Assembly (NCBI GenBank): GCA_963775425.1
Contig: CAVZJB010000009.1
Location: 80,616-144,615, forward strand
Origin: an uncultured delta proteobacterium
Lineage (GTDB): Bacteria > Myxococcota > UBA727 > VGSZ01
Length of the DNA stretch: 64,000 bases
Direction of reading: 5' to 3'
In this document: one piece after another, positions 1 to 64,000 of the stretch
How positions within the stretch are numbered: the stretch's first letter is position 1
How the letters are laid out: every line of letters begins with the position of its first letter
Notes under the pieces: model-generated
Seen by the model: the letters and a program-made list of their open reading frames with translations, nothing else
Databases searched by the model: none
What the model was told of the DNA's origin: nothing
Translations under genes and position numbers: made by a program

Positions 1-1042
1 CGAGGACGTCGTCGAGGCCGGCGCCGGTGGCGGTGCTCATGAAGCCCAGCGGGACGCCGCGCTGCGCGAGGTGGGCTTCGAGCTTCGTCACCCGCGGGTG
101 CGCGCGGGGCTCGTCGAGCAGGTCGATCTTGTTGAGCACCACCACCTCGGGCACCGCCGACAGCGCCGGGTTGAAGCGCGCGAGCTCCGAGCGCAGCGCC
201 TCGTAGCGCGCCACGAGGTCGACGGGCCCCCGGGTCGGGTCGTGCGTCCCGCCGCTGTCGTCGTCGGAAGGGGCGTCGGTGAGCTCGAGGGGCACCTCGA
301 TGAGGTGACACAGGACGCGCACGCGCTCGAGGTGCTTCAAGAAACGCACGCCGAGGCCGGCGCCCTCGGCGGCGCCTTCGATGAGGCCGGGGATGTCGGC
401 GACGACGAAGCTCGCGTGGTCGTCGAACGGCGAGCGCACCACGCCGAGCTGCGGGGCCAGCGTCGTGAAGGGGTAGCTCGCGATCTTCGGGCGCGCCGCG
501 CTCACGCGCGACAGGAACGTCGACTTGCCCGCGTTCGGAAAGCCGAGCAGGCCCACGTCGGCCATGAGCTTGAGCGAGAGCCGGATGCGCCGCTCTTCCC
601 CGGGGAGCCCGGGCTTGGCGAACTCCGGCGCCTGCCGCGACGGCGTGGCGAACCGCGAATTGCCGAAGCCGCCGCTGCCGCCCTTGCACACGACCACGCG
701 CTGGGCGTGGGCCGTGATGTCGGCGAGGAGCTCGCCGGTCTCGACGTCGAGGACCTGGGTGCCGATGGGCACCTTGGCAAGCGCCTCCGTGCCGCCCTCG
801 CCCGCCTGGCGCTTGCCGCGCCCGGGCTGGCCGTTTTTCGCGCGCAGGTGCGGGTTGTAGGTGAAGTCGAGCAGCGAGTGCACGCCTTCGTCGCCGACGA
901 GGACGACGTCGCCGCCGTCGCCGCCGTCGCCGCCCGCGGGTCCGCCGCGGGGCACGTGTGCCTCGCGGCGCCACGCGACTGCGCCGTTGCCGCCGTCCCC
1001 GGCCTTGGCCTGCAGGACGACCTCGTCGATGAAGGAAGACAC
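1..1042 (-). CDS. obg: GTPase Obg/CgtA. Its start is in the window and its C-terminus runs off the 5' edge. The start is a probable GTG near 1042.
   Basis: Reverse-strand translation gives (V/M)[40 protein letters not shown]...[32 protein letters not shown]...[16 protein letters not shown]. This is the Obg N-terminal fold plus G1–G4 motifs. The gene lies immediately downstream of rpmA, as in the conserved rplU–rpmA–obg operon. Confidence 0.85.
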
Positions 1043-1049
1043 GTCCCGC

Positions 1050-1307
1050 TCAGGCGGCGGGGACGATGGACACGCGCTTCTTGATCTTCGATTCCTGCTC
1101 GAACTTCACGTGGCCGTCCACGAGGGCGAACAGGGTGTGGTCGCGGCCGACGCCGACGTTCTTGCCCGGGTTCATCTTGGTGCCGCGCTGCCGCACGATG
1201 ACGTTGCCCGCCTTCACGAGCTCGCCGTCGCCGCGCTTCACGCCGAGGTACTTGGGGTTGGAGTCGCGCCCGTTGCGGGTGGACCCTTGGCCTTTTTTAT
1301 GCGCCAT
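1050..1307 (-). CDS. rpmA: 50S ribosomal protein L27
   Basis: [29 protein letters not shown]... is the canonical L27 N-terminus. The ORF is 85 aa. Confidence 0.95.
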
Positions 1308-1632
1308 GGTGGATCTTCTCGATCTTGATCATCGTCCACCGCTGCCGGTGGCCCTGGTGCTTGATGTAGTCGCCGGGGCGCCGCTTGAGCGGCCAGATCT
1401 TGTCGCCCTTTTTGCCCTGGCCGTCGGACCCGTTGTCGACGACGACCGCCTCGACCCTGGCCCCCGCCACCAGCGGCTGGCCGATGGTGTGCTTGCCCTC
1501 GTTTTCGACGAAGAGCACCTTGTCGAAGGTGAGCTTGTCGCCCTTTTGCTTGCCGGCGATGAGGTCGATGCGATGGGTCTCGCCCTCGGTGACCTTGTGC
1601 TGTCCGGCGCCGGCCGAAATGATCGCGTACAT
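1297..1632 (-). CDS. rplU: 50S ribosomal protein L21
   Basis: [27 protein letters not shown]... is an L21 signature. The gene lies directly upstream of rpmA with an 11-nt overlap. Confidence 0.93.
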
Positions 1633-1736
1633 GGCTTACGTCCTGAAGTAGAGGGCGGAGCAAATAGGCCCCTGGCGTCGCTGTCAACCCGGTCGCTCCC
1701 GTGGCCAGGGCGCCCGCGCCCGGATATGCCCGGGGC

Positions 1737-2147
1737 ATGCCGCACATCCGCGCCGTCGACCACATCGCCATCGCCACCGCCGACCTCGAGGAGAGCCTGC
1801 GCTTCTTCCGCGACGCCCTGGGCATCACCTGCGACCACGTCGAGGAGCTCCCCGAGCGCGGCATCAAGGTCGCCATGCTCCCCATCGGCGACACCCGCAT
1901 CGAGCTCGTGACCCCGCTGCGCGAGGGCTCCGAGGTGAGCGCCTTCCTGGACAAGCGCGGCGGGGGCATCCACCACATCGCCCTGCGCACCGACGACGTC
2001 GACGCCGACGCCGCCGCCCTCGAGGGCGCCGGCGTGCGCCTCGCCCAGGCGCCGTCCCCGGGCGCCCACGGCTGCCGCGTGGCCTTCGTGCACCCCAAGG
2101 CCTCGGGCGGCGTGCTGCTCGAGCTGTCGACGCCGCCGAAGGGCTAG
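1737..2147 (+). CDS. Methylmalonyl-CoA epimerase, a glyoxalase/VOC family protein
   Basis: [29 protein letters not shown]...[16 protein letters not shown]... has the VOC fold with Mce-like motifs. The start was chosen at the internal ATG. Confidence 0.7.
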
Positions 2148-2153
2148 CGGGCG

Positions 2154-3491
2154 TCAGCGGCGGCGCGCGAGGACGTGGGCGACGCGCACGCGCTTCTGGG
2201 AGTCCCCCACCGGGACGACGCCCTCGACGTCGAAGCCCTGCTGCTCGAGCCAGCGCTCGAGCTTCTGGATGTCGTAGCGCCGCGAGTACAGCATGGTGCA
2301 CGCGCGCCGCTCCGACTTGAGCACGAGGTCGTGGCAGAAGTTGAGGGAGCCGGGGACGCGGCAGGTCTCGTCGTCCTCGCGCAGCCAGACGCGGGTGACG
2401 AGCTCCGTCGATCGCCCGCCGCGCGCGACCTCCCAGCGCCGGTAGGGGCCCTCGAGGAGCAGGCGGCGGTTGGCCTCGGGGGCGGTCAGCGCGCCGTCGG
2501 GGGTGAGCGTCATGGTGTAGAGCGGATCGTCCTCGATGCGCTCGAGGCGCGTGGCCACCTCGATCCACAGGAAGTCCCCGGGGCGCACCACCTCGACCAG
2601 GCGCTCCCGGAGCAAGGCCTCCTCGTCGCGCACGTTGCCGAAGACGTTGCCGAGCATCATCACCAGGCGCACGCCGCCGTCGTTCTTCGTCGACGGCAGC
2701 CGGTGCAGGAACGCGAGCCCGCCCTCCTCGAAGTCGGCGCAAAACGGCAGCACCGCCGCCTCGCGCGTGCGCGCGAGCAGGCCGCGGCACGCCTTGGCGC
2801 CCTTGAGCACCAGCGGGATGGACACGTCGACGAGCGCCAGCGACAGCCACGCGAGCTTCTGCTGCGCCCGCTCCTCCTCGGCGAGCAGCGTCTTCAGGAG
2901 CAGCGCCTCCTTCGACGCCTCGCCCGGCCCGAGGGAGACGAGGTCGAGGCCGCGGGCGGCGCCGCGCCGCAGGCCGAGCGCGCGCGCGAGCGGCCCCCTG
3001 GGCCCGTCCTTCGTCGTCTCGAAGAACTGCTGGGCGCACGCCTCGACGCCCGCGAGCCAGCAACCCTGGTCGTAGCCGCCCTTCATCAGGTTCTCCCAGG
3101 CGAGGGCGCCCTGGGGCTCGAAGTAGAGGAAGCGGTGCCCGAGGTAGTCGTAGCTCACGCGGTCGTGGAACTGCCGCTGCAACGACGACGGCGACGCGTC
3201 CTCCTCGATCTCGAGCGCGAGCAGCCCGAGGTCGTGGGCGGCCTCCACCACGCGCGCCCGCTCCTTCAAGGCGTGCACGCGCGCGGCCAGGCCCTCCTTC
3301 ACCGACGCCAGCGTCTGTCCCTTCAGCTCCTGCGACGCCCCGCTCTTCCAGTTGTCGACGTTGTCGACGCTGACGCCCGCGAGGCTCGCCAGGTCGCGAT
3401 CGCTCTCGACGTCGAGCAGGCCGGCGACATGGAGCAGAAGATCCATCACCTGGCTCCGGGCGTCCCTCTGCTTCTTCGTGGCCACGGCCAC
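2154..3491 (-). CDS. EgtD-like SAM-dependent methyltransferase of the L-histidine N-alpha-methyltransferase family, with a ~110-aa N-terminal extension
   Basis: Several blocks resemble EgtD: YFEPQGALAWENL, DLVSLGPGEASKEALLL, FCADFEEG...LVMMLGNVFGN, and VVRPGDFLWIEV. These correspond to the motifs seen in the EgtD Methyltransf_33 domain. Confidence 0.55.
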   Translation of the reverse strand: MAVATKKQRDARSQVMDLLLHVAGLLDVESDRDLASLAGVSVDNVDNWKSGASQELKGQTLASVKEGLAARVHALKERARVVEAAHDLGLLALEIEEDASPSSLQRQFHDRVSYDYLGHRFLYFEPQGALAWENLMKGGYDQGCWLAGVEACAQQFFETTKDGPRGPLARALGLRRGAARGLDLVSLGPGEASKEALLLKTLLAEEERAQQKLAWLSLALVDVSIPLVLKGAKACRGLLARTREAAVLPFCADFEEGGLAFLHRLPSTKNDGGVRLVMMLGNVFGNVRDEEALLRERLVEVVRPGDFLWIEVATRLERIEDDPLYTMTLTPDGALTAPEANRRLLLEGPYRRWEVARGGRSTELVTRVWLREDDETCRVPGSLNFCHDLVLKSERRACTMLYSRRYDIQKLERWLEQQGFDVEGVVPVGDSQKRVRVAHVLARRR

Positions 3492-3747
3492 GGTCTACGG
3501 CCTCGGACGAGGCTTGGCGACGGGGTCCCCGTCGCCACCGCCCGCGGGCGCCCCGGGCCGGGGGCGCGCCCGGCAGTGGTGCCGCGCGACCCAGATGACC
3601 GTGATGTGCGACGCCTCCGTCGTGCTCACCCGGCTCGCCCCGCGCAGGTCGACGATGTCGGCGGTGTTGTCGTCGAGGACGTCGTCGACGGCGTCGAACG
3701 CGCCGGTGCTGACGGCGGCGAACGCGGCGAGGGCCACGGCCAGCACG

Positions 3748-4399
3748 TCACCACCCCCCGCCGGGCGTGCTCACCCCGCCGTGGGTGCCGCCGCCGGCGG
3801 CGCCGCTGCCGCCGCCGGCGCTGGAGCCCGACGACGTCGAGCCGCCCGCGCCGTCGCCGGAGCCGCCGGAGCCGGGGCCGGTGCCGGGGCCGTCGACGCC
3901 GCTGCCGTCGTGCGGGCAGCCGCTCTCGACGCCGTCGGGGCTCTCCTCGTTGGCGGTGTCGCGCGTCCGAAGCGACTCGCAGTACGACGGGCAGACGCAC
4001 ATCCCGCCGTCCTCGCAGTCGCCGTAGCACTTCATGGCGCACGCGGCGGGCAGCGCGCCGAACGCGTCGGTGATGAGGAAGGGCCCGCCGCCGGTCACGT
4101 CGACGCTGGTGGCGCGCCACGCGGCCTGCAGCACCTGATCGAGCTCGTCGCCGCGGCCGGGGCCTTGGATGCGGATGCGATCGGTGGGCAGCGCCGCGGC
4201 CGGATCCTGGAACCGGTAGACGGCGGGGCGCGTGAGAATCGACGACGTAGTGCGCGACCGCGAGGTCGGCGGCGGCGACGTCGACGACGGCGGGGCCCTC
4301 GTCCCCGTGGCGCTCCGCCGCGGGCGCGCCGGCGCCGGCGTCGGGGGCGCCGCACGCAGCGGCGAGGAGAACGAAGGGAAAGAGGGCACGGGAGCTCAT
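3748..4399 (-). CDS. Cys/Gly-rich lipoprotein with an apparent frameshift near 4225–4245
   Basis: A signal peptide with lipobox (MSSRALFPFVLLAAAC) is encoded in one frame. The high-GC3 coding signal then moves to the adjacent frame (…VYRFQDP…CAMKCYGDCEDGGMCVCPSYC…GGSGDGAGG…). The switch lies at a C-run, gcgccccgcc. Confidence 0.4.
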
Positions 4400-4514
4400 C
4401 AACACCTCCACGCGCATCGTGCCCGTCCGGCGGGCGCCGGCGCAGCAGGAGAAGGGAGGGCGCCCCGGGGAAAATCCCGCGCGTCGTCCGGAAAACCGCC
4501 GGCGTCCGTCGGGC

Positions 4515-5057
4515 TCAGGCCGCGACGGCGGGGGCGGCAGCGACGTCCACGGTCTTGCGGGCGCGGGCGCGCGCGAGGTCGTCGCGGTGCTTGTCGGTGC
4601 CCAGGTACTTCTCGCGCGTGCCCATGACCCAGTCGAACAGCGGGTGGGTCACGCACCAGTTCTTGTGCTGGTTGGGGCCCATGTGGTGATCGACGTGCCA
4701 GGGCAGGTGCTCCTTGGCCCACTCGGGATCGACGTGCGCCTTCCTGTGCACGCGGTAGTAGTTCGCCGCCGAGAACCACACGCCGAGCGTGAACCCCGGC
4801 GCCACCGGCAACAGCGGCGCGTGGATGGCGGCGCCGCCGAGGAGCGCCACGATCTCCTTGGTCTTGGGTCCCCAGGTGAGCAGGCTCGCGTGGTAGTCGT
4901 CGTCGAGCATGTCCCGCTTGCGCGCGCTCTGGTGGTGGTCGTGCCAGTGGAACGCCCAGAAGCTCTTCTTGTTCTTGCCGAGCCCGTGCAGCACGTGCTT
5001 GTGGATGACCCACTCCATGGCGTTGGCGTAGACGAGACCGAGGGGAAATCCAATCAT
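4515..5057 (-). CDS. Fatty acid hydroxylase superfamily protein, a small carotene-hydroxylase-like di-iron membrane enzyme
   Basis: It carries the histidine boxes HKHVLHG, HWHDHH, HRKAH and HVDHH. At 180 aa it matches the FA_hydroxylase/CrtZ-like architecture. Confidence 0.55.
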   Translation of the reverse strand: MIGFPLGLVYANAMEWVIHKHVLHGLGKNKKSFWAFHWHDHHQSARKRDMLDDDYHASLLTWGPKTKEIVALLGGAAIHAPLLPVAPGFTLGVWFSAANYYRVHRKAHVDPEWAKEHLPWHVDHHMGPNQHKNWCVTHPLFDWVMGTREKYLGTDKHRDDLARARARKTVDVAAAPAVAA

Positions 5058-5233
5058 GTGACCACCTGGTCACAGTATGTCGCACGCGGCGCCGGGTGGC
5101 AAGCGGATCCGGCCGTTCCGGCCGGCGGGCCGGTGGAACGGCGGGAACGGCCGGCGATCGCGGTGTGATGCCGTGCGGGCGGCGGCACGCGGGCTGCGAA
5201 GGGGAGGGCACCGCGAAACACAAGGAGCCCGCC

Positions 5234-6586
5234 ATGCCCATCGACACCAAGAACCGCCCCTCCCCCTCCCCCGCCCCCGCGACCTCCAGCCCCTCCGCCG
5301 CCGCGCCCGCCGGCGCCGCCGCCGCGCCGCCGACCGACGAGGGCACGGACGTCGACGACATCGCCATGCTCGCCAAGGTCAACAACGGCATCGCCTGGTT
5401 CACCGAGCACGTCTCGCCGCAGGGAATGATCGCCACCACCGCGCACGACGCGTTCGTGTTGTCGCGCGGCGCGCGCGCCGTCGTCGCCGACGTCACCGGC
5501 CTCGACAGCAACGCCCCGCTCACCAAGCTGGCCCCGGGCGAGCGGCGGGTGATGGGCTTCGACGCCCACGTGAGCCCCACCGGCGAGGGCCTCGTCGCCA
5601 CCGCCAAGGCCCGGTTGCAGAGCACGCGCAACGAAGACGGCAGCTACGACGTCCAGGCCGACACCGAATTCGGCGCGGGCGTGAAGGGCGAGATCGGCGA
5701 GGTCGAAGGAGAGATCACCGGCCACGCCGCGCTCCACGTCGAGTTCGACGCCGCGACCCCCGCGGAGGCCGACGAGCGTGCCGAGGACTCGAAGCAGCTC
5801 GCCTCGTCGTTCACCAAGAACCTCATCAGCGGCACCGCCGCCACCGCCGGCGTCGTCCACGGCGACGACGCCAAGCTCCTCGAGCGCGCCAAGCTCGTGA
5901 AGGTCTCCCTCGGCGTCGACACCGAGGGGCTCGTGTCCCTCGGCGAAAACCCCGCGCTCTCCGCGGAGCTGAAGCTCGAGGGCGCCGCCGGCGCCTCCGT
6001 CGCCGTGAAGAACGAGAACGGCAAAAAGACCGCGATCGTCGAGGTGCGCTACGGCGGCGCCGGCGAGGCCGAGCTCGCCGTCGGCGGCGGCGGCGAAGCC
6101 AACAAGCTGCAGGTCGGCGCGCTCAAGGTCGGCGTGGACGCCACCGTCATCCGCCGCGAGGCCTTCGAGCTGCCCGACGACTTCCCGATGAGCCTCGCCG
6201 GCAACCCGCAGGCCGTGATGATGGCCGTGCGCGGCGCGGGCGAGGTCTCCTACGCTGTGGAGGCGGCGGACGACTTCGGGCCCGTGCACGTGCAGGGCGA
6301 GATCGAGGTCGAGGGCGGCCTCGCCGAAGCGCAGAAGGTCGCGTCCGCCCTCGTCCACGGCACCGACACGGACGTCCCCGTCCACGGCGAGATCAAGACG
6401 TTCATCGGCAACGACCCCACGCTCAAGGCGAAGGCCGGCCCGTTCGCGCGTGGCAGCGTCGAGAGCTACAAGCTGCGCCTCGACAGCGAGCGCGAGATCA
6501 ACAGCCTGGAAGACTTGCGAAACCTGCCGAAGCCCGCCGCGCGGAAGGAGCCCGATGTCTCGTCCCTCCGCGTCGTGGGCCGCTAG
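5234..6586 (+). CDS. Hypothetical protein with a Pro/Ala/Ser-rich N-terminus
   Basis: The ORF is long and has high GC3. An AGGAG sits 12 nt upstream of the ATG (acaaggagcccgccATG). I recognise no domain. Confidence 0.5.
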   Translation: MPIDTKNRPSPSPAPATSSPSAAAPAGAAAAPPTDEGTDVDDIAMLAKVNNGIAWFTEHVSPQGMIATTAHDAFVLSRGARAVVADVTGLDSNAPLTKLAPGERRVMGFDAHVSPTGEGLVATAKARLQSTRNEDGSYDVQADTEFGAGVKGEIGEVEGEITGHAALHVEFDAATPAEADERAEDSKQLASSFTKNLISGTAATAGVVHGDDAKLLERAKLVKVSLGVDTEGLVSLGENPALSAELKLEGAAGASVAVKNENGKKTAIVEVRYGGAGEAELAVGGGGEANKLQVGALKVGVDATVIRREAFELPDDFPMSLAGNPQAVMMAVRGAGEVSYAVEAADDFGPVHVQGEIEVEGGLAEAQKVASALVHGTDTDVPVHGEIKTFIGNDPTLKAKAGPFARGSVESYKLRLDSEREINSLEDLRNLPKPAARKEPDVSSLRVVGR

Positions 6587-6647
6587 GAGATCCTGCCGCG
6601 TGCACGACGGCCGCCGTCCGCGCCGGGTGCCCGGCCGGACGGCGGTT

Positions 6648-6657
6648 GCGCATGCGC
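6648..6657. promoter_or_regulatory. Candidate TetR operator, the 10-bp palindrome GCGCATGCGC
   Basis: It is a perfect palindrome about 25 nt upstream of the TetR start. TetR regulators usually bind palindromes in their own promoters. Confidence 0.3.
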
Positions 6658-6680
6658 GCAGATCCGAACATGCAGTCCCC

Positions 6681-7382
6681 GTGACCCTCGCCTCCGCCTC
6701 CTCTCGCAAGAAGAAGGCCCCCATCGCCGACCGGGCCAAGGTGCCGAGCGAGCGCCCGGGCCAGCCGGGCGGGCGGCGCGACACCAACCGGAAGGAGCGC
6801 ACCAAGGCGCTCGCCGACGCCGCCCTCGCGCTCTTCCTCGAGCGCGGCATCGAAGCGGTCACCATCGAGGACATCACGTCCAAGGCGGGCGTGGCCAAGG
6901 GCAGCTTCTACCGGTACTTCGACGACAAGGTCGCGCTTGTCGAGAGCCTGTTCTCGCCGGTGTCCGAGGAGATCGCCCAGACCTTCGAGCGCTCGCTCGA
7001 GCGCATCAAGAGCGCCACCACCAAGGAGGAGGCGTTCTCGAGCTACGAGGTCATCGGCGAGGGGCTCGCGCGCCTCCTCATGAGCCACGCCGACCACGTC
7101 CTGCTCTACCTCCAGGAGAACAAGGCCCCCGCCGGCGGCGCGCGGGGCCCCGCCCGCAAGCTCGCGCAGCTCGTGTCCGCCAAGGCCATCGAGCACACGG
7201 AGCACGCGCGCGAGCACGGGCTCCTGCGCCCGTTCCCCGCCGAGGTCTCCACCCTCGCCGTCATCGGCGCCGCCGAGCGGCTCTTGTTCGCGGTGCTCGC
7301 CGGCGAGCAGGTCGGTGAGCCGCTCGAGATCCCGGGCGCGCTCATCTCGTTGATGCTCGACGGCATTCGAGCTCCCGGATGA
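6681..7382 (+). CDS. TetR/AcrR family transcriptional regulator with a GTG start
   Basis: The N-terminal HTH (RKERTKALADAALALFLERGIEAVTIEDITSKAGVAKGSFYRYFDDK) is the TetR_N signature. Confidence 0.8.
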   Translation: MTLASASSRKKKAPIADRAKVPSERPGQPGGRRDTNRKERTKALADAALALFLERGIEAVTIEDITSKAGVAKGSFYRYFDDKVALVESLFSPVSEEIAQTFERSLERIKSATTKEEAFSSYEVIGEGLARLLMSHADHVLLYLQENKAPAGGARGPARKLAQLVSAKAIEHTEHAREHGLLRPFPAEVSTLAVIGAAERLLFAVLAGEQVGEPLEIPGALISLMLDGIRAPG

Positions 7383-7840
7383 ACGCATCGCGCCGCCGCC
7401 ACGAGCGCTTCAGCGCGGACATCCCGTGCCGGATCTACGTGCCGGGCGGCAAGCGCGGCGAGGTGCGCTTCGAGGCGTTCCTGCGCGTGCGCGACCTGTC
7501 CTTCGGCGGCGCGTTCGTCGAGAGCCAATTCCAGCTCAAGGGAGACCCCGAGATCCACGTCGAGCTTGCGCTCCCCGACGAGAAGGTGCCGGTCAAGGGG
7601 CGCGTGGTGCGCAAGGCCGACGGCGGCATGGGCATCGCCTTCGAAGAGATGCCCACCAAGGCGCGCGCCGCCCTGCTGCGCCACTTCGTGCCCGAGTCGC
7701 ACAAGAGGTTCCACGCGTCGATCAAGGGCCTGGTGCCAAAGCTCGAGGTCGATCGCGTCTCGCTCCTGCTGCACCTGTGGGAGGAGTGGAAGCGCGACGC
7801 CGAGCCCGACGTCAAACCGGCCCGAGGAAGCCGCGGATGA
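7379..7840 (+). CDS. PilZ domain protein, a putative c-di-GMP receptor
   Basis: RRHERFSADIPCRIY…GRVVRKADGGMGIAFEE contains the RxxxR and DxSxxG-like PilZ motifs. Its ATGA start overlaps the TetR stop. Confidence 0.7.
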   Translation: MNASRRRHERFSADIPCRIYVPGGKRGEVRFEAFLRVRDLSFGGAFVESQFQLKGDPEIHVELALPDEKVPVKGRVVRKADGGMGIAFEEMPTKARAALLRHFVPESHKRFHASIKGLVPKLEVDRVSLLLHLWEEWKRDAEPDVKPARGSRG

Positions 7841-8183
7841 CGCCGGGCAGCGCGCGAGTGTCGATGGGCTTGGTCACGTAGCCGTCGCAGCCGGCGGCGC
7901 GGGCGCGCTGTTCGTCACCCTTCATCGCGTACGACGTCACGGCCACGATGGGGATGTCCTTGAAGCGCGCGTCGGCCTTGAGCTTGCGGGTGAGGGTGAG
8001 GCCGTCGACGCCGGGGAGCTGCAGGTCCATGAGGATCACCCGGGGCAGGCGCGCATCGAGCGCGCGCAGGGTCTCGTCGGCGTTGTGCGCGATGTCCAGC
8101 TCGTAGCCCTCCCCGTGCAGCACGAGCTGCAGCAGCTTGACGTTGGTGGGGTTGTCGTCGACGACGAGGATGGGGCCCTTCAT
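7812..8183 (-). CDS. Single-domain response regulator (receiver only)
   Basis: MKGPILVVDDNPTNVKLLQLVL…MDLQLPGVDG…KPI has the receiver-domain Asp pocket and conserved residues. Its start overlaps the stop of the histidine kinase gene. Confidence 0.85.
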   Translation of the reverse strand: MKGPILVVDDNPTNVKLLQLVLHGEGYELDIAHNADETLRALDARLPRVILMDLQLPGVDGLTLTRKLKADARFKDIPIVAVTSYAMKGDEQRARAAGCDGYVTKPIDTRALPGVIRGFLGPV

Positions 8184-10165
8184 GTGCGATGCACCTTGGG
8201 GAGGATGGCGAAGAACGTGCTGCCGGTGCCGGGCGCGCTGCGCACGCCGACCGCGCCGCCTTGCGCCTCGACGATGCGCTTGGTGAGCGCGAGCCCGAGG
8301 CCCGTGCCTTCGTGCGTCTTGGTCATGCCGGCGTCGAGCTGTGAAAACTCGATGAACAGCTTGCCGTGGTCCTGCTCGCGGATGCCGACGCCGCTGTCCT
8401 CCACCTCGACGCGGAAGCGCTGCTCGTCTTCGCTCTTCGCGCGCACGATGACCCGGCCACCCTCGGGCGTGAACTTGAGCGCGTTCGACAGGTAGTTGAA
8501 CAGCACCTGTTTGAGGCGCGCGGCGTCGAGCACCACTTCGTCGATGCCGTCGCCGACATCGACGTCGATGCGCAGCCGCTTGCGCGCCGCGAGCGCGCGC
8601 ACGACGTCGGTGACCTCCACCACCAGCGCCTGCAGCTTCAGCGGCTCCGGGACCAGCTCCATGCGTCCCGACTCGACCTTGGCCAGGTCGAGCATGCCGT
8701 TGATGAGCATGAGCAGGTGGCGGCCGGAGGCGAGGACGTCGGTGAGGCAGTCGCGCTGCTCGGACGAGACGGCCCCGATCTTTCCGTCGTGCAGCAGCTC
8801 GGCGAAGCCGAGGATGGCGTTGAGCGGTGTGCGCAGCTCGTGAGACATGTTCGCGACGAACTCGCTCTTCAGGCGGTTGGCGGCCTGGATGAGCCGGTTC
8901 TCCTCGAGGAGGGCCGTGGACTGCCGGCGCAGCTCCTCCGCCTGCTTGCGCTCGGTGACGTCGATGAAGCTGGCGCGCACCTGCATGCCGGCGCCGGGGA
9001 GCCGCACGAGGCGGATCTCGCACGGGATGTGCCGCCCCTCCTTGTCGACACAGGTCCACTCAAAGACGGGGCTCTCGCCGCCGATGGTGCGCGCGATGTG
9101 CTCGGCGGCGCCCTCCCACGACAAGCGGCCGTCGGGCTGCTTCGGCGGGCTCACCTCGAGCGGACCGATGTGCAAGAGCTCCTCACGGCTGTAGCCGAAC
9201 AGGCGCAGCGCGTTGCCGTTGGCCTCGACGAAGCGGCCGATGTCCACGTCGAGGGTGACGATGGCCTCGGGCGCGTGCTCGAACTGCGTGCGGTACCGCG
9301 CCTCGCTCTCGCGCAGCGCGGTCTCGGTGCGGCGGCGCTCGGCCTCCGCCACCTTCTTCTCCGCCGCCGCCCGTCGCTCCGGCGTGACGTCGCGGTAGAC
9401 GAGCACGACGCCGCAGACGCCGCCGACGTTGCGGATGGGCGCGGCGCTGGCCGCCACCGCGCGCTCGACGCCGCCGCGGGAGACGAGCACGGTCTCGGGG
9501 AGGAGCTCGACGTTGCGCGCCTCGCGCAGGGCGGCGACCGCGGGCGACGGGAGCGGCGCGCGCGACTTGCCGTCGATGATGCGGAAGATCTCGTCGAGCG
9601 GGCGGCCGCGCGCCTCTCCGAGAGAGAACCCCGTGGTGCTCTCGGCCACCGGGTTCATGCGCACCACGTTGCCGGCGATGTCGGTGGCGATGACGCCGTC
9701 GCCGATGGACAGGAGCGTGGCCTCGAGGCTCTGCTCTCCGGCCCGCAGCGCCTCGAGCACCCGGGTCTCCTGCGTCATGTCGCGCGACACCGAGAGCACG
9801 TGGGTGACGACGCCTCGCTCGTCGATGATGGGGCTCACGTGCACGAGCGCCGAGATGTGCTTGCCGCGGTATTCGGTGTGCTCCTCGAAACGCACCGCGC
9901 GTGCGTCCCGGGCGACGATGCTGCACGCGTCGCGAAACCGGCTCGGCCGCTCGGGGTGGTCGGCGATGTCGAGCAGGAGGCGGCCGACGGCGTGCGCGGC
10001 GGGCATGCCGGTGGCGGCGGTGAAGGCCGGGTTGACGGCGGCGACGCGCAGCCCGCCCGGCTCCACGCCGACGAGCATGATGGCGTCGGAGACGGACTCG
10101 TAGATGAGCGCGAGCTGCTCCGCCGTGGGCCGGGGCCTGGCGAGCAAAGCCGTTTGAACGTTCAT
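8180..10165 (-). CDS. PAS-domain sensor histidine kinase
   Basis: It has multiple PAS repeats, a HisKA H-box (FVANMSHELRTPLNAILGF) and HATPase_c N/G boxes (…DSGVGI…GTGLGLAL…). Confidence 0.85.
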   Translation of the reverse strand: MNVQTALLARPRPTAEQLALIYESVSDAIMLVGVEPGGLRVAAVNPAFTAATGMPAAHAVGRLLLDIADHPERPSRFRDACSIVARDARAVRFEEHTEYRGKHISALVHVSPIIDERGVVTHVLSVSRDMTQETRVLEALRAGEQSLEATLLSIGDGVIATDIAGNVVRMNPVAESTTGFSLGEARGRPLDEIFRIIDGKSRAPLPSPAVAALREARNVELLPETVLVSRGGVERAVAASAAPIRNVGGVCGVVLVYRDVTPERRAAAEKKVAEAERRRTETALRESEARYRTQFEHAPEAIVTLDVDIGRFVEANGNALRLFGYSREELLHIGPLEVSPPKQPDGRLSWEGAAEHIARTIGGESPVFEWTCVDKEGRHIPCEIRLVRLPGAGMQVRASFIDVTERKQAEELRRQSTALLEENRLIQAANRLKSEFVANMSHELRTPLNAILGFAELLHDGKIGAVSSEQRDCLTDVLASGRHLLMLINGMLDLAKVESGRMELVPEPLKLQALVVEVTDVVRALAARKRLRIDVDVGDGIDEVVLDAARLKQVLFNYLSNALKFTPEGGRVIVRAKSEDEQRFRVEVEDSGVGIREQDHGKLFIEFSQLDAGMTKTHEGTGLGLALTKRIVEAQGGAVGVRSAPGTGSTFFAILPKVHRT

Positions 10166-10455
10166 CGTGCCGCGTCCGTTGGCATTGTTCGCGCCCCCTT
10201 CGCGCTCATGCTTCGGCGATCGAGTCGCGCGAGCTCCTCGCGGGGCCTCGCGCGATCACAGGCGGGGCCTCCGGGGATTTCCCGACCGCCCCCCCGGCGA
10301 TTTCGTCGCCCGCGCGCTCGCCGAAATGGATTTGCGCGCCTTCACCGGTCGCATCGACCGGCAGCCCGCGGTCGCCACCGACGCGGCGGCCGACGTCGCT
10401 CACGAACCGTTCCCCGCGGTTGTCTCCGACGTGGAGAGGGTTGTTGTCCACGGGC

Positions 10456-11268
10456 ATGGCCCCGTATATCGCGAACGCGATGGATTTGGTCTCACTCCTC
10501 GAGGGTGTCCTCAGCGGTCGAATTGCGCTCGACGATGCCGTCCGCCGCCTCGCCCACGCGCCGTACGAGGACCTCGGCTACGCGCGCGTCGACCACCACC
10601 GCGCCGCGGTGCAGGGCGCGGCGGAGGTGATCTACGGCGAGGGCAAGACGCCGGACGAGGTCGCCGGCGTGGCGAGGGCGCTGCTCGATCGCGGCGCCGC
10701 CGCCCTCGTCACGCGCGCCTCGCCCGCGCACCACGCCGCCGTCTCCGCCGCCGCCTCGGGCGCCGGCGTCAGCTATCACGAGCGCGCGCGGGTGATCGTG
10801 GCGCGCGCCGTCGACGCGCCCACCGCGCCGGCGCTCGGCACGGCGGCGCTGTTGTGCGCCGGCACCAGCGATCTCCCCGTGCTCGAGGAGTGCGAGGTCT
10901 GCTGCCGCGCGTGGGGCATCGACACCGAGCGCTTCGTCGACGTGGGCGTCGCGGGCCTGCACCGGATCCTGTCCGTGCGCGAACGCGTGGACGCCTGCGA
11001 CGTGGTCGTCGTGGTCGCGGGCATGGAGGGCGCGCTCGCGTCGGTGGTGGCCGGCCTCACCAGGAAGCCCGTCATCGCCGTGCCAACGTCGGTGGGCTAC
11101 GGGGCGAGCCTCGGGGGCATCGCCGCGCTGCTCGCGATGCTCTCGGCGTGCGCGAGCGGCGTCACCGTGGTCAACATCGACAACGGCTTCGGCGCCGCGG
11201 CCGCCGCGCGGCGCATCCTCGGCGCACGCGTCACATCGAGACTCGCGCCGCCGCCCGAGGTGCGCTAA
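10456..11268 (+). CDS. larB: LarB-like PurE-fold carboxylase, the nickel-pincer cofactor P2CMN synthase family
   Basis: AGTSDLPVLEE…VGVAGLHRIL…VVVVAGMEGALASVVAGL…PVIAVPTSVGYGASLGG…VVNIDNGFGAA matches the LarB/PurE-like signature. Alternative starts exist at TTG 10420 and ATG 10480. Confidence 0.65.
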   Translation: MAPYIANAMDLVSLLEGVLSGRIALDDAVRRLAHAPYEDLGYARVDHHRAAVQGAAEVIYGEGKTPDEVAGVARALLDRGAAALVTRASPAHHAAVSAAASGAGVSYHERARVIVARAVDAPTAPALGTAALLCAGTSDLPVLEECEVCCRAWGIDTERFVDVGVAGLHRILSVRERVDACDVVVVVAGMEGALASVVAGLTRKPVIAVPTSVGYGASLGGIAALLAMLSACASGVTVVNIDNGFGAAAAARRILGARVTSRLAPPPEVR

Positions 11269-11277
11269 GCCCTCCGC

Positions 11278-12456
11278 ATGCCGAAGCAACGCTCGCGGCC
11301 CCCTTCGGGCCTCCGCCTGCTCCTCGCCGTACCCGCGCTCGTCGCCCTCGCGGCGTGCGAGCGCTGCGGCGAGATCCCGTGCACCGTCGACGACGATTGC
11401 GGGACGGGGGGGGCCTGCGCCGCGGGCTTCTGCGTCGAAGGGCCGCCGGGCGAAGGGGAAGGCGAGGGCGAGGGCGAGGGTGAGGGTGAGGGTGAGGGTG
11501 AGGGCGTGGCGCCGGTGGTCGACAGCGCCACCGTCGAGTTTCCCGATCGCCCCGACACCGCCCACGCCGTCTTGCAGTTCCACGACGACGACAACGACGT
11601 CGACCACGTCACCATCGACTGGGGAGACGGCACGAGCGACGTCATCCCGGTGCTCTCCACCGACACCTCGGTCGCCAAGGACCACCTCTACACCGCCAGC
11701 TTCACCGGCCCCGTCGGCTTCGCCGTCTTCGACGACGGCGGCCACGAGACCGACACCCAGGTCAACGCCATCGCCACGGCGTTCCCCGGCGCCGGCGACC
11801 TGCTGTCCATCCCGGTGGAGGGCGACGTCGTCGAGGACGTGGTGTCACCGCCCTCCACCGTGACCACGAGCGGCGAGCTCACGTTCGTGCCGAGCGACGC
11901 GCCCGGCTCCGCCGAGGGCGTCAGCCTCGACGGCAACGTCCCCGGGCTCCTGTCGGTGCCCGACGTCACCGGCGGCGACTTCACCATCTCCCTCTGGCTC
12001 GACGCCACCAACGGCTCGTTCAACAACAACACCGTGCGCCTGGCGGGCGAAGGCGACGGCTTCGCGCTGTACGCCACCGGCGGCACGGTGCGCTTCGGCA
12101 AGATCCAGGGGGGCGGGCCCACGCCCGAAGACCCCTTCGCCGACTCCACCGTCGCGCTCAGCTCGAACGCGTGGCACCACCTCGTCGGCGTCGTCAGCGC
12201 CGGCCGCGCGACGGTCACGCTGTTCATCGACGGCGCGCAGGTGGCCACCGCCGACAGCGCGAGCGGCGTCCTCGGCGACAACGCGTGCCTGTTCTACATC
12301 GGCGGCATGGGCCAGGGCGGGGACAGCGGTTGCACGGGGACCCAGACCGACGACGTCAGCCAGAACACGCACGCGGCCTTCGATCAAATCGACGTGTACG
12401 GGCGCGCGCTCAGCCTGAACGAGGTCCGTGAGCTCTTCCTCGGACCGCCGTCGTGA
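11278..12456 (+). CDS. Lipoprotein with a Myxococcus-type Cys-rich repeat, a (GE)n linker and a C-terminal LamG / concanavalin-A-like domain
   Basis: The lipobox is LVALAAC. The Cys-rich motif is CERCGEIPCTVDDDCGTGGACAAGFC. The linker is (GE)9. The LamG-like block is …ISLWLDATNGSF…VRLAGEGDGFALYATGGTVRFG…WHHLVGVV…LFIDG. Confidence 0.65.
   Translation: MPKQRSRPPSGLRLLLAVPALVALAACERCGEIPCTVDDDCGTGGACAAGFCVEGPPGEGEGEGEGEGEGEGEGEGVAPVVDSATVEFPDRPDTAHAVLQFHDDDNDVDHVTIDWGDGTSDVIPVLSTDTSVAKDHLYTASFTGPVGFAVFDDGGHETDTQVNAIATAFPGAGDLLSIPVEGDVVEDVVSPPSTVTTSGELTFVPSDAPGSAEGVSLDGNVPGLLSVPDVTGGDFTISLWLDATNGSFNNNTVRLAGEGDGFALYATGGTVRFGKIQGGGPTPEDPFADSTVALSSNAWHHLVGVVSAGRATVTLFIDGAQVATADSASGVLGDNACLFYIGGMGQGGDSGCTGTQTDDVSQNTHAAFDQIDVYGRALSLNEVRELFLGPPS
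11449..11506 (+). repeat. Hexanucleotide tandem repeat (GGCGAG/GGTGAG) of about 9 units encoding (GE)n
   Basis: The repeat is visible directly in the sequence: ggcgaaggggaaggcgagggcgagggcgagggtgagggtgagggtgagggtgagggc. Confidence 0.9.
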
Positions 12457-13184
12457 TCGCGCTCGCCGCCCTGCTCCTCGTCGCGACACCGGCCCCCGCC
12501 GGCACGGCGGAGGCGCAGCACAAGACCAAGGTCCTCGTGCTCGACTTTCGCGACGACGGCGTCGGCGCCGACGCCGTGCACATCATCCACGACACGCTGG
12601 CGTCGCACCTGTCCCAGGACCCGCGCCTCGAGGTGTTGTCCACCGACGACGTGCGCCGCGCGCTCGACGTCGACGCGCAGAAGCGCGCGCTCGGCGATTG
12701 CAGCGACGAGAGCTGCCTCGCGGAGGTCGCGGACGCGTTGGGGGCGCAGCTCACGGTGTACGGCACCGCGGGAAAGCTCGGCGGCACCTTTGTCGTCAAC
12801 GTCAGCCTGTTCGACGCGCAAGCCGCCAGGTCCGTGGGTCGGGAGACCATGGAGGCCAGGACCCTCGACGAGCTGCCGGCGCGGTTGCGTGAGGCGGGGG
12901 ACGCGCTGGTGGCGAAGCTGCCGGGGCTCAGCCCGGCGTCGTCCTCGGGCCTCGGTCCCATCGGGTGGACGGGCGTCGCCGTCGGCGGCGCCGGCGTCGT
13001 CGCGGCCGGCGTGTTCGGCGTCTTCGCGGCCGCCAGCTACATCGACGTCGGCAATGAGGCCGCCTTCGCGGACAAGAAGGTGGCACAGCAAAGCGGCGAT
13101 ACGCTCGGCAGCATCGCGCTCGCGGGCGCGGGCCTCGCGGTCGTGGGCGCCGGCGTGCTTGTCGCGGGGCTCATCCTCGAGTAG
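12453..13184 (+). CDS. Hypothetical exported protein with an N-terminal signal peptide and a C-terminal Gly/Ala-rich transmembrane anchor
   Basis: Its GTG start overlaps the upstream stop (GTGA). It has high GC3, a signal peptide (ALAALLLVATPAPAGTAEA) and a C-terminal hydrophobic segment. Confidence 0.5.
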   Translation: MIALAALLLVATPAPAGTAEAQHKTKVLVLDFRDDGVGADAVHIIHDTLASHLSQDPRLEVLSTDDVRRALDVDAQKRALGDCSDESCLAEVADALGAQLTVYGTAGKLGGTFVVNVSLFDAQAARSVGRETMEARTLDELPARLREAGDALVAKLPGLSPASSSGLGPIGWTGVAVGGAGVVAAGVFGVFAAASYIDVGNEAAFADKKVAQQSGDTLGSIALAGAGLAVVGAGVLVAGLILE

Positions 13185-13195
13185 TCGATCGAGCC

Positions 13196-14503
13196 ATGAT
13201 CGACCTCAAGGCGCTCGAGAACGACCCCGACGGTTTTGCCTACGCGCTCGAGCGGCGCGGCGCGGTGCCCAACCTCGACGAGGTCATCGCCCTGTCCCGG
13301 GAGCGCCGCGAGATCATCGGCTCGCTCCAGGGCCTTCAGGAGGAGCGCAACAAGCTGAACGAGGGCATGAAGAAGGCCACGCCCGAGACGCGCGAGCAGA
13401 ACCGCGAAAAGATGCGCGCCCTCGGCGACCGGGTCAAAGACCTCGAGGCGCGCCAGCGAGACGTGGAGGACAAGCGGGACGCGCTCGCCCTCGTCATCCC
13501 GAACGTCCCCCAAAAGGACGTCCCCGAAGGCGTCGACGAGCACGGCAACGTCGAGGTCAGGAAGGTCCTCGAGCCACGCACCTTCGACTTCGAGCCGCGC
13601 GATCACGTCGACATCGGGCAGGAGCTCGGGCTCCTCGACATCGAGCGCGCCGCCAAGATCTCCGGCGCGCGCTTCGCCTTCCTGAAGGGGCAGGGGGCGC
13701 GCCTCGAGCGCGCGCTCGCGCAGTTCATGCTCGACTTCCACCTCGCGCAGGGGGACGTGGAGCTCGCGCCTCCGTACCTGGTGACGTCGAAGACGCTCAT
13801 GGGCACCGGGCAGCTCCCCAAGTTCGCCGACGACCTCTTCTCCGTCTCCTTCGGGGCGCCCGCGGACCCGGCGGCGCTCTACCTGATCCCCACGAGCGAA
13901 GTCCCCATCACCAACTACTACGCCGGGGAGATCCTCGACGAAGCGGCGCTGCCGCAGCGCTTCTGCGCGCTGTCGGCGTGCTTTCGCGCGGAGGCGGGGT
14001 CTGCGGGCCGCGACACCCGCGGGCTCATCCGCCAGCACCAGTTCGACAAGGTGGAGATGGTGCGCTTCTGCGCGCCCGACCAGGCCGACGCCGAGCTCGA
14101 AGAGATGGTGCAGCGCGCGAGCGACATCATGACCGCGCTGGAGCTGCCGCACCGGGTGATGTTGTTGTGCGCCGGCGACATGGGCTTCGCGGCGGAGAAG
14201 ACCTACGACCTCGAGGTGTGGCTGCCCGCGCAGGGGACCTACCGGGAGATCTCCTCCTGCTCGACGTGCGGGTCCTTCCAGGCGCGCCGCGCGGCCATCC
14301 GCTGGCGGCCGGCGGCGCCCAAGGCCAAGCCCGCCCCGCTGGCCACGCTGAACGGCTCGGGGCTCGCGGTGGGGCGGACGTGGATCGCCCTGCTCGAGAA
14401 CCACCTGCAAGCCGATGGATCGGTCCGTATACCCGAACGGTTGCGCCCCTATCTCGGGGGTGTCGACGCGTTGCGTAAAGACGGGACGATCGCGATCCCC
14501 TAG
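13196..14503 (+). CDS. serS: Seryl-tRNA synthetase
   Basis: It has the N-terminal coiled-coil arm plus class II motifs (FRAEAGSAGRDTRGLIRQHQFDKVE, GSGLAVGRTWIALLEN). Confidence 0.95.
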   Translation: MIDLKALENDPDGFAYALERRGAVPNLDEVIALSRERREIIGSLQGLQEERNKLNEGMKKATPETREQNREKMRALGDRVKDLEARQRDVEDKRDALALVIPNVPQKDVPEGVDEHGNVEVRKVLEPRTFDFEPRDHVDIGQELGLLDIERAAKISGARFAFLKGQGARLERALAQFMLDFHLAQGDVELAPPYLVTSKTLMGTGQLPKFADDLFSVSFGAPADPAALYLIPTSEVPITNYYAGEILDEAALPQRFCALSACFRAEAGSAGRDTRGLIRQHQFDKVEMVRFCAPDQADAELEEMVQRASDIMTALELPHRVMLLCAGDMGFAAEKTYDLEVWLPAQGTYREISSCSTCGSFQARRAAIRWRPAAPKAKPAPLATLNGSGLAVGRTWIALLENHLQADGSVRIPERLRPYLGGVDALRKDGTIAIP

Positions 14504-14853
14504 GATCTATGGCACTGGTTGAAGTGAAGAACGTATCTACTCGACGGACCACGGGAATCGAGCGGTTGGGCGCGGCGTTGGCCGAGGGGGATTCGGCCCC
14601 AGACCACTCTTACCTACATGGGCCTCGCATTTTTCGACCGATGTGATATGTCCCGGGCAACCTTTTGCTGCGCACTGCGTCGCAACCGTCTGTCTGGATT
14701 GGGTAAGGAGGAAGTAAACCCCTGGAAAAAAAGCGGGATCGAGTCCATCGCCGAGATCGCGTGGGAAACGCGTGGAGCTCCGGCACTTTTCTCGATCGCC
14801 CGCTCGCGAAAGCTGAAGCTGAACGTGTTCCCGCTCACGAAGGGTGAACTGCT

Positions 14854-15882
14854 GTGGCGTTGAATTCCTCGCGGACGAAGAAGAACTCCAAGGTCGAGAG
14901 CTCGAGAGGGGTGCGAGCCCGCTTGACCACCAGCACGAAAGCGAACGTCAAGAAGAGCGCCAAGGCGGCCGTGGCCCTGCCCGCGCCCGCCGTCCCGGCC
15001 CTGCGGACCTCGGTGAAGGCGCAGGCGAAGCCTGTGGCGCCCAAGGTCCACGTCAAGCCCGTGGTGTCGTCGTCGCGCAAGGCGCACAAGCCCGTGCGGG
15101 CGCGCCGCGTGGCGCGCACCGAGCTCGTCGCCTCCGAGATCGCGCAGGCGATGCTCGGCGAGATGGAGAGCTACGGCGAAGACTCGGTGCTGCAGCGCCA
15201 GGCCCTGCGCGGCCAGCGCGAGCGGGACCTGCTGTCGCGGCTCGCGGTGTCCATGTGCCGCAGCGACGACATGCCCAACCTCGAGCTCGCCGCCGACCTC
15301 GTCCTCAACGAGGACGAAGAAGCGGTGGGCCTGCTCGTCGGCGTCATCGAGCGCCACGACACCGAGCACGCGCCCGACACCGCGCGCGTCCTGTGCGAGG
15401 TCGGCGTGCGCGCGCCCGAGCTTTTGCTCGAGCACGCCGAGCGCCTGCTCGCGCTCTGTGACGAGACCCAGCGCGACGTCCTCGCCTGCACCATGTACGC
15501 GCTCTCGCCGGTGGCCCACCACCACGCCGAGGCGCTGTGGGACATGCGCGATCTGTTCTGGTCGGCCCTCGCGGACCTGACGCAGCCCGCGGACATGGCG
15601 CAAGCCGGCGCGGTCCGCCTGCTGTCGGCGCTGTGCGCCGCCGGCCCCGACTACGCGCGCACGCTGGCGGGCGGTCTCGTGGACCTGCTCGGCAAGTGCA
15701 TGCCCAAGGACGTGGCGTTCTTCGCGGAGAGCGTGCTTCCGGCGCTCGGCACGGCGCACTCGCACCGCGCCAAGCCGGTGCTCGACCGCCGCATGAAGGA
15801 GCTGATGCCCGCCGAGGTCGCCCGGCTCCGCCGCGCGGTCCGCGCCGCCCAGACCGGGCAGCCGCTGTTCGCGGCGGCGTAG
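14854..15882 (+). CDS. Hypothetical protein with a Lys/Ala/Pro-rich (histone H1-like) N-terminus and an alpha-helical C-terminal domain
   Basis: GC3 is high from a GTG start. The N-terminus has KK, AKA and PV repeats. I recognise no enzymatic motif. Confidence 0.5.
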   Translation: MALNSSRTKKNSKVESSRGVRARLTTSTKANVKKSAKAAVALPAPAVPALRTSVKAQAKPVAPKVHVKPVVSSSRKAHKPVRARRVARTELVASEIAQAMLGEMESYGEDSVLQRQALRGQRERDLLSRLAVSMCRSDDMPNLELAADLVLNEDEEAVGLLVGVIERHDTEHAPDTARVLCEVGVRAPELLLEHAERLLALCDETQRDVLACTMYALSPVAHHHAEALWDMRDLFWSALADLTQPADMAQAGAVRLLSALCAAGPDYARTLAGGLVDLLGKCMPKDVAFFAESVLPALGTAHSHRAKPVLDRRMKELMPAEVARLRRAVRAAQTGQPLFAAA

Positions 15883-15907
15883 CCCTCCATCACCGTGCAG
15901 ACCCGGC

Positions 15908-15942
15908 GGCCCGCAACGAGAGTTGCGGGCCGTCGCGTTTTC
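15908..15942 (+). terminator. Candidate intrinsic terminator: a 9–10 bp GC stem (ggcccgcaac…gttgcgggcc) followed by gtcgcgTTTT
   Basis: A perfect inverted repeat with a T-run lies about 26 nt downstream of the stop of the 14854..15882 gene. Confidence 0.45.
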
Positions 15943-15970
15943 GCCGACAACGCCAGCGAAGGGGGCTCCC

Positions 15971-16216
15971 ATGGCGGACCTGAAGCCGACGTCGAAGAAG
16001 ACCCTGCAGAACGCGTTCGCCGAGATGGGCGACCGCAAGCTCATCCTGGTCGGCCCGGGCAACGCCCGCGTGCAGGACTCGCGCTTTGCCATCTCCGACG
16101 CCGCCGTGGACCACGTGGTCATCAAGCTGCTCGGGGAGGAGGTCCTCGTGATTCCGTACGCCTCCATCGGCTCCATGAAGGTGGAGCGGCAGCAGGTCAC
16201 GATCAGCTATCGTTGA
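15971..16216 (+). CDS. Small hypothetical protein of 81 aa
   Basis: ATG start with high GC3, beginning MADLKPTSKKTLQNAF…. It lies 4 nt upstream of the next lipoprotein gene. Confidence 0.45.
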   Translation: MADLKPTSKKTLQNAFAEMGDRKLILVGPGNARVQDSRFAISDAAVDHVVIKLLGEEVLVIPYASIGSMKVERQQVTISYR

Positions 16217-16219
16217 GCC

Positions 16220-16573
16220 ATGCGCACCCGCAGCGTTCTTGTGCTCGCCGTGCTCGGGGCCGCCCTGGCCGCGGCGAGCTCATGCGACGTCCTCGACCCG
16301 AAGGGCGAGGTGGTCACCTGCACCCAGCAGCAGTTGTGCGGTGAGGACGTCGCCACCGATCCGGTGACGGACACCTTCTGCACGGATCCCACCGACGCCG
16401 ACCGCGCCAGCCAGATCAAGCAGTACGAGAAGGACTACGCCGACACCTGCGCGGGCGCCCGCCTCACCTGCACCGGCGGCGCGCTCGACAACCAGCCCGC
16501 GGACTGCACCGCCAAATGCGTCACCGGCGGCGCGTGCGACTTCAACCCCGTCCCGCAGGCCGTCACGCTGTAG
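16220..16573 (+). CDS. Small Cys-rich lipoprotein
   Basis: It has a signal peptide with lipobox (LGAALAAASSC) and 8 Cys in the mature part. Confidence 0.55.
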   Translation: MRTRSVLVLAVLGAALAAASSCDVLDPKGEVVTCTQQQLCGEDVATDPVTDTFCTDPTDADRASQIKQYEKDYADTCAGARLTCTGGALDNQPADCTAKCVTGGACDFNPVPQAVTL

Positions 16574-16608
16574 CGATCGGCGCGGCCGCTCCCTCCGGTC
16601 GCTTGATC

Positions 16609-17031
16609 TCACGGCTCCTTCTTGGTGAGCGCCGGCGCCGAGAACCGCGCCATGGGGCCCGCGGCGACGGTGCCGGCAGGGGCCGGGGCGGTGCGCTCGA
16701 GGGCGCCGGCGACGCGCGGGCCGGCGCCGAGGGCGCGGGCGGCGTCGCGGATCTGCTCGGGGTCTTCCTGAAACGCGGCGAGCAGGCGGCGCCAGACGGC
16801 GGCGTCGACGCCGGTCTTGGCGAGCCACGCATCGACGGCGCGGGCGCGCGCGTCGTCGTCGCCGGCGTCGTCCCAGCCCACGGCGTGGATGAACGCCTCG
16901 ACGGCGGGGCGCAGCCGCGCGGGCACGGCGCCGTCGGGCGAGAACATCAAGACCGCGAGCGGGAGGACGCCAGCGAGCTGTGCGTCGGGGAGCGCCTCGA
17001 GCTCGTCGAGGAAGCGCGTCAGCGCGCTCAC
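16609..17031 (-). CDS. Hypothetical protein of 140 aa
   Basis: It has high GC3 and is translationally coupled (ATGA) to the upstream gene. It is the last gene of the DUF971–DUF2058–lipoprotein operon. Confidence 0.45.
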   Translation of the reverse strand: MSALTRFLDELEALPDAQLAGVLPLAVLMFSPDGAVPARLRPAVEAFIHAVGWDDAGDDDARARAVDAWLAKTGVDAAVWRRLLAAFQEDPEQIRDAARALGAGPRVAGALERTAPAPAGTVAAGPMARFSAPALTKKEP

Positions 17032-17294
17032 GCGCGGAGGTTCCGGATCTGCGTCATCGCGCGGTCGTGCAGCAGGCCCATGCGCCGCATCGCCATCTCG
17101 GTCTCCGCGAGCGAGAGGGCTTCGAGGTTGCCGCCGATGAGCGTGTGCAGGCGCGAGACGAGCTCGCCGCCGACGTCACCGCGCTGCAAGAGCACGCTCA
17201 GCTCGCCGTAGGCGCGGGTGCGGCGCTCCTCGGTGCGCCGCATCCTCAGGGCCTCGCCGGGGGACACGGACTTCGTCGCGTTCAGCTTCACCAT
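17028..17294 (-). CDS. Hypothetical small protein of about 88 aa. An alternative start is at 17330.
   Basis: High GC3. It begins MVKLNATKSVSPGEALRMRR…. Confidence 0.4.
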   Translation of the reverse strand: MVKLNATKSVSPGEALRMRRTEERRTRAYGELSVLLQRGDVGGELVSRLHTLIGGNLEALSLAETEMAMRRMGLLHDRAMTQIRNLRA

Positions 17295-17352
17295 GGGGGC
17301 GACCCTAGCGGGCGCGCGCGGATCCGACAAAGACGCCGGTCACGCCGCGGGC

Positions 17353-18495
17353 CTACTGGCGGACGATCTCGGAGTCGAAGCGCGGCTGCAGTTGGTAGCG
17401 GATCACGCCGTTCACGGTGAACTCGGAGAGCACGCCCGTGATGGTGGCGAACGAATCGAGCGCCGAGACCGCCGGGTCCGAGGTCATCAGGAAGTTGCTC
17501 ACGAACAGCGTGTCGCCGGCGAAGTCGTCGATGGTGAAGTCGCCGTTCACCGACGGCTCGGACGCCTCGACGTTTTCGACGGTGACGAGCACGCCCTCGA
17601 ACGTCTCCGCGAGCACGCCGGGCTGAAGCTCCGCCACGGTGTGCACGTCGGCGAGCGGGTCCGAGCCGCACCCGGTGTCGACGTGGAATTCGCTGAGGTT
17701 GGCGAGCTGCGTCTGGCCGTTGAACTCACCGACCTTGCCCGTGAGCGTCACGCAACTGCCCACGGAGACGGTGGCGACATCGGGAAACTGCGATGCGATC
17801 GACGCCGGGACGAACACGCTGACGCCGGCGAATTCGGGGTAGGCGTGGCCGCCGCTGGTGACGCCCTGCGCTTCCTGCACGAACAGCGAGCGGTTCTGGT
17901 TGGCGCTCACCTCGGTGCCCGTCACGACCACCCGCGCGATGCGCACGCTGGCCTGCTGCGACACCGTGCCGTCCTCGATGTCCTGGATGTGCACCTGGCC
18001 GGCGTCGCACGCGGGGTCGCCGGCGCAGCCGCCGTCGGCGCAGTCGATGCGGCCGTCGCCGTCGTCATCGACGCCGTTGGCGCAATTCTCGGCGCAGTGG
18101 GAGTCGAGATCGCAGGCGAAGTCGCGGCAGTCGGCGAAGCCGTTGCCGTCGTTGTCGACGCCGTCGTTGCAGATCTCGGCGCTCTCGCCTTCGCCTTCAC
18201 CTTCGCCTTCGCCTTCGCCTTCGCCTTCACCTTCGCCCTCGCCGCCGGCGCGGACGCAGCTCCCGTCGTCGGAGCAGGTCTCGCCGTTCGCGCAGTCGCC
18301 GTCGCGCTCGCACTCGACGCAAACGCCGCCGGAGCAGGTCTCGGCGCCGTGGCAGTCGCTGTCGACGACGCACTCGTCGGCCGGCGGGCAAGCGCCGAGC
18401 GCCAGCGCTCCGGCGAGGAGCGCCAACGCGCCCGCGGCGGACAAGGCGGTGCGTCGCGCGGGCACCCAGGCGGTGAGCGGGGATGTCTGGCTCAT
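17353..18495 (-). CDS. Lipoprotein with Myxococcus-type Cys-rich repeats, a (GE)n linker and putative metal-binding CxDxxDxDGNG-type motifs
   Basis: The lipobox is LALGAC. The Cys-rich repeats are CVVDSDCHGAETCSGGVCVEC and ERDGDCANGETCSDDGSC. The linker is (GE)11. The metal-binding-type motifs are CNDGVDNDGNGFADCRD and DDDGDGRIDCAD. Its ATGA start overlaps the DUF2058 stop. Confidence 0.65.
   Translation of the reverse strand: MSQTSPLTAWVPARRTALSAAGALALLAGALALGACPPADECVVDSDCHGAETCSGGVCVECERDGDCANGETCSDDGSCVRAGGEGEGEGEGEGEGEGEGEGESAEICNDGVDNDGNGFADCRDFACDLDSHCAENCANGVDDDGDGRIDCADGGCAGDPACDAGQVHIQDIEDGTVSQQASVRIARVVVTGTEVSANQNRSLFVQEAQGVTSGGHAYPEFAGVSVFVPASIASQFPDVATVSVGSCVTLTGKVGEFNGQTQLANLSEFHVDTGCGSDPLADVHTVAELQPGVLAETFEGVLVTVENVEASEPSVNGDFTIDDFAGDTLFVSNFLMTSDPAVSALDSFATITGVLSEFTVNGVIRYQLQPRFDSEIVRQ
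18184..18240 (-). repeat. Hexanucleotide tandem repeat (GGCGAA/GGTGAA on the minus strand) encoding (GE)n
   Basis: The plus strand reads ttcgccttcaccttcgccttcgccttcgccttcgccttcaccttcgcc. Confidence 0.9.
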
Positions 18496-19124
18496 GTGCC
18501 CTCCTTGTCGCCCGCTGCGGGCGCCGCGTCCACCGGCGGCGCGGGGCTGTCGTCGTCGGCGGGGCTGTCGGCGGCGGGGCTGGCGGGGGCGGGGCTGTCG
18601 GGGGCGGGGCCGTCGGGGGCGGGGCCGTCGGGGGCGGGGCCGTCGGGGGCGGGGCTGTCGTCGGCGGGCGTGACGCCGGCCAGGAAGCGCAGCCACTCGG
18701 CCCTCACGTGGGCGATGTCGCGGGCCAGATCCACGGGAACGACGGCGTGCTCGAGGCCGTTGTGCCCCATGAACGCGATGATCCCCGCCTCGCCCGCCGA
18801 GAGCTTCTGCTGCACCTCGGGCTCGAGCGTGACGTGGCCGATGGCGCCGTCGCCCTTGTCGAAGTGGAAGCGACCGGCGTTCTCCGACGGCACCGCGGTC
18901 TTGTTGTCGAGCCGGTGGCGCACCACCCAACCGCGGATGACGTCGTACTGCTCGCTCTTGCCGGCCGCCCTCAGCTCGTCGAGCCGCTTGCGCCAACCGG
19001 CTCCCGCGTCCTCGGCGGCGCCCTTCCTCTTCTTGCCGCGGGAGGCCTGCTCCTCCTCCACCTTCTTGACCTGCTCCTCGGTGACCAGGCCGGCCTTGAG
19101 GAGCTTTGCCTTCAAGTCGAGCAC
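18492..19124 (-). CDS. DUF2058 family protein with a C-terminal (PAPDG)n repeat
   Basis: MLDLKAKLLKAGLVTEEQVKK… is the DUF2058 N-terminal signature. The C-terminal SPAPDGPAPDGPAPDGPAPDSPAP is encoded by a 15-bp tandem repeat. Confidence 0.6.
   Translation of the reverse strand: MLDLKAKLLKAGLVTEEQVKKVEEEQASRGKKRKGAAEDAGAGWRKRLDELRAAGKSEQYDVIRGWVVRHRLDNKTAVPSENAGRFHFDKGDGAIGHVTLEPEVQQKLSAGEAGIIAFMGHNGLEHAVVPVDLARDIAHVRAEWLRFLAGVTPADDSPAPDGPAPDGPAPDGPAPDSPAPASPAADSPADDDSPAPPVDAAPAAGDKEGT
18543..18668. repeat. 15-bp tandem repeat (gggggcggggc[ct]gtc) of about 6–8 units
   Basis: Visible in the sequence. It encodes the Pro/Ala/Asp-rich tail of the DUF2058 protein. Confidence 0.85.
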
Positions 19125-19125
19125 G

Positions 19126-19476
19126 TCACGGCCTCCCGATGCTCTCGGGGGGACCCCAGCGCTCGGCCTCCTCGGGGTCGAGGCGGCGCAGCATGTCCCA
19201 GCGGTAGATCCCGGTGTTGTGCGCGTCGGCGAACTTGAAATTCACCGCGTAGCGCCCGACCAGCTCCACGTCGAAGATGGCGGCGACGTTGTTGTCGATG
19301 TGCTTGAGCCCGCCCACCTCGTGTCCTTGACAGAGCGCACAGGGGCAGTAGCCGCGCAGACGCTGAACGGGGTAGACGCTCGTATGGCCGTCCCCCCACT
19401 TGACGACGACGCGCGACTTCTCGTTTTCGACCTTCACGTCGAGGGGGATGATCTCTTTTCCCGTGGGGACTGGCAT
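19126..19476 (-). CDS. DUF971 family protein (gamma-butyrobetaine hydroxylase-like N-terminal domain)
   Basis: PLDVKVENEKSRVVVKWGDGHTSVYPVQRLRGYCPCALC matches the DUF971 consensus. Confidence 0.6.
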   Translation of the reverse strand: MPVPTGKEIIPLDVKVENEKSRVVVKWGDGHTSVYPVQRLRGYCPCALCQGHEVGGLKHIDNNVAAIFDVELVGRYAVNFKFADAHNTGIYRWDMLRRLDPEEAERWGPPESIGRP

Positions 19477-19511
19477 CGCGCCCCTTGTCGTACGCCGGCG
19501 CGGGCGGCGCA

Positions 19512-20528
19512 ATGACTGCCCCCACGCCGGCCCCCGCCCCCACGCCGGCCCCCGCCCCCACGCCGGCCCCCGCCCCCGTCACCTCCGGCGTCGCCGCCGT
19601 CTCGTCCCGCGGCCTGAAGAAGTCGTTCGGCAGCGTCCAGGCCGTCGCCGGCATCGACCTCGACGTCCCCGCCGGCGCCTGCTTCGGCCTCATCGGCGAA
19701 AACGGGGCCGGCAAGACCACGTTCATCAAGATGCTCCTCGGCATCACGCGCCCCGACGACGGCGACATCGCCGTGCTCGGCGGCTCCCCCGACGACGTCG
19801 CCGTGCGCAAGCACATCGGCTACCTCCCGGAGCGCCTGCACATCCCCGAGGCGTTCTCGCCGCTGCGCTTCCTGGCGAGCGTCGGGCGCATGAAGGGGCT
19901 GCTGCCCGCCGAGATCCCCGTCGAGAGCGAGCGCGTGCTCGAGCAAGTCAAGCTCGATCGCGCCGCGTGGAAGCGAAAGACCGGCGGCTTCTCCAAGGGC
20001 ATGAAGCAGCGCACCGGCCTCGCCGCCTCCCTCGTCGGCAGGCCGCGGCTGCTCGTGCTCGACGAGCCCACCGACGGCATCGACCCGCTCGGCCGCGCAC
20101 AGATCCGGGACGTCATCGTCGACGCCGTCCACGCCGGGGCCACGGTGTTTTTGAACAGCCACCTGCTCGCGGAGACCGAGAAGATCTGCGACCACGTCGC
20201 GGTGCTGTCCAAGGGCAGGGTCGTGCAAGCGGGCGCGCTCGACGTCCTCAAGCGCAAGGACGCCTCGCGCGTGCGCTTCCTCAAGGCCGACGACGACGCA
20301 GCCCGCGCCGCCCGCTGCGGCTTCGCGCTGCTCGAGGGCGACGGCGTCGCTCCCGAGCCGCCCGACGCCGAGCAGCGCACCTATCGCTGGACCGGCGGCG
20401 GGCCGCACGAATTGTCCAAGGCCCTCGCCGCCGCCCTCGCCGACGGCCTCGTCGTCGTCGACGTCACGCCCGAGCTCAAGGACCTCGAGACCATCCTGCG
20501 CGAGTCCATCGCGGCGAGGCCGGCATGA
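19512..20528 (+). CDS. ABC transporter ATP-binding protein, ABC-2 type
   Basis: It has Walker A (GENGAGKTT), the Q-loop, the signature motif (FSKGMKQR), Walker B (LLVLDEPT) and the H-loop. The N-terminus carries a (PTPAPA)3 repeat. Confidence 0.9.
   Translation: MTAPTPAPAPTPAPAPTPAPAPVTSGVAAVSSRGLKKSFGSVQAVAGIDLDVPAGACFGLIGENGAGKTTFIKMLLGITRPDDGDIAVLGGSPDDVAVRKHIGYLPERLHIPEAFSPLRFLASVGRMKGLLPAEIPVESERVLEQVKLDRAAWKRKTGGFSKGMKQRTGLAASLVGRPRLLVLDEPTDGIDPLGRAQIRDVIVDAVHAGATVFLNSHLLAETEKICDHVAVLSKGRVVQAGALDVLKRKDASRVRFLKADDDAARAARCGFALLEGDGVAPEPPDAEQRTYRWTGGGPHELSKALAAALADGLVVVDVTPELKDLETILRESIAARPA
19521..19574 (+). repeat. 18-bp tandem repeat ×3 (cccacgccggcccccgcc)
   Basis: Visible in the sequence. 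It encodes PTPAPAPTPAPAPTPAPA at the ABC ATPase N-terminus. Confidence 0.85.
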
Positions 20529-21373
20529 ACCCGCGCAGCGTCATGAACGTCGCGCTCGACGTGCTGCGGGAGGCGGCTGCGTCGAAGTACCTCATCGTGC
20601 TGTTCGGCCTCATCCTGCTCGGCATCATCTCGCTCGCGCTGGCGCTCGACCTCGAGGTGGTGAACGGGGCCATCGCGGCCGGCAAGCTCTTCGGCGGCAG
20701 CATCGTCGGTAAGGGCAAGACGGTGGGAGTGGAGGAGTTCCTCGCGCCCTTCCTCGAGGTCATCGTCTACAACACCTTCGGCTGGGGTCTGTTGTTCCTC
20801 GTCGTCGCCGTCGCCGACATCGCGCCCCGGATGCTGGCGCCCGGCCGCGTGGAGCTCCTGCTCGCGCTGCCGCTTCGCCGCACCGAGCTCGTCCTGGGCA
20901 TCTACCTCGGCGTGATCCTCATCGGCGCGCTCGCCACGTTCACGGCCGTGGGCGGCGGCGCGCTCGTCTTGTTCATCAAGGCCCACTTCTTCACCTTGGC
21001 GCCGCTCATCGGCGCGCTCACGGCGCTCGTCGGCTTCATCACGCTGTACGGCGTGATGCTCGCGGTGGCGTCGGTGGCGCGGTCGGCGGCGCTGTCGGCG
21101 GGGGCCGCGATCTTGATCGGCATCGCCGGCGCGGCGACGTCGAACCGCGCGTCCGTGCTCGGCTTCTTCCGCCACGGCGCCTCGCGCGAGATCGCCTCGG
21201 TGATCATGGGACCGCTGCCGCGGTTGGTGACGCTCGCCAAGGCCGGCGGCGCCGCCGCGGTGCACCACCCCGTGAACTGGGGCGAGACGTCGGCCGTCAT
21301 CGGCGGCTGCGCGGCGTTCGGCCTCTTCTTCGTCGTCGTCGCCTGCATCGTCGTCAGCATGAAGGACTATTGA
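20525..21373 (+). CDS. ABC-2 family transporter permease
   Basis: It has six predicted TM segments. Its ATGA start overlaps the ATPase stop. Confidence 0.7.
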   Translation: MNPRSVMNVALDVLREAAASKYLIVLFGLILLGIISLALALDLEVVNGAIAAGKLFGGSIVGKGKTVGVEEFLAPFLEVIVYNTFGWGLLFLVVAVADIAPRMLAPGRVELLLALPLRRTELVLGIYLGVILIGALATFTAVGGGALVLFIKAHFFTLAPLIGALTALVGFITLYGVMLAVASVARSAALSAGAAILIGIAGAATSNRASVLGFFRHGASREIASVIMGPLPRLVTLAKAGGAAAVHHPVNWGETSAVIGGCAAFGLFFVVVACIVVSMKDY

Positions 21374-21402
21374 ACGCGGCCGCTCCCCCCGGTCGCCCCC
21401 AG

Positions 21403-22545
21403 ATGGAGCGCAAGATGTCCAGGCGCAACAGTGTCGTCGCCCTCGCCGTCGCCGCAGTGGTCCTGCTGGTGCTCGCCTTCATCTTGTCGCGCAGCTCCGC
21501 CGACGCTTCGTCGTCGCCGGACGCCGGGCCGTCGTCGTCGGCGCCCGCCAGGAGCGCGCGCAAGGCGCCGCTCGTGTTCCCCCGCGACCGCGCCCGGCTC
21601 GCGGCGGCCACGCACACGGCGCCCGCGCAGCCGACGCCCGACGACAAGCCGCGGCTCGACGCCATGCAACGCGCGCTGTTCGGTCCCGGGAACAAGGGCG
21701 CCATCTTCGTCGAGGCCAACGCCATCCGCCACGCGCCGCTCATGGAGAAGATCCTGCGCTGCCGCCAGGCCGACAGCGCCGACGGCCTCGCCCGCATGAA
21801 GGCCGAGCTCGGCATCGACCCGATGGAGGACATCGACCGCGTCGGCTTCGACGGCGACGTCTTCGTCGCCAGCGGCTTCTTCGACAAGCTCAAGCTGCCG
21901 CCGGAGATCGGCGACGGCGACGCCTACGGTGACGGCGGCCGGCTGTGGCAGGTGAAGGACGACAAGGGCAAGGACATGTGGTTCGGCGAGGTGGGTGACG
22001 GCATGCTGCTCACCGCCAGCGACGAGGCCCTCTTGAAGTCCGCCATGGATCGCGCCGAGGGCCGCGGCGCCGTCGCGGTCAGCGGCCTGCCGGCCGGCTT
22101 CGGCGAGGGCGAGGTCTACGGCACGGTCGGCGCCGCGTTCCTCAAGTCGGTGCTCGGCGGCAGCCAGGACCCCGTGGCGCAGACCATCGCGACCATGGTG
22201 ACGTCGTCGACGGTGCGCATGAACCTCGACGAGGACGCCGCGCTCTCTTTGGACCTGCAGGCCGTCGACGAGAAGTCCGGCGACGACCTCGCCAAGGCGG
22301 TGGGCGGCGTGCTCGCCGGGCTTCACGCCAAGGCGCAGCAGCAAGGCGACGCCGAGCTGGCGCAACTGCTCGAGCAGGCGCGCGTGTCGCCGCTGCCCGG
22401 CGGCCGCTTCAACCTCGACGTCGCCGTCCCGGGCGACACGCTCCTGCGCGGCATGGGCTGCGGGCCCGACGGCACCCCGCTCGGCGCGCCCCCCGCTCCG
22501 CCGGCGAGCGCGCCGCCGGCGCCGCCGGCGCCCGCGCCGCAGTGA
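21403..22545 (+). CDS. Hypothetical membrane-anchored periplasmic protein. It is a possible accessory component of the ABC system.
   Basis: It has an N-terminal TM (VVALAVAAVVLLVLAFIL) and a soluble domain. The last 23 residues (GAPPAPPASAPPAPPAPAPQ) form a Pro/Ala-rich tail. Confidence 0.45.
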   Translation: MERKMSRRNSVVALAVAAVVLLVLAFILSRSSADASSSPDAGPSSSAPARSARKAPLVFPRDRARLAAATHTAPAQPTPDDKPRLDAMQRALFGPGNKGAIFVEANAIRHAPLMEKILRCRQADSADGLARMKAELGIDPMEDIDRVGFDGDVFVASGFFDKLKLPPEIGDGDAYGDGGRLWQVKDDKGKDMWFGEVGDGMLLTASDEALLKSAMDRAEGRGAVAVSGLPAGFGEGEVYGTVGAAFLKSVLGGSQDPVAQTIATMVTSSTVRMNLDEDAALSLDLQAVDEKSGDDLAKAVGGVLAGLHAKAQQQGDAELAQLLEQARVSPLPGGRFNLDVAVPGDTLLRGMGCGPDGTPLGAPPAPPASAPPAPPAPAPQ

Positions 22546-22549
22546 GCGC

Positions 22550-23692
22550 TCACCCCTCGGTCTTCTGCGTGGCCGCGATGAGGGTGTCGACGAAGCTCTC
22601 GCTGCAGATGCTGCCGCCCGTGAGCGCGACGTCGTCCTGCAGCTCGAAGTAGCGCGACCCCGCGTCGGCGGTGCAGCACGGCGTGTCGAGCGTGGCGTCG
22701 CAGGGCTCGCCCGGCCCGGTGAAGTTGGAGAGGCCGTGGCTCGGCCGGCACTGGCCCGGCAGGAGCGCGGCGCCCTTGTCGCAGCCGGCGGCGATGAAGC
22801 CGCCGCCCGCCGGGATGGCCCCGGCGATGACGACGACGCTGACGTCGTCGGCGCGGTTCGGGCCCTTCACGGCCGCGAGCCGCTCGGCGTAGCGCCGGAC
22901 GGGCGTGAGCGCGGCGGCGTCGTCGTAGCAGTCGTCGGGACGGTGCTCGGTGACGATGCTCTCGCCGGGACCGCAGGTGGTGAGGGTCTCGTCGGGGAAG
23001 TCGCTGCCGTCATGGCTGCAGTCGTCCTCGTCGGTGACGAACACGACCATCAGTTGGGCCTCGTCGCGCAGGAACAGGTCCCGATCGCCTTCGCAGCCGT
23101 CGGCGACCCAGGAGTCGCCGCCGAGGAAGACGTCGGCGGCGTCGAGGCCGCGCTCGAAGGGGGAGCCGAAGGTCCCGACGTTGTCGAGCAGCTCGCGGAA
23201 CTTGCCGGCGACGTCGACGTCGTCGCGCGCGATGATCTTCTGACCCGTCGAGGGCACCGGCTGGAGGCAGCCGCGCTGCGGGCGGTACCCCCACGCGTCG
23301 TTGTCCGTGGCCTCGGACAGCGCGTTGTCGCACGCGTCGACGTCCGTGGTGATGACGCCGACGCGGAAGTCGCGGTCGTAGGCGGCGAGGATCTGGGAGA
23401 AGCCGCAGACGGTGGAGAGCTCCTCGAGGACGCCGGGCGCGGGATCGAGGAGCGCCTCGGGCACGTGCTCCAGGTCGGTGATCGGGCACTCGGGCTTGTA
23501 GATGGTGCGCGCCAGCGCCGCCTGCTCCTCCGCCATCGACCCCGAGTTGTCGACGACGAACAGGATGTCGATGGGCTTGTCGGCCGGCTCCGTCGACGAC
23601 ACGAGCGGCTGCCCCGGGGCGGAGCCGACGCCGTAGTCGATGACGCAGCCGGCGAGACCTGCCGCTCCGATGGCGAGCCAGAAGACGCGCAT
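22550..23692 (-). CDS. von Willebrand factor A (VWA) domain lipoprotein
   Basis: It has a lipobox (AGLAGC), a MIDAS motif (DILFVVDNSGSM) and an AGGTGA RBS 6 nt upstream of the ATG. Only the C-terminal 380 aa of the 821-aa tool ORF are real. Confidence 0.7.
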   Translation of the reverse strand: MRVFWLAIGAAGLAGCVIDYGVGSAPGQPLVSSTEPADKPIDILFVVDNSGSMAEEQAALARTIYKPECPITDLEHVPEALLDPAPGVLEELSTVCGFSQILAAYDRDFRVGVITTDVDACDNALSEATDNDAWGYRPQRGCLQPVPSTGQKIIARDDVDVAGKFRELLDNVGTFGSPFERGLDAADVFLGGDSWVADGCEGDRDLFLRDEAQLMVVFVTDEDDCSHDGSDFPDETLTTCGPGESIVTEHRPDDCYDDAAALTPVRRYAERLAAVKGPNRADDVSVVVIAGAIPAGGGFIAAGCDKGAALLPGQCRPSHGLSNFTGPGEPCDATLDTPCCTADAGSRYFELQDDVALTGGSICSESFVDTLIAATQKTEG

Positions 23693-23718
23693 AGGTGACC
23701 TCCGGCCGGGGTTTGGGC

Positions 23719-24438
23719 TCACGGCGCGGATCCGTCTCGCGCTCCGTCGTCGACGGCCGCGCGCACCATCTGCAGGAAGAGGCTCGTGGGGTACTCCCGC
23801 GTGAACGCGCCCGCCGCCGCGCGGGCGCGCTCGGTGTCGCCGCGCTGCGCGAACGCCACCACGGTGAGCGCGCGCCGCTCCTCGACGAGGGTGCCGTGCG
23901 GGAACGCGCGCGCGTGCGCCTGCAGGCGCTTGAGCGCGAGGTCGGCGTCGCCGATGGCGAGCGCCTCGCGCGCGCCCTCGATGATCTTGCCCTCGGAGGG
24001 GGCCTCGCCCCTCGACGCCGCGGGGCGCGACTCCGCGGGGGACGCGCGGTCGTCGACGGCGGCGGGCGCGACGGCGTCGTCGAGCGCGGGCGCGACGCCG
24101 GCGGGCGCATGCGGGACCCCGGGCGCGGCGGGCGCGGGGGCGGCGCGCGGGGCGACGGTCGCGGGCGCGGTGGCCGCGTCGACGGCGGCGGGCGCGCGCG
24201 CCCGGGAGGCCGCGACGACGACGCCGGTGCCGACGACGGCGACGGCGACGACGGCGGCGACCACCTTGGCGGCGCCGGCGCCGAACGCGAGGCCGCCGGC
24301 GGCGGCGGGGACGGCGACGCTGGCGGTGACCTTGGCGAGCACGGCGGCCTCGACGCCCGGCGGCGGCGGCGGCGCGCCCGCCTGCGCCTTGTGCAGGAGC
24401 GCCTGGAGGTCGTCGGGGAGGGGCGGCAGATCGTTCAT
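23719..24438 (-). CDS. Anti-sigma factor with one transmembrane segment and a periplasmic TPR-like domain
   Basis: It lies immediately downstream of the ECF sigma gene with an ATGA overlap. It has an N-terminal cytoplasmic segment, a TM (VVAAVVAVAVVGTGVVVAA) and a Pro/Ala-rich linker. Confidence 0.55.
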   Translation of the reverse strand: MNDLPPLPDDLQALLHKAQAGAPPPPPGVEAAVLAKVTASVAVPAAAGGLAFGAGAAKVVAAVVAVAVVGTGVVVAASRARAPAAVDAATAPATVAPRAAPAPAAPGVPHAPAGVAPALDDAVAPAAVDDRASPAESRPAASRGEAPSEGKIIEGAREALAIGDADLALKRLQAHARAFPHGTLVEERRALTVVAFAQRGDTERARAAAGAFTREYPTSLFLQMVRAAVDDGARDGSAP

Positions 24439-25058
24439 GTCGTGCTCGAGCGGCGCCCGGGCGCACGGCGGACGGCGGCCACGAAGGCTTCGCGCGCCAG
24501 GCGCAGGCGGGAGTAGAGGGTGTTGAGCGGCGCGTCGACGACGCGGGCGATCTCGGGCATCGACAAGCCCTCGAGCTCGTGCAGCACGAACACCGCGCGC
24601 TTGTCGAGGTCGAGCCCGTCGAGCGCACGCATGACCTCCTCGTGCGCCTCGCGCGCCTCGACGACGTCGTCGGCGGGGCGGTCGCGGGCGGGCACGCGGT
24701 CGCCGGCGCCCTCCACCAGGGACTCGCGGAAGCTCGAGGCCTTGCGCTTCTTGTCGAGCGCCACGCGAAAGCAGATGCCGAACAGCCAGGGCTTGGCGGG
24801 CCGCGCGGGGTCGTAGTCGCCGAGCTTTCGGTGCACGACGACGAACACGTCGTGGGCCAGGTCCGGCAGGTCCGCGTCCGGGATGCCGAGCCGGCGCAGC
24901 GAGCGCCACACGTACCCGAAGTGCTCCTGGTACAGCGCCGTGAACGAGGCCGCCGCGCGCACGTGCGCCGCGTCCGTCGGCGGCGGCAGCGGCAGAGGCT
25001 CGGTGATGGCGGCACCGTCCACCGCGGGGGTTTGGGGCAGGGCGCCGGTCTCCGTCAC
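24435..25058 (-). CDS. ECF-subfamily RNA polymerase sigma-70 factor
   Basis: It has region 2 (ALYQEHFGYVWRSLRRLG…DLAHDVFVVVH) and region 4 (DKRAVFVLHELEGLSMPEIARVVDAPLNTLYSRLRLAR). Confidence 0.85.
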   Translation of the reverse strand: MTETGALPQTPAVDGAAITEPLPLPPPTDAAHVRAAASFTALYQEHFGYVWRSLRRLGIPDADLPDLAHDVFVVVHRKLGDYDPARPAKPWLFGICFRVALDKKRKASSFRESLVEGAGDRVPARDRPADDVVEAREAHEEVMRALDGLDLDKRAVFVLHELEGLSMPEIARVVDAPLNTLYSRLRLAREAFVAAVRRAPGRRSSTT

Positions 25059-26131
25059 CGGATCTGCACCTCGGCGCCGATCCCCAGATCCCAGCCGACG
25101 AGCGCGGGCTCCGCGTACACCTCATGCGACACGTCGTCGATCAGGCGAGGCCGGATGAGCGGCGACAGGAGGTCGCCCTGCACCACCAGGCCAAGCTCCG
25201 GCCAGATGTGCATGTCGACGGCTCCGCGGGCGCCCACGGCCACCCAGGGCGCCGTCACGGCGCGGCTGTTGTCGAGGCCGATGCCGCGCGCGTTCAGGGC
25301 GCCGGCCTCGATGTCGCCGCAGCCGCGCAGCCCGACGAAGGCGTCGGGGTCCCACTCGAGACAGGCCGAGCCGTCGAGCGCGAGGAGCGCGACGTCGAGG
25401 AGCGCCCCGTTGCCCACCGGGTAGCGCGAGGGGAGGTCGAAGCGGACGCCCGCGTCCACGTCGACCACGCCGTAGCCGAACGAGGCCTGCCCGCGCAGCG
25501 ACGGCGTGGCGATGACGCCCACGCCCGACGCCACGAGGAGCAGCGCGCGCCCCGACACCGACGCCGGCGCGGGGACGCCGGAGCCTGCGTCCGCCGCCGC
25601 CGGGGGCAGGCTCGCGCTCGCGCTCGCGTCTGCGGCGTCCGTCGCCGTCGGCGCGTCGACGGGCGCGGCGAACGTCAGACGCGCGGCGTCGGCAGCGTCG
25701 GCGCCACCGTCGGCGGGGCTCGCGCGCGCGTGCGTGGGCGGACGCCGGGGAGGAGCAGGGGGCCGGCGGCGCACGAGGAGGAGGGGATCGATGGCGATGG
25801 CGACGGCGAGGACGAGGTCGTCGGCGAGGGAGCGGCAGTCGGCATCGCCGTGGAGCACGCGCAAGCCGAGCCGGGTGCCGCTCGGCGAAAACAGGACGAT
25901 GCGCGCGACGAGCTCGTCGCCGTCGCCGTCGCGGGCGACGCCGACGCGCACCTCGCGGGCGTCGTCGGCTTCGCGGAACGGCTCGCTGCCGATCCGGGCG
26001 CGCACGCGCGCGGCGAGCGCGGCGTCGGCGGGGCAGCGTTCGGCGCCGTCGCCGCGGACGATGCGCAGGCGGACGCGGTCTTCGTCGGCGAGGCCGGCGA
26101 CGTGGACGGCGAGGACCACGCCGAGGATCAC
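25055..26131 (-). CDS. Hypothetical secreted protein with a GTG start
   Basis: It has a GGAAACGAGGG RBS, a GTG start, a signal-peptide-like N-terminus and high GC3. It is translationally coupled on both sides. Confidence 0.45.
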   Translation of the reverse strand: MILGVVLAVHVAGLADEDRVRLRIVRGDGAERCPADAALAARVRARIGSEPFREADDAREVRVGVARDGDGDELVARIVLFSPSGTRLGLRVLHGDADCRSLADDLVLAVAIAIDPLLLVRRRPPAPPRRPPTHARASPADGGADAADAARLTFAAPVDAPTATDAADASASASLPPAAADAGSGVPAPASVSGRALLLVASGVGVIATPSLRGQASFGYGVVDVDAGVRFDLPSRYPVGNGALLDVALLALDGSACLEWDPDAFVGLRGCGDIEAGALNARGIGLDNSRAVTAPWVAVGARGAVDMHIWPELGLVVQGDLLSPLIRPRLIDDVSHEVYAEPALVGWDLGIGAEVQIR

Positions 26132-27009
26132 CCTCGTTTCCTGGCGTGCGCCACGTACATCGCGCCGTAGAGGTCCCGGCGGTCCTTGACGTAGCGATCG
26201 CGCAGATCGCTCGCGGTGGCGATCTCCACGACGTCGAACCCGAGCGACGAGAAGAACGGCACCGCGTCTTCGGGGTGGATACCGAACAGCACGGGCTCCC
26301 CGAGGAGCGCGAGCAGGTTGGCGCTCAGGCGGTGCGCCGACGCGCGAAGGTCGGGCGCGTCGAGGAGGAACCAGAAGTCGCAGCACAGCTCGCTGCCGCG
26401 GCCGCCGAGCCTCTCGATGAGAGAGAGCGTCTGCTTCACCGCCGCGCGCGTGAGGTACATCGACACGCCCTCCCACACGAAGAACGTGCGCGCGCCCTCG
26501 ACGAACCCCGCTCGCACGAGGGGGCCGTCGAAGGTCTCGGCCAGGAAATCGACCTCGACGCGGCGGACCACGCTACCCGGGAGATCCTTCGCGTGCTTGC
26601 GCACGAGGTCGTCCTTGCGCCGCCCCGTCGACGGGAAGTCCACCTCGAACACCGGCCGGCCCTTCAAGGCACCGGCGAAGCGGTAGGCGCGCGTGTCGTA
26701 GCCCGCCCCGAGGAGCACCACCTGGGCGACGGGCTCGCCGCCGTCGGTGGAGAGCGCGCGCGAGAGGGCGTCGTCGATGAAGCGGTGGCGGGCGATGACG
26801 AAGTTGCCGACGCCGGGGAGCAAGCGCGTGGGGATCTCGACCAGCGGCCCGGCGGCCTCGGCGGCGCGCAGCGCCGTCCTCAGGCTCCTGCCGAGGAAGA
26901 GGCGCGCGTACGGGTCGTCGACGATGCGCGCGGCGGGATCGCGGAGCCGCTCGAACGCGCGAAAGAAGCAAACGGCCTCGGCGGTCTTCGACGGCGCGCT
27001 CTCCTGCAT
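26128..27009 (-). CDS. Class I SAM-dependent methyltransferase of the leucine carboxyl methyltransferase / putative O-MTase family
   Basis: The motifs are VVLLGAGYDTRAYRF, VFEVDFPS and WEGVSMYL, which are LCM / TIGR00027-like. Confidence 0.65.
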   Translation of the reverse strand: MQESAPSKTAEAVCFFRAFERLRDPAARIVDDPYARLFLGRSLRTALRAAEAAGPLVEIPTRLLPGVGNFVIARHRFIDDALSRALSTDGGEPVAQVVLLGAGYDTRAYRFAGALKGRPVFEVDFPSTGRRKDDLVRKHAKDLPGSVVRRVEVDFLAETFDGPLVRAGFVEGARTFFVWEGVSMYLTRAAVKQTLSLIERLGGRGSELCCDFWFLLDAPDLRASAHRLSANLLALLGEPVLFGIHPEDAVPFFSSLGFDVVEIATASDLRDRYVKDRRDLYGAMYVAHARKRG

Positions 27010-27088
27010 GCGACGACTCTACGACGGCCGCTCCGGCCGTGGGTCGGCGCGCCCCTGGGAGCGGCGTCGGGGGCGATGCGCGCTGGCG

Positions 27089-27139
27089 CGTCGTCGTCGC
27101 CGTCGTCGTCGTCGTCGCCGTCGCCGTCGTCGTCGTCGG
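27089..27139. repeat. Trinucleotide microsatellite (GTC)n with GCC interruptions, about 17 units, intergenic
   Basis: The sequence is cgtcgtcgtcgccgtcgtcgtcgtcgtcgccgtcgccgtcgtcgtcgtcggg. No coding frame with GC3 support covers it. Confidence 0.7.
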
Positions 27140-27179
27140 GCTCACGAGGGCCGGAGCCCGCGCAATCCCGTGCGGAGGG

Positions 27180-27494
27180 TCAGCGCTTCTTTTTGCCCGC
27201 GGCCTTCTTCGCCGGGTGCTTCTTGGCGGCTCTCGTCGACGACGGCTTCTTCGCCGGGGTCGCCTTCGCCGGCTTCTTCTTCGACGGCGCGCTGTGCGCG
27301 GGCTTGGCGGCTTTGGCCGGCGCCTTGGCCGGCTCGGCCTTGGGCGGCTCGACGACCGGCGCCGCGGGGCGCGGCGCGTCGCCCTTCAGGATGGGCTTGG
27401 CGCCGCCGACGAAGCAATCGCTGCGCTCATGGTGCTTGGGCTCCTCGACGGGGCGCACCAGGCGCTCGTCGTCGAGGAACTTGGAGCGCAGCAC
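27180..27494 (-). CDS. Small basic Lys/Ala/Pro-rich protein, histone H1-like
   Basis: It has a GTG start, a GGGAG RBS and very high GC3. The C-terminus has AKAPAKAAKP…KKPAKATPAKKP…AKKAAGKKKR repeats. Confidence 0.55.
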   Translation of the reverse strand: MLRSKFLDDERLVRPVEEPKHHERSDCFVGGAKPILKGDAPRPAAPVVEPPKAEPAKAPAKAAKPAHSAPSKKKPAKATPAKKPSSTRAAKKHPAKKAAGKKKR

Positions 27495-27512
27495 GTTGGG
27501 CTGGCGCTCCCG

Positions 27513-28766
27513 TCAATCCATGGGGTTGTCGTCGTCGTTTTCGCCGAGGCGAAACACGGGCTCCTTGCCGAGCGGCCACAAAAACGCAGCCGCCGGCCGC
27601 TCCGACAAGGGCGCGGGGAGCGCGCGCTCGATGACGCGCACGTCGCGCGCGCCGGCGACGACGGCGAGCTGCCCCGCGTGCGTCTCCGCGGCGAGGCGCA
27701 CGGCGTTCAAGCGATTGGCGTAGGGCTCGAAGATGTGGAACTCGAGCGCGATGGAGTCGCTGTCGCGGAACTGCCACAGGCCGATGCAGCGCCCCTCCTC
27801 GATGATGATCGAGGTGGTGTTGCCGGCGGGGTCGTAGACCCAGGGAGCGAAGCGCGGCTCGACGACGCGGGTGCGGTCGCGCCAGCCGAGTGGGTACGCG
27901 TCCCACAACGGCAGGAACAGGATGCGCTCGGGTTGCCCGCCGCCCTTGCGCGTCTGGTCGGCGACCTCCCGCAGAGTGACGAGGCCCTCGCCGAGCCCGT
28001 CGACGGGGAACTTCACGACCTCGCGGCCGAGCACCTCGAGCACGCGGCGCACGTCGGCCATGGGCAGGCCCGTCCACCAGGCGGCGTCCTCGAGGCGGGC
28101 GGGGCCGTACGTGCGCAGATAGCGGCGAACGACCTCGACGCGGGCCTGCTCCACCTGCTCCGGGATGAGCGACGCGCCCTCGAGCCACTGCTCGGCGAGC
28201 GCGTAGTTGAACTGGTTGCCCTTCCAGCCCTTGGACGTGGTGCGGACGAGCACGCCGATGTCGCAGAGCTTGCGCAGCAGCAGGCGCTCGATGTCGACGC
28301 CGGGGCGGCGCTCCTTGCCGGGGTACAAAAGCGCGATGACCTCGCTCTCCTGCCGCGGCATGGTGAACGCCTCGGAGCGCAGCTTCTCGGCGAAGCGCTG
28401 AAGCTGGAGCTCGTCGATGCCCTCGGAGCGCAGGCGGGACATGCCCGTCGTCGACAGCGTGTCGTACAGCGCGCGGAAGTAGAGCGGGTAGTCCTCGCTC
28501 GCGAGCAGGAACAGCGACCCGCGAAACGCCGTGGCGCGCACCAACGACCAATCGTTGACGAGCGCCTCCTCGAGGTCCCCGAGGGTGAGCGTCGGGCGCC
28601 GGGCCATCAGCGAGAGGTACGCGATGGGGTTCGGGCCGTAGATGCCGGGTCTTCTGTGGATGGCTTCCACCAGGGTCTCGCCGTCCCCGAACGCGTTCAG
28701 CGTGGTGTGGTGGTAGCGCTGCAGTTGCTTGAGGGGCGTGGCCTCGAAGGTGCCCTTGGCCGGCAT
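27513..28766 (-). CDS. YcaQ/AlkZ-family winged-helix protein, a DNA glycosylase-like enzyme for interstrand-crosslink repair
   Basis: VRRYLRTYGPARLEDAAWWTGL plus the length and overall pattern match YcaQ (DUF1006). Confidence 0.65.
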   Translation of the reverse strand: MPAKGTFEATPLKQLQRYHHTTLNAFGDGETLVEAIHRRPGIYGPNPIAYLSLMARRPTLTLGDLEEALVNDWSLVRATAFRGSLFLLASEDYPLYFRALYDTLSTTGMSRLRSEGIDELQLQRFAEKLRSEAFTMPRQESEVIALLYPGKERRPGVDIERLLLRKLCDIGVLVRTTSKGWKGNQFNYALAEQWLEGASLIPEQVEQARVEVVRRYLRTYGPARLEDAAWWTGLPMADVRRVLEVLGREVVKFPVDGLGEGLVTLREVADQTRKGGGQPERILFLPLWDAYPLGWRDRTRVVEPRFAPWVYDPAGNTTSIIIEEGRCIGLWQFRDSDSIALEFHIFEPYANRLNAVRLAAETHAGQLAVVAGARDVRVIERALPAPLSERPAAAFLWPLGKEPVFRLGENDDDNPMD

Positions 28767-28872
28767 CGGAGCTCCGTGTTCGCTGTCGTCGTCGAGGGCC
28801 TACCCCGGCGCCCCGACACAAACAACCGCGGTTCCGTGCGGCCCGGCTTCCCGTCGGACGGTTCACGGCGGA

Positions 28873-29040
28873 TCAGGGGGCGGCGGTGGGGACGGGCGTG
28901 TCGGGCGTCTTGCGCTCGGCAAACCAGATGGCGATGCCGAGGGCGACCGCGGAGATCACGAGGACCACGACCAGGTGGCGGCCCACCCCGGTGGGCCGTG
29001 GCAGCCGCGTGCCGAACATGGAGCGCTCGGCGGTCACCAT
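28873..29040 (-). CDS. Possible small membrane protein of 55 aa
   Basis: It has high GC3 and a single hydrophobic helix (LVVVLVISAVALGIAIWF). Confidence 0.3.
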   Translation of the reverse strand: MVTAERSMFGTRLPRPTGVGRHLVVVLVISAVALGIAIWFAERKTPDTPVPTAAP

Positions 29041-29225
29041 CTGGTCGGGGTCATGTGGCTCGGGCACGCCCCGAGGCTACCGCATCCGGAGCCACCCGAA
29101 GCAAGCGCGGGGGCGCCGCGCCCGGGAGCCCCGGTTCGTGGCGGACGGGCGGTCAAGCCCCAAAAGGAGCGCGGCGGAAGCTGCCGCCGGAGTCGTCCGC
29201 CGCTCCGGGCGCGCGGAGCGCGCGG

Positions 29226-29290
29226 CTGTTCGTGAGCGTCAGCGAACAAAAAAGGGAGCCGTCGCCGGCGTTGAAACAACGCCGACGACG
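29226..29290 (-). terminator. Candidate intrinsic terminator downstream of sctT
   Basis: The minus strand reads cgtcgtcggcgttg-ttt-caacgccggcgacg, a 13-bp stem, then ggctcccTTTTTTgtt. Confidence 0.35.
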
Positions 29291-29468
29291 ACCGAAAGCG
29301 GCGACCTCTCCCGTCGACGCCCGGACACAGCGTTTCCCCCCTCGGCTCGCCTCGCGGCGGGCCGTCACCTGATGCCCCCCGAGCTCCGCTGTGTCCGACC
29401 CCGACGCTGAACCTAACGAGGACGCGGCCGCGCGCAGGGCTCGCGTGTGGATCGATCACGCGTGCGCC

Positions 29469-30290
29469 TCAGCTGAGGAGCTTGATGATGTCGTCGACGT
29501 GGCCCAGCATGATCACCGAGTTCTTCAGCATGGTCTGGATGAACAGGTCGATGCAGAGGAAGAACACGATGCAGCCGCCGATGACCTTGGCGGGCATGGC
29601 CATGAAGTACGCGTTGATCTGCGGGGCCACGCGGTTGATGAGGCCGAAGGACGTCTCGAGCGTCAGCGTGACGATGCCGATGGGCATGGCGAGGAGCACC
29701 GCGATCTCGAGGATCTCGGCGGTGAGCCGCGCGTTGTACTCGACGAAGGCGGCGTAGCCGGCGTGGAAGTGCGGGAAGTCGTTGATGGGGACCGCGACGA
29801 AGCTCTCGAACAGCGACGCCAGGAACGGGTGGTGCAGATCCAGCGCCAGGAACAGGGCGAGCAGCAACTGGTACTGCAGCGTGCCGAACGCCGACGAGCG
29901 CTCCTCGATCTCGGGCACCTGCAACTGGATCTGGTTGGCGCCGCGCAGGATGTCGATGAGCTGGCCGGCGATCTCCACGGTGTAGAACACCTTGGACGCG
30001 ACGAAGCCGATGACGAGGCCGACGAAGGTCTCCTTCATCATCATGAGCGTGAACCCGATGGGCGTGATGGGCAGCCCGTGCTCCGGGCTGACGTTGGCGA
30101 GCACCGTGGGCCACAGCAGGATGGTGAGCGTGACGCCGACGCCCATCTTCACCTCGACGGGCGCGTTCTTGCCGCCGAGGAACGGCACGAGGACGACCAT
30201 GGCCATGATCCGCGCCATGATCAGCGCGAACACGACGATGGTCTTCGTCATGTCGAGCTGCTGCGCGAGTGCAGCCATGAAGTTCTGCAC
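29469..30290 (-). CDS. sctT: Type III secretion export apparatus protein SctT (FliR/YscT family)
   Basis: At 273 aa it is a polytopic membrane protein with the FliR/SctT pattern (…FLASLFESFVAVPINDF…MPIGIVTLTLETSFGLINRVAPQINAYFMAMP…). Confidence 0.8.
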   Translation of the reverse strand: MQNFMAALAQQLDMTKTIVVFALIMARIMAMVVLVPFLGGKNAPVEVKMGVGVTLTILLWPTVLANVSPEHGLPITPIGFTLMMMKETFVGLVIGFVASKVFYTVEIAGQLIDILRGANQIQLQVPEIEERSSAFGTLQYQLLLALFLALDLHHPFLASLFESFVAVPINDFPHFHAGYAAFVEYNARLTAEILEIAVLLAMPIGIVTLTLETSFGLINRVAPQINAYFMAMPAKVIGGCIVFFLCIDLFIQTMLKNSVIMLGHVDDIIKLLS

Positions 30291-30298
30291 GGCCGCTC

Positions 30299-30571
30299 CT
30301 AGTGGATCACGTCGGGGATGCTCCCGAGGCAGAGCGTCGCGAAGCGAAGCATCGTGGCCCCGAGCCAGCCGCCGGTGGCGGCGAGCACCGCGAAGACGGC
30401 GATCATCTTCGGGACGAAGGAGAGCGTCTGCTCCTGGATCTGCGTCGTCGCGGAGAACACCGCGACCAGCACGCCGATGAGCAGGCTCAACAAGATGGGG
30501 GGCATCGACACCACGATGGTGATGAGGATGGCCTCGTTCGTGATTTGAACGATGAAGTCCTGGACGGTCAT
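30299..30571 (-). CDS. sctS: Type III secretion export apparatus protein SctS (FliQ/YscS family)
   Basis: The 90-aa product MTVQDFIVQITNEAILITIVVSMPPILLSLLIGVLVAVFSATTQIQEQTLSFVPKMIAV is the typical FliQ hairpin. Confidence 0.8.
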   Translation of the reverse strand: MTVQDFIVQITNEAILITIVVSMPPILLSLLIGVLVAVFSATTQIQEQTLSFVPKMIAVFAVLAATGGWLGATMLRFATLCLGSIPDVIH

Positions 30572-31437
30572 TGGTACCCCAAGACGAGGCCGCGGGTGAT
30601 GAGGTACCACCCGTCTACGAGGACGAAGAGCAATATCTTGAACGGCAGCGAGATGGTTGTCGGCGACAGCATCTGCATGCCGAGCGCCATCAATATGTTC
30701 GACACCACCATGTCGATCACCAGGAACGGCACGAAGATGATGAAGCCTATCTGGAAGGCCTTGGTGAGCTCGCTGATGACGAACGCGGGCGTGATGATCA
30801 CGAGGTCGTCGGGCTGAAGCGACGCGCGGTCCTCCTCGGCGCGCAGCCGATAGGCGACGCGATAGAGCATCTGGCGGTTCTTCTCATTGCTGTTTTTGAG
30901 GAGGAACGCCTTGATGGGCTCCTTGGCCTGCTTGAGCGCGTCGACGATGATGTCGACGTTCTCCTTCTGCAGGAGGTCGCCGCCGCGTCTTATCTCGATG
31001 AGGCGGTCGACGCGGTTGTAGATCTGCAGACCCACGGGCTGCATCACGTACGCGGTGAGGATGATGGCCATGCCCGTGATGACGGTGGTGGGCGGCGCCT
31101 GCTGCGTGCCGATGGCCTGGCGGGTGATGGACAGGACCACCGCGATCTTGACGAAGCTCGTCACCATCATCCCGACGAAGGGGATGAGGGCGAGGCCCGC
31201 CATGGCCGTCATGAGGATGAGCGGGCGGTTGGAGATGGAGTCGTTGCCGAGGAGGTCGACGCCGCCGACGGTGGCGCCGTGGGCGATGCCGCGACCCTTG
31301 GCCAGGGCGACGCACGGCGCGAGCGACACGACGAAGAAGACGAACGTGGCCCAGCCCACCCCGCGGGCGAAGCGCAGGGTGCGCGGCTCGTCCTTGTGGT
31401 GTCCGAAGCAGGAGCGGAGGGCTTCGCGGAGCTTCAT
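30568..31437 (-). CDS. sctR: Type III secretion export apparatus protein SctR (FliP/YscR family)
   Basis: It has the conserved FliP core (PLILMTAMAGLALIPFVGMMVTSFVKIAVVLSITRQAIGTQQAPP…FVPFLVIDMVVSNILMALGMQMLSP). Confidence 0.85.
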   Translation of the reverse strand: MKLREALRSCFGHHKDEPRTLRFARGVGWATFVFFVVSLAPCVALAKGRGIAHGATVGGVDLLGNDSISNRPLILMTAMAGLALIPFVGMMVTSFVKIAVVLSITRQAIGTQQAPPTTVITGMAIILTAYVMQPVGLQIYNRVDRLIEIRRGGDLLQKENVDIIVDALKQAKEPIKAFLLKNSNEKNRQMLYRVAYRLRAEEDRASLQPDDLVIITPAFVISELTKAFQIGFIIFVPFLVIDMVVSNILMALGMQMLSPTTISLPFKILLFVLVDGWYLITRGLVLGYQ

Positions 31438-32153
31438 GCGGTGGCCTTCTCGTCGTCGTTCGTCTTCTTGGCGTCGCGGCGCCTGAGGGCGTCCATGAAG
31501 GACGGCGGCGGCGCCGCCGCGGCCTTGGTCTCCACGTCCTTCAGGAGCGTGACGCCGCCCTCGCCGGCGGCGAGCAGCATCTGCTTGCCGTCGACCTCGA
31601 CGAGGAAGAGCGAGCGCTTGGCGTCGAGGCCGACGCGCTCGACCACCTTGACCCGCCTGCCGAGGTTCTGGCGCTCGACGAGCTTGCCGAGCCCCTTGGA
31701 CAGCGTGAGGTACACGAGCCCGAGGACGATGCAGAGCATCAAGATGGTCTTCAAGAGCGGCCCGACGAGGTCGCCGAGCCCCGACTGCGGCGCCGGCAGC
31801 GGCTTGAGCGCGTCCGGATCCGGCGGGGGCGCCGGGGGCACCTGCGGCGCGGCGTGTGCCGCCGGGTTTGCCGCTGCGTCCCCGTCGTCCGCGCGCGCGG
31901 CGGCGACGTCCGCGCCGGTCGCGGGCGCCGCGTCGTCGTCGCCGGCGGGGTCGTCGCCGACGCCCGGCGGCGGCAGAACGAGCTTCACGGCGTCGTCGGC
32001 CGTGGCGTCGTCGTCGGCGGCGTGCGCGGCGGCGGTGCCGCCGAACGGCGCGCTGTCGCCGGCGTTGTCGGCGAGCGCGGGGCCGGCGAGCGCGAGCCCG
32101 ACGACGACGAGCATGGGCGACGGGAGGGAGCCACGCTGGAGCTTGCTGATCAC
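31434..32153 (-). CDS. FliO-like export-gate accessory protein with an N-terminal signal peptide and an Ala/Asp-rich spacer
   Basis: The TM and C-terminal region (LLKTILMLCIVLGLVYLTLSKGLGKLVERQ…RSLFLVEVDGKQMLLAAGEGGVTLL) follow the FliO pattern. Its stop overlaps the sctR start. Confidence 0.5.
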   Translation of the reverse strand: MISKLQRGSLPSPMLVVVGLALAGPALADNAGDSAPFGGTAAAHAADDDATADDAVKLVLPPPGVGDDPAGDDDAAPATGADVAAARADDGDAAANPAAHAAPQVPPAPPPDPDALKPLPAPQSGLGDLVGPLLKTILMLCIVLGLVYLTLSKGLGKLVERQNLGRRVKVVERVGLDAKRSLFLVEVDGKQMLLAAGEGGVTLLKDVETKAAAAPPPSFMDALRRRDAKKTNDDEKATA

Positions 32154-32263
32154 GGCCGCAGCTTAGCGCGCCGCGCTCCAGGCGTGGCGAGCGCCCCCGT
32201 CCGCGCGTGGGGCCGGGCCTACATCCGCGCCGGACCCCGGGCGGACGCCACGCGGGTGCCGGG

Positions 32264-33727
32264 TCATTTGACGAGGGAGAGGATCCGGACGCCCAGCTCG
32301 CCGTCGATCTCGACGAGCTCGCCCTTGCCGACGCGCTTGCCGTCGACGACGAGGTCCACGGGCTCGCCGGGGGCGCGCGACAGCTCGATGACCTGGCCCG
32401 CGCGCAGTTGGACGACGTCGGCGGCGGAGACCATCACGCGGCCGAGCTCGACGACCATCGCCACGGTGATGTCGTCGAGGAGGCCCGCGGCCTCGGGCGA
32501 GGGCTCGTCCTCGGGCTCCTCTTCCCCGTCGGAGTGCTCGGCCCCCGGCTCGTCGTCGACCGCGGTGCCACCCGGGAGCGGCGCGCCCCCGCCGGCGTCG
32601 TCGATGGGGGCGGCGACGCGGTCGGCGGCCTCCCGGCGCAGCCGGGACCCGAAGGCGTCGGCGTCGACGAGACCCGCAGCGGACAGCCGCTTGGCGTTTT
32701 CTTCCATCTCCCCGCCTTCTACCTCGCCGAAGCCCTCGTGGAACAGATGCGCCTTTGCGCGCGGCTCGCCCGCGGGCGAGATGGCCTCGATCTGGACCTC
32801 GTAGCGCCCGCTGTCGCCGACGACGAGCGCGCCGGAGATGACGCCGCGGTGCCCGTCGCCGAGCCGGCACTGCACGCGGCCGCTCAGCGTTTGCGGCTGG
32901 TCCTCGTCCTCGGGCGGCACGATCGTCACTTCGCTCTCCTCGACGAGGATGATGTCGTCGATCTCGAGGGACTCCACGTCCGCCATCTGCAGACCGATGC
33001 GGCCTACCTCGACCACGAGCGGCGCCGTCAACAGCCGCACCACGTCGATGCGCTCGTCGAGCCGGCGGAGCCAGCGCGACAAGGCCGGGCCCTCCGCGGG
33101 GACGTCGGGCGAAAACGCGTCGCGCACGAAGCTCTCCGGCAAGTAGACGCGGCAGAAGCCCACCTTGACGTCGAAGAACAGCCGGAAGCTCAGGCACAGC
33201 AGGGGCGCGTCGACCGGGAAGCGCTCCGCGAGCGACGCCATGGTCCCGTGGACCCCCTCGAGCTTCAACGCCACGTCCTTGTCGGCGGCCCCCTCCTGCA
33301 GGAGCTGCAGCACGCGCAACAGCACGAAGGAGAACACGCCGTCCTCGATCTCCGACAGCGGCCTTTGTCCGTCGGCGTCCTCGGCGTTCCCCCCGAGGAG
33401 CTTGTCGATGGCCTGCTGCGCCACGGTGAGATCCACCTCGAGGAGCGCCTTCTCGGTGCGCGGCGGCAGCCCGATGACGGCGGCGCACGTGGGCTCCGCG
33501 AGGACCTGCGCGAGCTCTCCGTCGCCGAGCGCGCGCACGCCCTCGAACCACAGCTCGACGTCCGCGTGGACGAGCGGCCCGAGCATGTCCTTGAGCCAAT
33601 CCTTGAAGTCGCTCTCGAACGCCGTCTGCGGTAGGTGACACAACAGCGCGTTTTGCACCTGCACCTGCCGGCGGCTGATGCGGGGGAGCGTTCCCTGCAG
33701 CTTGAACTTGCGGAGCTTCCTCGCCAT
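32264..33727 (-). CDS. sctQ: Type III secretion cytoplasmic-ring protein SctQ, with a SpoA (FliN/YscQ) C-terminal domain
   Basis: The C-terminal ITVAMVVELGRVMVSAADVVQLRAGQVIELSRAPGEPVDLVVDGKRVGKGELVEIDGELGVRIL is a SpoA domain. Confidence 0.7.
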   Translation of the reverse strand: MARKLRKFKLQGTLPRISRRQVQVQNALLCHLPQTAFESDFKDWLKDMLGPLVHADVELWFEGVRALGDGELAQVLAEPTCAAVIGLPPRTEKALLEVDLTVAQQAIDKLLGGNAEDADGQRPLSEIEDGVFSFVLLRVLQLLQEGAADKDVALKLEGVHGTMASLAERFPVDAPLLCLSFRLFFDVKVGFCRVYLPESFVRDAFSPDVPAEGPALSRWLRRLDERIDVVRLLTAPLVVEVGRIGLQMADVESLEIDDIILVEESEVTIVPPEDEDQPQTLSGRVQCRLGDGHRGVISGALVVGDSGRYEVQIEAISPAGEPRAKAHLFHEGFGEVEGGEMEENAKRLSAAGLVDADAFGSRLRREAADRVAAPIDDAGGGAPLPGGTAVDDEPGAEHSDGEEEPEDEPSPEAAGLLDDITVAMVVELGRVMVSAADVVQLRAGQVIELSRAPGEPVDLVVDGKRVGKGELVEIDGELGVRILSLVK

Positions 33728-34803
33728 CAGTCCTCGAAGACCTCGCGGATATCTTCCTTGATCTCGTCCACGGCTTCCTTTTTCTTGCCGGGGAAAAGCA
33801 GGCTGAGCCCGATCCCGGCCCCCAACAATCCACCCACGACGACGAGTGACAACGGGGTCGGCACGTGGGTCGGCGCCTCGGGCCACACCCAGGCGAGGAG
33901 CGGCAGGCACATCTTGGCCCCGATGAAGCCGAGCACCAAGCCGAGCGCCGGCTTGAGGAACCGGAGCCCCCACAGCGCGCCCGACAGCAGGAAGAACAGC
34001 GACCGCAGGCCCAGGATGGCGAAGATGTTCGAGGTGTAGACGATGAACGGGTCCAGGGAGATGCCGAACACGGCGGGGATGGAGTCGAGCGCGAAGACCA
34101 CGTCGCTGAGCTCGACCGACACGAGGACGAGCAGGAGCGGCGTGGCCTTCCTGACGCCCTCTTTGAGCGTGAAGAAGCGGTGGCCGTCGTAGCTGTCGGT
34201 GACGCGGACGAAGCGGCGGGCGAGCTTGACGACGCGGTTGTCCTTGACGTCGCCTTCGTCGTCGCCGCCGCGCTCGACGATGAGCTTGATGCCGCTGTAC
34301 AGGAGGAACGCGCCGAAGACGTAGATGAGCGCGTGCACCGTGGACAGAAGCGCGGTGCCGCCGATGATGAACACGCCGCGCAGGACGACGGCGCCGAAGA
34401 TGCCCCAGAACAGCACGCGGTGCTGGTAGGCGTCGGGGACCTTGAAGGCGTGAAACAGGAGCAAGAAGACGAAGAGGTTGTCGACGGACAGCGAGTACTC
34501 GATGACGTAGGCCGAGAAGAACTCGAGGCCGCTCTCACGGTCCGACAGCACGAGGACGGCGACGCCGAACCCGCAGCCGAGCGTCACCCACACGATGGTC
34601 CACGCGAGCGCCACGCGCTTCTTCATCGGCGCGTCGCTGCGGCTCCCGATCCACAGGTCCACCGCCAGCACCACGACGACGATGGCCGTGAACGCGATCC
34701 ACAGCGCCGGGGTGCCGATGGAGTGCACCCGGGGGAAGTACCCGCTGAGGGGACGGGTGCCAAGCAAGACCCGCGGCGCAGCGATGCGCGGGCGCGCGCC
34801 CAC
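33727..34803 (-). CDS. TerC family integral membrane protein. The start is uncertain; a GTG near 34724 is possible.
   Basis: It has the TerC signature YSLSVDNLFVF plus repeated TM topology. Its stop overlaps the sctQ start (TGATG). Confidence 0.75.
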   Translation of the reverse strand: MGARPRIAAPRVLLGTRPLSGYFPRVHSIGTPALWIAFTAIVVVVLAVDLWIGSRSDAPMKKRVALAWTIVWVTLGCGFGVAVLVLSDRESGLEFFSAYVIEYSLSVDNLFVFLLLFHAFKVPDAYQHRVLFWGIFGAVVLRGVFIIGGTALLSTVHALIYVFGAFLLYSGIKLIVERGGDDEGDVKDNRVVKLARRFVRVTDSYDGHRFFTLKEGVRKATPLLLVLVSVELSDVVFALDSIPAVFGISLDPFIVYTSNIFAILGLRSLFFLLSGALWGLRFLKPALGLVLGFIGAKMCLPLLAWVWPEAPTHVPTPLSLVVVGGLLGAGIGLSLLFPGKKKEAVDEIKEDIREVFED

Positions 34804-34809
34804 GCTTCG

Positions 34810-35715
34810 TCAGCGGGTCTCGAGGCGGGCCAGCGACAGGCCCTTCTTGTCGAGGCGGCGCATGAGGTCTCCCTTGGAAGCCTCGATGAGCCGCTTGCTG
34901 TTCTGATCGAGGTTCTCGAAGCGCAGCGAGACCTTGCCGTCCTCGGCGGACACGCGCATGCGCGCGCCCTTGAGCGGGCCGTCCTTCAGCTCGATCTGGA
35001 ATTCCTTGAGGCCCTTGTCGTTGACGGCGAGGTGCACGGCGCTGACGAGCTTGTCGAGGAGCTCGGCGGGGATCTGCTTGACCTCGTGCGCCGGCGCCGC
35101 CCCCTGCGCCGCCTGCAACTGAGCGGCCTTGACGGCGCCGAGCGCGCCGGCGCCCTCGCGGCCGCGCCCGTCGGACTCGCCCTTGCCGTCGGCGTCGATG
35201 GCGGCGTTGGGCAATGCGGCGTTGCGAGCGTCGAGCTGCACCGCCTCCGCGTCCATCTCCTTGGCCGTCTCCTTCTTGTCGAGGTCGACCTTGCGATCGT
35301 CGCGCTCGACGCGGTCGTGCTCGACGCCCTGCTGGCGCCGCACGAAGCGGCCCGTGTCCGCCGACTGCGTCGCCGTGGCGTTCTTGTTGAGCACGCCCTG
35401 GAAGCCCTTGGCCTGCTGCATCGCGCGCGTCTGCTTCTGGATGCCGCTCCTGGCGAGGCGCGCGGCCTGGGCCTCGCTGTGGGCCTCCTTGGCGACGTGC
35501 TCGCCCTCCTGCTCGGCGTGGTGCTCCTCGTGCTGCGCCTTGAGCGCCTTGTCCTTCGTCGTCTCGGCGGTGCGCTGCCCGGCGCGCACCAGCTTGCCGA
35601 ACGCCGCACGGTTCTTCTCGGTGGACTTGGCGTCGCGGGCGTTCTTGTCGAGCTTCTTCTGGAGCCGCTCAGCCTCCGCCCTTTTGTGGGCGTCTTCTTC
35701 GACACGCGTGGACAT
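34810..35715 (-). CDS. sctP: Hook/needle-length control protein, FliK/SctP-like with a Flg_hook C-terminal domain
   Basis: The N-terminus is a charged coiled-coil. The C-terminus (…LLDKLVSAVHLAVNDKGLKEFQIELKDGPLKGARMRVSAEDGKVSLRFENLDQNSKRLIEAS…) matches the FliK C-terminal domain. Confidence 0.6.
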   Translation of the reverse strand: MSTRVEEDAHKRAEAERLQKKLDKNARDAKSTEKNRAAFGKLVRAGQRTAETTKDKALKAQHEEHHAEQEGEHVAKEAHSEAQAARLARSGIQKQTRAMQQAKGFQGVLNKNATATQSADTGRFVRRQQGVEHDRVERDDRKVDLDKKETAKEMDAEAVQLDARNAALPNAAIDADGKGESDGRGREGAGALGAVKAAQLQAAQGAAPAHEVKQIPAELLDKLVSAVHLAVNDKGLKEFQIELKDGPLKGARMRVSAEDGKVSLRFENLDQNSKRLIEASKGDLMRRLDKKGLSLARLETR

Positions 35716-35802
35716 GAAAAACCCCGGTGAAAAGCATCGCGGAGTGTATCGGCGCCGCCGCCGACGGGGGTGCGACCCCGTCATGACGCGGCGCGCCGTC
35801 CG

Positions 35803-36054
35803 TCAGCGACGCGCGGCGGCGAGCTCCTCGCGGAGCTTTTCGATCTCCTCGCGGAGCTTCTCGTTTTCGCGCTGGACCTCGTCGGCCGTGGGCGGCGGCG
35901 GGTCCTCCTTGGCGGCGGCCCCGTCGCGCGGCCCCAGGCGCTTTTTCATGTGCGCGCCGGCGACCTTGGCGATCTCCACGCCGACGCCCGCCAAAAGCGC
36001 CTTCCCCAGCGTGCGCCCGAGCTCCGCGATGACCTTTCCCACGGAGGCGTTCAT
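35803..36054 (-). CDS. Small coiled-coil protein of 83 aa
   Basis: High GC3. Its start overlaps the sctO stop. The C-terminus reads ENEKLREEIEKLREELAAARR. Confidence 0.4.
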   Translation of the reverse strand: MNASVGKVIAELGRTLGKALLAGVGVEIAKVAGAHMKKRLGPRDGAAAKEDPPPPTADEVQRENEKLREEIEKLREELAAARR

Positions 36055-36563
36055 GCGTCACCGAGCTCCTCGAGGAGCTTCTGGAAGTACTGGGCCTGCG
36101 CGATGTCCTCGGCGGCCATCTCTTCCTTCAGCATGCGCTCGCGCTTCACCTGCTTGAGCCACTTTTCCTTGTGCTTCTCGAGGGCTTTGAAGTCCTGCGT
36201 ACATTTCACGACAACTTCCATGGCTTCGGCGGCGATGCGCTCGGCTTCCTGAACGCGCTCTTGCTGCCTGTCGATGTCCACCTGGTAGGCCTCTTCCTGC
36301 TGCTTGAGTCGCTCGATGTGCCGGTCGTTTTGCTGGATCTGGCTCACGGTGTACTCGCCCATGCGGGTGCGCTCGGCGTACTCGGCCTTCTTGTTCTGGC
36401 GCATCTGCACCATCTCTCTGAGCTTCTGGCGCATCTCGTCGAGCTTGCGCTCCTCCTCGACGACCTTCCTGCGCTTCTCCGCGTAGGCCTCCTCGGCCTC
36501 CTTCTTCTTCTTCTCCCGCATCTCGTAGAGGACCTGCAGGCGGTACGCCGGCGACTTGGCCAT
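36051..36563 (-). CDS. sctO: SctO/FliJ-like stalk protein, all coiled-coil, 170 aa
   Basis: Its size, all-helical Lys/Glu/Arg-rich composition and position (downstream of the ATPase, upstream of sctP) match SctO/FliJ. Confidence 0.5.
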   Translation of the reverse strand: MAKSPAYRLQVLYEMREKKKKEAEEAYAEKRRKVVEEERKLDEMRQKLREMVQMRQNKKAEYAERTRMGEYTVSQIQQNDRHIERLKQQEEAYQVDIDRQQERVQEAERIAAEAMEVVVKCTQDFKALEKHKEKWLKQVKRERMLKEEMAAEDIAQAQYFQKLLEELGDA

Positions 36564-36637
36564 ATGGGATGAGATTACCGTCTGCTCGCGGCGGCGTCAT
36601 TGCACAGGCCGCTTCCGGGCGTGGTACGTGCTGCTCT

Positions 36638-38417
36638 GTGTCGCTCCCGGGCACGGCGCTCTTCTTCGCCCTCCTCGCGGTCGTCGTCGCGGGCGTGGCA
36701 GGCGCCCTGCGGCGCCTGCAGGCCGGCCGGCCTTCCACCGCGGCCGCGGCGGCGCTGGCCGTCCTGGCGGTGGGCCCGGACCTGCTCGGGCGCCCCTTTC
36801 ACGACGTCGGCGCCGGCCTGTGTCTCACTTCAGTCCTGTGCGCGCCGGGCGTCCTCTTTTTGCGCCGCCCCGCCCCGGCGCGGACGGGCGACCCGCGCGC
36901 GCCGGGCCCTCCGCTCGACGCGCTCGCCGCCGCCCTCGCGCTCCTCCTGTTCGCGGGCATCGCCTGGGTGACGCTCACGACGTTCCTCTGGGACGAGCGC
37001 AGCACGCACTTCGGGCTCGCCTCCGTCGTCGCCAGGGGCGGGTTGCCGGTGTTTCACCCCGAGTTCCCCGGCGCGGCGTTTTCGTACCACGCGGGCTTCG
37101 ACGTCATCGCCGGCGCCGTCCGGCGCTTCACGCGGCTGCCCATCGAGCGCTGCATCGACGTCGTCGGCCTCGCCGCCGCGGCGTCGCTGCTGTGGACGCT
37201 CCTCGACATCGGCCGCGACCTCGGCGGACGCGCCGGCGCGCGCCTCGCCCCCGCGCTCGCGCTGCTCGCCTACGGCCCGCTCTCCCTGTGCACCGGCGTG
37301 GTCTACGGCCTCGATCCCGCGTGCAGCGCCCTGTTCCCCGCGTCGTGGCAGCACACGGCCTGGCTGCCGGCGCCGGTGATTCTCGAATTTCTTCCAACAC
37401 CCGCAGGCCCTCGGCATGGCGGTCGTCCTGCCCGCGCTCGTCCTCGGCAGCGACGACGACCAAAAGCGCTTCGGCGCCGGCGTCGCCCTGCTCGCGCTGG
37501 CGTCACAGGCGCACGTGGTGCTCTTCGGGCTCGCCGGCCTCGGCCTCGCCGCCGTCGTCGTCGCGCGCACCGTGCGCACGCGGGCCGTGGCCGCCGGCGC
37601 CGTCCGCGGCGCCGCGCTCCTGGGCGCGCTCGCGTTCGCGCTCCTCGCCGGCGGCTTCTTCCATACGCCGGAGGCGCCCGCGCGCTTCCTGTGGGTCGGG
37701 CACTTCCGCGCCGCGTTCCACGCCGGCGTCCTCGGGAGCATCGCGCTCAACCTGGTGCTGTTCGCGCCCGCCCTCGCCACGCTGCCGTTCGCGGTCTTTC
37801 GCGCGCGAGCCGGCGGGCTGCGCCTCGCGCTCGTCGTCGCCGCCGCCGCCGGGTTCATCGCCGGCAACGTCGTCAGCTACGAGCGGAGCTGGGACATCGT
37901 GAAGCTCTTCGGGGCCGCCGCCTTCTGCGCCAACCTGCTCCTCGCCGACGTGCTGGCGGCCGCCGTCGCGCGCGTGCGGCCCGCCGTCGTCGCCTGCGTC
38001 GCCGCCGCCTGCGCCGTCGCCGGCGGCGTGTGGCTCGTGCGCTTCGGCCCGCTCAACGGCGCCATCGCCCCGCGCTACACCGAGCGCGCGCCCGCGCCGC
38101 TCGCGCGCGACCTCGACGCGCGCTTCGGCGACGTCGTCGGCCTCGCGCCCGTCCTCACCGACGCGCCGCAGATCCAGGAGCTCGGCTTCGCCCTCGTCGG
38201 GTTCGACTGGCGCGACGCCAGCGTCGGCTTCCTCGTCGACCGCGACCGCCGCGACGCCCTCACCAAGCTGCGAGACCGCGCGCTCACGTCGCTGTCGCTC
38301 GCCGACGTGCGCGCCACGGGAGCGCGCTTCGTGCTCGTGCGCGCCGGGCGCGCCGTGGACCCCGCGCTCGAGCGCGTCGGCGACGTCGACGACCACGCGC
38401 TCTACCGCGTGCCCTGA
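36638..38417 (+). CDS. Polytopic integral membrane protein with a large C-terminal soluble domain, possibly GT-C-like, and an apparent +1 frameshift near 37375–37395
   Basis: GC3 support covers two adjacent frames (36638→~37385 and ~37380→38417). The switch lies in an unusually AT-rich stretch, gtgattctcgaatttcttccaacac. Confidence 0.45.
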
Positions 38418-38421
38418 TTCT

Positions 38422-39855
38422 TCAGTCCTGGGCGTCCGCGAACATCTCCACCAGCGCCTGCACCGTGTCCTCGAACGCGGAGGCCTCCGTGGTGCCCTGC
38501 TTGAGGAACGTCTCGACCTCTTCGATCTTGTCGATGGCGTAGTCGACCTGCGGATCGGTGCCGTACTGGTACGCGCCGAGGAGGATGAGGTCGCGGTTCT
38601 TCTCGTAGGTGGCCATCACCTGCCGCATCTTGGACGCGGCCTTTTTGTGCTCGTCGGCGGCGATGCCGGTCATCACGCGGGACAGCGACGGCAGCACGTC
38701 GATGGCGGGCCAGTGGTTTCGCGCGCCGAGCTCGCGGTTGAGGATGACGTGGCCGTCGAGGATGCCGCGCACCTCGTCGGCGATGGGCTCCTCCATGTCG
38801 CCGCCTTGCACGAGGATCGTGTACATCGCGGTGATGGAGCCGATGTGGTTGTTGCCGGTGCGCTCCATGAGCTTCGGGATGAGCGCGAACACGCTCGGCG
38901 GGTAGCCCTGGCGCGCAGGCGGCTCGCCGAGCGCGAGGCCGATCTCGCGCTGCGCGCGGGCGAAGCGGGTGGAGCTGTCCATCATGAACAGGACGTCCTT
39001 GCCCTCGTCGCGGAACCACTCCGCCACCGCCGTGGCGACGAAGCAACACTTGAGGCGCACGAGCGAGGGCTGGTCCGACGTGGCGCACACGACGACGGAG
39101 CGCTTGAGGCCCTCTTCGCCGAGGGAGTCGTGGATGAACTCGAGCACCTCGCGACCGCGCTCGCCGACCATGCAGACCACGACGATCTCGGCGGAGGTCT
39201 GCCGCGCGATCTGTCCCATCAACGTCGACTTGCCGACGCCGGAGCCCGCGAACAGGCCGACGCGCTGGCCGCGGCCGACGGTGAGCAGGCCGTCCCACGC
39301 GCGCACGCCGAAGGAGATGACGCGATCGACGGGTTGGCGCGTGTAGGGATCGGGGCACTCGCGCTCGACGGCCCAGTCCTCGAGGCCCTCGATCTCCTCG
39401 ATGGAGCCGAGGCCGTCGATGGGCTCGCCGGTGCCGGAGAGCGTTCGGCCGAGCAGGCCGTAGCCGCACTTGATCTGGAACGGCTTGCCGCTCGGGATGA
39501 CCTCGCTCTCGGGGCCGAGCCCGGCGTTCTTGGGATTGCCGAGCGGCATCAAGAAGACGGCGCCGTCCTTGAAGCCGACGACCTCGGTCTTGAGCGCGCC
39601 GACGTCTTCCTTGGGCGACGTCACGTAGCACATCTCGCCGATGCGCACGCCCGGCACCGCAGCCTTGATGATGAGGCCGGTGACCTCGGTGACGCGGCCG
39701 CGGACGCGGTACGGCTTGGCCTCGCGGATCTCCTCGATGGCCCGACGCAGCTCGATGACCTTGCCCTCGGGGACGCCGTCGACGTGGGGCGCGGGCTCGC
39801 CGACGAGGTTCTCCTCAAGGGCGTCGAAGTCCGGCTTCTTGCGCGTGGTGGTCAT
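38422..39855 (-). CDS. sctN: Type III secretion ATPase SctN (FliI/YscN family)
   Basis: It has Walker A (GLFAGSGVGKSTL), Walker B (VLFMMDSSTRFA) and the F1/T3SS ATPase fold. It is 477 aa. Confidence 0.9.
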   Translation of the reverse strand: MTTTRKKPDFDALEENLVGEPAPHVDGVPEGKVIELRRAIEEIREAKPYRVRGRVTEVTGLIIKAAVPGVRIGEMCYVTSPKEDVGALKTEVVGFKDGAVFLMPLGNPKNAGLGPESEVIPSGKPFQIKCGYGLLGRTLSGTGEPIDGLGSIEEIEGLEDWAVERECPDPYTRQPVDRVISFGVRAWDGLLTVGRGQRVGLFAGSGVGKSTLMGQIARQTSAEIVVVCMVGERGREVLEFIHDSLGEEGLKRSVVVCATSDQPSLVRLKCCFVATAVAEWFRDEGKDVLFMMDSSTRFARAQREIGLALGEPPARQGYPPSVFALIPKLMERTGNNHIGSITAMYTILVQGGDMEEPIADEVRGILDGHVILNRELGARNHWPAIDVLPSLSRVMTGIAADEHKKAASKMRQVMATYEKNRDLILLGAYQYGTDPQVDYAIDKIEEVETFLKQGTTEASAFEDTVQALVEMFADAQD

Positions 39856-42026
39856 TGGCCCTTGAGGATCGCCCTCACCTTGGAGGCGTCCTCCGCGTCG
39901 GGCTTGAGCTCGAGGTACTTCCGGTAGTGCTTGCGCGCGAGATCGTTCTTCTTGAGCTTGGCGTAGGCCACGCCGAGCGTGCGGTGCACGTTGGCGTTGT
40001 TGCCGTTGACGTAGGGCGCGAGCTCGCTCACGGCGGCGCCGGGATCGCCCGCGAAGATCTTCTGGGTGGCGCTGCTCAGCGCCTTGTTGATCTCGGCCTG
40101 CTTGTTGTGGTGCGTGACGCGGGGCTCGTCGGTCTTGCGCTTGTGCTTGGGCTCCGCTCGCACGGCGTGCCCGCCGCTGTCGCCCGCGGCGTCGTCGGCG
40201 GCGGCGAGGGCGGCGTCGTCGTCCGCGCCCGCGGCGGCGCCGTCGTCATGCGCGTCGCCCGGGGCGGCGTCGTCGTGCGCGGCGGCGTCGTCTGCGCCCG
40301 CGGCGGCGGCGGCGGCGGCGGGCGCGTCGTCCCCGGTGGGGCCGACGTCGGGCTTGGCGCCGCTGCCGTCCGGGACGGGCGCCGTGTCGGGCGTCGTCGG
40401 CGTCGGTGAGGCCGCGGCGGTGGGTGGGGGCGGCGTGGGCTTGTCGTCGCCGCCGCTCGTGGCGACGAGCACGGCGATCACCGCGAGCAGCGCGATGACG
40501 ACGACGACGCCGATGACGATGATGTTCGGGCGGCCGCTCGGCTGCGAGAAGCCCTCGAACGGCGCCGCCGACACCGCGTCCGCCTGCTTCTTGCGAACGG
40601 GGTTGGTGACCCCGGTGCCGGCGTCCTGCTCGAAGTCGTCGCCGGCGGTGTCGGCGATGCGGGCGCGCTCGATCTCCTCGGGGGAGACGGCGAAGCGCTC
40701 GCCGATGGCGACGAAGCGAAGGCGGACGCGGCCGAGCTCGACGACGTCGCCGGGCTTCAACACGGCCTGCTCGACCTCCTCGTTGTTGACGAGGACGCCG
40801 TTGGCGCTCTTGAGATCGAGGATGCGCACGCGATCGCCCTCGCGCACCACCTTGGCGTGGTTTCGCGAGACCGACTTGTGCTCGATGGTGATGTCGTTGT
40901 CCTCGGTGCGCCCGAGCACCGCCTCCGCCGCACGCAGCGAGAAGGTGCTGCCCGCGAAGATGGTGTTGAGCACCACCAGGCGCGGGTACACCACGTCCTC
41001 GGCGCCGGGCGCGGCGCGCATGGCCTCGGTCTGCTCCTCGAGGGCGGTGCGTGCGTCGTTGGGACGCGCCGGCGCCGCCGGCGTCCCCGGCGCGCGCCCG
41101 TTGTCCGGCGACGGCGTGGCCGGCCGCGCGTCGGGGGCGCGGTCCTGCGCCCGCGGCTCGGGCTTGGTCTCGAGCACCCCGACGTGGCCGCCGATCTCGG
41201 GCACCGCCGCCGTCGGCGATCCCTCCGCCTTGTGCGCCACCGCCTTGTGCGCCGCCGGCGGCGGCGCGGGCGGCATGGTGATGGGCGGCGGCGACGTCGC
41301 CTGGCGCACCGTGGGCTCGAGCTCGGCCTCGCGCTGTCGCGACGGCAGCGCCGCGGCGTCCACAGTGGGCGCCTCCATGGCTTCGAGCATCTCCATGGTG
41401 ACGCGCTCGGTGTCGCCGCCGTCGGGATCGAAGCCGCTCCGCGCGTTGCTGCCGTTTTCCGGCGCCGGCTGCGGCGCGGGCTGCGCCCCCGCGACCGCGG
41501 GCGACGGCACCGTGCGCTCGTCGCTGAGCGGGTGATCTTCCTGGGTGGCGAGCCCGGGCACCGACAGCGCGGGTCCGCCCTGCGGAGGCTCCCAACGCTG
41601 CGTGTCGCCGGCGAACTCGTCGTCGTCGGGGCCGTGGGGAGCGGTGTCGCGGTGCAGCGGCTGCGTGGCCTGGGCGCCCTCGGCCGCGCCGTTGTGCGGG
41701 TGTTGCGGCGCGGTCACGCCGAGGGTGTCCTGCGCGTGAAGCGCGAGGTGGTAGTCGCCGATCTGGATGGTGTCGCCCTCGTGGACGTGCACCCGGCCGT
41801 CGATGCGATCCCCGTTGAGCTTGATGCCGTTGAAGCTCTTCAGGTCCTCGATCAGGACGTGGCCGTTCTCCTTCGAGAGCTTGGCGTGGTTGCGGGAGAC
41901 GTTCCGCTCCGTGAGCCGGATGGTGTTCCCTTCTTTACGCCCGATGGTGATGACGTCGCGCGTGAACGGCACGACGATCTGCTTGCCCGCATCGTCTTCG
42001 ATGATCAGCTTCCAGGTCGAAGGCAT
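39852..42026 (-). CDS. Membrane protein with two FHA domains, one TM helix, a Pro/Ala/Asp-rich periplasmic region and a C-terminal TPR-like motif
   Basis: The two FHA cores are (ITIGRKEGNTIRLTERNVSRNHAKL…NGIKLNG) and (FSLRAAEAVLGRTEDNDITIEHKSVSRNHAKV…NGVLVNN). The TM is IIVIGVVVVIALLAVIAVLV. Its stop overlaps the sctN start (ATGA). Confidence 0.7.
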   Translation of the reverse strand: MPSTWKLIIEDDAGKQIVVPFTRDVITIGRKEGNTIRLTERNVSRNHAKLSKENGHVLIEDLKSFNGIKLNGDRIDGRVHVHEGDTIQIGDYHLALHAQDTLGVTAPQHPHNGAAEGAQATQPLHRDTAPHGPDDDEFAGDTQRWEPPQGGPALSVPGLATQEDHPLSDERTVPSPAVAGAQPAPQPAPENGSNARSGFDPDGGDTERVTMEMLEAMEAPTVDAAALPSRQREAELEPTVRQATSPPPITMPPAPPPAAHKAVAHKAEGSPTAAVPEIGGHVGVLETKPEPRAQDRAPDARPATPSPDNGRAPGTPAAPARPNDARTALEEQTEAMRAAPGAEDVVYPRLVVLNTIFAGSTFSLRAAEAVLGRTEDNDITIEHKSVSRNHAKVVREGDRVRILDLKSANGVLVNNEEVEQAVLKPGDVVELGRVRLRFVAIGERFAVSPEEIERARIADTAGDDFEQDAGTGVTNPVRKKQADAVSAAPFEGFSQPSGRPNIIVIGVVVVIALLAVIAVLVATSGGDDKPTPPPPTAAASPTPTTPDTAPVPDGSGAKPDVGPTGDDAPAAAAAAAGADDAAAHDDAAPGDAHDDGAAAGADDDAALAAADDAAGDSGGHAVRAEPKHKRKTDEPRVTHHNKQAEINKALSSATQKIFAGDPGAAVSELAPYVNGNNANVHRTLGVAYAKLKKNDLARKHYRKYLELKPDAEDASKVRAILKGQ

Positions 42027-42110
42027 CCGCGAGTGCGCACTCCTGGCCGGCATCATACGTCGACGAACAGGCCGGCCGCCAAGCCGTGACCGGCGCTGTG
42101 TTTGGAGACC

Positions 42111-43373
42111 CTATCGCACACCGCGGGCGATGTTCTTGCCCGCCGGCCACCGCCGGATGACGTCCAGGGCGGCGGCCACCTGCGGATCCCGCTTGACCCG
42201 CTCCGCCCCGTGGATGCCCGGCGGCAGATCCGCGGCCGGACGCACCGGGACGTCCGGCTCGATGCCGACGTCCTGGATGGAGCGCCCGCTCGGGGTGAAG
42301 TAGCGGGCGATGGTGAGCTTCAGCCCGGCGCCGTCGTCGAGCCCGAACAGCGTCTGCACCGATCCCTTGCCGAAGGTGCGGGTGCCGACGACCACGGCGC
42401 GCTTGTGGTCCTGGAGCGCCCCGGCGACGATCTCGCTCGCCGACGCGGTCCCGTCGTTCACGAGGAGCACCAGCGGGTAGTCCGGCTCCGTCCCCTCCGG
42501 CCGCGCCACCTCCCGCTCCGTGTTCCTCGGGTTCCTGCCCTGGGTGGTGACGATCAGGCCGTCTTTGAGGAAGCGGTCCGCCACGCGCACGCCCTCGTCG
42601 AGGAGGCCCCCGGGGTCGTCGCGCAGGTCGAGCACCACGCCCGCCGGCTGCTGTTTGCCGAGCGCCCGCGCCCGCTTGCGCGCCCCCGCCAGCGCGTGCG
42701 CCAGCTCCTGGTCGGTGCGCTCCTGGAACGCGCGGATGCGGACGTAGGCGATGTCGTTGCCGAGGTCGTCGTCGTCGACGGAGGGCACGCGCACCTGCCG
42801 GCGCACGAGCGGGATGTCCCGCGCATGATCCCAGCCCTTGCGCGCCACAGTGAGGACCACGCGGGTGCCGGGGACGCCGCGCATGAGCTTGACGCTGGCC
42901 TCGAGCGGCTGGCCGCGCATGCTCTCGCCGTCGACGGCGAGGATCTTGTCACCGGGCTTCAAGCCCGCGTGCGCTCCCGGGCTGTCCGCGTGCACGACCT
43001 CCACCTGGATGACGTCGCCGCCGGGCTCTTTGTAGGGCCCCACCTCGATGCCGAGCCCGCCGAACTCGCCCGCGGTGTCCTCGCGGAGCTTCTCGTACTC
43101 GGCGGGGCGCATGAAGGTCGTGTGGGGGTCGAGGCCGGAGAGCATGCCCGTGATGGCGTCGTAGACCAGCTCGTCCGGGTCGAGCTCGTCCACGTAGTTC
43201 TGCTGCACGTACGTGAGCACCTGCGAAAACACCCGCAGCTTCTTGTACGTGCCGTCGACGCCGCCGGCGTACGCGACGCCTGCGCCGCCGGCGAGGACGA
43301 CGCCGCACAACAGTCCTGCGACGAACGCAGCGAGGGAAGGCGTGCGGAACAGCGGGGGACGGCGCATGGACAC
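42111..43373 (-). CDS. Carboxyl-terminal processing protease, S41 family, with a PDZ domain
   Basis: It has the PDZ segment (GLKPGDKILAVDG), the S41 catalytic region (…LLVNDGTASASEIVAGALQD…GTRTFGKGSVQ) and an N-terminal signal/anchor. Confidence 0.85.
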   Translation of the reverse strand: MSMRRPPLFRTPSLAAFVAGLLCGVVLAGGAGVAYAGGVDGTYKKLRVFSQVLTYVQQNYVDELDPDELVYDAITGMLSGLDPHTTFMRPAEYEKLREDTAGEFGGLGIEVGPYKEPGGDVIQVEVVHADSPGAHAGLKPGDKILAVDGESMRGQPLEASVKLMRGVPGTRVVLTVARKGWDHARDIPLVRRQVRVPSVDDDDLGNDIAYVRIRAFQERTDQELAHALAGARKRARALGKQQPAGVVLDLRDDPGGLLDEGVRVADRFLKDGLIVTTQGRNPRNTEREVARPEGTEPDYPLVLLVNDGTASASEIVAGALQDHKRAVVVGTRTFGKGSVQTLFGLDDGAGLKLTIARYFTPSGRSIQDVGIEPDVPVRPAADLPPGIHGAERVKRDPQVAAALDVIRRWPAGKNIARGVR

Positions 43374-43404
43374 CTCGGGTTGCCGAGTCTATAGCGACCG
43401 GCCC

Positions 43405-45156
43405 ATGAGCATGACCGTCGCCGCCGCCAGGAAGTTCCTCGCCGAAGACCCCGACGCGGACACCCGCGCCGAGCTCACCGCCCTCCTCGAGCGCGTCGAA
43501 GCCGGCGACGCCGCGGCGCGCGCGGATCTCGACGAGCGGTTCTCGGGCACCCTCGAGTTCGGCACCGCGGGGCTGCGCGGCAAGGTCGAGGCGGGCACCA
43601 TGCGCATGAACCGCGTCGTCGTCATCAAGGCGACGTGGGGCCTCGGCACGTATCTGCTGGAGAACGTCGAGGGCGTGCCCACGCGAGGCGTGGTGATCGG
43701 CTTCGACGGCCGGTTGACCTCGCGCCAGTTCGCCGAGGACGCGGCGGCGGTGCTCGCGGCCCTGCGCATCCCGGTGCACATCGCGGTGGACCCGATCTCC
43801 ACGCCGCAGTGCGCGTTCACCGTCGAGAAGCTGAAGGCGGCGGCGGGCATCATGGTCACGGCGTCGCACAACCCGCCCGCGGACAACGGCTACAAGGTCT
43901 ATTGGGGCAACGCCGCCCAGATCATCCCGCCCCACGACACCGGCATCGCCGCGTGCATCGCGCGGGCGCCGGCGTGCAACGAGATCGAGCGCACGTCGCC
44001 GCCCGACGCAGCGGGCAAGGGCCTGCGCCGCCTGCTGTCCGACGATGTCGAGCGCGCGTACCTCGACGGCGTCCGCGCCCTGGCTTGGCACAAGCCGGCG
44101 GCCCCGCTGTCGTCGGGCGGGAAGCCGTTGACGGTGCGGGCCGGGGACCCGGTGCCGCTGCGCATCGTGTACACGGCGATGCACGGCGTCGGACACCGCT
44201 GCGCCATTCGCGCGCTCCACGAGGCCGGCTTCGACGGCGTCGTCGACGTGCCGAAGCAGGCGGACCCCGACGGCACGTTTCGCACGGTGGCGTTCCCGAA
44301 CCCCGAGGAGAAGGGCGCCCTCGATCTCGCGCTCGCGCTCGCCAAGGAGAGCGACTCCGAGATCATCCTCGCCAACGACCCCGACGCCGACCGCCTCGCC
44401 GTGTGCGTGCGCGAGGAGGGCCGCTGGCGGATGCTGACGGGCAACGAGATCGGCATCCTGCTCGCCGCGGATGCGCTCGACCACGCTCCCGTGCCGGACG
44501 GCGCGAAGAAGCTCGTGATCACCACCATCGTGTCGTCGACGTTCCTGTCGCGCATGGCCAAGGACAAGGGCGCGGCGTACGCGGAGACGCTGACGGGCTT
44601 CAAGTGGATCGCCAACAAGGCGATGGAGCGCCTGAGCGAAAACGAGGTCTTCGTGTGCGGCTACGAGGAGGCGCTCGGCTACTCCCTCGGGCCGCTGGTG
44701 CGCGACAAGGACGGCATCGGCGCCGCGGTGCGCTTTGCGGAGATGACGCGCTCGCTGAAGGCGCAGGGCATCACGCTCGGGCAGCGCCTCGACGCGCTCG
44801 CCGTCGCCCACGGCCTGTCCCACGCCGTGAACTGGTCGGTGACCATGCCGGGCGCGGCGGGCATGGAGAAGATCAAGGGCGCCATGGCGTCCTTGCGCAA
44901 GGAGCCCATCCAGTCGCTCGACGGCGAGGCGGTGGAGCGCTTCGTGGATCTCTCGCCGGGCGCCGACGTCGTCGTGTTCCACACGAAGGACGGCGCGCGG
45001 CTGACGGTGCGGCCGTCGGGGACGGAGCCGAAGATCAAGATGTACTTCGAGATGGTGGCGCGGGTGCCGCACGAAAAAGAGATCGCGCCGGCGCGCGCGC
45101 GCCTCGAGGAGCGCGGGCAGCGCGTGAAGGCCGAGGTCAACAAGCGCCTGTTCTGA
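43405..45156 (+). CDS. Phospho-sugar mutase of the phosphoglucomutase/phosphomannomutase family
   Basis: It has the active-site Ser loop (TASHNPPADNGYKV), the metal-binding loop (DPDADR) and the sugar-binding loop (CGYEEALGY). Confidence 0.8.
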   Translation: MSMTVAAARKFLAEDPDADTRAELTALLERVEAGDAAARADLDERFSGTLEFGTAGLRGKVEAGTMRMNRVVVIKATWGLGTYLLENVEGVPTRGVVIGFDGRLTSRQFAEDAAAVLAALRIPVHIAVDPISTPQCAFTVEKLKAAAGIMVTASHNPPADNGYKVYWGNAAQIIPPHDTGIAACIARAPACNEIERTSPPDAAGKGLRRLLSDDVERAYLDGVRALAWHKPAAPLSSGGKPLTVRAGDPVPLRIVYTAMHGVGHRCAIRALHEAGFDGVVDVPKQADPDGTFRTVAFPNPEEKGALDLALALAKESDSEIILANDPDADRLAVCVREEGRWRMLTGNEIGILLAADALDHAPVPDGAKKLVITTIVSSTFLSRMAKDKGAAYAETLTGFKWIANKAMERLSENEVFVCGYEEALGYSLGPLVRDKDGIGAAVRFAEMTRSLKAQGITLGQRLDALAVAHGLSHAVNWSVTMPGAAGMEKIKGAMASLRKEPIQSLDGEAVERFVDLSPGADVVVFHTKDGARLTVRPSGTEPKIKMYFEMVARVPHEKEIAPARARLEERGQRVKAEVNKRLF

Positions 45157-45248
45157 GGGCCCGCCGACGTGCTTCGCCACGTTGTCCGCACGGCCCCTTG
45201 GGCGGCTCCGCCGCGCGCTGCTCCGAGCGCGTTGGTTGCGTCAGCCCG

Positions 45249-46874
45249 TCACTCCTTCGGCTTGGGCGGGACGGGCTCGAGGATGAGACCGAGGTCCTCG
45301 GCGCTCGGGATGGGCGCGGCGATGCCGGGCTGGATGCGCGTCCTCTCCTCGGGCTCCTCGTCGACGTCCTCTCTGCGCCGACGCATGGGCAGGCCGACGG
45401 GGATCACCGGGATCACCGGGACGACGGGCACCGCCGACGCCGCGCCGCGACCGGCGATCGGTGACGCGCCGCGGATGCCGGCGGCGGACCTCATCTTCGC
45501 GGGCGGAGCGGCGGCCGCGGCCGCGGCCTGCAGCAGCGCGGGGTCGGCGATCGTGGTCATCTCGACGCTCTCGTCGCGGAGCTGCGGGAAGGCGGCGCCG
45601 GGGGGCGGCTCGAGGTCGTCGACGGGCGGTGGCGCGGCGCGTGGCGCGAAGCCGCGCGGCGTCACCGCGGGCGGCTCCGGCTCGGCTTGCGCCTCCGCCG
45701 CGGCGAGGAGCATCGCGGCGTCGGCGACCATGGTCATGTCGATGCCGTCGTCGTGGACGTCGTCGAACACGGCGCCGGCGCCCGCGTCGACCTCGATGTC
45801 GGCGTAGGCGTCGGGGGCGCGCGCGGCGGGCGCGTCCTTCGGCTGCGGCCCGCCACGGTACACGCCGGTGTCGTCGCGAGGCCGCACCACGGGCGACGGC
45901 GCGGGGGGCTCGGAGATCTCGTCGAGCAGACGGTCGCGCGCCGGGCTCGTGTGCACCTCGTCGGTGCGCTCGCTGTCCTCGAAGGACGCGCCGTCCGTGT
46001 GGATGTCGAGGTCGAGCTCCGGCACCTGCGGCTGCTTCGGCGCGGGCATCGACAGGCCGCGCAGCGCGCGCTCGATGCACTCGAGCGCCTCCGCGTGGGT
46101 CTTCACGCGCTTGCTGCGGTCCTTCTCCAGGAGGCGATCGACGAGGTCGACGAGGCCCTGCGGACCCGGCACCGACGCGGCCAGCGACGGCGGCGGCGTG
46201 CTCACCTGCGCATGCAGGAGCGACGCGGGGCTCCCCACGAACGGCGTCTTGCCCGTGACGCACTCGTACAGGACGCAGCCCAGCGCGTAGAGATCGCTGA
46301 GCGGGTCCGGCGGCGTGCCGACGAGGATCTCCGGCGCCAGGTACGCCGGCGTGCCGCGCACCGACTCCGTGCCCTCCACCGGCGCCGGCAGCAGGAAGTC
46401 GCCGAGCTTGGCGCGGCGCAGGTCGCCCTCGGGCAAGAGCACGTTGCGCGGCTGGACGTCGCCATGCGCGAGGCCGACCGACCAACCCGCCTGTAGCCCG
46501 AGGCAGATCGCGCGCGCCACCTCGAGGGCCTCGGCGCTCTTGAGCGGGCCGCGCTCGAGGCGCGCGGCGAGGCTCTCGCCCTCGACGAGCTCCATCACGA
46601 CGTACGGCACGTTGTTGTAGACGGACACGTCGTTCACGCGCACGACGTGCGGTGAGCTGATCTTCTCCACGAGCAAACGGTCGCGCATCAAGCGGTCGCC
46701 GGCCGCGGCGCGCCTGGTGCGCAGCACCTTGATGGCGACCTGCGCGTCGTCGGCGTCGAGGTCCGCGAGGCGGCAGACGAAGACACGTCCGACGGCGCCG
46801 CCTCCAATGAGGCGCACGATGCGGTGCTTCCCGATGGTCGCACCGAGGACCGTGGAGCTCTTGGCGTCGGCCAT
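45249..46874 (-). CDS. Hanks-type Ser/Thr protein kinase-like protein with non-canonical catalytic motifs (possible pseudokinase) and a long Pro/Ala-rich C-terminal tail
   Basis: The Gly-loop (GGGAVGRVF), VAIK and APE (PAYLAPE) motifs are present. The HRDLKPxN motif is replaced by HGDVQPRN and DFG by DFL. Confidence 0.7.
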   Translation of the reverse strand: MADAKSSTVLGATIGKHRIVRLIGGGAVGRVFVCRLADLDADDAQVAIKVLRTRRAAAGDRLMRDRLLVEKISSPHVVRVNDVSVYNNVPYVVMELVEGESLAARLERGPLKSAEALEVARAICLGLQAGWSVGLAHGDVQPRNVLLPEGDLRRAKLGDFLLPAPVEGTESVRGTPAYLAPEILVGTPPDPLSDLYALGCVLYECVTGKTPFVGSPASLLHAQVSTPPPSLAASVPGPQGLVDLVDRLLEKDRSKRVKTHAEALECIERALRGLSMPAPKQPQVPELDLDIHTDGASFEDSERTDEVHTSPARDRLLDEISEPPAPSPVVRPRDDTGVYRGGPQPKDAPAARAPDAYADIEVDAGAGAVFDDVHDDGIDMTMVADAAMLLAAAEAQAEPEPPAVTPRGFAPRAAPPPVDDLEPPPGAAFPQLRDESVEMTTIADPALLQAAAAAAAPPAKMRSAAGIRGASPIAGRGAASAVPVVPVIPVIPVGLPMRRRREDVDEEPEERTRIQPGIAAPIPSAEDLGLILEPVPPKPKE

Positions 46875-46978
46875 CTCACCGGTTGTATCCCCCCACCTGC
46901 GACGAGGAAAGAACGCGAACGATGTGGCTCGACCGTTTTCGCGCTCGTGCGCGGCCTTTTTGTTCGTATGCTGCACCC

Positions 46979-47839
46979 ATGGACGATCGCGCGCGGGGCA
47001 TCCAGTTCGTCCTCGTCGTCACCCTGGTGCTGAACGTCGCCGTCGCGCTCTCCAAGATCCTCTACGGCGTGTGGGCGGAATCGCTCTCCATCCGCGCCGA
47101 CGGCTTTCACTCCGCCACCGACGGCCTGAACAACGTGGTCCTGCTCGTGGGCACGTGGCTCGCCGCCCGGCCCCCCGATCGCGAGCATCCGTATGGGCAC
47201 AAGAAGCTCGAGGTGTTCGCCGCCGGCGCGGTGGGCATCGGCCTCCTCGTGGTCGCCGCCGACGTCGTCCGCGACGTCATCGGGCGCGTGCGCGGGACCA
47301 TGGAGCCCCCGCACATCAACGTGGGCGCCTTCGCGGTCCTCGGGGGCACGCTGGCGGTGAACGTCGGCGTCTCGCTGTGGGAGGCGCGGGTGGGCAAGCG
47401 GCTCATGAGCCCCGCCTTGCTGTCGGACGCGGCGCACACGCGCAGCGACGTCGTGGTCACCGTCGGCGTTTCGCTGTCGGCGCTGCTCGTGCGCTTCGGC
47501 TTCGTGTGGGTCGACGCCGTCGCCGGCGCCGCCGTCGCGGTCTTCATCGGGATCACGGGCGTGCGCATCGTGAAGGAGAACGCCAGCTACCTCATGGACA
47601 CCAACCTCGTCGACGTCGACCGCGTCGTCGCCCTCGCGCTCACCGTCGAGGGCGTGCGCGCCGCGCGCGACGTGCGCTCGCGAGGCTCGCCGGGCAACGT
47701 GTTCGTGGACATGGCCATCGCCGTCGACGGCGGCGTCCCCGTGGAGCGCGCACACAGCCTGGCCCATCGCGTCGAGGACAGCGTGCGCAAGGAGATCCCG
47801 GGGATCGCGGGCGTGCAGGTCCACGTGGAGCCCGCCTAG
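46979..47839 (+). CDS. Cation diffusion facilitator (CDF) family metal efflux transporter
   Basis: The TM domain carries HSATDGLNN and HxxxD-type motifs, followed by the C-terminal cytoplasmic domain (…VHVEPA). Confidence 0.8.
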   Translation: MDDRARGIQFVLVVTLVLNVAVALSKILYGVWAESLSIRADGFHSATDGLNNVVLLVGTWLAARPPDREHPYGHKKLEVFAAGAVGIGLLVVAADVVRDVIGRVRGTMEPPHINVGAFAVLGGTLAVNVGVSLWEARVGKRLMSPALLSDAAHTRSDVVVTVGVSLSALLVRFGFVWVDAVAGAAVAVFIGITGVRIVKENASYLMDTNLVDVDRVVALALTVEGVRAARDVRSRGSPGNVFVDMAIAVDGGVPVERAHSLAHRVEDSVRKEIPGIAGVQVHVEPA

Positions 47840-48085
47840 AGAAGTGACCGCATAGCCGCCGTGGAGGGCGGTCGCGCCCGTGACAAGGGCGTGCGCAACA
47901 ACGAGCTCGACCTGACCGCGCCGCGGCCGTGATCAACCTGCAAGAGATCGCCAAGCTCCGCCGCGCGGCGTCGCAGAGCCCGCGCCGGGTCCCGTCGTCG
48001 GTGCGCACGAGAGCCCTGCACATCGCCACGAAGTCGCCACAGCGACACCGCTCCAAATGCCGACAACGTCGTCACCGCGCCGCGC

Positions 48086-48601
48086 TCACGGGCATTGCAG
48101 GTCGGAAGCCGAGGGATCCGTCGTGGTGCACGCGCGGACGGCGACGTCGACGTCGCCGGTGCGCTGCAGCACCGTGACCGAGCGCAGGGCGAGGGGCCCG
48201 GCGCCGTGGCAGGTCTCGGAGGCGCTGGTGGCGACGACGAGGTTCGCGCCGACGGCGAACACCCCGTCGACGTCGACGGTGTCGAGGCGGTCGAGCACGA
48301 GGACCTCCTCGTTCGCGAAGTCGACGTCGACGCTGCCCGACGCGCAGGAAAACGAGTCGAGCAGCTCCTGCTCCGAGCCGAACACGTGCGCCTGCGTCGC
48401 CGACAGCTCCGCGGGGGCGGTGTCGGCGGAGCAGGCGGGGTCGAGGTCGGCGTGGAACGGGAGCCGCTCGACGGGATCGGCCTTGTCGACGCTGGGCCCG
48501 GTGCACGTCGTCTCCGGAGCCGGGGCAGGACCGCCGCACGCCCCAATGAGGGCGAGCACGACGGCGGCGGCGGCGATCGGGAGGGATCCGGGGAGGCGCA
48601 T
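48086..48601 (-). CDS. Small lipoprotein, hypothetical
   Basis: It has a lipobox (AAAVVLALIGAC) and high GC3. It is the real C-terminal part of the 619-aa tool ORF. Confidence 0.5.
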   Translation of the reverse strand: MRLPGSLPIAAAAVVLALIGACGGPAPAPETTCTGPSVDKADPVERLPFHADLDPACSADTAPAELSATQAHVFGSEQELLDSFSCASGSVDVDFANEEVLVLDRLDTVDVDGVFAVGANLVVATSASETCHGAGPLALRSVTVLQRTGDVDVAVRACTTTDPSASDLQCP

Positions 48602-48658
48602 CACCCGACGTTGCCAGGCGCGCGGCCTTCGTGCACCCTCCGGACCTCGGAGGTCTCC

Positions 48659-50104
48659 ATGAGCGTGCTCATCACCGGTGGCCGGGTGGTCACCGCCACC
48701 GACGACTACTTCGCCGACGTCTTCATCGACAACGACACCGTCACCGCCATCGGCAAGGATCTCGCCGGCACGCTGCCGGCGGCCAAGGGCGCCACCGTCG
48801 TCGACGCCAAGGGCAAGCTCGTCATCCCCGGCGGCATCGATCCGCACACGCACATGGACATGCCGTTCGGCGGCACCAGCTCGTCGGACGACTTCGAGAC
48901 GGGGACCATCGCCGCGGCGTTCGGCGGCACCACCACCATCGTGGACTTCGCCATCCAGCAAAAGGGCGAGTCCACGCTCAAGGGCCTCGAGAAGTGGCAC
49001 CAGAAGGCCGAGGGCAAGGCCACCATCGACTACGGCTTCCACATGATCATCACGGACATGCCCGACGAGCGGCTGCCCGAGATGAAGCGCCTCAGCGACG
49101 AGGGGCTCACGTCGTACAAGCTCTTCATGGCGTATCCCGGCGTGTTCTACGTCGACGACGGCACGCTGTACCGCACCTTCCGCCAGGCCGGGGAGAACGG
49201 CACGCGCATCTCGATGCACGCCGAAAACGGCATCGTCATCGACGAGATCATCAAGGCCGCGGTGAAGGACGGAAAGGTCCAGCCGAGGTTCCACGCCAAG
49301 ACGCGACCCACGCGCATGGAGGCGGAGGGCGTGCACCGCGCCATCGCCATCGCCGAGGTGGCGGGCGTGCCGCTGTACATCGTGCACTTGTCGTCGGCGG
49401 ACGCGCTCGAAGAGGTGAAGCTGGCGCGGATGCGGGGCGTGGACGTGCAGGCGGAGACGTGCCCGCAGTACCTCTTCCTCGACGAGACCTCCTACGACAA
49501 GGAGGGCTTCGAGGGCGCCAAGTGGGTGATGACGCCGGCCCTGCGCGAGAAGTGGAACCAGGACGTCCTGTGGCAGGGGCTCAAGTACAACCACCTCTCG
49601 GCGATCGCGACGGACCACTGCCCGTTCTGCTTCAACGGCGCGTGGAAGCCCGGTGACCCGGCGCCGGAGCGGCCGGGCAAGGAGCTCGGGCGCGAGAGCT
49701 TCACCAAGATCCCCAACGGCGCGCCCGGCGTCGAGAACCGCATGGCGCTCATGTACCACGGCGGCGTCGTCGAGGGCCGCATCTCGCTGAATCGCTTCGT
49801 GGAGCTGACGTCGACGTCGGCGGCCAAGACCTTCGGCTTGTTCCCGAAGAAGGGCACCATCGCGGTGGGCAGCGACGCCGACATCGTGGTCTTCGATCCC
49901 AACCGCACCGAGACCATCTCCATCAAGAACGACAAGACGCACCACATGCGGGTCGACTTCTCGGCCTACGAGGGCTTCACGGTGAAGGGCTACCCCGACA
50001 CCGTCATCTCCCGCGGCCGCATCATCGTCGACAAGGGCTCTCAGAAGACCAAGGGCGGCGGCCGCTTCATCAAGCGCGCCCGCGCGAGCGAGCTGCTTCG
50101 ATGA
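48659..50104 (+). CDS. Dihydropyrimidinase / D-hydantoinase, a cyclic amidohydrolase
   Basis: It has the metal ligands (GGIDPHTHMDMPFGG…, carbamylated-Lys region FKLFMAY) and hydantoinase-family conservation. A GGAGG RBS sits upstream. Confidence 0.85.
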   Translation: MSVLITGGRVVTATDDYFADVFIDNDTVTAIGKDLAGTLPAAKGATVVDAKGKLVIPGGIDPHTHMDMPFGGTSSSDDFETGTIAAAFGGTTTIVDFAIQQKGESTLKGLEKWHQKAEGKATIDYGFHMIITDMPDERLPEMKRLSDEGLTSYKLFMAYPGVFYVDDGTLYRTFRQAGENGTRISMHAENGIVIDEIIKAAVKDGKVQPRFHAKTRPTRMEAEGVHRAIAIAEVAGVPLYIVHLSSADALEEVKLARMRGVDVQAETCPQYLFLDETSYDKEGFEGAKWVMTPALREKWNQDVLWQGLKYNHLSAIATDHCPFCFNGAWKPGDPAPERPGKELGRESFTKIPNGAPGVENRMALMYHGGVVEGRISLNRFVELTSTSAAKTFGLFPKKGTIAVGSDADIVVFDPNRTETISIKNDKTHHMRVDFSAYEGFTVKGYPDTVISRGRIIVDKGSQKTKGGGRFIKRARASELLR

Positions 50105-51240
50105 CGAAGAAGCGTCCGTCGAAGAAGAAGCGCCCCGCGGCCAAGAAGGCCCGCGTGTCGAAGAAGAAGGCGCGGACGTCGTCGCAGAAGAAGAAGAAAG
50201 TGCGCACGTCGTCCAAGAAGAAGGCGCGGACGTCGTCGAAGAAGAAGAAGAAAGCGCGCGCGCCGTCGAAGAAGAAGGCGACGGCCGCGAAGCGGCGCGC
50301 GGGCACGAAGAAGCGCACCGCGAAGCGGACGGGCAGGCGCTCCCCCTCGAGGCCGGCGCGCGCGTATCGGATCGGCACGGCCGCCTGGTCGCGTGACGGC
50401 CGCGTGTTGGCCACGGCGGCGGGCAAGCGCATCTACGTCTGGGACGTGAGCCGCGCAGCGCCCAAGAAGATCGGGAGCTTCCTGACGCAGGTGGACGCGT
50501 CGCGCATCGCCGTCGACGCCGACGGCTCGCGCGTCGCCGCCGCCGTCGCCGGCTTCTCGGAGGTGCGGATCCGCGCGGCGTCCACCGGCGCGCTGCTGCA
50601 CGAGATCCACGCCCGCGGCGCCGTCACCTGCTTCGGCTTCGCCCCCGACGGCCGCTTCGTCCTCGGCGAGGTCGAGCGCATCGGCGAGCAGGGCCTTCAC
50701 GCGCGCAGCTACGTCACGCTCGTCGACCTCCTCACGGGCGCGGAGCTGTTCCGCACGGCGGTCATCGACCTGCCCATCCGCGAGATCGCGTTTTCGGCCG
50801 ACGGCCTGCTTTTGTTCCTCGGCTTCGGCGGGGGCATCGTCGTGGTCTTCGACCTCGAGGCGCGCCGCGAGCTGTTTCGCTTCCCGTCTCTCGACGAGCG
50901 CGAGATCGGCGCGCGCATCGCCGCCGCGTTCGCCTTCAGCCGCGACGGCCAGCGCGCCGCCATCGGCTACGACAACACCGTCGAGGTGTGGCCCATCGAC
51001 GGCGGCGATCGCCTCGCGCGCATCGACCTCGGGACCAAGGCGTGGTCCGTCGCGCTCACCGACCGCGGCGACGCCGTCATCGCCGGCGCCCCCGCGTCGG
51101 GCGTGTGGTCGCTGCAGGGCAAGAAGGTGGCGTCGCTCGACGTCGCCCACCCCGTGGTGGCCAGCCCCGACGGCAAGCGCGTGCTCGTCGGCGAGCGCAT
51201 CAACCTGAAGAAGGGCCCCGCGCTCGCCCCGGCCGCCTGA
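50101..51240 (+). CDS. WD40/beta-propeller repeat protein with an extremely Lys-rich (KKKAR)n N-terminal tail
   Basis: Its ATGA start overlaps the dihydropyrimidinase stop. The N-terminal ~85 aa are about 45% Lys. Repeated …DG..LA/…VW… blades follow. Confidence 0.6.
   Translation: MTKKRPSKKKRPAAKKARVSKKKARTSSQKKKKVRTSSKKKARTSSKKKKKARAPSKKKATAAKRRAGTKKRTAKRTGRRSPSRPARAYRIGTAAWSRDGRVLATAAGKRIYVWDVSRAAPKKIGSFLTQVDASRIAVDADGSRVAAAVAGFSEVRIRAASTGALLHEIHARGAVTCFGFAPDGRFVLGEVERIGEQGLHARSYVTLVDLLTGAELFRTAVIDLPIREIAFSADGLLLFLGFGGGIVVVFDLEARRELFRFPSLDEREIGARIAAAFAFSRDGQRAAIGYDNTVEVWPIDGGDRLARIDLGTKAWSVALTDRGDAVIAGAPASGVWSLQGKKVASLDVAHPVVASPDGKRVLVGERINLKKGPALAPAA
50118..50282 (+). repeat. Imperfect ~24–27-bp tandem repeats (tcgaagaagaaggcgcggacgtcgtc) encoding the KKKARTSS units
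   Basis: Visible directly in the sequence. Confidence 0.75.
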
Positions 51241-51344
51241 GTCGTCGCCGTCCCTGATCGCCCCGCGCGTTCGACGAGGACCGGCGCCGCTGACCCCGCG
51301 ACGGCGCGCTTGCATTCGTCCGCGAGATGCCTATCGTCCGGCCC

Positions 51345-51752
51345 ATGAAGCGCCTCATCCCCTTCGCTGTCGTCATCGCTGCTGCCGCACTCACGGGCCT
51401 CGCCGGCTGTCACCCCGAGGGCTCGAAGGACCAGGGGAGCGCCGGGGTCCCCGCCCGCGGCGAGGGCGGCTGGTACGACGGCCACGTGAAGCTGCCGGCC
51501 GCGGCGGACACCCCGCCCTCGGCGGAGCCGACGCCGTTCGACGCCGCCAAGGCCGCCGCCGCGCCGACGCTGCCTCCGGCCACCGTGGCCCCCGGTCCGT
51601 CGACGCCGACCGCCGCCGCCCCAGCCGCTGCCGCTCCGGCCGGCGCCGCTCCTGCGGCCGCTGCCGCTCCGGCAGGCGCCGCTCCGGCCGCTGCCGCCGC
51701 TGCGCCCCCGGCGGCGAAGCCCGCGACGCCGGCTCCGGCGGCGACGCCGTAG
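51345..51752 (+). CDS. Lipoprotein with an Ala/Pro-rich low-complexity C-terminus
   Basis: The lipobox is LTGLAGC. A repeated AAPAGAAPAAAAA block is encoded by a ~33-bp direct repeat. Confidence 0.5.
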   Translation: MKRLIPFAVVIAAAALTGLAGCHPEGSKDQGSAGVPARGEGGWYDGHVKLPAAADTPPSAEPTPFDAAKAAAAPTLPPATVAPGPSTPTAAAPAAAAPAGAAPAAAAAPAGAAPAAAAAAPPAAKPATPAPAATP

Positions 51753-51823
51753 CGACGCAGGCTCCGGCGACGCCGGAGCGACGCTGGCGATCAAGCGCGG
51801 CCGCTCCCTCCGGTCGCTGATCA

Positions 51824-51891
51824 GCGGCGGGAGCGATCACGCGGCGGGAGCGATCACGCGGCGGGAGCGCTCACGCGGCGGGAGCGCTCGC
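51824..51891. repeat. 17-bp tandem repeat ×4 (gcggcgggagcgatcac) overlapping the stop codon of the NCS1 gene
   Basis: Two copies are identical and two have 1–2 mismatches. The NCS1 stop codon (TGA, minus strand) lies inside the third copy. The last 6 codons of the gene are themselves repeat sequence. Confidence 0.85.
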
Positions 51892-53535
51892 GCGCGGCAT
51901 CAGCTTGGTCCCGATCAGGTAGATGCCGCCGGCGATCAAGAAGCCCGTGAACCAGGCGTAGGGATAGATGGCGTCGAAGAAGCCGCCGGCGCCGTCGATG
52001 ACGTGCGCGCTGGCGAGAAAGCCCGGCACGTTCGGCGCAATGCCGGCGACGAGCGCCACCATCGCCACCGGGTTCACGCCGGAGTAGCGGCCGGTGCGCA
52101 TGCCCTCGCGGCCGACGCTGCCTTCGAGGATGAAGGCCAGGAAGCGGACGACCGGGATGCGGCTCAGCACCCGCACGACCGAGGCCAGCACCGGCGTGCT
52201 CCCGGGCCGGTAGAGGTCGCCGACGTCGAGCTCGCGCTTCCGCACAATCCAGTAGTCGGCGATCATGATGCCGGCGATGGGCCCGAGGAGCGCCGAGTAG
52301 CCCACGAGCCAGTTGAAGATGTACGTGTCCGCCGACGCCAGCAGCTTCCACGGCATGAGCAGGATGCCGAGCACGCCGGTGATGAGCCCGCCCATCTTGA
52401 ACGAGATGTGCTTCGGCGCGAGGTTGGCGAAGTCGTTGGCGGGGCTGACGACGTTGGCGGCGATGTTCACCGACACCGTGGCGATGCCGACGCCGACCAG
52501 CGACACCACCGCGACCAGCAGGCGCACCCCGTCGGACGCGATGAGCGGAGCCTCGAGGCCGGCGGGCGCCGTGCTCGACGTGATCTGCGAGAGCACGAAC
52601 ACCGGGTCCCACAGCTTGCCCGGGTCCACGCCGGTGAGGAGCGCCTGCGACGCGCTCGTCACGACGACGCCCATCGCCGAAAACGCGATCATCGTCGTCG
52701 GCAGGCCCAGCACCTGGCCGAGCATCTGTTCTTTCTGGCCTTTGCCGAAGCGCGTGAAGTCCGGGATGTTCAACGAGAGCGTGGCCCAAAAGCCAATCAT
52801 GCCCGTCAGCGACGGGATGAAGACCTTCCAGAACGCGCCGACGGTCTCGAACTTGGACGGCTGCGTCAGCATCGGCCCGAGGCCGCCCGCCTTGACGACG
52901 ACGAAGGCGAGCAGGCCGCCGGCCAGGACGAGGACGATGGGCGCCGCCCAGTTCTCGAAGACGCGCACCGCGTTCATGCCGCGGAAGATGATGAAGACGT
53001 TCAGGCCCCAAAACAGGAAGAACGTGATGGCCGACGGCAGCGTGAGGCCGGCGAACGACGCGCCGCCGCCGAGGTTGGCGTATCCGGGCCACAGGGCTTC
53101 CACGAAGGTCTTCACGGCTTCGCCGCCGATGAACGTCTGGATGCCGAACCAGCCGCACGCGACGATGGCGCGCAGGACGGCGGCGACGTTGGCACCGGCG
53201 GTGCCGAACGAGGCGCGCGCGAACACGGGGAACGGGATGCCGTAGCGGGTGCCCGCGTGCGCGTTCAGCAGGATGGGCACGAGCACGATGATGTTGCCGA
53301 GCCCGACCGTGAAGAGCGCCTGCCACCAGTTCATGCCCGCGGCGACCAGGCCGCCGGCGAGCATGTACGTGGGGATGCAGTGCGCCATGGAGATCCACAG
53401 GGCGGCGAAGTTGTACGTCGTCCACGTCCGGCGCGACGCGGGCACCGGCGCCAGGTCGGGGTTGAACAGCGGGCTGTCCTTGACGTCGGCGGGGAGACCT
53501 TCGAGCGCCTCCGCCACGAATGCGGGATCGTGCAT
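51871..53535 (-). CDS. NCS1 family nucleobase:cation symporter (hydantoin/allantoin/cytosine/uracil permease type)
   Basis: It has 12 TM helices and NCS1 signature blocks (…WQALFTVGLGNIIVLVPILLNAHAGTRYGIPFPVFARASFG…). Confidence 0.85.
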   Translation of the reverse strand: MHDPAFVAEALEGLPADVKDSPLFNPDLAPVPASRRTWTTYNFAALWISMAHCIPTYMLAGGLVAAGMNWWQALFTVGLGNIIVLVPILLNAHAGTRYGIPFPVFARASFGTAGANVAAVLRAIVACGWFGIQTFIGGEAVKTFVEALWPGYANLGGGASFAGLTLPSAITFFLFWGLNVFIIFRGMNAVRVFENWAAPIVLVLAGGLLAFVVVKAGGLGPMLTQPSKFETVGAFWKVFIPSLTGMIGFWATLSLNIPDFTRFGKGQKEQMLGQVLGLPTTMIAFSAMGVVVTSASQALLTGVDPGKLWDPVFVLSQITSSTAPAGLEAPLIASDGVRLLVAVVSLVGVGIATVSVNIAANVVSPANDFANLAPKHISFKMGGLITGVLGILLMPWKLLASADTYIFNWLVGYSALLGPIAGIMIADYWIVRKRELDVGDLYRPGSTPVLASVVRVLSRIPVVRFLAFILEGSVGREGMRTGRYSGVNPVAMVALVAGIAPNVPGFLASAHVIDGAGGFFDAIYPYAWFTGFLIAGGIYLIGTKLMPRASAPAA

Positions 53536-53941
53536 GGCGTCACTGGTAGCGGCGCCGACCTCGGTTGCAAACCGCCTCGCCGCCGGCCACAAGGAGGACG
53601 TGCTCGCCGCGCTCCTCATCACGGGCCTCGCCGTCGTCTCTCCCGGGCGCGCGACGCCCCGCGTCGAGCTCGCGCACGCAACCCGCCCGCTGCCGACGTC
53701 GGCGCAGGCCGGCCTCGAGCTCGCGGGCGCCGGCGCCGCGGTCTTGTGGATCCGCCACGTCGTCGTCGACGCGCGCACGCGCGGGCAGGAGGCGGAGGCC
53801 GTCGACCTCGTCACCGGTCCTTTGCCCTTCGGCGCCTTCCCGGCGGTCATCGTTCCGCTCGCGCGCGCGGCGCACCTGTTGCCGTCGGAGTAGCGGGGAC
53901 AGCCCGGTTGATTCTTCGCGGGGTCGACGTAGAACGCGACC

Positions 53942-55255
53942 ATGAAGACCGGCTCGAACCTCTCCGCCGCCGACATCGCGCACAACTTCGCCGAGATCGC
54001 GCCCGCGCTGAACAAGGCGGAGGCGTTCGCGGAGAGCAACCGCTGCCTCATGTGCTACGACGCGCCTTGCACCATCGCGTGCCCGACGCACATCGACGTG
54101 CCCGCGTTCATCAAGAAGATCCACAACGACAACCTCAAGGGCGCGGCCCGCGTCATCCTCGACGCCAACCCCATGGGGCACTCCTGCGCGCGCGCGTGCC
54201 CGGTGGAGGCGCTGTGCGAGGGCAGCTGCGTGATGAACCACCAGCAGATGAAGCCCATCGAGATCGCGCGGCTGCAGCGCTATGCCACGGACGCCGCGCT
54301 CGAAAACGACTGGAAGCTCTTCGAGCCCGGCCCCGCCACGGGCAAGAGCATCGGCATCGTCGGCGCCGGCCCCGCCGGGCTGTCGTGCGCGCAGGACCTG
54401 CGCCGCGCCGGCCACGCCGTCGTCGTGTACGACGCCAAGCAGAAGCCCGGCGGCCTCAACACCTACGGCATCGCGCAGTACAAGCTCACGCCGGAGACGG
54501 CGCTGGCCGAGGCCAAGATGGTCGAGGCGCTCGGCGTCGAGATCAAGACGGGCGTCGTCGTCGGCAAGGACGTCTCGTGGGACGACCTGTTGAAGAAGCA
54601 CGACGCGGTGTTCCTCGGCATGGGCCTCGGCGCCACGCAGAACCTGGGCATCCCCGGCGAGGACCTCACGGGCGTCGTCGACGCGCTCACCTTCATCGAG
54701 CACTTGAAGGAGAAGCCCTACGGGGCGTTCAAGGTGCAGGCGCGCGTGCTCGTCATCGGCGCGGGCAACACGGCGGTCGACGCCGCCACGCAGGCGCGCC
54801 GGCTCGGCGCGGAGCACGTGAGCTTCGTGTACCGGCGCGACGAGGCGGCGGCGCCCGCCTACGAGTACGAGCTCGACATCGCCAGGAAAGACGGCTGCGA
54901 GTTCATCTGGCGCACGGTGCCCGTGGCCGTCGAGGGCCAAAACGGCCGGGTCACCGGCCTTCGCTGCGTGCGCGTGAACGACAAGCTCGAGCCGCAAGAC
55001 GGCTCGGAGCACGTCATCCCGTGCGACCTCGTCATCAAGGCGCTCGGGCAGCAGAAGCGCAAGGCGATGCTCGGGCAGGTCCCCGGCCTGGTGCTCGACG
55101 GCGCCGGCCGCGTCGTCGTGCAGGCCAACGGGCAGACCACCAACGAGAAGGTCTTCGCCGGCGGCGACTGCATCAACGGCGGCAAGGAGATCGTGAACGC
55201 CGCCGCCGACGGCAAGCGCGCCGCCCACGCCATCGACGTGTTCCTGCGCGTGTGA
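53942..55255 (+). CDS. preT: NAD-dependent dihydropyrimidine dehydrogenase subunit PreT (glutamate synthase small-subunit-like)
   Basis: The N-terminal Fe-S Cys cluster (CLMCYDAPC…CP) is followed by two FAD/NAD Rossmann motifs (GIVGAGPAGLS, VLVIGAGNTAVD). Confidence 0.85.
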   Translation: MKTGSNLSAADIAHNFAEIAPALNKAEAFAESNRCLMCYDAPCTIACPTHIDVPAFIKKIHNDNLKGAARVILDANPMGHSCARACPVEALCEGSCVMNHQQMKPIEIARLQRYATDAALENDWKLFEPGPATGKSIGIVGAGPAGLSCAQDLRRAGHAVVVYDAKQKPGGLNTYGIAQYKLTPETALAEAKMVEALGVEIKTGVVVGKDVSWDDLLKKHDAVFLGMGLGATQNLGIPGEDLTGVVDALTFIEHLKEKPYGAFKVQARVLVIGAGNTAVDAATQARRLGAEHVSFVYRRDEAAAPAYEYELDIARKDGCEFIWRTVPVAVEGQNGRVTGLRCVRVNDKLEPQDGSEHVIPCDLVIKALGQQKRKAMLGQVPGLVLDGAGRVVVQANGQTTNEKVFAGGDCINGGKEIVNAAADGKRAAHAIDVFLRV

Positions 55256-55308
55256 GCTCGGCGCTTTTGACGGGTTGCACGGCGATGCGGCTTCGATAGC
55301 GTCGGGCC

Positions 55309-56625
55309 ATGGTCGACCTCACCGCCAACCTCGCCGGCATCGTGTCCCCGAACCCCTTCTGGCTTGCGTCGGCGCCGCCCACCAACACCTACGGGCAGGT
55401 CGCGCGCGCGTTCGACAACGGCTGGGGCGGCGCGGTGTGGAAGACCATCGGCCAGCCCATCATCAACGTCTACTCACGCTACGGCGGGCTCGACTCGGGC
55501 ACGCAGAAGCTCATCGGCCTCAACAACATCGAGCTCATCACGGACCGTCCCATCGAGGACAACATCAAGGAGATGAAGCTCGTCAAGAAGCGCTACCCCA
55601 AGCACGCGCTCATCGCGTCGCTCATGGTGGAGTCAAACCGCGAAGCGTGGCACGAGATCGTGAAGCGCACGCAGGGTGAGACCGGCTGCGACGGCTTCGA
55701 GCTCAACTTCGGCTGCCCGCACGGCATGAGCGAGCGCGGCATGGGCGCCGCCGTGGGTCAGGTGCCCGAGTACTGCCAGCAGATCGTGGAGTGGGTGAAG
55801 GAGGTCTCCTCCATCCCCGTCATCACCAAGCTCACGCCCAACGTCGCCGACGTCACCTATCCGGCCCGGGCCGCAAAGGCAGCCAAGACCGACGCCGTCA
55901 GCCTCATCAACACCGTCAACTCCATCATCAGCGTCGATCTCGACCTCATGGCGCCCAGGCCGAGCGTCGCGGGCAAGGGATCGCACGGGGGCTACTGCGG
56001 CCCGGCGGTGAAGCCCATCGCGCTCAACATGATCTCGTCCATCGCCGCGGACCCGGAGCTCGCCGGGCTCCCCGTCTCCGGCATCGGCGGCGTGTCCACG
56101 TGGAAGGACGCGGCGGAGTTCATCGCGCTCGGCTGCACCAACGTGCAGGTGTGCACGGCGGTCATGCACTACGGCTTCCGCATCGTCGAGGACATGATCG
56201 ACGGCCTCTCGTCGTGGATGGAGTCCAAGGGCTACTCGAAGCTCGCGGACTTCCAGGGCAAGGCCGTGTCCACCGTGCAGAAGTGGGAGAACCTCGACCT
56301 CAACTACTTCACCCGCGCGCACATCGACGAGGACAAGTGCATCGGCTGCGAGCTCTGCTACATCGCCTGCGAAGACGGCGCGCACCAGGCGCTGCGCCTC
56401 GTCACGCGCACGACGCCTGCCGGCGAGGCCCTGCGGCGCGTCGAGGTCAAAGAGGACATGTGCGTCGGCTGCAACCTGTGCTCGCTCGTGTGCCCCGTGC
56501 CGGACTGCATCAGCATGAAGCAAATCCCGAGCGGCGGCGCGCCCACCACCTGGAAGCAGTTCGCCGGGGGGCAGGGAAAGCTCGCCGAGCGCCCGCAGCA
56601 CTACACGGACGTCGACGAGGCGTAG
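55309..56625 (+). CDS. preA: Dihydropyrimidine dehydrogenase subunit PreA (DHODH-like TIM barrel plus 2×[4Fe-4S])
   Basis: It has the DHPD/DHOD fold (…GFELNFGCPHGM…) plus C-terminal ferredoxin motifs (CIGCELCYIAC, CVGCNLCSLVCP). Confidence 0.9.
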   Translation: MVDLTANLAGIVSPNPFWLASAPPTNTYGQVARAFDNGWGGAVWKTIGQPIINVYSRYGGLDSGTQKLIGLNNIELITDRPIEDNIKEMKLVKKRYPKHALIASLMVESNREAWHEIVKRTQGETGCDGFELNFGCPHGMSERGMGAAVGQVPEYCQQIVEWVKEVSSIPVITKLTPNVADVTYPARAAKAAKTDAVSLINTVNSIISVDLDLMAPRPSVAGKGSHGGYCGPAVKPIALNMISSIAADPELAGLPVSGIGGVSTWKDAAEFIALGCTNVQVCTAVMHYGFRIVEDMIDGLSSWMESKGYSKLADFQGKAVSTVQKWENLDLNYFTRAHIDEDKCIGCELCYIACEDGAHQALRLVTRTTPAGEALRRVEVKEDMCVGCNLCSLVCPVPDCISMKQIPSGGAPTTWKQFAGGQGKLAERPQHYTDVDEA

Positions 56626-56628
56626 CCC

Positions 56629-56853
56629 CTACGGCTCGGGGTCGCCCTCGGCGGAGTTGACGACCTCGTCGAAGAAGCCGGCGAACGCGGGGCGCTCGTC
56701 CTGCCGCACGACGCCTGCGCGCTTGAGCCACTGGATGGCCTCGAGCAGCTCGCCGTCCTGCTCGGTGTCAGGCTGGGTGTCAGGGCGAACGTCGTCGTCG
56801 TCCTCTGCGGGCAGGGGCGGCGGATGGGGCTTGTGCACGCTCATCGTGGTCAT
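56629..56853 (-). CDS. Small acidic hypothetical protein of 75 aa
   Basis: A GAGGGAA RBS precedes an ATG start. GC3 is high. The sequence is MTTMSVHKPHPPPLPAEDDDD…. Confidence 0.4.
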   Translation of the reverse strand: MTTMSVHKPHPPPLPAEDDDDVRPDTQPDTEQDGELLEAIQWLKRAGVVRQDERPAFAGFFDEVVNSAEGDPEP

Positions 56854-57088
56854 CGCTGTTCCCTCGAACGGACACTGAACCCGGTAGAAGCGAGAAACAT
56901 GCCCGACGCTCAACCCGAGAGCGACGACGCGTGTCACGCCGGATCCGCGCGGGGCGTGCGCGCGACACAGGCCGAAGGACGCGGCGATCGTGCGCGAAGC
57001 GATCGTTCGAATCGAGGCAACGGCTGTGTCGCCGTGCCCGCGGCCCGCGAATTTCTGCGTGTACGTGTGAGTGGCAGCTCGCGGGCCG

Positions 57089-57952
57089 TCAGGCGCGCGT
57101 GGCGAGGAGGGCGCGGATGGCGCCGGCGACGTCGGCGGGGCGCTCGACATGGAGGTGGTGCGCCCCCTTGAGGGTCTGCAGGCGCGCCTGCTTCATGGCC
57201 GCGAGGCGCGCGTCGGTGGTCTCGCCCTCGGGGACGTAGCCGTCGCTCGCCCGCAGCACGAGGACGGGCATCCTCATGCGCGCGGCGGTGGCGAGCCACA
57301 TGGACTCCGGCCAGCGCACGGGGGTGGGCCCGCGCAGCCGCGGGTCGAACGGGAAGGCGAGGCGGCCGTCGCCGGCGTCGACGAGCACGTGCCGCACCAT
57401 GCGCAGCGCGCCCTCCCTGGACAGCCCCGGGTTCTGCTGGCGGACCTTGTCGGCCGCGTCGTCGACGCTGGCGACGGTGGAGAAGGGGCGCTTGTCCGCG
57501 AGCACGCTCTTCACCACCTCGGCGAGGCGCTCGGGGGCCTCCGCCGGGTCTTCGGGCGGCCCGCCCACCGAGTCGATGAGCAGCAGCCGCGGCACCATCG
57601 CCGGGACCGCGCCCGCGAGCAGGGTCGCGACGTTGCCCCCCATCGAGTGCGCGACGAGGACGTCGACGGCTTCGCCGCTCTTCTTCAGCGTGTCGATGAC
57701 GACGGCGACGTCCTTCAGGTGATCGAGCAGGTGATAGCTGCCGCCGGCGCCGACGCGCTCGCTCTGCCCGTGGCCGCGGAGGTCGAGCGCGAGGCAGCGC
57801 ACGCCGTCGAGGGCGTCCGCGACCGCGTCGAAGGAGCGACCGGTGTCCAGGTAGCCGTGCACGAAGAGCGCGACCGGTCCTGCGCCGGCGTGATCCCACA
57901 AGCGCAGCTTGAGGCCGTTGGCTTTGACGACGCGAGCGACCGGTGACGCCAC
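57089..57952 (-). CDS. Alpha/beta-hydrolase fold protein
   Basis: HGYLDTGRSF has the oxyanion HG. The nucleophile elbow is GHSMGG (VLVAHSMGGNVA). The C-terminal His lies in GAHHLHVERP. Confidence 0.75.
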   Translation of the reverse strand: MASPVARVVKANGLKLRLWDHAGAGPVALFVHGYLDTGRSFDAVADALDGVRCLALDLRGHGQSERVGAGGSYHLLDHLKDVAVVIDTLKKSGEAVDVLVAHSMGGNVATLLAGAVPAMVPRLLLIDSVGGPPEDPAEAPERLAEVVKSVLADKRPFSTVASVDDAADKVRQQNPGLSREGALRMVRHVLVDAGDGRLAFPFDPRLRGPTPVRWPESMWLATAARMRMPVLVLRASDGYVPEGETTDARLAAMKQARLQTLKGAHHLHVERPADVAGAIRALLATRA

Positions 57953-57966
57953 CGCGCGGGTCTAGC

Positions 57967-59928
57967 ATGACGCCGGTGGGCCGGCGGGCCTCCGTCGCCG
58001 ATTCCGCCCGCGTCGCCGCCCGGCTACGCTCGGGCGTGACCGACGACATCCTGCAGCGTCTCCTCTCCGACCCAGACGTCATTGCCGACCCCGTCGCCGT
58101 GGAGCTCGCACACGTCGTCAGCGCGCCCACGGGCCTGTCGTCCGCGGGCTTTCCGTACCTGAGCGACGACGCCTTCGCGCGCTTTCGCGACCGCGTGCCG
58201 CACATCCTCGCCATGGGCCCGCGCGCGCTCGCCGCGCTCGACGTCGTCACCGCCGCCGCGCGCCGCGCCGGCGCCGACGTCGCCGCCGCCGCCAGGGTGG
58301 TGCGCGGCTGCGTCCTCACCGCCGCCGTCACCGCGCCGCCCGACCTGTGGCTCGTTCGTCACGTCGCCGGGTGCCTCGCGCGCACGGGCGTGGTGCAACG
58401 CCTCCTCGCCGGCGAGACCGTCGACGCGAGCGCATGCGACGTCGTCGTCGCCGGCGGCACGCACCGCGCCGATGCGCGCGAGCTCGAGGCCGACCTCACG
58501 CTCCTCGTGTCACGCGGCCTGGTCCAGGTCGCGCCGTCCGTCGACGGTGAGCGCCGCGCGCGCTTCGTGGCCCCGCGTCACCCGCGTGCGCGAGAGACGC
58601 TCGCCGCGCTTTCGCCGCTGCCGCCGTCGTGGCCGGCCGACGTCTCTCGCCTGTGGTGGCTCGCGTTCGCGGACGCAGCCGAGCGAAGCGCCGGTGGCCG
58701 CTCGACGATGTCGGGGCTCGCCGTGCGCCCCCTCGACGACGACGAGCGCGCGGTGCTCGTCGAGCTCGGCGCGAGCGCGCGCACCCGCACCGACGCCGCG
58801 CAGGACACGTGGATCCCCACGGCCGTCGAGGTCGAGGTCGGCTTTCGCCTCGTCCCCGTCGTGCTTGGCCTGCGCGCCGCCGGGATGCACGCGCGGCTCG
58901 CCGAGGGCGCCGCCCTCGACGCCGCCGCGCTGTGCCCGGGCGAGCCCGCGGTGGGCGCCGCGGCGCTGGCGATCCTCGAGGCGGCCGGCGTCGTCATGAA
59001 GGCCGGCGGGGACGGCGGCGGCGGTCCGCGGTTCCTGCCCACGGCCACGGGCAAGCGCGTCGGCGACAAGGGCGCCGGGCCCATGGGCATCATCGAGGCG
59101 TACCACCCGTACATGGCCCACCTCGACGACATCCTCGTGCACGGCCGCGGCGGCGCCGCGTGGGTCACGCGCGGCGCGAACATCGCCGCCAGCCAGGACG
59201 CCAACCGCGACACCTTCCAAAGGGCGAACGACGCCCTCGACGCGTACTGCGCGGACACCGGCTTTTCGTACGAGGTGTACATCGAGCACGCCATCGGCCG
59301 CGGTGAGGCCACGCGGCAGCGCTTCGAGAAGGACGGCGAGCGCGTGCGTTACTTCGGCGCCGACCTCGAGGACGCCGCCATCGACGCGTGCCTCGAGGAG
59401 CAGGCGCGCGGGGTGCTGCCCAGGAACATGGTGTTCGTGCGCCACGCCGACATCGGCGACCCGCAGCCGCTCGTCGACGCCGTCCGCAAGGCCGGCTGCT
59501 CCACGGAGGGCGCGGTGATGATCGTCGGCAACGGCTTTCACGAGGTGCGGGGCAAGGACGACGACGGCATGGTCGGCGTCTTCCGCGCCTACTGCGACGC
59601 CGGCATCGTGTTGCTCTTCACCGAGGAGAACGCGCTGCGCGTCGACGACCTCCTGGCCACGGCGTGGAACACCTACCACGCGGGCTTCCGTTACGTGCAC
59701 GACAAGTCCGGGCAGGGGCTCCGGCCCGCCGAGCCCGCGCTCCCGTCGACGGTGGGCCGCTCGCTGCACAGCTCGTGGCGCGAGTGCGCCGAGCGCGCGG
59801 GCTACGTGCGCATGGACAAGTACTCGTCCAAGTCGCGCACGGTCTACCCGCTGGCGAGGAAGGGACGCGCCAACCCCACCATCAGCGCGAGCCACTTCTG
59901 CGTTCCGGCGCGGCTCGTCCGGGCATAG
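57967..59928 (+). CDS. Hypothetical protein of about 650 aa. An alternative start is at 57943.
   Basis: It is a long ORF with high GC3. I recognise no domain. Confidence 0.45.
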   Translation: MTPVGRRASVADSARVAARLRSGVTDDILQRLLSDPDVIADPVAVELAHVVSAPTGLSSAGFPYLSDDAFARFRDRVPHILAMGPRALAALDVVTAAARRAGADVAAAARVVRGCVLTAAVTAPPDLWLVRHVAGCLARTGVVQRLLAGETVDASACDVVVAGGTHRADARELEADLTLLVSRGLVQVAPSVDGERRARFVAPRHPRARETLAALSPLPPSWPADVSRLWWLAFADAAERSAGGRSTMSGLAVRPLDDDERAVLVELGASARTRTDAAQDTWIPTAVEVEVGFRLVPVVLGLRAAGMHARLAEGAALDAAALCPGEPAVGAAALAILEAAGVVMKAGGDGGGGPRFLPTATGKRVGDKGAGPMGIIEAYHPYMAHLDDILVHGRGGAAWVTRGANIAASQDANRDTFQRANDALDAYCADTGFSYEVYIEHAIGRGEATRQRFEKDGERVRYFGADLEDAAIDACLEEQARGVLPRNMVFVRHADIGDPQPLVDAVRKAGCSTEGAVMIVGNGFHEVRGKDDDGMVGVFRAYCDAGIVLLFTEENALRVDDLLATAWNTYHAGFRYVHDKSGQGLRPAEPALPSTVGRSLHSSWRECAERAGYVRMDKYSSKSRTVYPLARKGRANPTISASHFCVPARLVRA

Positions 59929-59955
59929 CGCGGGCGCCGCCGGGCCGGGCTGCGT

Positions 59956-61170
59956 TCAGGCGCGCCACACGGGGTGGCGGCGGAAGCCGGCGGCCATGAC
60001 GACGACGCCGAGCGCGGAGACGGCGCCGACGAGGAGGAAGTGCGGGCCGTAGCCGAAGGCCTGGGCGGAGACGCCGGAGAGCCAACTGCCGACGAGCTGT
60101 ACGAGCACGACGGCGCAGGCCTGCACGGTGTAGTCGGTGCCGCCGGTCTTCGGGTCGCACACGTCCATCATCGCCGTGAACAGCGCGACCGTGGCGACGC
60201 CGCCGGTGAAGTGCTCGATGACGACGAGCGTGGCCACGACGCCGGGGCCGGTGGCGGCGAACGCCGGCCACGCGTAGCCGGCGAGGAGGAGCGTGTGCAC
60301 GGCGCCGCCGGCGACGAGGGCGAAGAGCCGGCCGCGCTTGGCGAGCGCGCCGCCGGTCATGGCGCCGAGCAGGCCGGCCCCCGAGCCCCACAGCGCGAAC
60401 AGCGAGCCGATCTGGGAGAGCGAGTACCCCTTGTCGACGAGCATGGTCTTGGCCATCGGCCCGGGCAGCGCGTCGCCGAGCTTGTAGACGGCGACGAGCG
60501 CGAGCCACACGAGCACGTCCTTGCGCTTGAGGAACGCCACCGCGGCGGTCCACGTCACCGGCCCCCCTTCCTGTGTCGCGCCGACGAGCGGGCGCTCGCG
60601 GAACCACAACACCGGCAGCGTGGCGGCGGCGAGGACGGCAGCCATGGCGACGAAGGTCGCGTGCCAACCGAGCCGATCGAAGACCCACACGAGGACGGCG
60701 CCGCCGATGATCATGCCGACGCGGTACGCGGCGACCTGCACGCCGTTTCCGTGGCCGCGCTCGGCGGGCGTGAGGAGGTCCACGGCGAGGCCGTCGGTGG
60801 CGATGTCCTGTGTGGCCGCCAGCGCGTTCATCACCAGGAGGCCCACGGCCATGACGCCGACGAGCGAGGAGCCGCCGAACGCGCCTTGCGCGCCGGCGAG
60901 CGCGAGGGCCATCGCCACCGTCAGCGCCTGCAGCGGGACGATCCAGCCCCGGCGCCGGCCGAGCGGTGAGCCAGTGAAGCGGTCCACCACGGGCGCCCAC
61001 AGGAACTTCAGCGCCCACGGCGCCGCCAACACCGCGCTCGCCCCGATGAGCGCCAGGGAGATCTTTTCCTTGCGCATCACCACCGGCAACGCCGTCGTGA
61101 AGAAGCCGTAGGGGAGCCCCTGTGAGAGATACAGGGAGGTCAAGAGCCCCAGCTTCGCGGGCGTGCGCAC
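59956..61170 (-). CDS. MFS transporter, AmpG-like (PAT family)
   Basis: It has 12 TMs. The N-terminal LYLSQGLPYGFFTTALPVVMR…LKFLWAPVVDR matches the AmpG family motif. Confidence 0.65.
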   Translation of the reverse strand: MRTPAKLGLLTSLYLSQGLPYGFFTTALPVVMRKEKISLALIGASAVLAAPWALKFLWAPVVDRFTGSPLGRRRGWIVPLQALTVAMALALAGAQGAFGGSSLVGVMAVGLLVMNALAATQDIATDGLAVDLLTPAERGHGNGVQVAAYRVGMIIGGAVLVWVFDRLGWHATFVAMAAVLAAATLPVLWFRERPLVGATQEGGPVTWTAAVAFLKRKDVLVWLALVAVYKLGDALPGPMAKTMLVDKGYSLSQIGSLFALWGSGAGLLGAMTGGALAKRGRLFALVAGGAVHTLLLAGYAWPAFAATGPGVVATLVVIEHFTGGVATVALFTAMMDVCDPKTGGTDYTVQACAVVLVQLVGSWLSGVSAQAFGYGPHFLLVGAVSALGVVVMAAGFRRHPVWRA

Positions 61171-61235
61171 CCGCGCAATCTAGCCGGCGGCGGGGGCCTT
61201 TCAACCGCCCGCCGCGTTCGCTATCTCGTCGAGCC

Positions 61236-62606
61236 ATGAAGCGTTACGCCAACATCGCCCTCACCGTCGTCGTCGTGGTCTTGGCGATCCTCGTCGGCTG
61301 GATGGTGGCGAGCAAGTTCGGCCTGGTGGCGCCGCCCATCAAGCAGTCGAAGATCGATCGGCTCATCCGAACCACCACCGGCAACCCCAAGCACAAAAAC
61401 GCCTACCTCTCCGTCGACGACCCCACCATCAAGGTCGACGACCTCGGCCCGCGCAAATGGAAGATCATCGACGTCCATGAGCACCTCAAGGGCGAGCCCG
61501 AGGCCAAGATGCTCCTCAAGGAGATGGACAAGCTCGGCATCCAGCGCACGTCGCTCATGGGGTCCACCACGTACACGCTGACGCTCAACCCCATCTACGG
61601 CTTCGAAGGGTGGAAGGACAACAACGAGTCCTTGTTGAAGGTGAAGAAGGCGCACCCGGGGCGCTTCGCGGTGTTCGTCACGTTCGATCCGTGTGACGAC
61701 GAGGACAAGGTCGCCCTCGTGAAGGACTACCTCGCTCGCGGCGCCGACGGCGTGAAGCTCTACCTCGGCCACGGCGCGCACACGCCCAAGTTCGCGTTTC
61801 ACTGCGAGCCCATCGACGCGCCCAACATGGAGCCGTTCTTCGCGTTCGCCGAGGACGCGCAGATCCCCATCGTCCTGCACGTGAACCTCGGGAAGTACTG
61901 GGACGAGATGCTCGACGTCCTCGAGAAGCACCCCTATCTGCGTGTGAACATGCCGCACTTCGGCCTGTCGAAGAACTCGGGCCAGAAGCTCAAGCGGCTC
62001 GCGTTCCTGCTCAACCGCTACCCGTACGCCTACACCGACGTGAGCTTCGGCTACTACACCTACCAGCTCGACGGGTACGAGAACCTGGCGATGTGGCGCT
62101 CGCGCAGCAAGGAGTGGCTCACGCAGGAGCGGGACAAGGTCATGTTCGCGTCGGACATGGTGCTCGAGCCGTCCAAGGACCAGCCGTACATCGAGAACAC
62201 CCTGCGCGCGTACATGCAGTTCCTCGAGAAGGAGCGCTGGCGTGTGTTCCTCGTGCCGTCCAAGACCATGCACGGCATGGGGCTCGACGACGAGACGCTG
62301 CACCACATCTACGAGGTCGCGCCGCACAACTTCCTGCTCATGGACGACAAGGGCAACCTGCCGGACCGCACCAAGGACCCGCGCGTCGAGGTGCCGCGCC
62401 CGCCCGTCCCGCCGCTCACGCCCGACATGATCCCGCCGTTGCGCTTGCCGCGCGGCGGCGCCGTGCCGGCGCACGGCGCGGCCGACGCCGGTGTCGCCGC
62501 CCCCGTCGACGCGGGCGCCCAGCAGGGCTCGAGCGAGCCCGAGGGCGACGACGAGGGCGAGATCGACGACGACGTCGGTGGAGGAGCCGGCGCGACGGCC
62601 GAGTGA
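61236..62606 (+). CDS. Membrane-anchored metal-dependent amidohydrolase (amidohydrolase_2 / TIM-barrel hydrolase)
   Basis: It has an N-terminal TM and an HxH metal motif (IIDVHEHL). Further His/Asp ligands are spaced as in amidohydrolase_2. The C-terminus is acidic low-complexity. Confidence 0.55.
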   Translation: MKRYANIALTVVVVVLAILVGWMVASKFGLVAPPIKQSKIDRLIRTTTGNPKHKNAYLSVDDPTIKVDDLGPRKWKIIDVHEHLKGEPEAKMLLKEMDKLGIQRTSLMGSTTYTLTLNPIYGFEGWKDNNESLLKVKKAHPGRFAVFVTFDPCDDEDKVALVKDYLARGADGVKLYLGHGAHTPKFAFHCEPIDAPNMEPFFAFAEDAQIPIVLHVNLGKYWDEMLDVLEKHPYLRVNMPHFGLSKNSGQKLKRLAFLLNRYPYAYTDVSFGYYTYQLDGYENLAMWRSRSKEWLTQERDKVMFASDMVLEPSKDQPYIENTLRAYMQFLEKERWRVFLVPSKTMHGMGLDDETLHHIYEVAPHNFLLMDDKGNLPDRTKDPRVEVPRPPVPPLTPDMIPPLRLPRGGAVPAHGAADAGVAAPVDAGAQQGSSEPEGDDEGEIDDDVGGGAGATAE

Positions 62607-62639
62607 CGGCGGCGGGGCCACACCCGCTGCCCGCGTCGT

Positions 62640-63992
62640 CTACTTGGGCAGGCCGATGGGCATGCCCGAGGGCGGCGGGCCCTGCTTGTCGTCGTCGCCG
62701 CCGAAGACCTCGGCCCACTTCACGCGCGCGGTGAGTTGCATCAGCACGAACAGCGTGAGGGTGGCGCCGACCGCGATGGACAGGCCCGTCTGCCCTTCGA
62801 CGAAGAACGCGCACGAAAAGAGCACGAGGAACACGAGCTGCGCCGCCGCCGCCTGGAGCCACGCCGCCTTGCTGCCCATCACGATGCGCAGGTAGCTCAC
62901 CACCAACGCGACGCTGGCGACGGCGGAGATGGCGAACGCGGTGGCGATGTCGACGACGTCGACGAGGTAGGCCAGCAGCAGGTGGAACGCGAAGAACCCG
63001 GCCGCGAGGAAGAAGTAGTTCATCGGGTGCAGGCTCTTGCCGCGCACCACCCCGAGGATCACCATCACGGTGAAGAAGAACAGCAGGCTCACGGGCGCGA
63101 AGAACGAGATGCGCGCCGCCACCGGTCCCGGGTTCAAGCGGCTCGGCAGCTCCACCGCGATGCGCTGGCCGGTGACGAGGTTGGCGAACTTCCACGTGAG
63201 GAGGGCGCCGTCGCCGGCGGCGGCCTTCGCCGACGGCGACATCGAGCCCGACGGGAAGTCCACGTCGGCGACGTTGGTGGAGAGCGCGAGCGCGAAGTCG
63301 CGCACCTGCGAGACGCCGTCGCCGAACACGTAGCTCCACGTGCCGATGCCGCGTGAGCGGTAGGCGACGTCGACGTCGACGGCGTCGCCGGGGTGGAGCT
63401 CGAGGCGCACCACGGCGCCGCGCGACAGATCCGTGACCGCCGGCGCCTCCTTGCCGTTCACCTTGAAGACGAAGCCGTCGTAGATGCCCTCGGTGGAGGG
63501 GAACGAGAAGCCGACCTCGGCGTCGCCGACGTCGTTGGTCTGGTTCTCGAAGCGATAGTGCCCGGCGAAGCCGACGCCGTAGGTGGGGAACCACAGCAGG
63601 CCCTTCCGGCGGTGCTGGAGATCGAGGGAGACGCGGACGTCGCTCTTCACGAGCGAGACGGATTCGCCGCGGGTGTTGCCCTGCACGAGCGACTCACGGA
63701 CGCGCTCGACGTGCTCGCCAACCTTCTTGCCCTTGTCGTCTCTGTCGACGACGTTGCGCGTGACGTCGTGGGTGACGAGCCACGCCTCCGGCGCCCGCTG
63801 CACGTGCTCACCGCCCCAGAGCCGCTCCACCTCGGCGCGCAGGGTGCCGTCGGCCTCGCCGCTGCGGTTGGTCACGGTAGCGCCGAGGATCATCCACGCG
63901 ACCGTCGTGCATACGAAGATGAACCCAATGGCGAACAGGCGGAGCGGTGTCACGCGAGCCTCCCTCACGTCGAGCGCGTGGTGTGGAGGCAC
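62640..63992 (-). CDS. CreD-like inner membrane protein (cell envelope integrity)
   Basis: The topology is one N-terminal TM, a ~250-aa periplasmic domain and 4–5 C-terminal TMs, at about 450 aa. This architecture and length fit the CreD family. Confidence 0.45.
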   Translation of the reverse strand: MPPHHALDVREARVTPLRLFAIGFIFVCTTVAWMILGATVTNRSGEADGTLRAEVERLWGGEHVQRAPEAWLVTHDVTRNVVDRDDKGKKVGEHVERVRESLVQGNTRGESVSLVKSDVRVSLDLQHRRKGLLWFPTYGVGFAGHYRFENQTNDVGDAEVGFSFPSTEGIYDGFVFKVNGKEAPAVTDLSRGAVVRLELHPGDAVDVDVAYRSRGIGTWSYVFGDGVSQVRDFALALSTNVADVDFPSGSMSPSAKAAAGDGALLTWKFANLVTGQRIAVELPSRLNPGPVAARISFFAPVSLLFFFTVMVILGVVRGKSLHPMNYFFLAAGFFAFHLLLAYLVDVVDIATAFAISAVASVALVVSYLRIVMGSKAAWLQAAAAQLVFLVLFSCAFFVEGQTGLSIAVGATLTLFVLMQLTARVKWAEVFGGDDDKQGPPPSGMPIGLPK

Positions 63993-64000
63993 AAAGCCGC

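Follow-up and report, generated by a model that had tools for sequence, protein, structure and literature searches.

A tandem-FHA membrane protein encoded between an S41 protease and a T3SS ATPase in an uncultured member of the Myxococcota: a possible kinase-read scaffold

What is a membrane protein with two FHA domains doing between an envelope protease and the ATPase of a T3SS-like machine? The question is raised by the FHA2x gene (39852-42026, minus strand), which sits between an S41 (CtpA-type) protease gene and a T3SS ATPase gene in the window, that is, the whole stretch of 64,000 nucleotides that was analysed. The minus-strand reading frame 39852..42056 is open for 734 codons, and an upstream ATG at 42056 is an alternative start that would give a protein of 734 aa. 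The second ATG, MPSTWKLIIEDD, was taken as the start; it lies at 42026, the coordinate given in the earlier note, and is also used by homologues and by the public annotation (P0001, a 724-aa protein with 100% identity). The GC3 of 0.93 indicates that FHA2x is coding. Its 724-aa product is ordered as FHA, a 240-aa disordered linker, FHA, one TM helix, a 115-aa Ala-Asp-Pro spacer and about 2.5 TPR repeats. The earlier note had described two FHA domains, one TM helix, an Ala/Asp/Pro-rich periplasmic region, a TPR-like C-terminus and an ATGA overlap with sctN, all of which was borne out by Pfam, hydropathy, composition and the sequence itself.

The S41 C-terminal-processing protease gene (42111..43373, minus strand) lies 54-84 nt upstream of FHA2x on the same strand and encodes PDZ and Peptidase_S41 domains with an N-terminal signal or anchor. 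On the other side, the FHA2x stop and the sctN start overlap in ATGA (...GGC CAA TGA / ATG ACC...), and no terminator-like site was found on the minus strand between 43373 and 38422, the span from the S41 gene to sctN. The sctN/fliI-type ATPase gene (38422..39855, minus strand) encodes 477 aa of the FliI/YscN family, with Pfam matches to PF00006 (E 3e-84) and T3SS_ATPase_C (E 1e-26) and with NCBIfam matches to TIGR02546 (587 bits) and FliI_clade2 (575 bits), both slightly below the equivalog cut-offs. The rest of the T3SS-like cluster follows on the minus strand from sctO to sctT (29469..36563): sctO (36051-36563), an 83-aa ORF (35803-36054), a sctP/HpaP-like gene (34810-35784), terC (33727-34803), sctQ with FliM and FliN_C domains (about 32264-33730), a fliO-like gene (31434-32153), sctR (30568-31437), sctS (30299-30610) and sctT (29469-30290). 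Among the window ORFs scanned no sctL, sctD, sctJ, sctU, sctV or sctC was found, in agreement with the earlier observation that no sctL is visible. The accompanying remark that sctL normally lies upstream of sctN is true of the flagellar arrangement, where fliH is the gene before fliI, and is not known to extend to every injectisome cluster.

About 3.2 kb upstream of FHA2x there is a Hanks-type Ser/Thr kinase homologue (45249..46976, minus strand). Its catalytic loop is HGDVQPRN and the position of the DFG motif reads DFL; with such atypical catalytic motifs (HGD..Q..N, DFL) the protein may be inactive. L006 and L007, the closest relatives, have the homologue at the equivalent position, and L001, L004, L013 and L015 lack it there.

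Pfam FHA (PF00498) matches FHA2x twice, with a whole-protein E of 1.1e-33 and a score of 115.8 bits (gathering threshold 20.7). FHA domain 1 (41727..42026, minus strand; residues 1-100, predicted to be cytoplasmic) scores 60.6 bits with pLDDT 86-97, and FHA domain 2 (40689..41006, minus strand; residues 341-446) scores 67.4 bits. Across 110 homologues the invariant columns are G29-R30, S44-R45-x-H47 and N71-G72 in the first domain and G372-R373, S387-R388-x-H390 and N409-G410 in the second. GR, SxxH and NG motifs are the pThr-binding determinants of FHA domains (PMC3162421), and the canonical forms are present in both domains of FHA2x. The second domain is close to GarA in sequence (phmmer E 1.6e-12) and in fold (Foldseek TM 0.86-0.95, rmsd about 1 A; AlphaFold pLDDT above 90). 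The best Foldseek ranks for FHA2x were taken by GarA, OdhI, DgcB, EmbR and FhaA, the DgcB and EmbR matches being phosphopeptide complexes on which the predicted beta-sandwich can be superposed, and sequence and fold searches taken together (phmmer, profile, Foldseek) placed these five and Rv1747 first. Judged by motifs and predicted fold, the FHA domains of FHA2x are genuine domains of the canonical pThr-binding type.

The linker between them (41007..41726, minus strand; residues 101-340; 18% Ala, 17% Pro) has pLDDT of about 40-50 and no secondary structure in the AlphaFold model and is predicted to be intrinsically disordered. It carries five conserved Thr islands, T142, T161, T206, T239 and T333, which are 79-100% conserved; the remaining linker is unalignable. 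T142 lies in the linear motif DDEFAGDTQRWEPP (41583..41624, minus strand; residues 135-148), in which D136, F138, G140, D141, T142, Q143, R144 and W145 are invariant among 19 clade members (D-x-F-x-G-D-T-Q-R-W). This GDTQRW segment is a candidate for a phosphorylation site and for a ligand of the FHA domains. T333 belongs to an invariant E-x-T333-E directly before FHA domain 2, a position similar to that of the conserved Thr shortly N-terminal to the FHA domain of GarA and OdhI. In architecture and in conservation, FHA2x resembles a module of the Rv1747 type, its two FHA domains being connected through a disordered segment with conserved Thr. On the side of the ATPase, SctN has a Thr cluster at its N-terminus that shows no conservation, and therefore SctN yielded no FHA ligand.

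Only one hydrophobic segment exists in FHA2x, the TM helix IIVIGVVVVIALLAVIAVLVA (40461..40523, minus strand; residues 502-522), where Kyte-Doolittle values reach 3.6 against a maximum of 1.16 elsewhere. It is followed by a periplasmic low-complexity spacer (40116..40460, minus strand; residues 523-637) with 29% Ala, 18% Asp and 14% Pro, which is predicted to be disordered, and by a C-terminal TPR-type domain of five helices (39855..40115, minus strand; residues 638-724) with pLDDT 93-98. Pfam TPR_1/TPR_2 is matched at residues 688-720 (734-aa numbering) with E 3e-5, slightly below the cut-off, and a profile built from 110 homologues matches consensus TPR proteins with E 6e-66. According to the model, FHA2x is a bitopic inner-membrane protein with its FHA domains in the cytoplasm and its TPR domain in the periplasm.

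Architecture and synteny together point to a scaffold that is anchored in the membrane, is under kinase control and connects a periplasmic protease with the T3SS ATPase, a reading to which we would give about an even chance. A Hanks-type kinase, either the homologue at 45249-46976 or another in the genome, would phosphorylate the linker at T142 (GDTQRW), T161, T206, T239 and T333, and the resulting pThr sites would be bound by the FHA domains of the same or of another molecule. Such binding could cluster FHA2x at the membrane, comparable to the FHA-linker-FHA module of Rv1747 and the Fha1 scaffold of the T6SS, or could instead relieve autoinhibition, the GarA/OdhI mode of control. Phosphorylation on the cytoplasmic side would then govern how the co-translated SctN ATPase complex is recruited, or how active it is, at an export apparatus of a flagellum-like, needle-less kind. 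In the periplasm the TPR domain would most likely dock the co-encoded S41 protease, comparable to NlpI-Prc and LbcA-CtpA, and this docking would tie local envelope proteolysis to the export machine. The earlier suggestion of an FHA-based, pThr-dependent regulator of the ATPase is compatible with all of the findings and gains support because of the invariant pThr motifs, the Thr islands of the linker, the nearby kinase gene and the clade-wide retention of FHA2x next to sctN; it stays a proposed function. Against the scaffold view it should be noted that the TPR domain is generic and TM-tethered and is not part of a lipoprotein, unlike that of NlpI and LbcA. The atypical neighbouring kinase and the rarity of sctN next to family members also speak against it.

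Several known systems share parts of this design. FHA scaffolds couple Ser/Thr-kinase signalling to assembly or ATPase recruitment in the T6SS, as Fha1 does in the PpkA-Fha1-ClpV1 pathway. Rv1747, one of the best matches, has tandem canonical FHA domains and a disordered Thr-bearing linker, with pThr sites at T152 and T210 (PMC8339232). In FHA2x, unlike Rv1747 and GarA/OdhI, a TM helix and a periplasmic TPR domain are attached to the module, which is neither joined to an ABC transporter nor free-standing; the partner genes of FHA2x encode a protease and a T3SS ATPase, and its phospho-acceptor sites are candidates only. FHA proteins encoded with a secretion machine are also seen in the T6SS (Fha1/TagH) and in Kil/Tad systems: Fha forms condensates in the T6SS (bioRxiv 10.1101/2023.12.21.572528), and the Myxococcus Kil system is FHA-rich (KilD), with an ATPase, KilF, that is fused to an FHA domain (PMC8460266). 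The TagH model TIGR03354, however, scores 66.4 bits on FHA2x, under its cut-off of 120.25, and belongs to another secretion system and domain architecture. For the periplasmic part, T3SS function in P. aeruginosa depends on CtpA, and CtpA on its TPR partner LbcA (PMC6050968, PMC8764530). NlpI-Prc and LbcA-CtpA likewise pair a periplasmic TPR module with an S41/PDZ protease, and the FHA2x gene adjoins a protease gene. Whereas NlpI and LbcA are lipoproteins of the outer membrane and carry numerous TPRs, FHA2x is predicted to be anchored in the inner membrane, has about 2.5 TPRs in this species and, unlike them, combines a cytoplasmic signalling module with an internal TM helix; its binding to the protease is putative.

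The strongest competing explanation comes from the wider family. The homologues of FHA2x form a large uncharacterised Myxococcota family, with more than 2,400 matches at E <= 1e-5 among 8,000 scored candidates. An S41 gene, the commonest conserved neighbour, is directly upstream in 57 of 127 informative family loci. Across the family loci, 77 have S41, 40 have rhomboid and none has both; an envelope protease gene (S41/CtpA-like or rhomboid) adjoins family members almost always. The rhomboid partner belongs to family members of the Cystobacterineae. This association with the upstream protease, which is wider and stronger, was absent from the earlier note. By comparison, sctN lies downstream in only 9 of 112 informative loci over the whole family, and four close relatives that bear the TQRW motif (L084, L014, L086 and L010) have no sctN downstream; the family therefore has a function for which the ATPase is dispensable. 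FHA2x could accordingly have an envelope protease as its only partner, being an adaptor or substrate of S41 (of rhomboid in the Cystobacterineae) that relays kinase signals to proteolysis or the reverse, and its adjacency to sctN would be inherited synteny. In Bacillus sporulation, bitopic regulators are cut by enzymes of the CtpB type, and single-pass proteins are rhomboid substrates. The mutual exclusion of S41 and rhomboid, the linker motif shared with relatives that lack sctN downstream, and the TPR partners known for S41 proteases (PMC6050968, PMC8764530) all favour such a role. However, FHA2x overlaps sctN translationally here, and in the sctN-adjacent loci examined (L001, L004, L006, L007, L012, L013, L015, L080 and L085) the two genes overlap or lie no more than about 110 nt apart. 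All sctN-adjacent FHA2x genes, including that of the window, fall in one clade of a rough NJ tree. The S41-FHA2x-sctN trio stays intact in genomes that carry fliO-sctRST or sctO-P-terC-Q-fliO-RST elsewhere, and its retention where the remaining T3SS cluster is dispersed is hard to explain by drift alone. We consider a role with the protease alone possible, though rather doubtful.

A different relation to the T3SS would make FHA2x a functional counterpart of the SctD cytoplasmic domain, possibly its evolutionary precursor, in a needle-less flagellum-like T3SS lineage. A pThr-competent membrane scaffold would here dock the ATPase and the sorting platform, and CdsD and the degenerate FHA domains of injectisome SctD would have been derived later. 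This idea, an improbable one, takes its basis from the FliM-type SctQ, the FliO, the lack of a visible sctD, and a related, fuller cluster (L085) that encodes SctJ and a FliG-like protein; no sctD or sctL was found in L085.

The earlier note had gone further and proposed a divergent SctD analogue, and this we now regard as very unlikely. FHA2x would then oligomerise around SctJ as the outer ring of the inner membrane, where SctD is a 24-mer, and replace the missing SctD of a basal T3SS, its FHA domains docking the sorting platform. The topology does match, since members of the SctD family, CdsD included, are encoded in T3SS clusters, cross the inner membrane once and have an N-terminal FHA fold in the cytoplasm and a C-terminus in the periplasm; FHA2x adjoins sctN, and sctD was seen neither in the window nor in L085. 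The chlamydial CdsD (CT664/Cpn0712), which is accepted as an SctD, likewise carries two FHA domains with a long linker between them and is a substrate of PknD (PMC2765968); Foldseek gave a significant match to the FHA domain of CdsD (3gqs; E about 2e-7). Where YscD, PrgH, MxiG and EscD have ring-building motifs (alpha-beta-beta-alpha-beta modules), however, FHA2x has 115 disordered residues and about 2.5 TPR repeats, with no alpha-beta ring-building domain in the AF2 model or by profile. In profile searches of the PDB, the 60 best matches were all TPR or canonical FHA proteins, and no YscD, PrgH or MxiG chain was in the Foldseek top 50. NCBIfam at E <= 0.01 returned only sub-threshold FhaB, OdhI, EspA, TagH and GltG models, and no match to the YscD/HrpQ family, which we take to be TIGR02500. 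The full pThr pocket distinguishes FHA2x from MxiG-N (PMC3162421), most family members are away from T3SS genes, and SctJ with a FliG-like protein in L085 and the FliM-like N-terminus of SctQ here would make a flagellar-style C-ring link available without SctD. PF16697, the 'YscD cytoplasmic domain', is non-diagnostic for SctD because it matches the unrelated GarA FHA domain equally strongly (61.8 bits). FHA2x was rejected as an SctD for its lack of ring-building domains, its canonical FHA domains, which are like those of GarA, OdhI and EmbR and unlike those of YscD, PrgH and MxiG, and the absent YscD/HrpQ match. It is scarcely credible that FHA2x, standing in the fliH position (fliF-G-H-I-J-K order), replaces SctL/FliH as the stator that tethers the ATPase hexamer to the C-ring, for which the order FHA2x-sctN-sctO-sctP-sctQ-fliO-sctRST, mirroring fliH-I-J-K-(M/N)-O-P-Q-R, and the lack of sctL in the window and in L085 can be cited, but FliH, HrpE and NolV Pfam matches are absent, the linker is predicted to have no helix or coiled coil, a TM helix anchors FHA2x whereas SctL is soluble, being a coiled-coil dimer with a C-terminal domain that binds the ATPase, and sctL could lie elsewhere with sctU, sctV and sctJ.

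Ser/Thr-kinase-read FHA scaffolds trigger T6SS assembly, and needle-less T3SS-like machines are implicated in bacterial predation by M. xanthus; among type III systems, CdsD was the only precedent found for a scaffold of this kind. If the scaffold reading is right, the activation of needle-less T3SS-like machines could be approached through this conserved operon of uncultured Myxococcota, in which a periplasmic protease, a tandem-FHA membrane protein and a T3SS ATPase are encoded together; the operon also hints at how these machines might be coordinated with envelope remodelling. Should only the ordinary reading be true, there would be one more FHA signalling protein, together with the caution that PF16697 does not identify SctD. 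A large uncharacterised family, placed next to an S41 or a rhomboid protease and never both, is newly defined in either case.

Two smaller features of the family may be added. A conserved helix (EIERARIAD; 40644..40682, minus strand; residues 449-461; pLDDT of the block about 91-95) follows FHA domain 2 and is kept in A1 and A3. In many homologues the periplasmic spacer is replaced by additional helical or TPR repeats.

The G+C content of the window is about 71%, and FHA2x, the gene for the two-FHA-domain membrane protein studied here (39852-42026, minus strand), has a GC3 of 0.93. Its ORF runs from 42056 to 39852 on the minus strand. The second ATG (42026) agrees with the N-termini of all homologues (M-x-x-x-W/F-K-L-I-I-E-D-D), and the public gene call, P0001, is a 724-aa protein 100% identical to FHA2x from 42026. 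Thus, the coordinates in the earlier note are right, and every element of its sequence observation was confirmed. Pfam detected both FHA domains, with an E-value of 1.1e-33, as well as a TPR at the C-terminal end, corresponding to the TPR-like C-terminus. A hydropathy scan gave exactly one TM segment (residues 502-522), and the stretch described as rich in Ala, Asp and Pro (residues 523-637) contains 29% Ala, 18% Asp and 14% Pro. The stop codon of FHA2x overlaps the ATG of the gene for a 477-aa FliI/YscN ATPase (ATGA).

An AlphaFold2 model of FHA2x was built with 110 homologues. FHA1 (residues 1-100) and FHA2 (341-446) were modelled at pLDDT >90 and are separated by a linker of 240 residues without secondary structure. 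FHA2 is followed by a short conserved helix (449-461) and then by the TM helix; on the periplasmic side a disordered stretch leads to a C-terminal set of five helices (pLDDT 93-98). The C-terminus of the family profile matches designed consensus TPR proteins (E 6e-66), and its FHA part matches GarA, OdhI, DgcB, EmbR, FhaA and Rv1747. GarA shows 41% identity, with an rmsd of about 1 A and TM 0.86-0.95. The GR, SxxH and NG motifs, the pThr-binding determinants of FHA domains (PMC3162421), are kept in both FHA1 and FHA2 and are invariant over 110 sequences. In sequence and in fold, the FHA domains of FHA2x are closest to proven pThr readers.

Conservation in the linker was scored in an alignment of 19 clade members, in which five islands, each with a threonine, stand out from an otherwise unalignable region. 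T142 (D-x-F-x-G-D-T142-Q-R-W) and T333 (E-x-T333-E, about 15 residues ahead of FHA2) are invariant; T161 (T161-Q-E) is conserved at 95%, T206 (G-D-T206-E-R) at 89% and T239 (E-P-T239-x-R-Q) at 79%. Rv1747 carries its pThr sites T152 and T210 in the linker between its FHA domains (PMC8339232), and FHA2x likewise has conserved Thr residues in a disordered linker joining two predicted pThr readers. The position of T333 just N-terminal to an FHA domain resembles the GarA/OdhI switch. A Hanks-type Ser/Thr kinase homologue is encoded about 3.2 kb upstream of FHA2x (45249-46976, minus strand), and its synteny is shared by the closest relatives, the loci L006 and L007. In this protein HGDVQPRN replaces HRDxKxxN and DFL replaces DFG, so its activity is uncertain; the motifs could fit either a non-RD kinase or a pseudokinase. 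It has a long Ala/Pro-rich C-terminal tail. The TTT at the N-terminus of SctN was considered as a conserved FHA ligand and rejected, as only (S)-A-LEENLVG is conserved there.

The kinase gene, an S41/PDZ C-terminal-processing protease gene (42111-43373), FHA2x, sctN (38422-39855) and sctO to sctT all lie on the minus strand. No terminator-like sites were found on this strand from the protease gene to the end of sctN; the promoter scan gave no sigma-70-like sites, a result that is uninformative for this phylum. Between the kinase and protease genes the longest ORF of a phosphoglucomutase gene (43213-45156, plus strand) shares about 160 nt with the 5' end of the S41 gene, and the phosphoglucomutase gene probably starts further downstream than this ORF. 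This divergent pair is kept in L001, L004, L006, L007, L013 and L015. The T3SS-like cluster (29469-39855, minus strand) has flagellar-type features. The ATPase scores 587 bits on the SctN model and 575 bits on the FliI clade 2 model, below both equivalog cut-offs. After sctN come sctO, an 83-aa ORF, a sctP/HpaP-like gene, a TerC-family gene, sctQ, a FliO-like gene, sctR, sctS and sctT; SctQ is FliM-like at its N-terminus and FliN (FliN_C) at its C-terminus. The TerC-family gene encodes an integral membrane protein (33727-34803, minus strand) and is conserved in this T3SS type, being found between sctP and sctQ also at L007 (15668-16705) and L167 (6778-7737). TerC is not known as a T3SS component. 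It had been noted earlier that no sctL is visible, and this holds across the 64-kb window, in which no sctL, sctD, sctJ, sctU, sctV, secretin or needle gene was found.

Between sctN and sctO lies a coding sequence of about 1.86 kb for a polytopic membrane protein (36569-38417, plus strand). The frame of its GC3 periodicity changes near 37400, suggesting that the gene is frameshifted or that two ORFs abut. It has no Pfam match and no homologue in 168 loci. Its identity with the PMT_2-like gene found near FHA2x in other lineages was rejected, there being no similarity. The spacing of sctN and sctO in the closest relatives, L006 and L007, is only about 0.5 kb.

More than 2,400 database proteins have the FHA-FHA architecture, usually with a TPR; they are 570-880 aa long and nearly all from Myxococcota. 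A metagenome scan with the single FHA2x protein as query gave no matches, and when repeated with A3, an alignment of homologues, it gave 80 loci. In all, 165 loci of the family were gathered from genomes and metagenomes. L084 carries a second FHA-FHA paralogue of 586 aa (14793-16553), 3 kb downstream of its FHA2x gene, so genomes can hold several members. When L003 and L016-L083 (Cystobacterineae) were compared with the loci having S41, it was found that the protease occurs in 77 loci and a divergently transcribed rhomboid-TPR gene in 40 (Cystobacterineae), and both in none. Members of the rhomboid clade are followed by a response-regulator/HTH gene and have a PMT_2-like gene 4-6 kb upstream. 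All sctN-adjacent genes group in a single clade of a rough NJ tree (the window, L006, L007, L001, L013, L015, L080 and L085), sister to the rhomboid clade and separate from a large clade with S41 only.

Within the sctN clade the junction of FHA2x and sctN is an overlap or a gap of at most about 110 nt, and the protease-FHA2x-sctN trio stays together even in genomes that have their other T3SS genes at a different place. Only sctN follows FHA2x in L001 and L004. A SctR search placed fliO-sctRST of L013 about 130 kb from the trio on the same 331-kb contig; among its best 120 matches there was none in the 6.98-Mb L001 genome. In a relative of that genome sctO-P-terC-Q-fliO-RST forms a separate block. 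In the window a gene for an AlkZ-like DNA glycosylase (27513-28766, minus strand) is found just past sctT; in L001, L004, L013 and L015 it lies just past phosphoglucomutase, upstream of the trio, and the sctO-to-sctT block is absent at this site. Its placement is consistent with rearrangements that moved this block.

Because FHA2x is so closely tied to sctN throughout the clade, it may recruit or gate the ATPase complex of a needle-less, flagellum-like export apparatus. Most simply, the cytoplasmic FHA-linker-FHA module would be anchored in the inner membrane and act as a kinase-read switch or as a device for clustering. T6SS Fha1 is a precedent for an FHA protein arrangement of this kind. Others are the Myxococcus Kil system, whose KilF ATPase is fused to an FHA domain (PMC8460266), and CdsD, which is phosphorylated by PknD (PMC2765968). 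On the simplest reading, the S41 protease encoded alongside would dock on the periplasmic TPR, which sits on a long flexible spacer. NlpI is such a docking partner for Prc, and LbcA for CtpA; in P. aeruginosa T3SS function depends on CtpA (PMC6050968, PMC8764530). As the main rival explanation, FHA2x would work with the S41 protease only and its adjacency to sctN would be historical. The protease is directly upstream in 57 of the 127 loci with enough upstream sequence, and sctN directly downstream in 9 of the 112 with enough downstream sequence. In L084, L014, L086 and L010, four close relatives that share the linker motif, FHA2x is followed by unrelated genes, and these contexts count against retention of the trio. 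FHA2x as a pThr-dependent regulator of the ATPase, one of two roles proposed in the earlier note, is a plausible candidate role. FHA2x is a new, T3SS-ATPase-linked variant of already known FHA signalling scaffolds, and it belongs to a large uncharacterised myxobacterial family linked to envelope proteases.

The other proposed role, that of a SctD analogue, is not supported. FHA2x is not SctD by the defining feature of that protein, its periplasmic ring-building motifs: the periplasmic region of the AlphaFold2 model has none, nor an alpha-beta domain of any kind. The NCBIfam scan listed FhaB, OdhI, EspA, TagH and GltG models only, all sub-threshold, and no YscD/HrpQ-family model. YscD, PrgH and MxiG chains were absent from the best 50 fold matches, among which the FHA domain of chlamydial CdsD (CT664) ranked 33-34. 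PF16697 ("T3SS inner membrane component, cytoplasmic domain") matches FHA2x at 103 bits. This was rejected as evidence for SctD since the GarA FHA segment, taken as a control, also scores 61.8 bits; the match means "FHA" and not "SctD". Moreover, the FHA domains of FHA2x keep the pThr motifs, whereas MxiG-N has no functional pThr pocket (PMC3162421).

A flagellar-style link between membrane ring and C-ring seems to be available without SctD, since SctJ and a FliG-like protein are encoded upstream of the protease gene in L085, a related cluster. The L085 FliG-like protein matches FliG_M (30.1 bits) and FliG_C (27.9 bits), both above the Pfam threshold. A non-flagellar T3SS with FliG contrasts with the statement that Myxo systems are without it (PMC3459982). 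A search with the L085 SctJ as query gave only 15 matches, all from the L085 lineage or an unrelated T3SS, and none from the lineage of the window. The FliG-like and SctJ genes of L085 (3666-5650, minus strand) adjoin a gene for a PMT_2-like membrane protein and are divergent from the protease-FHA2x-sctN trio.
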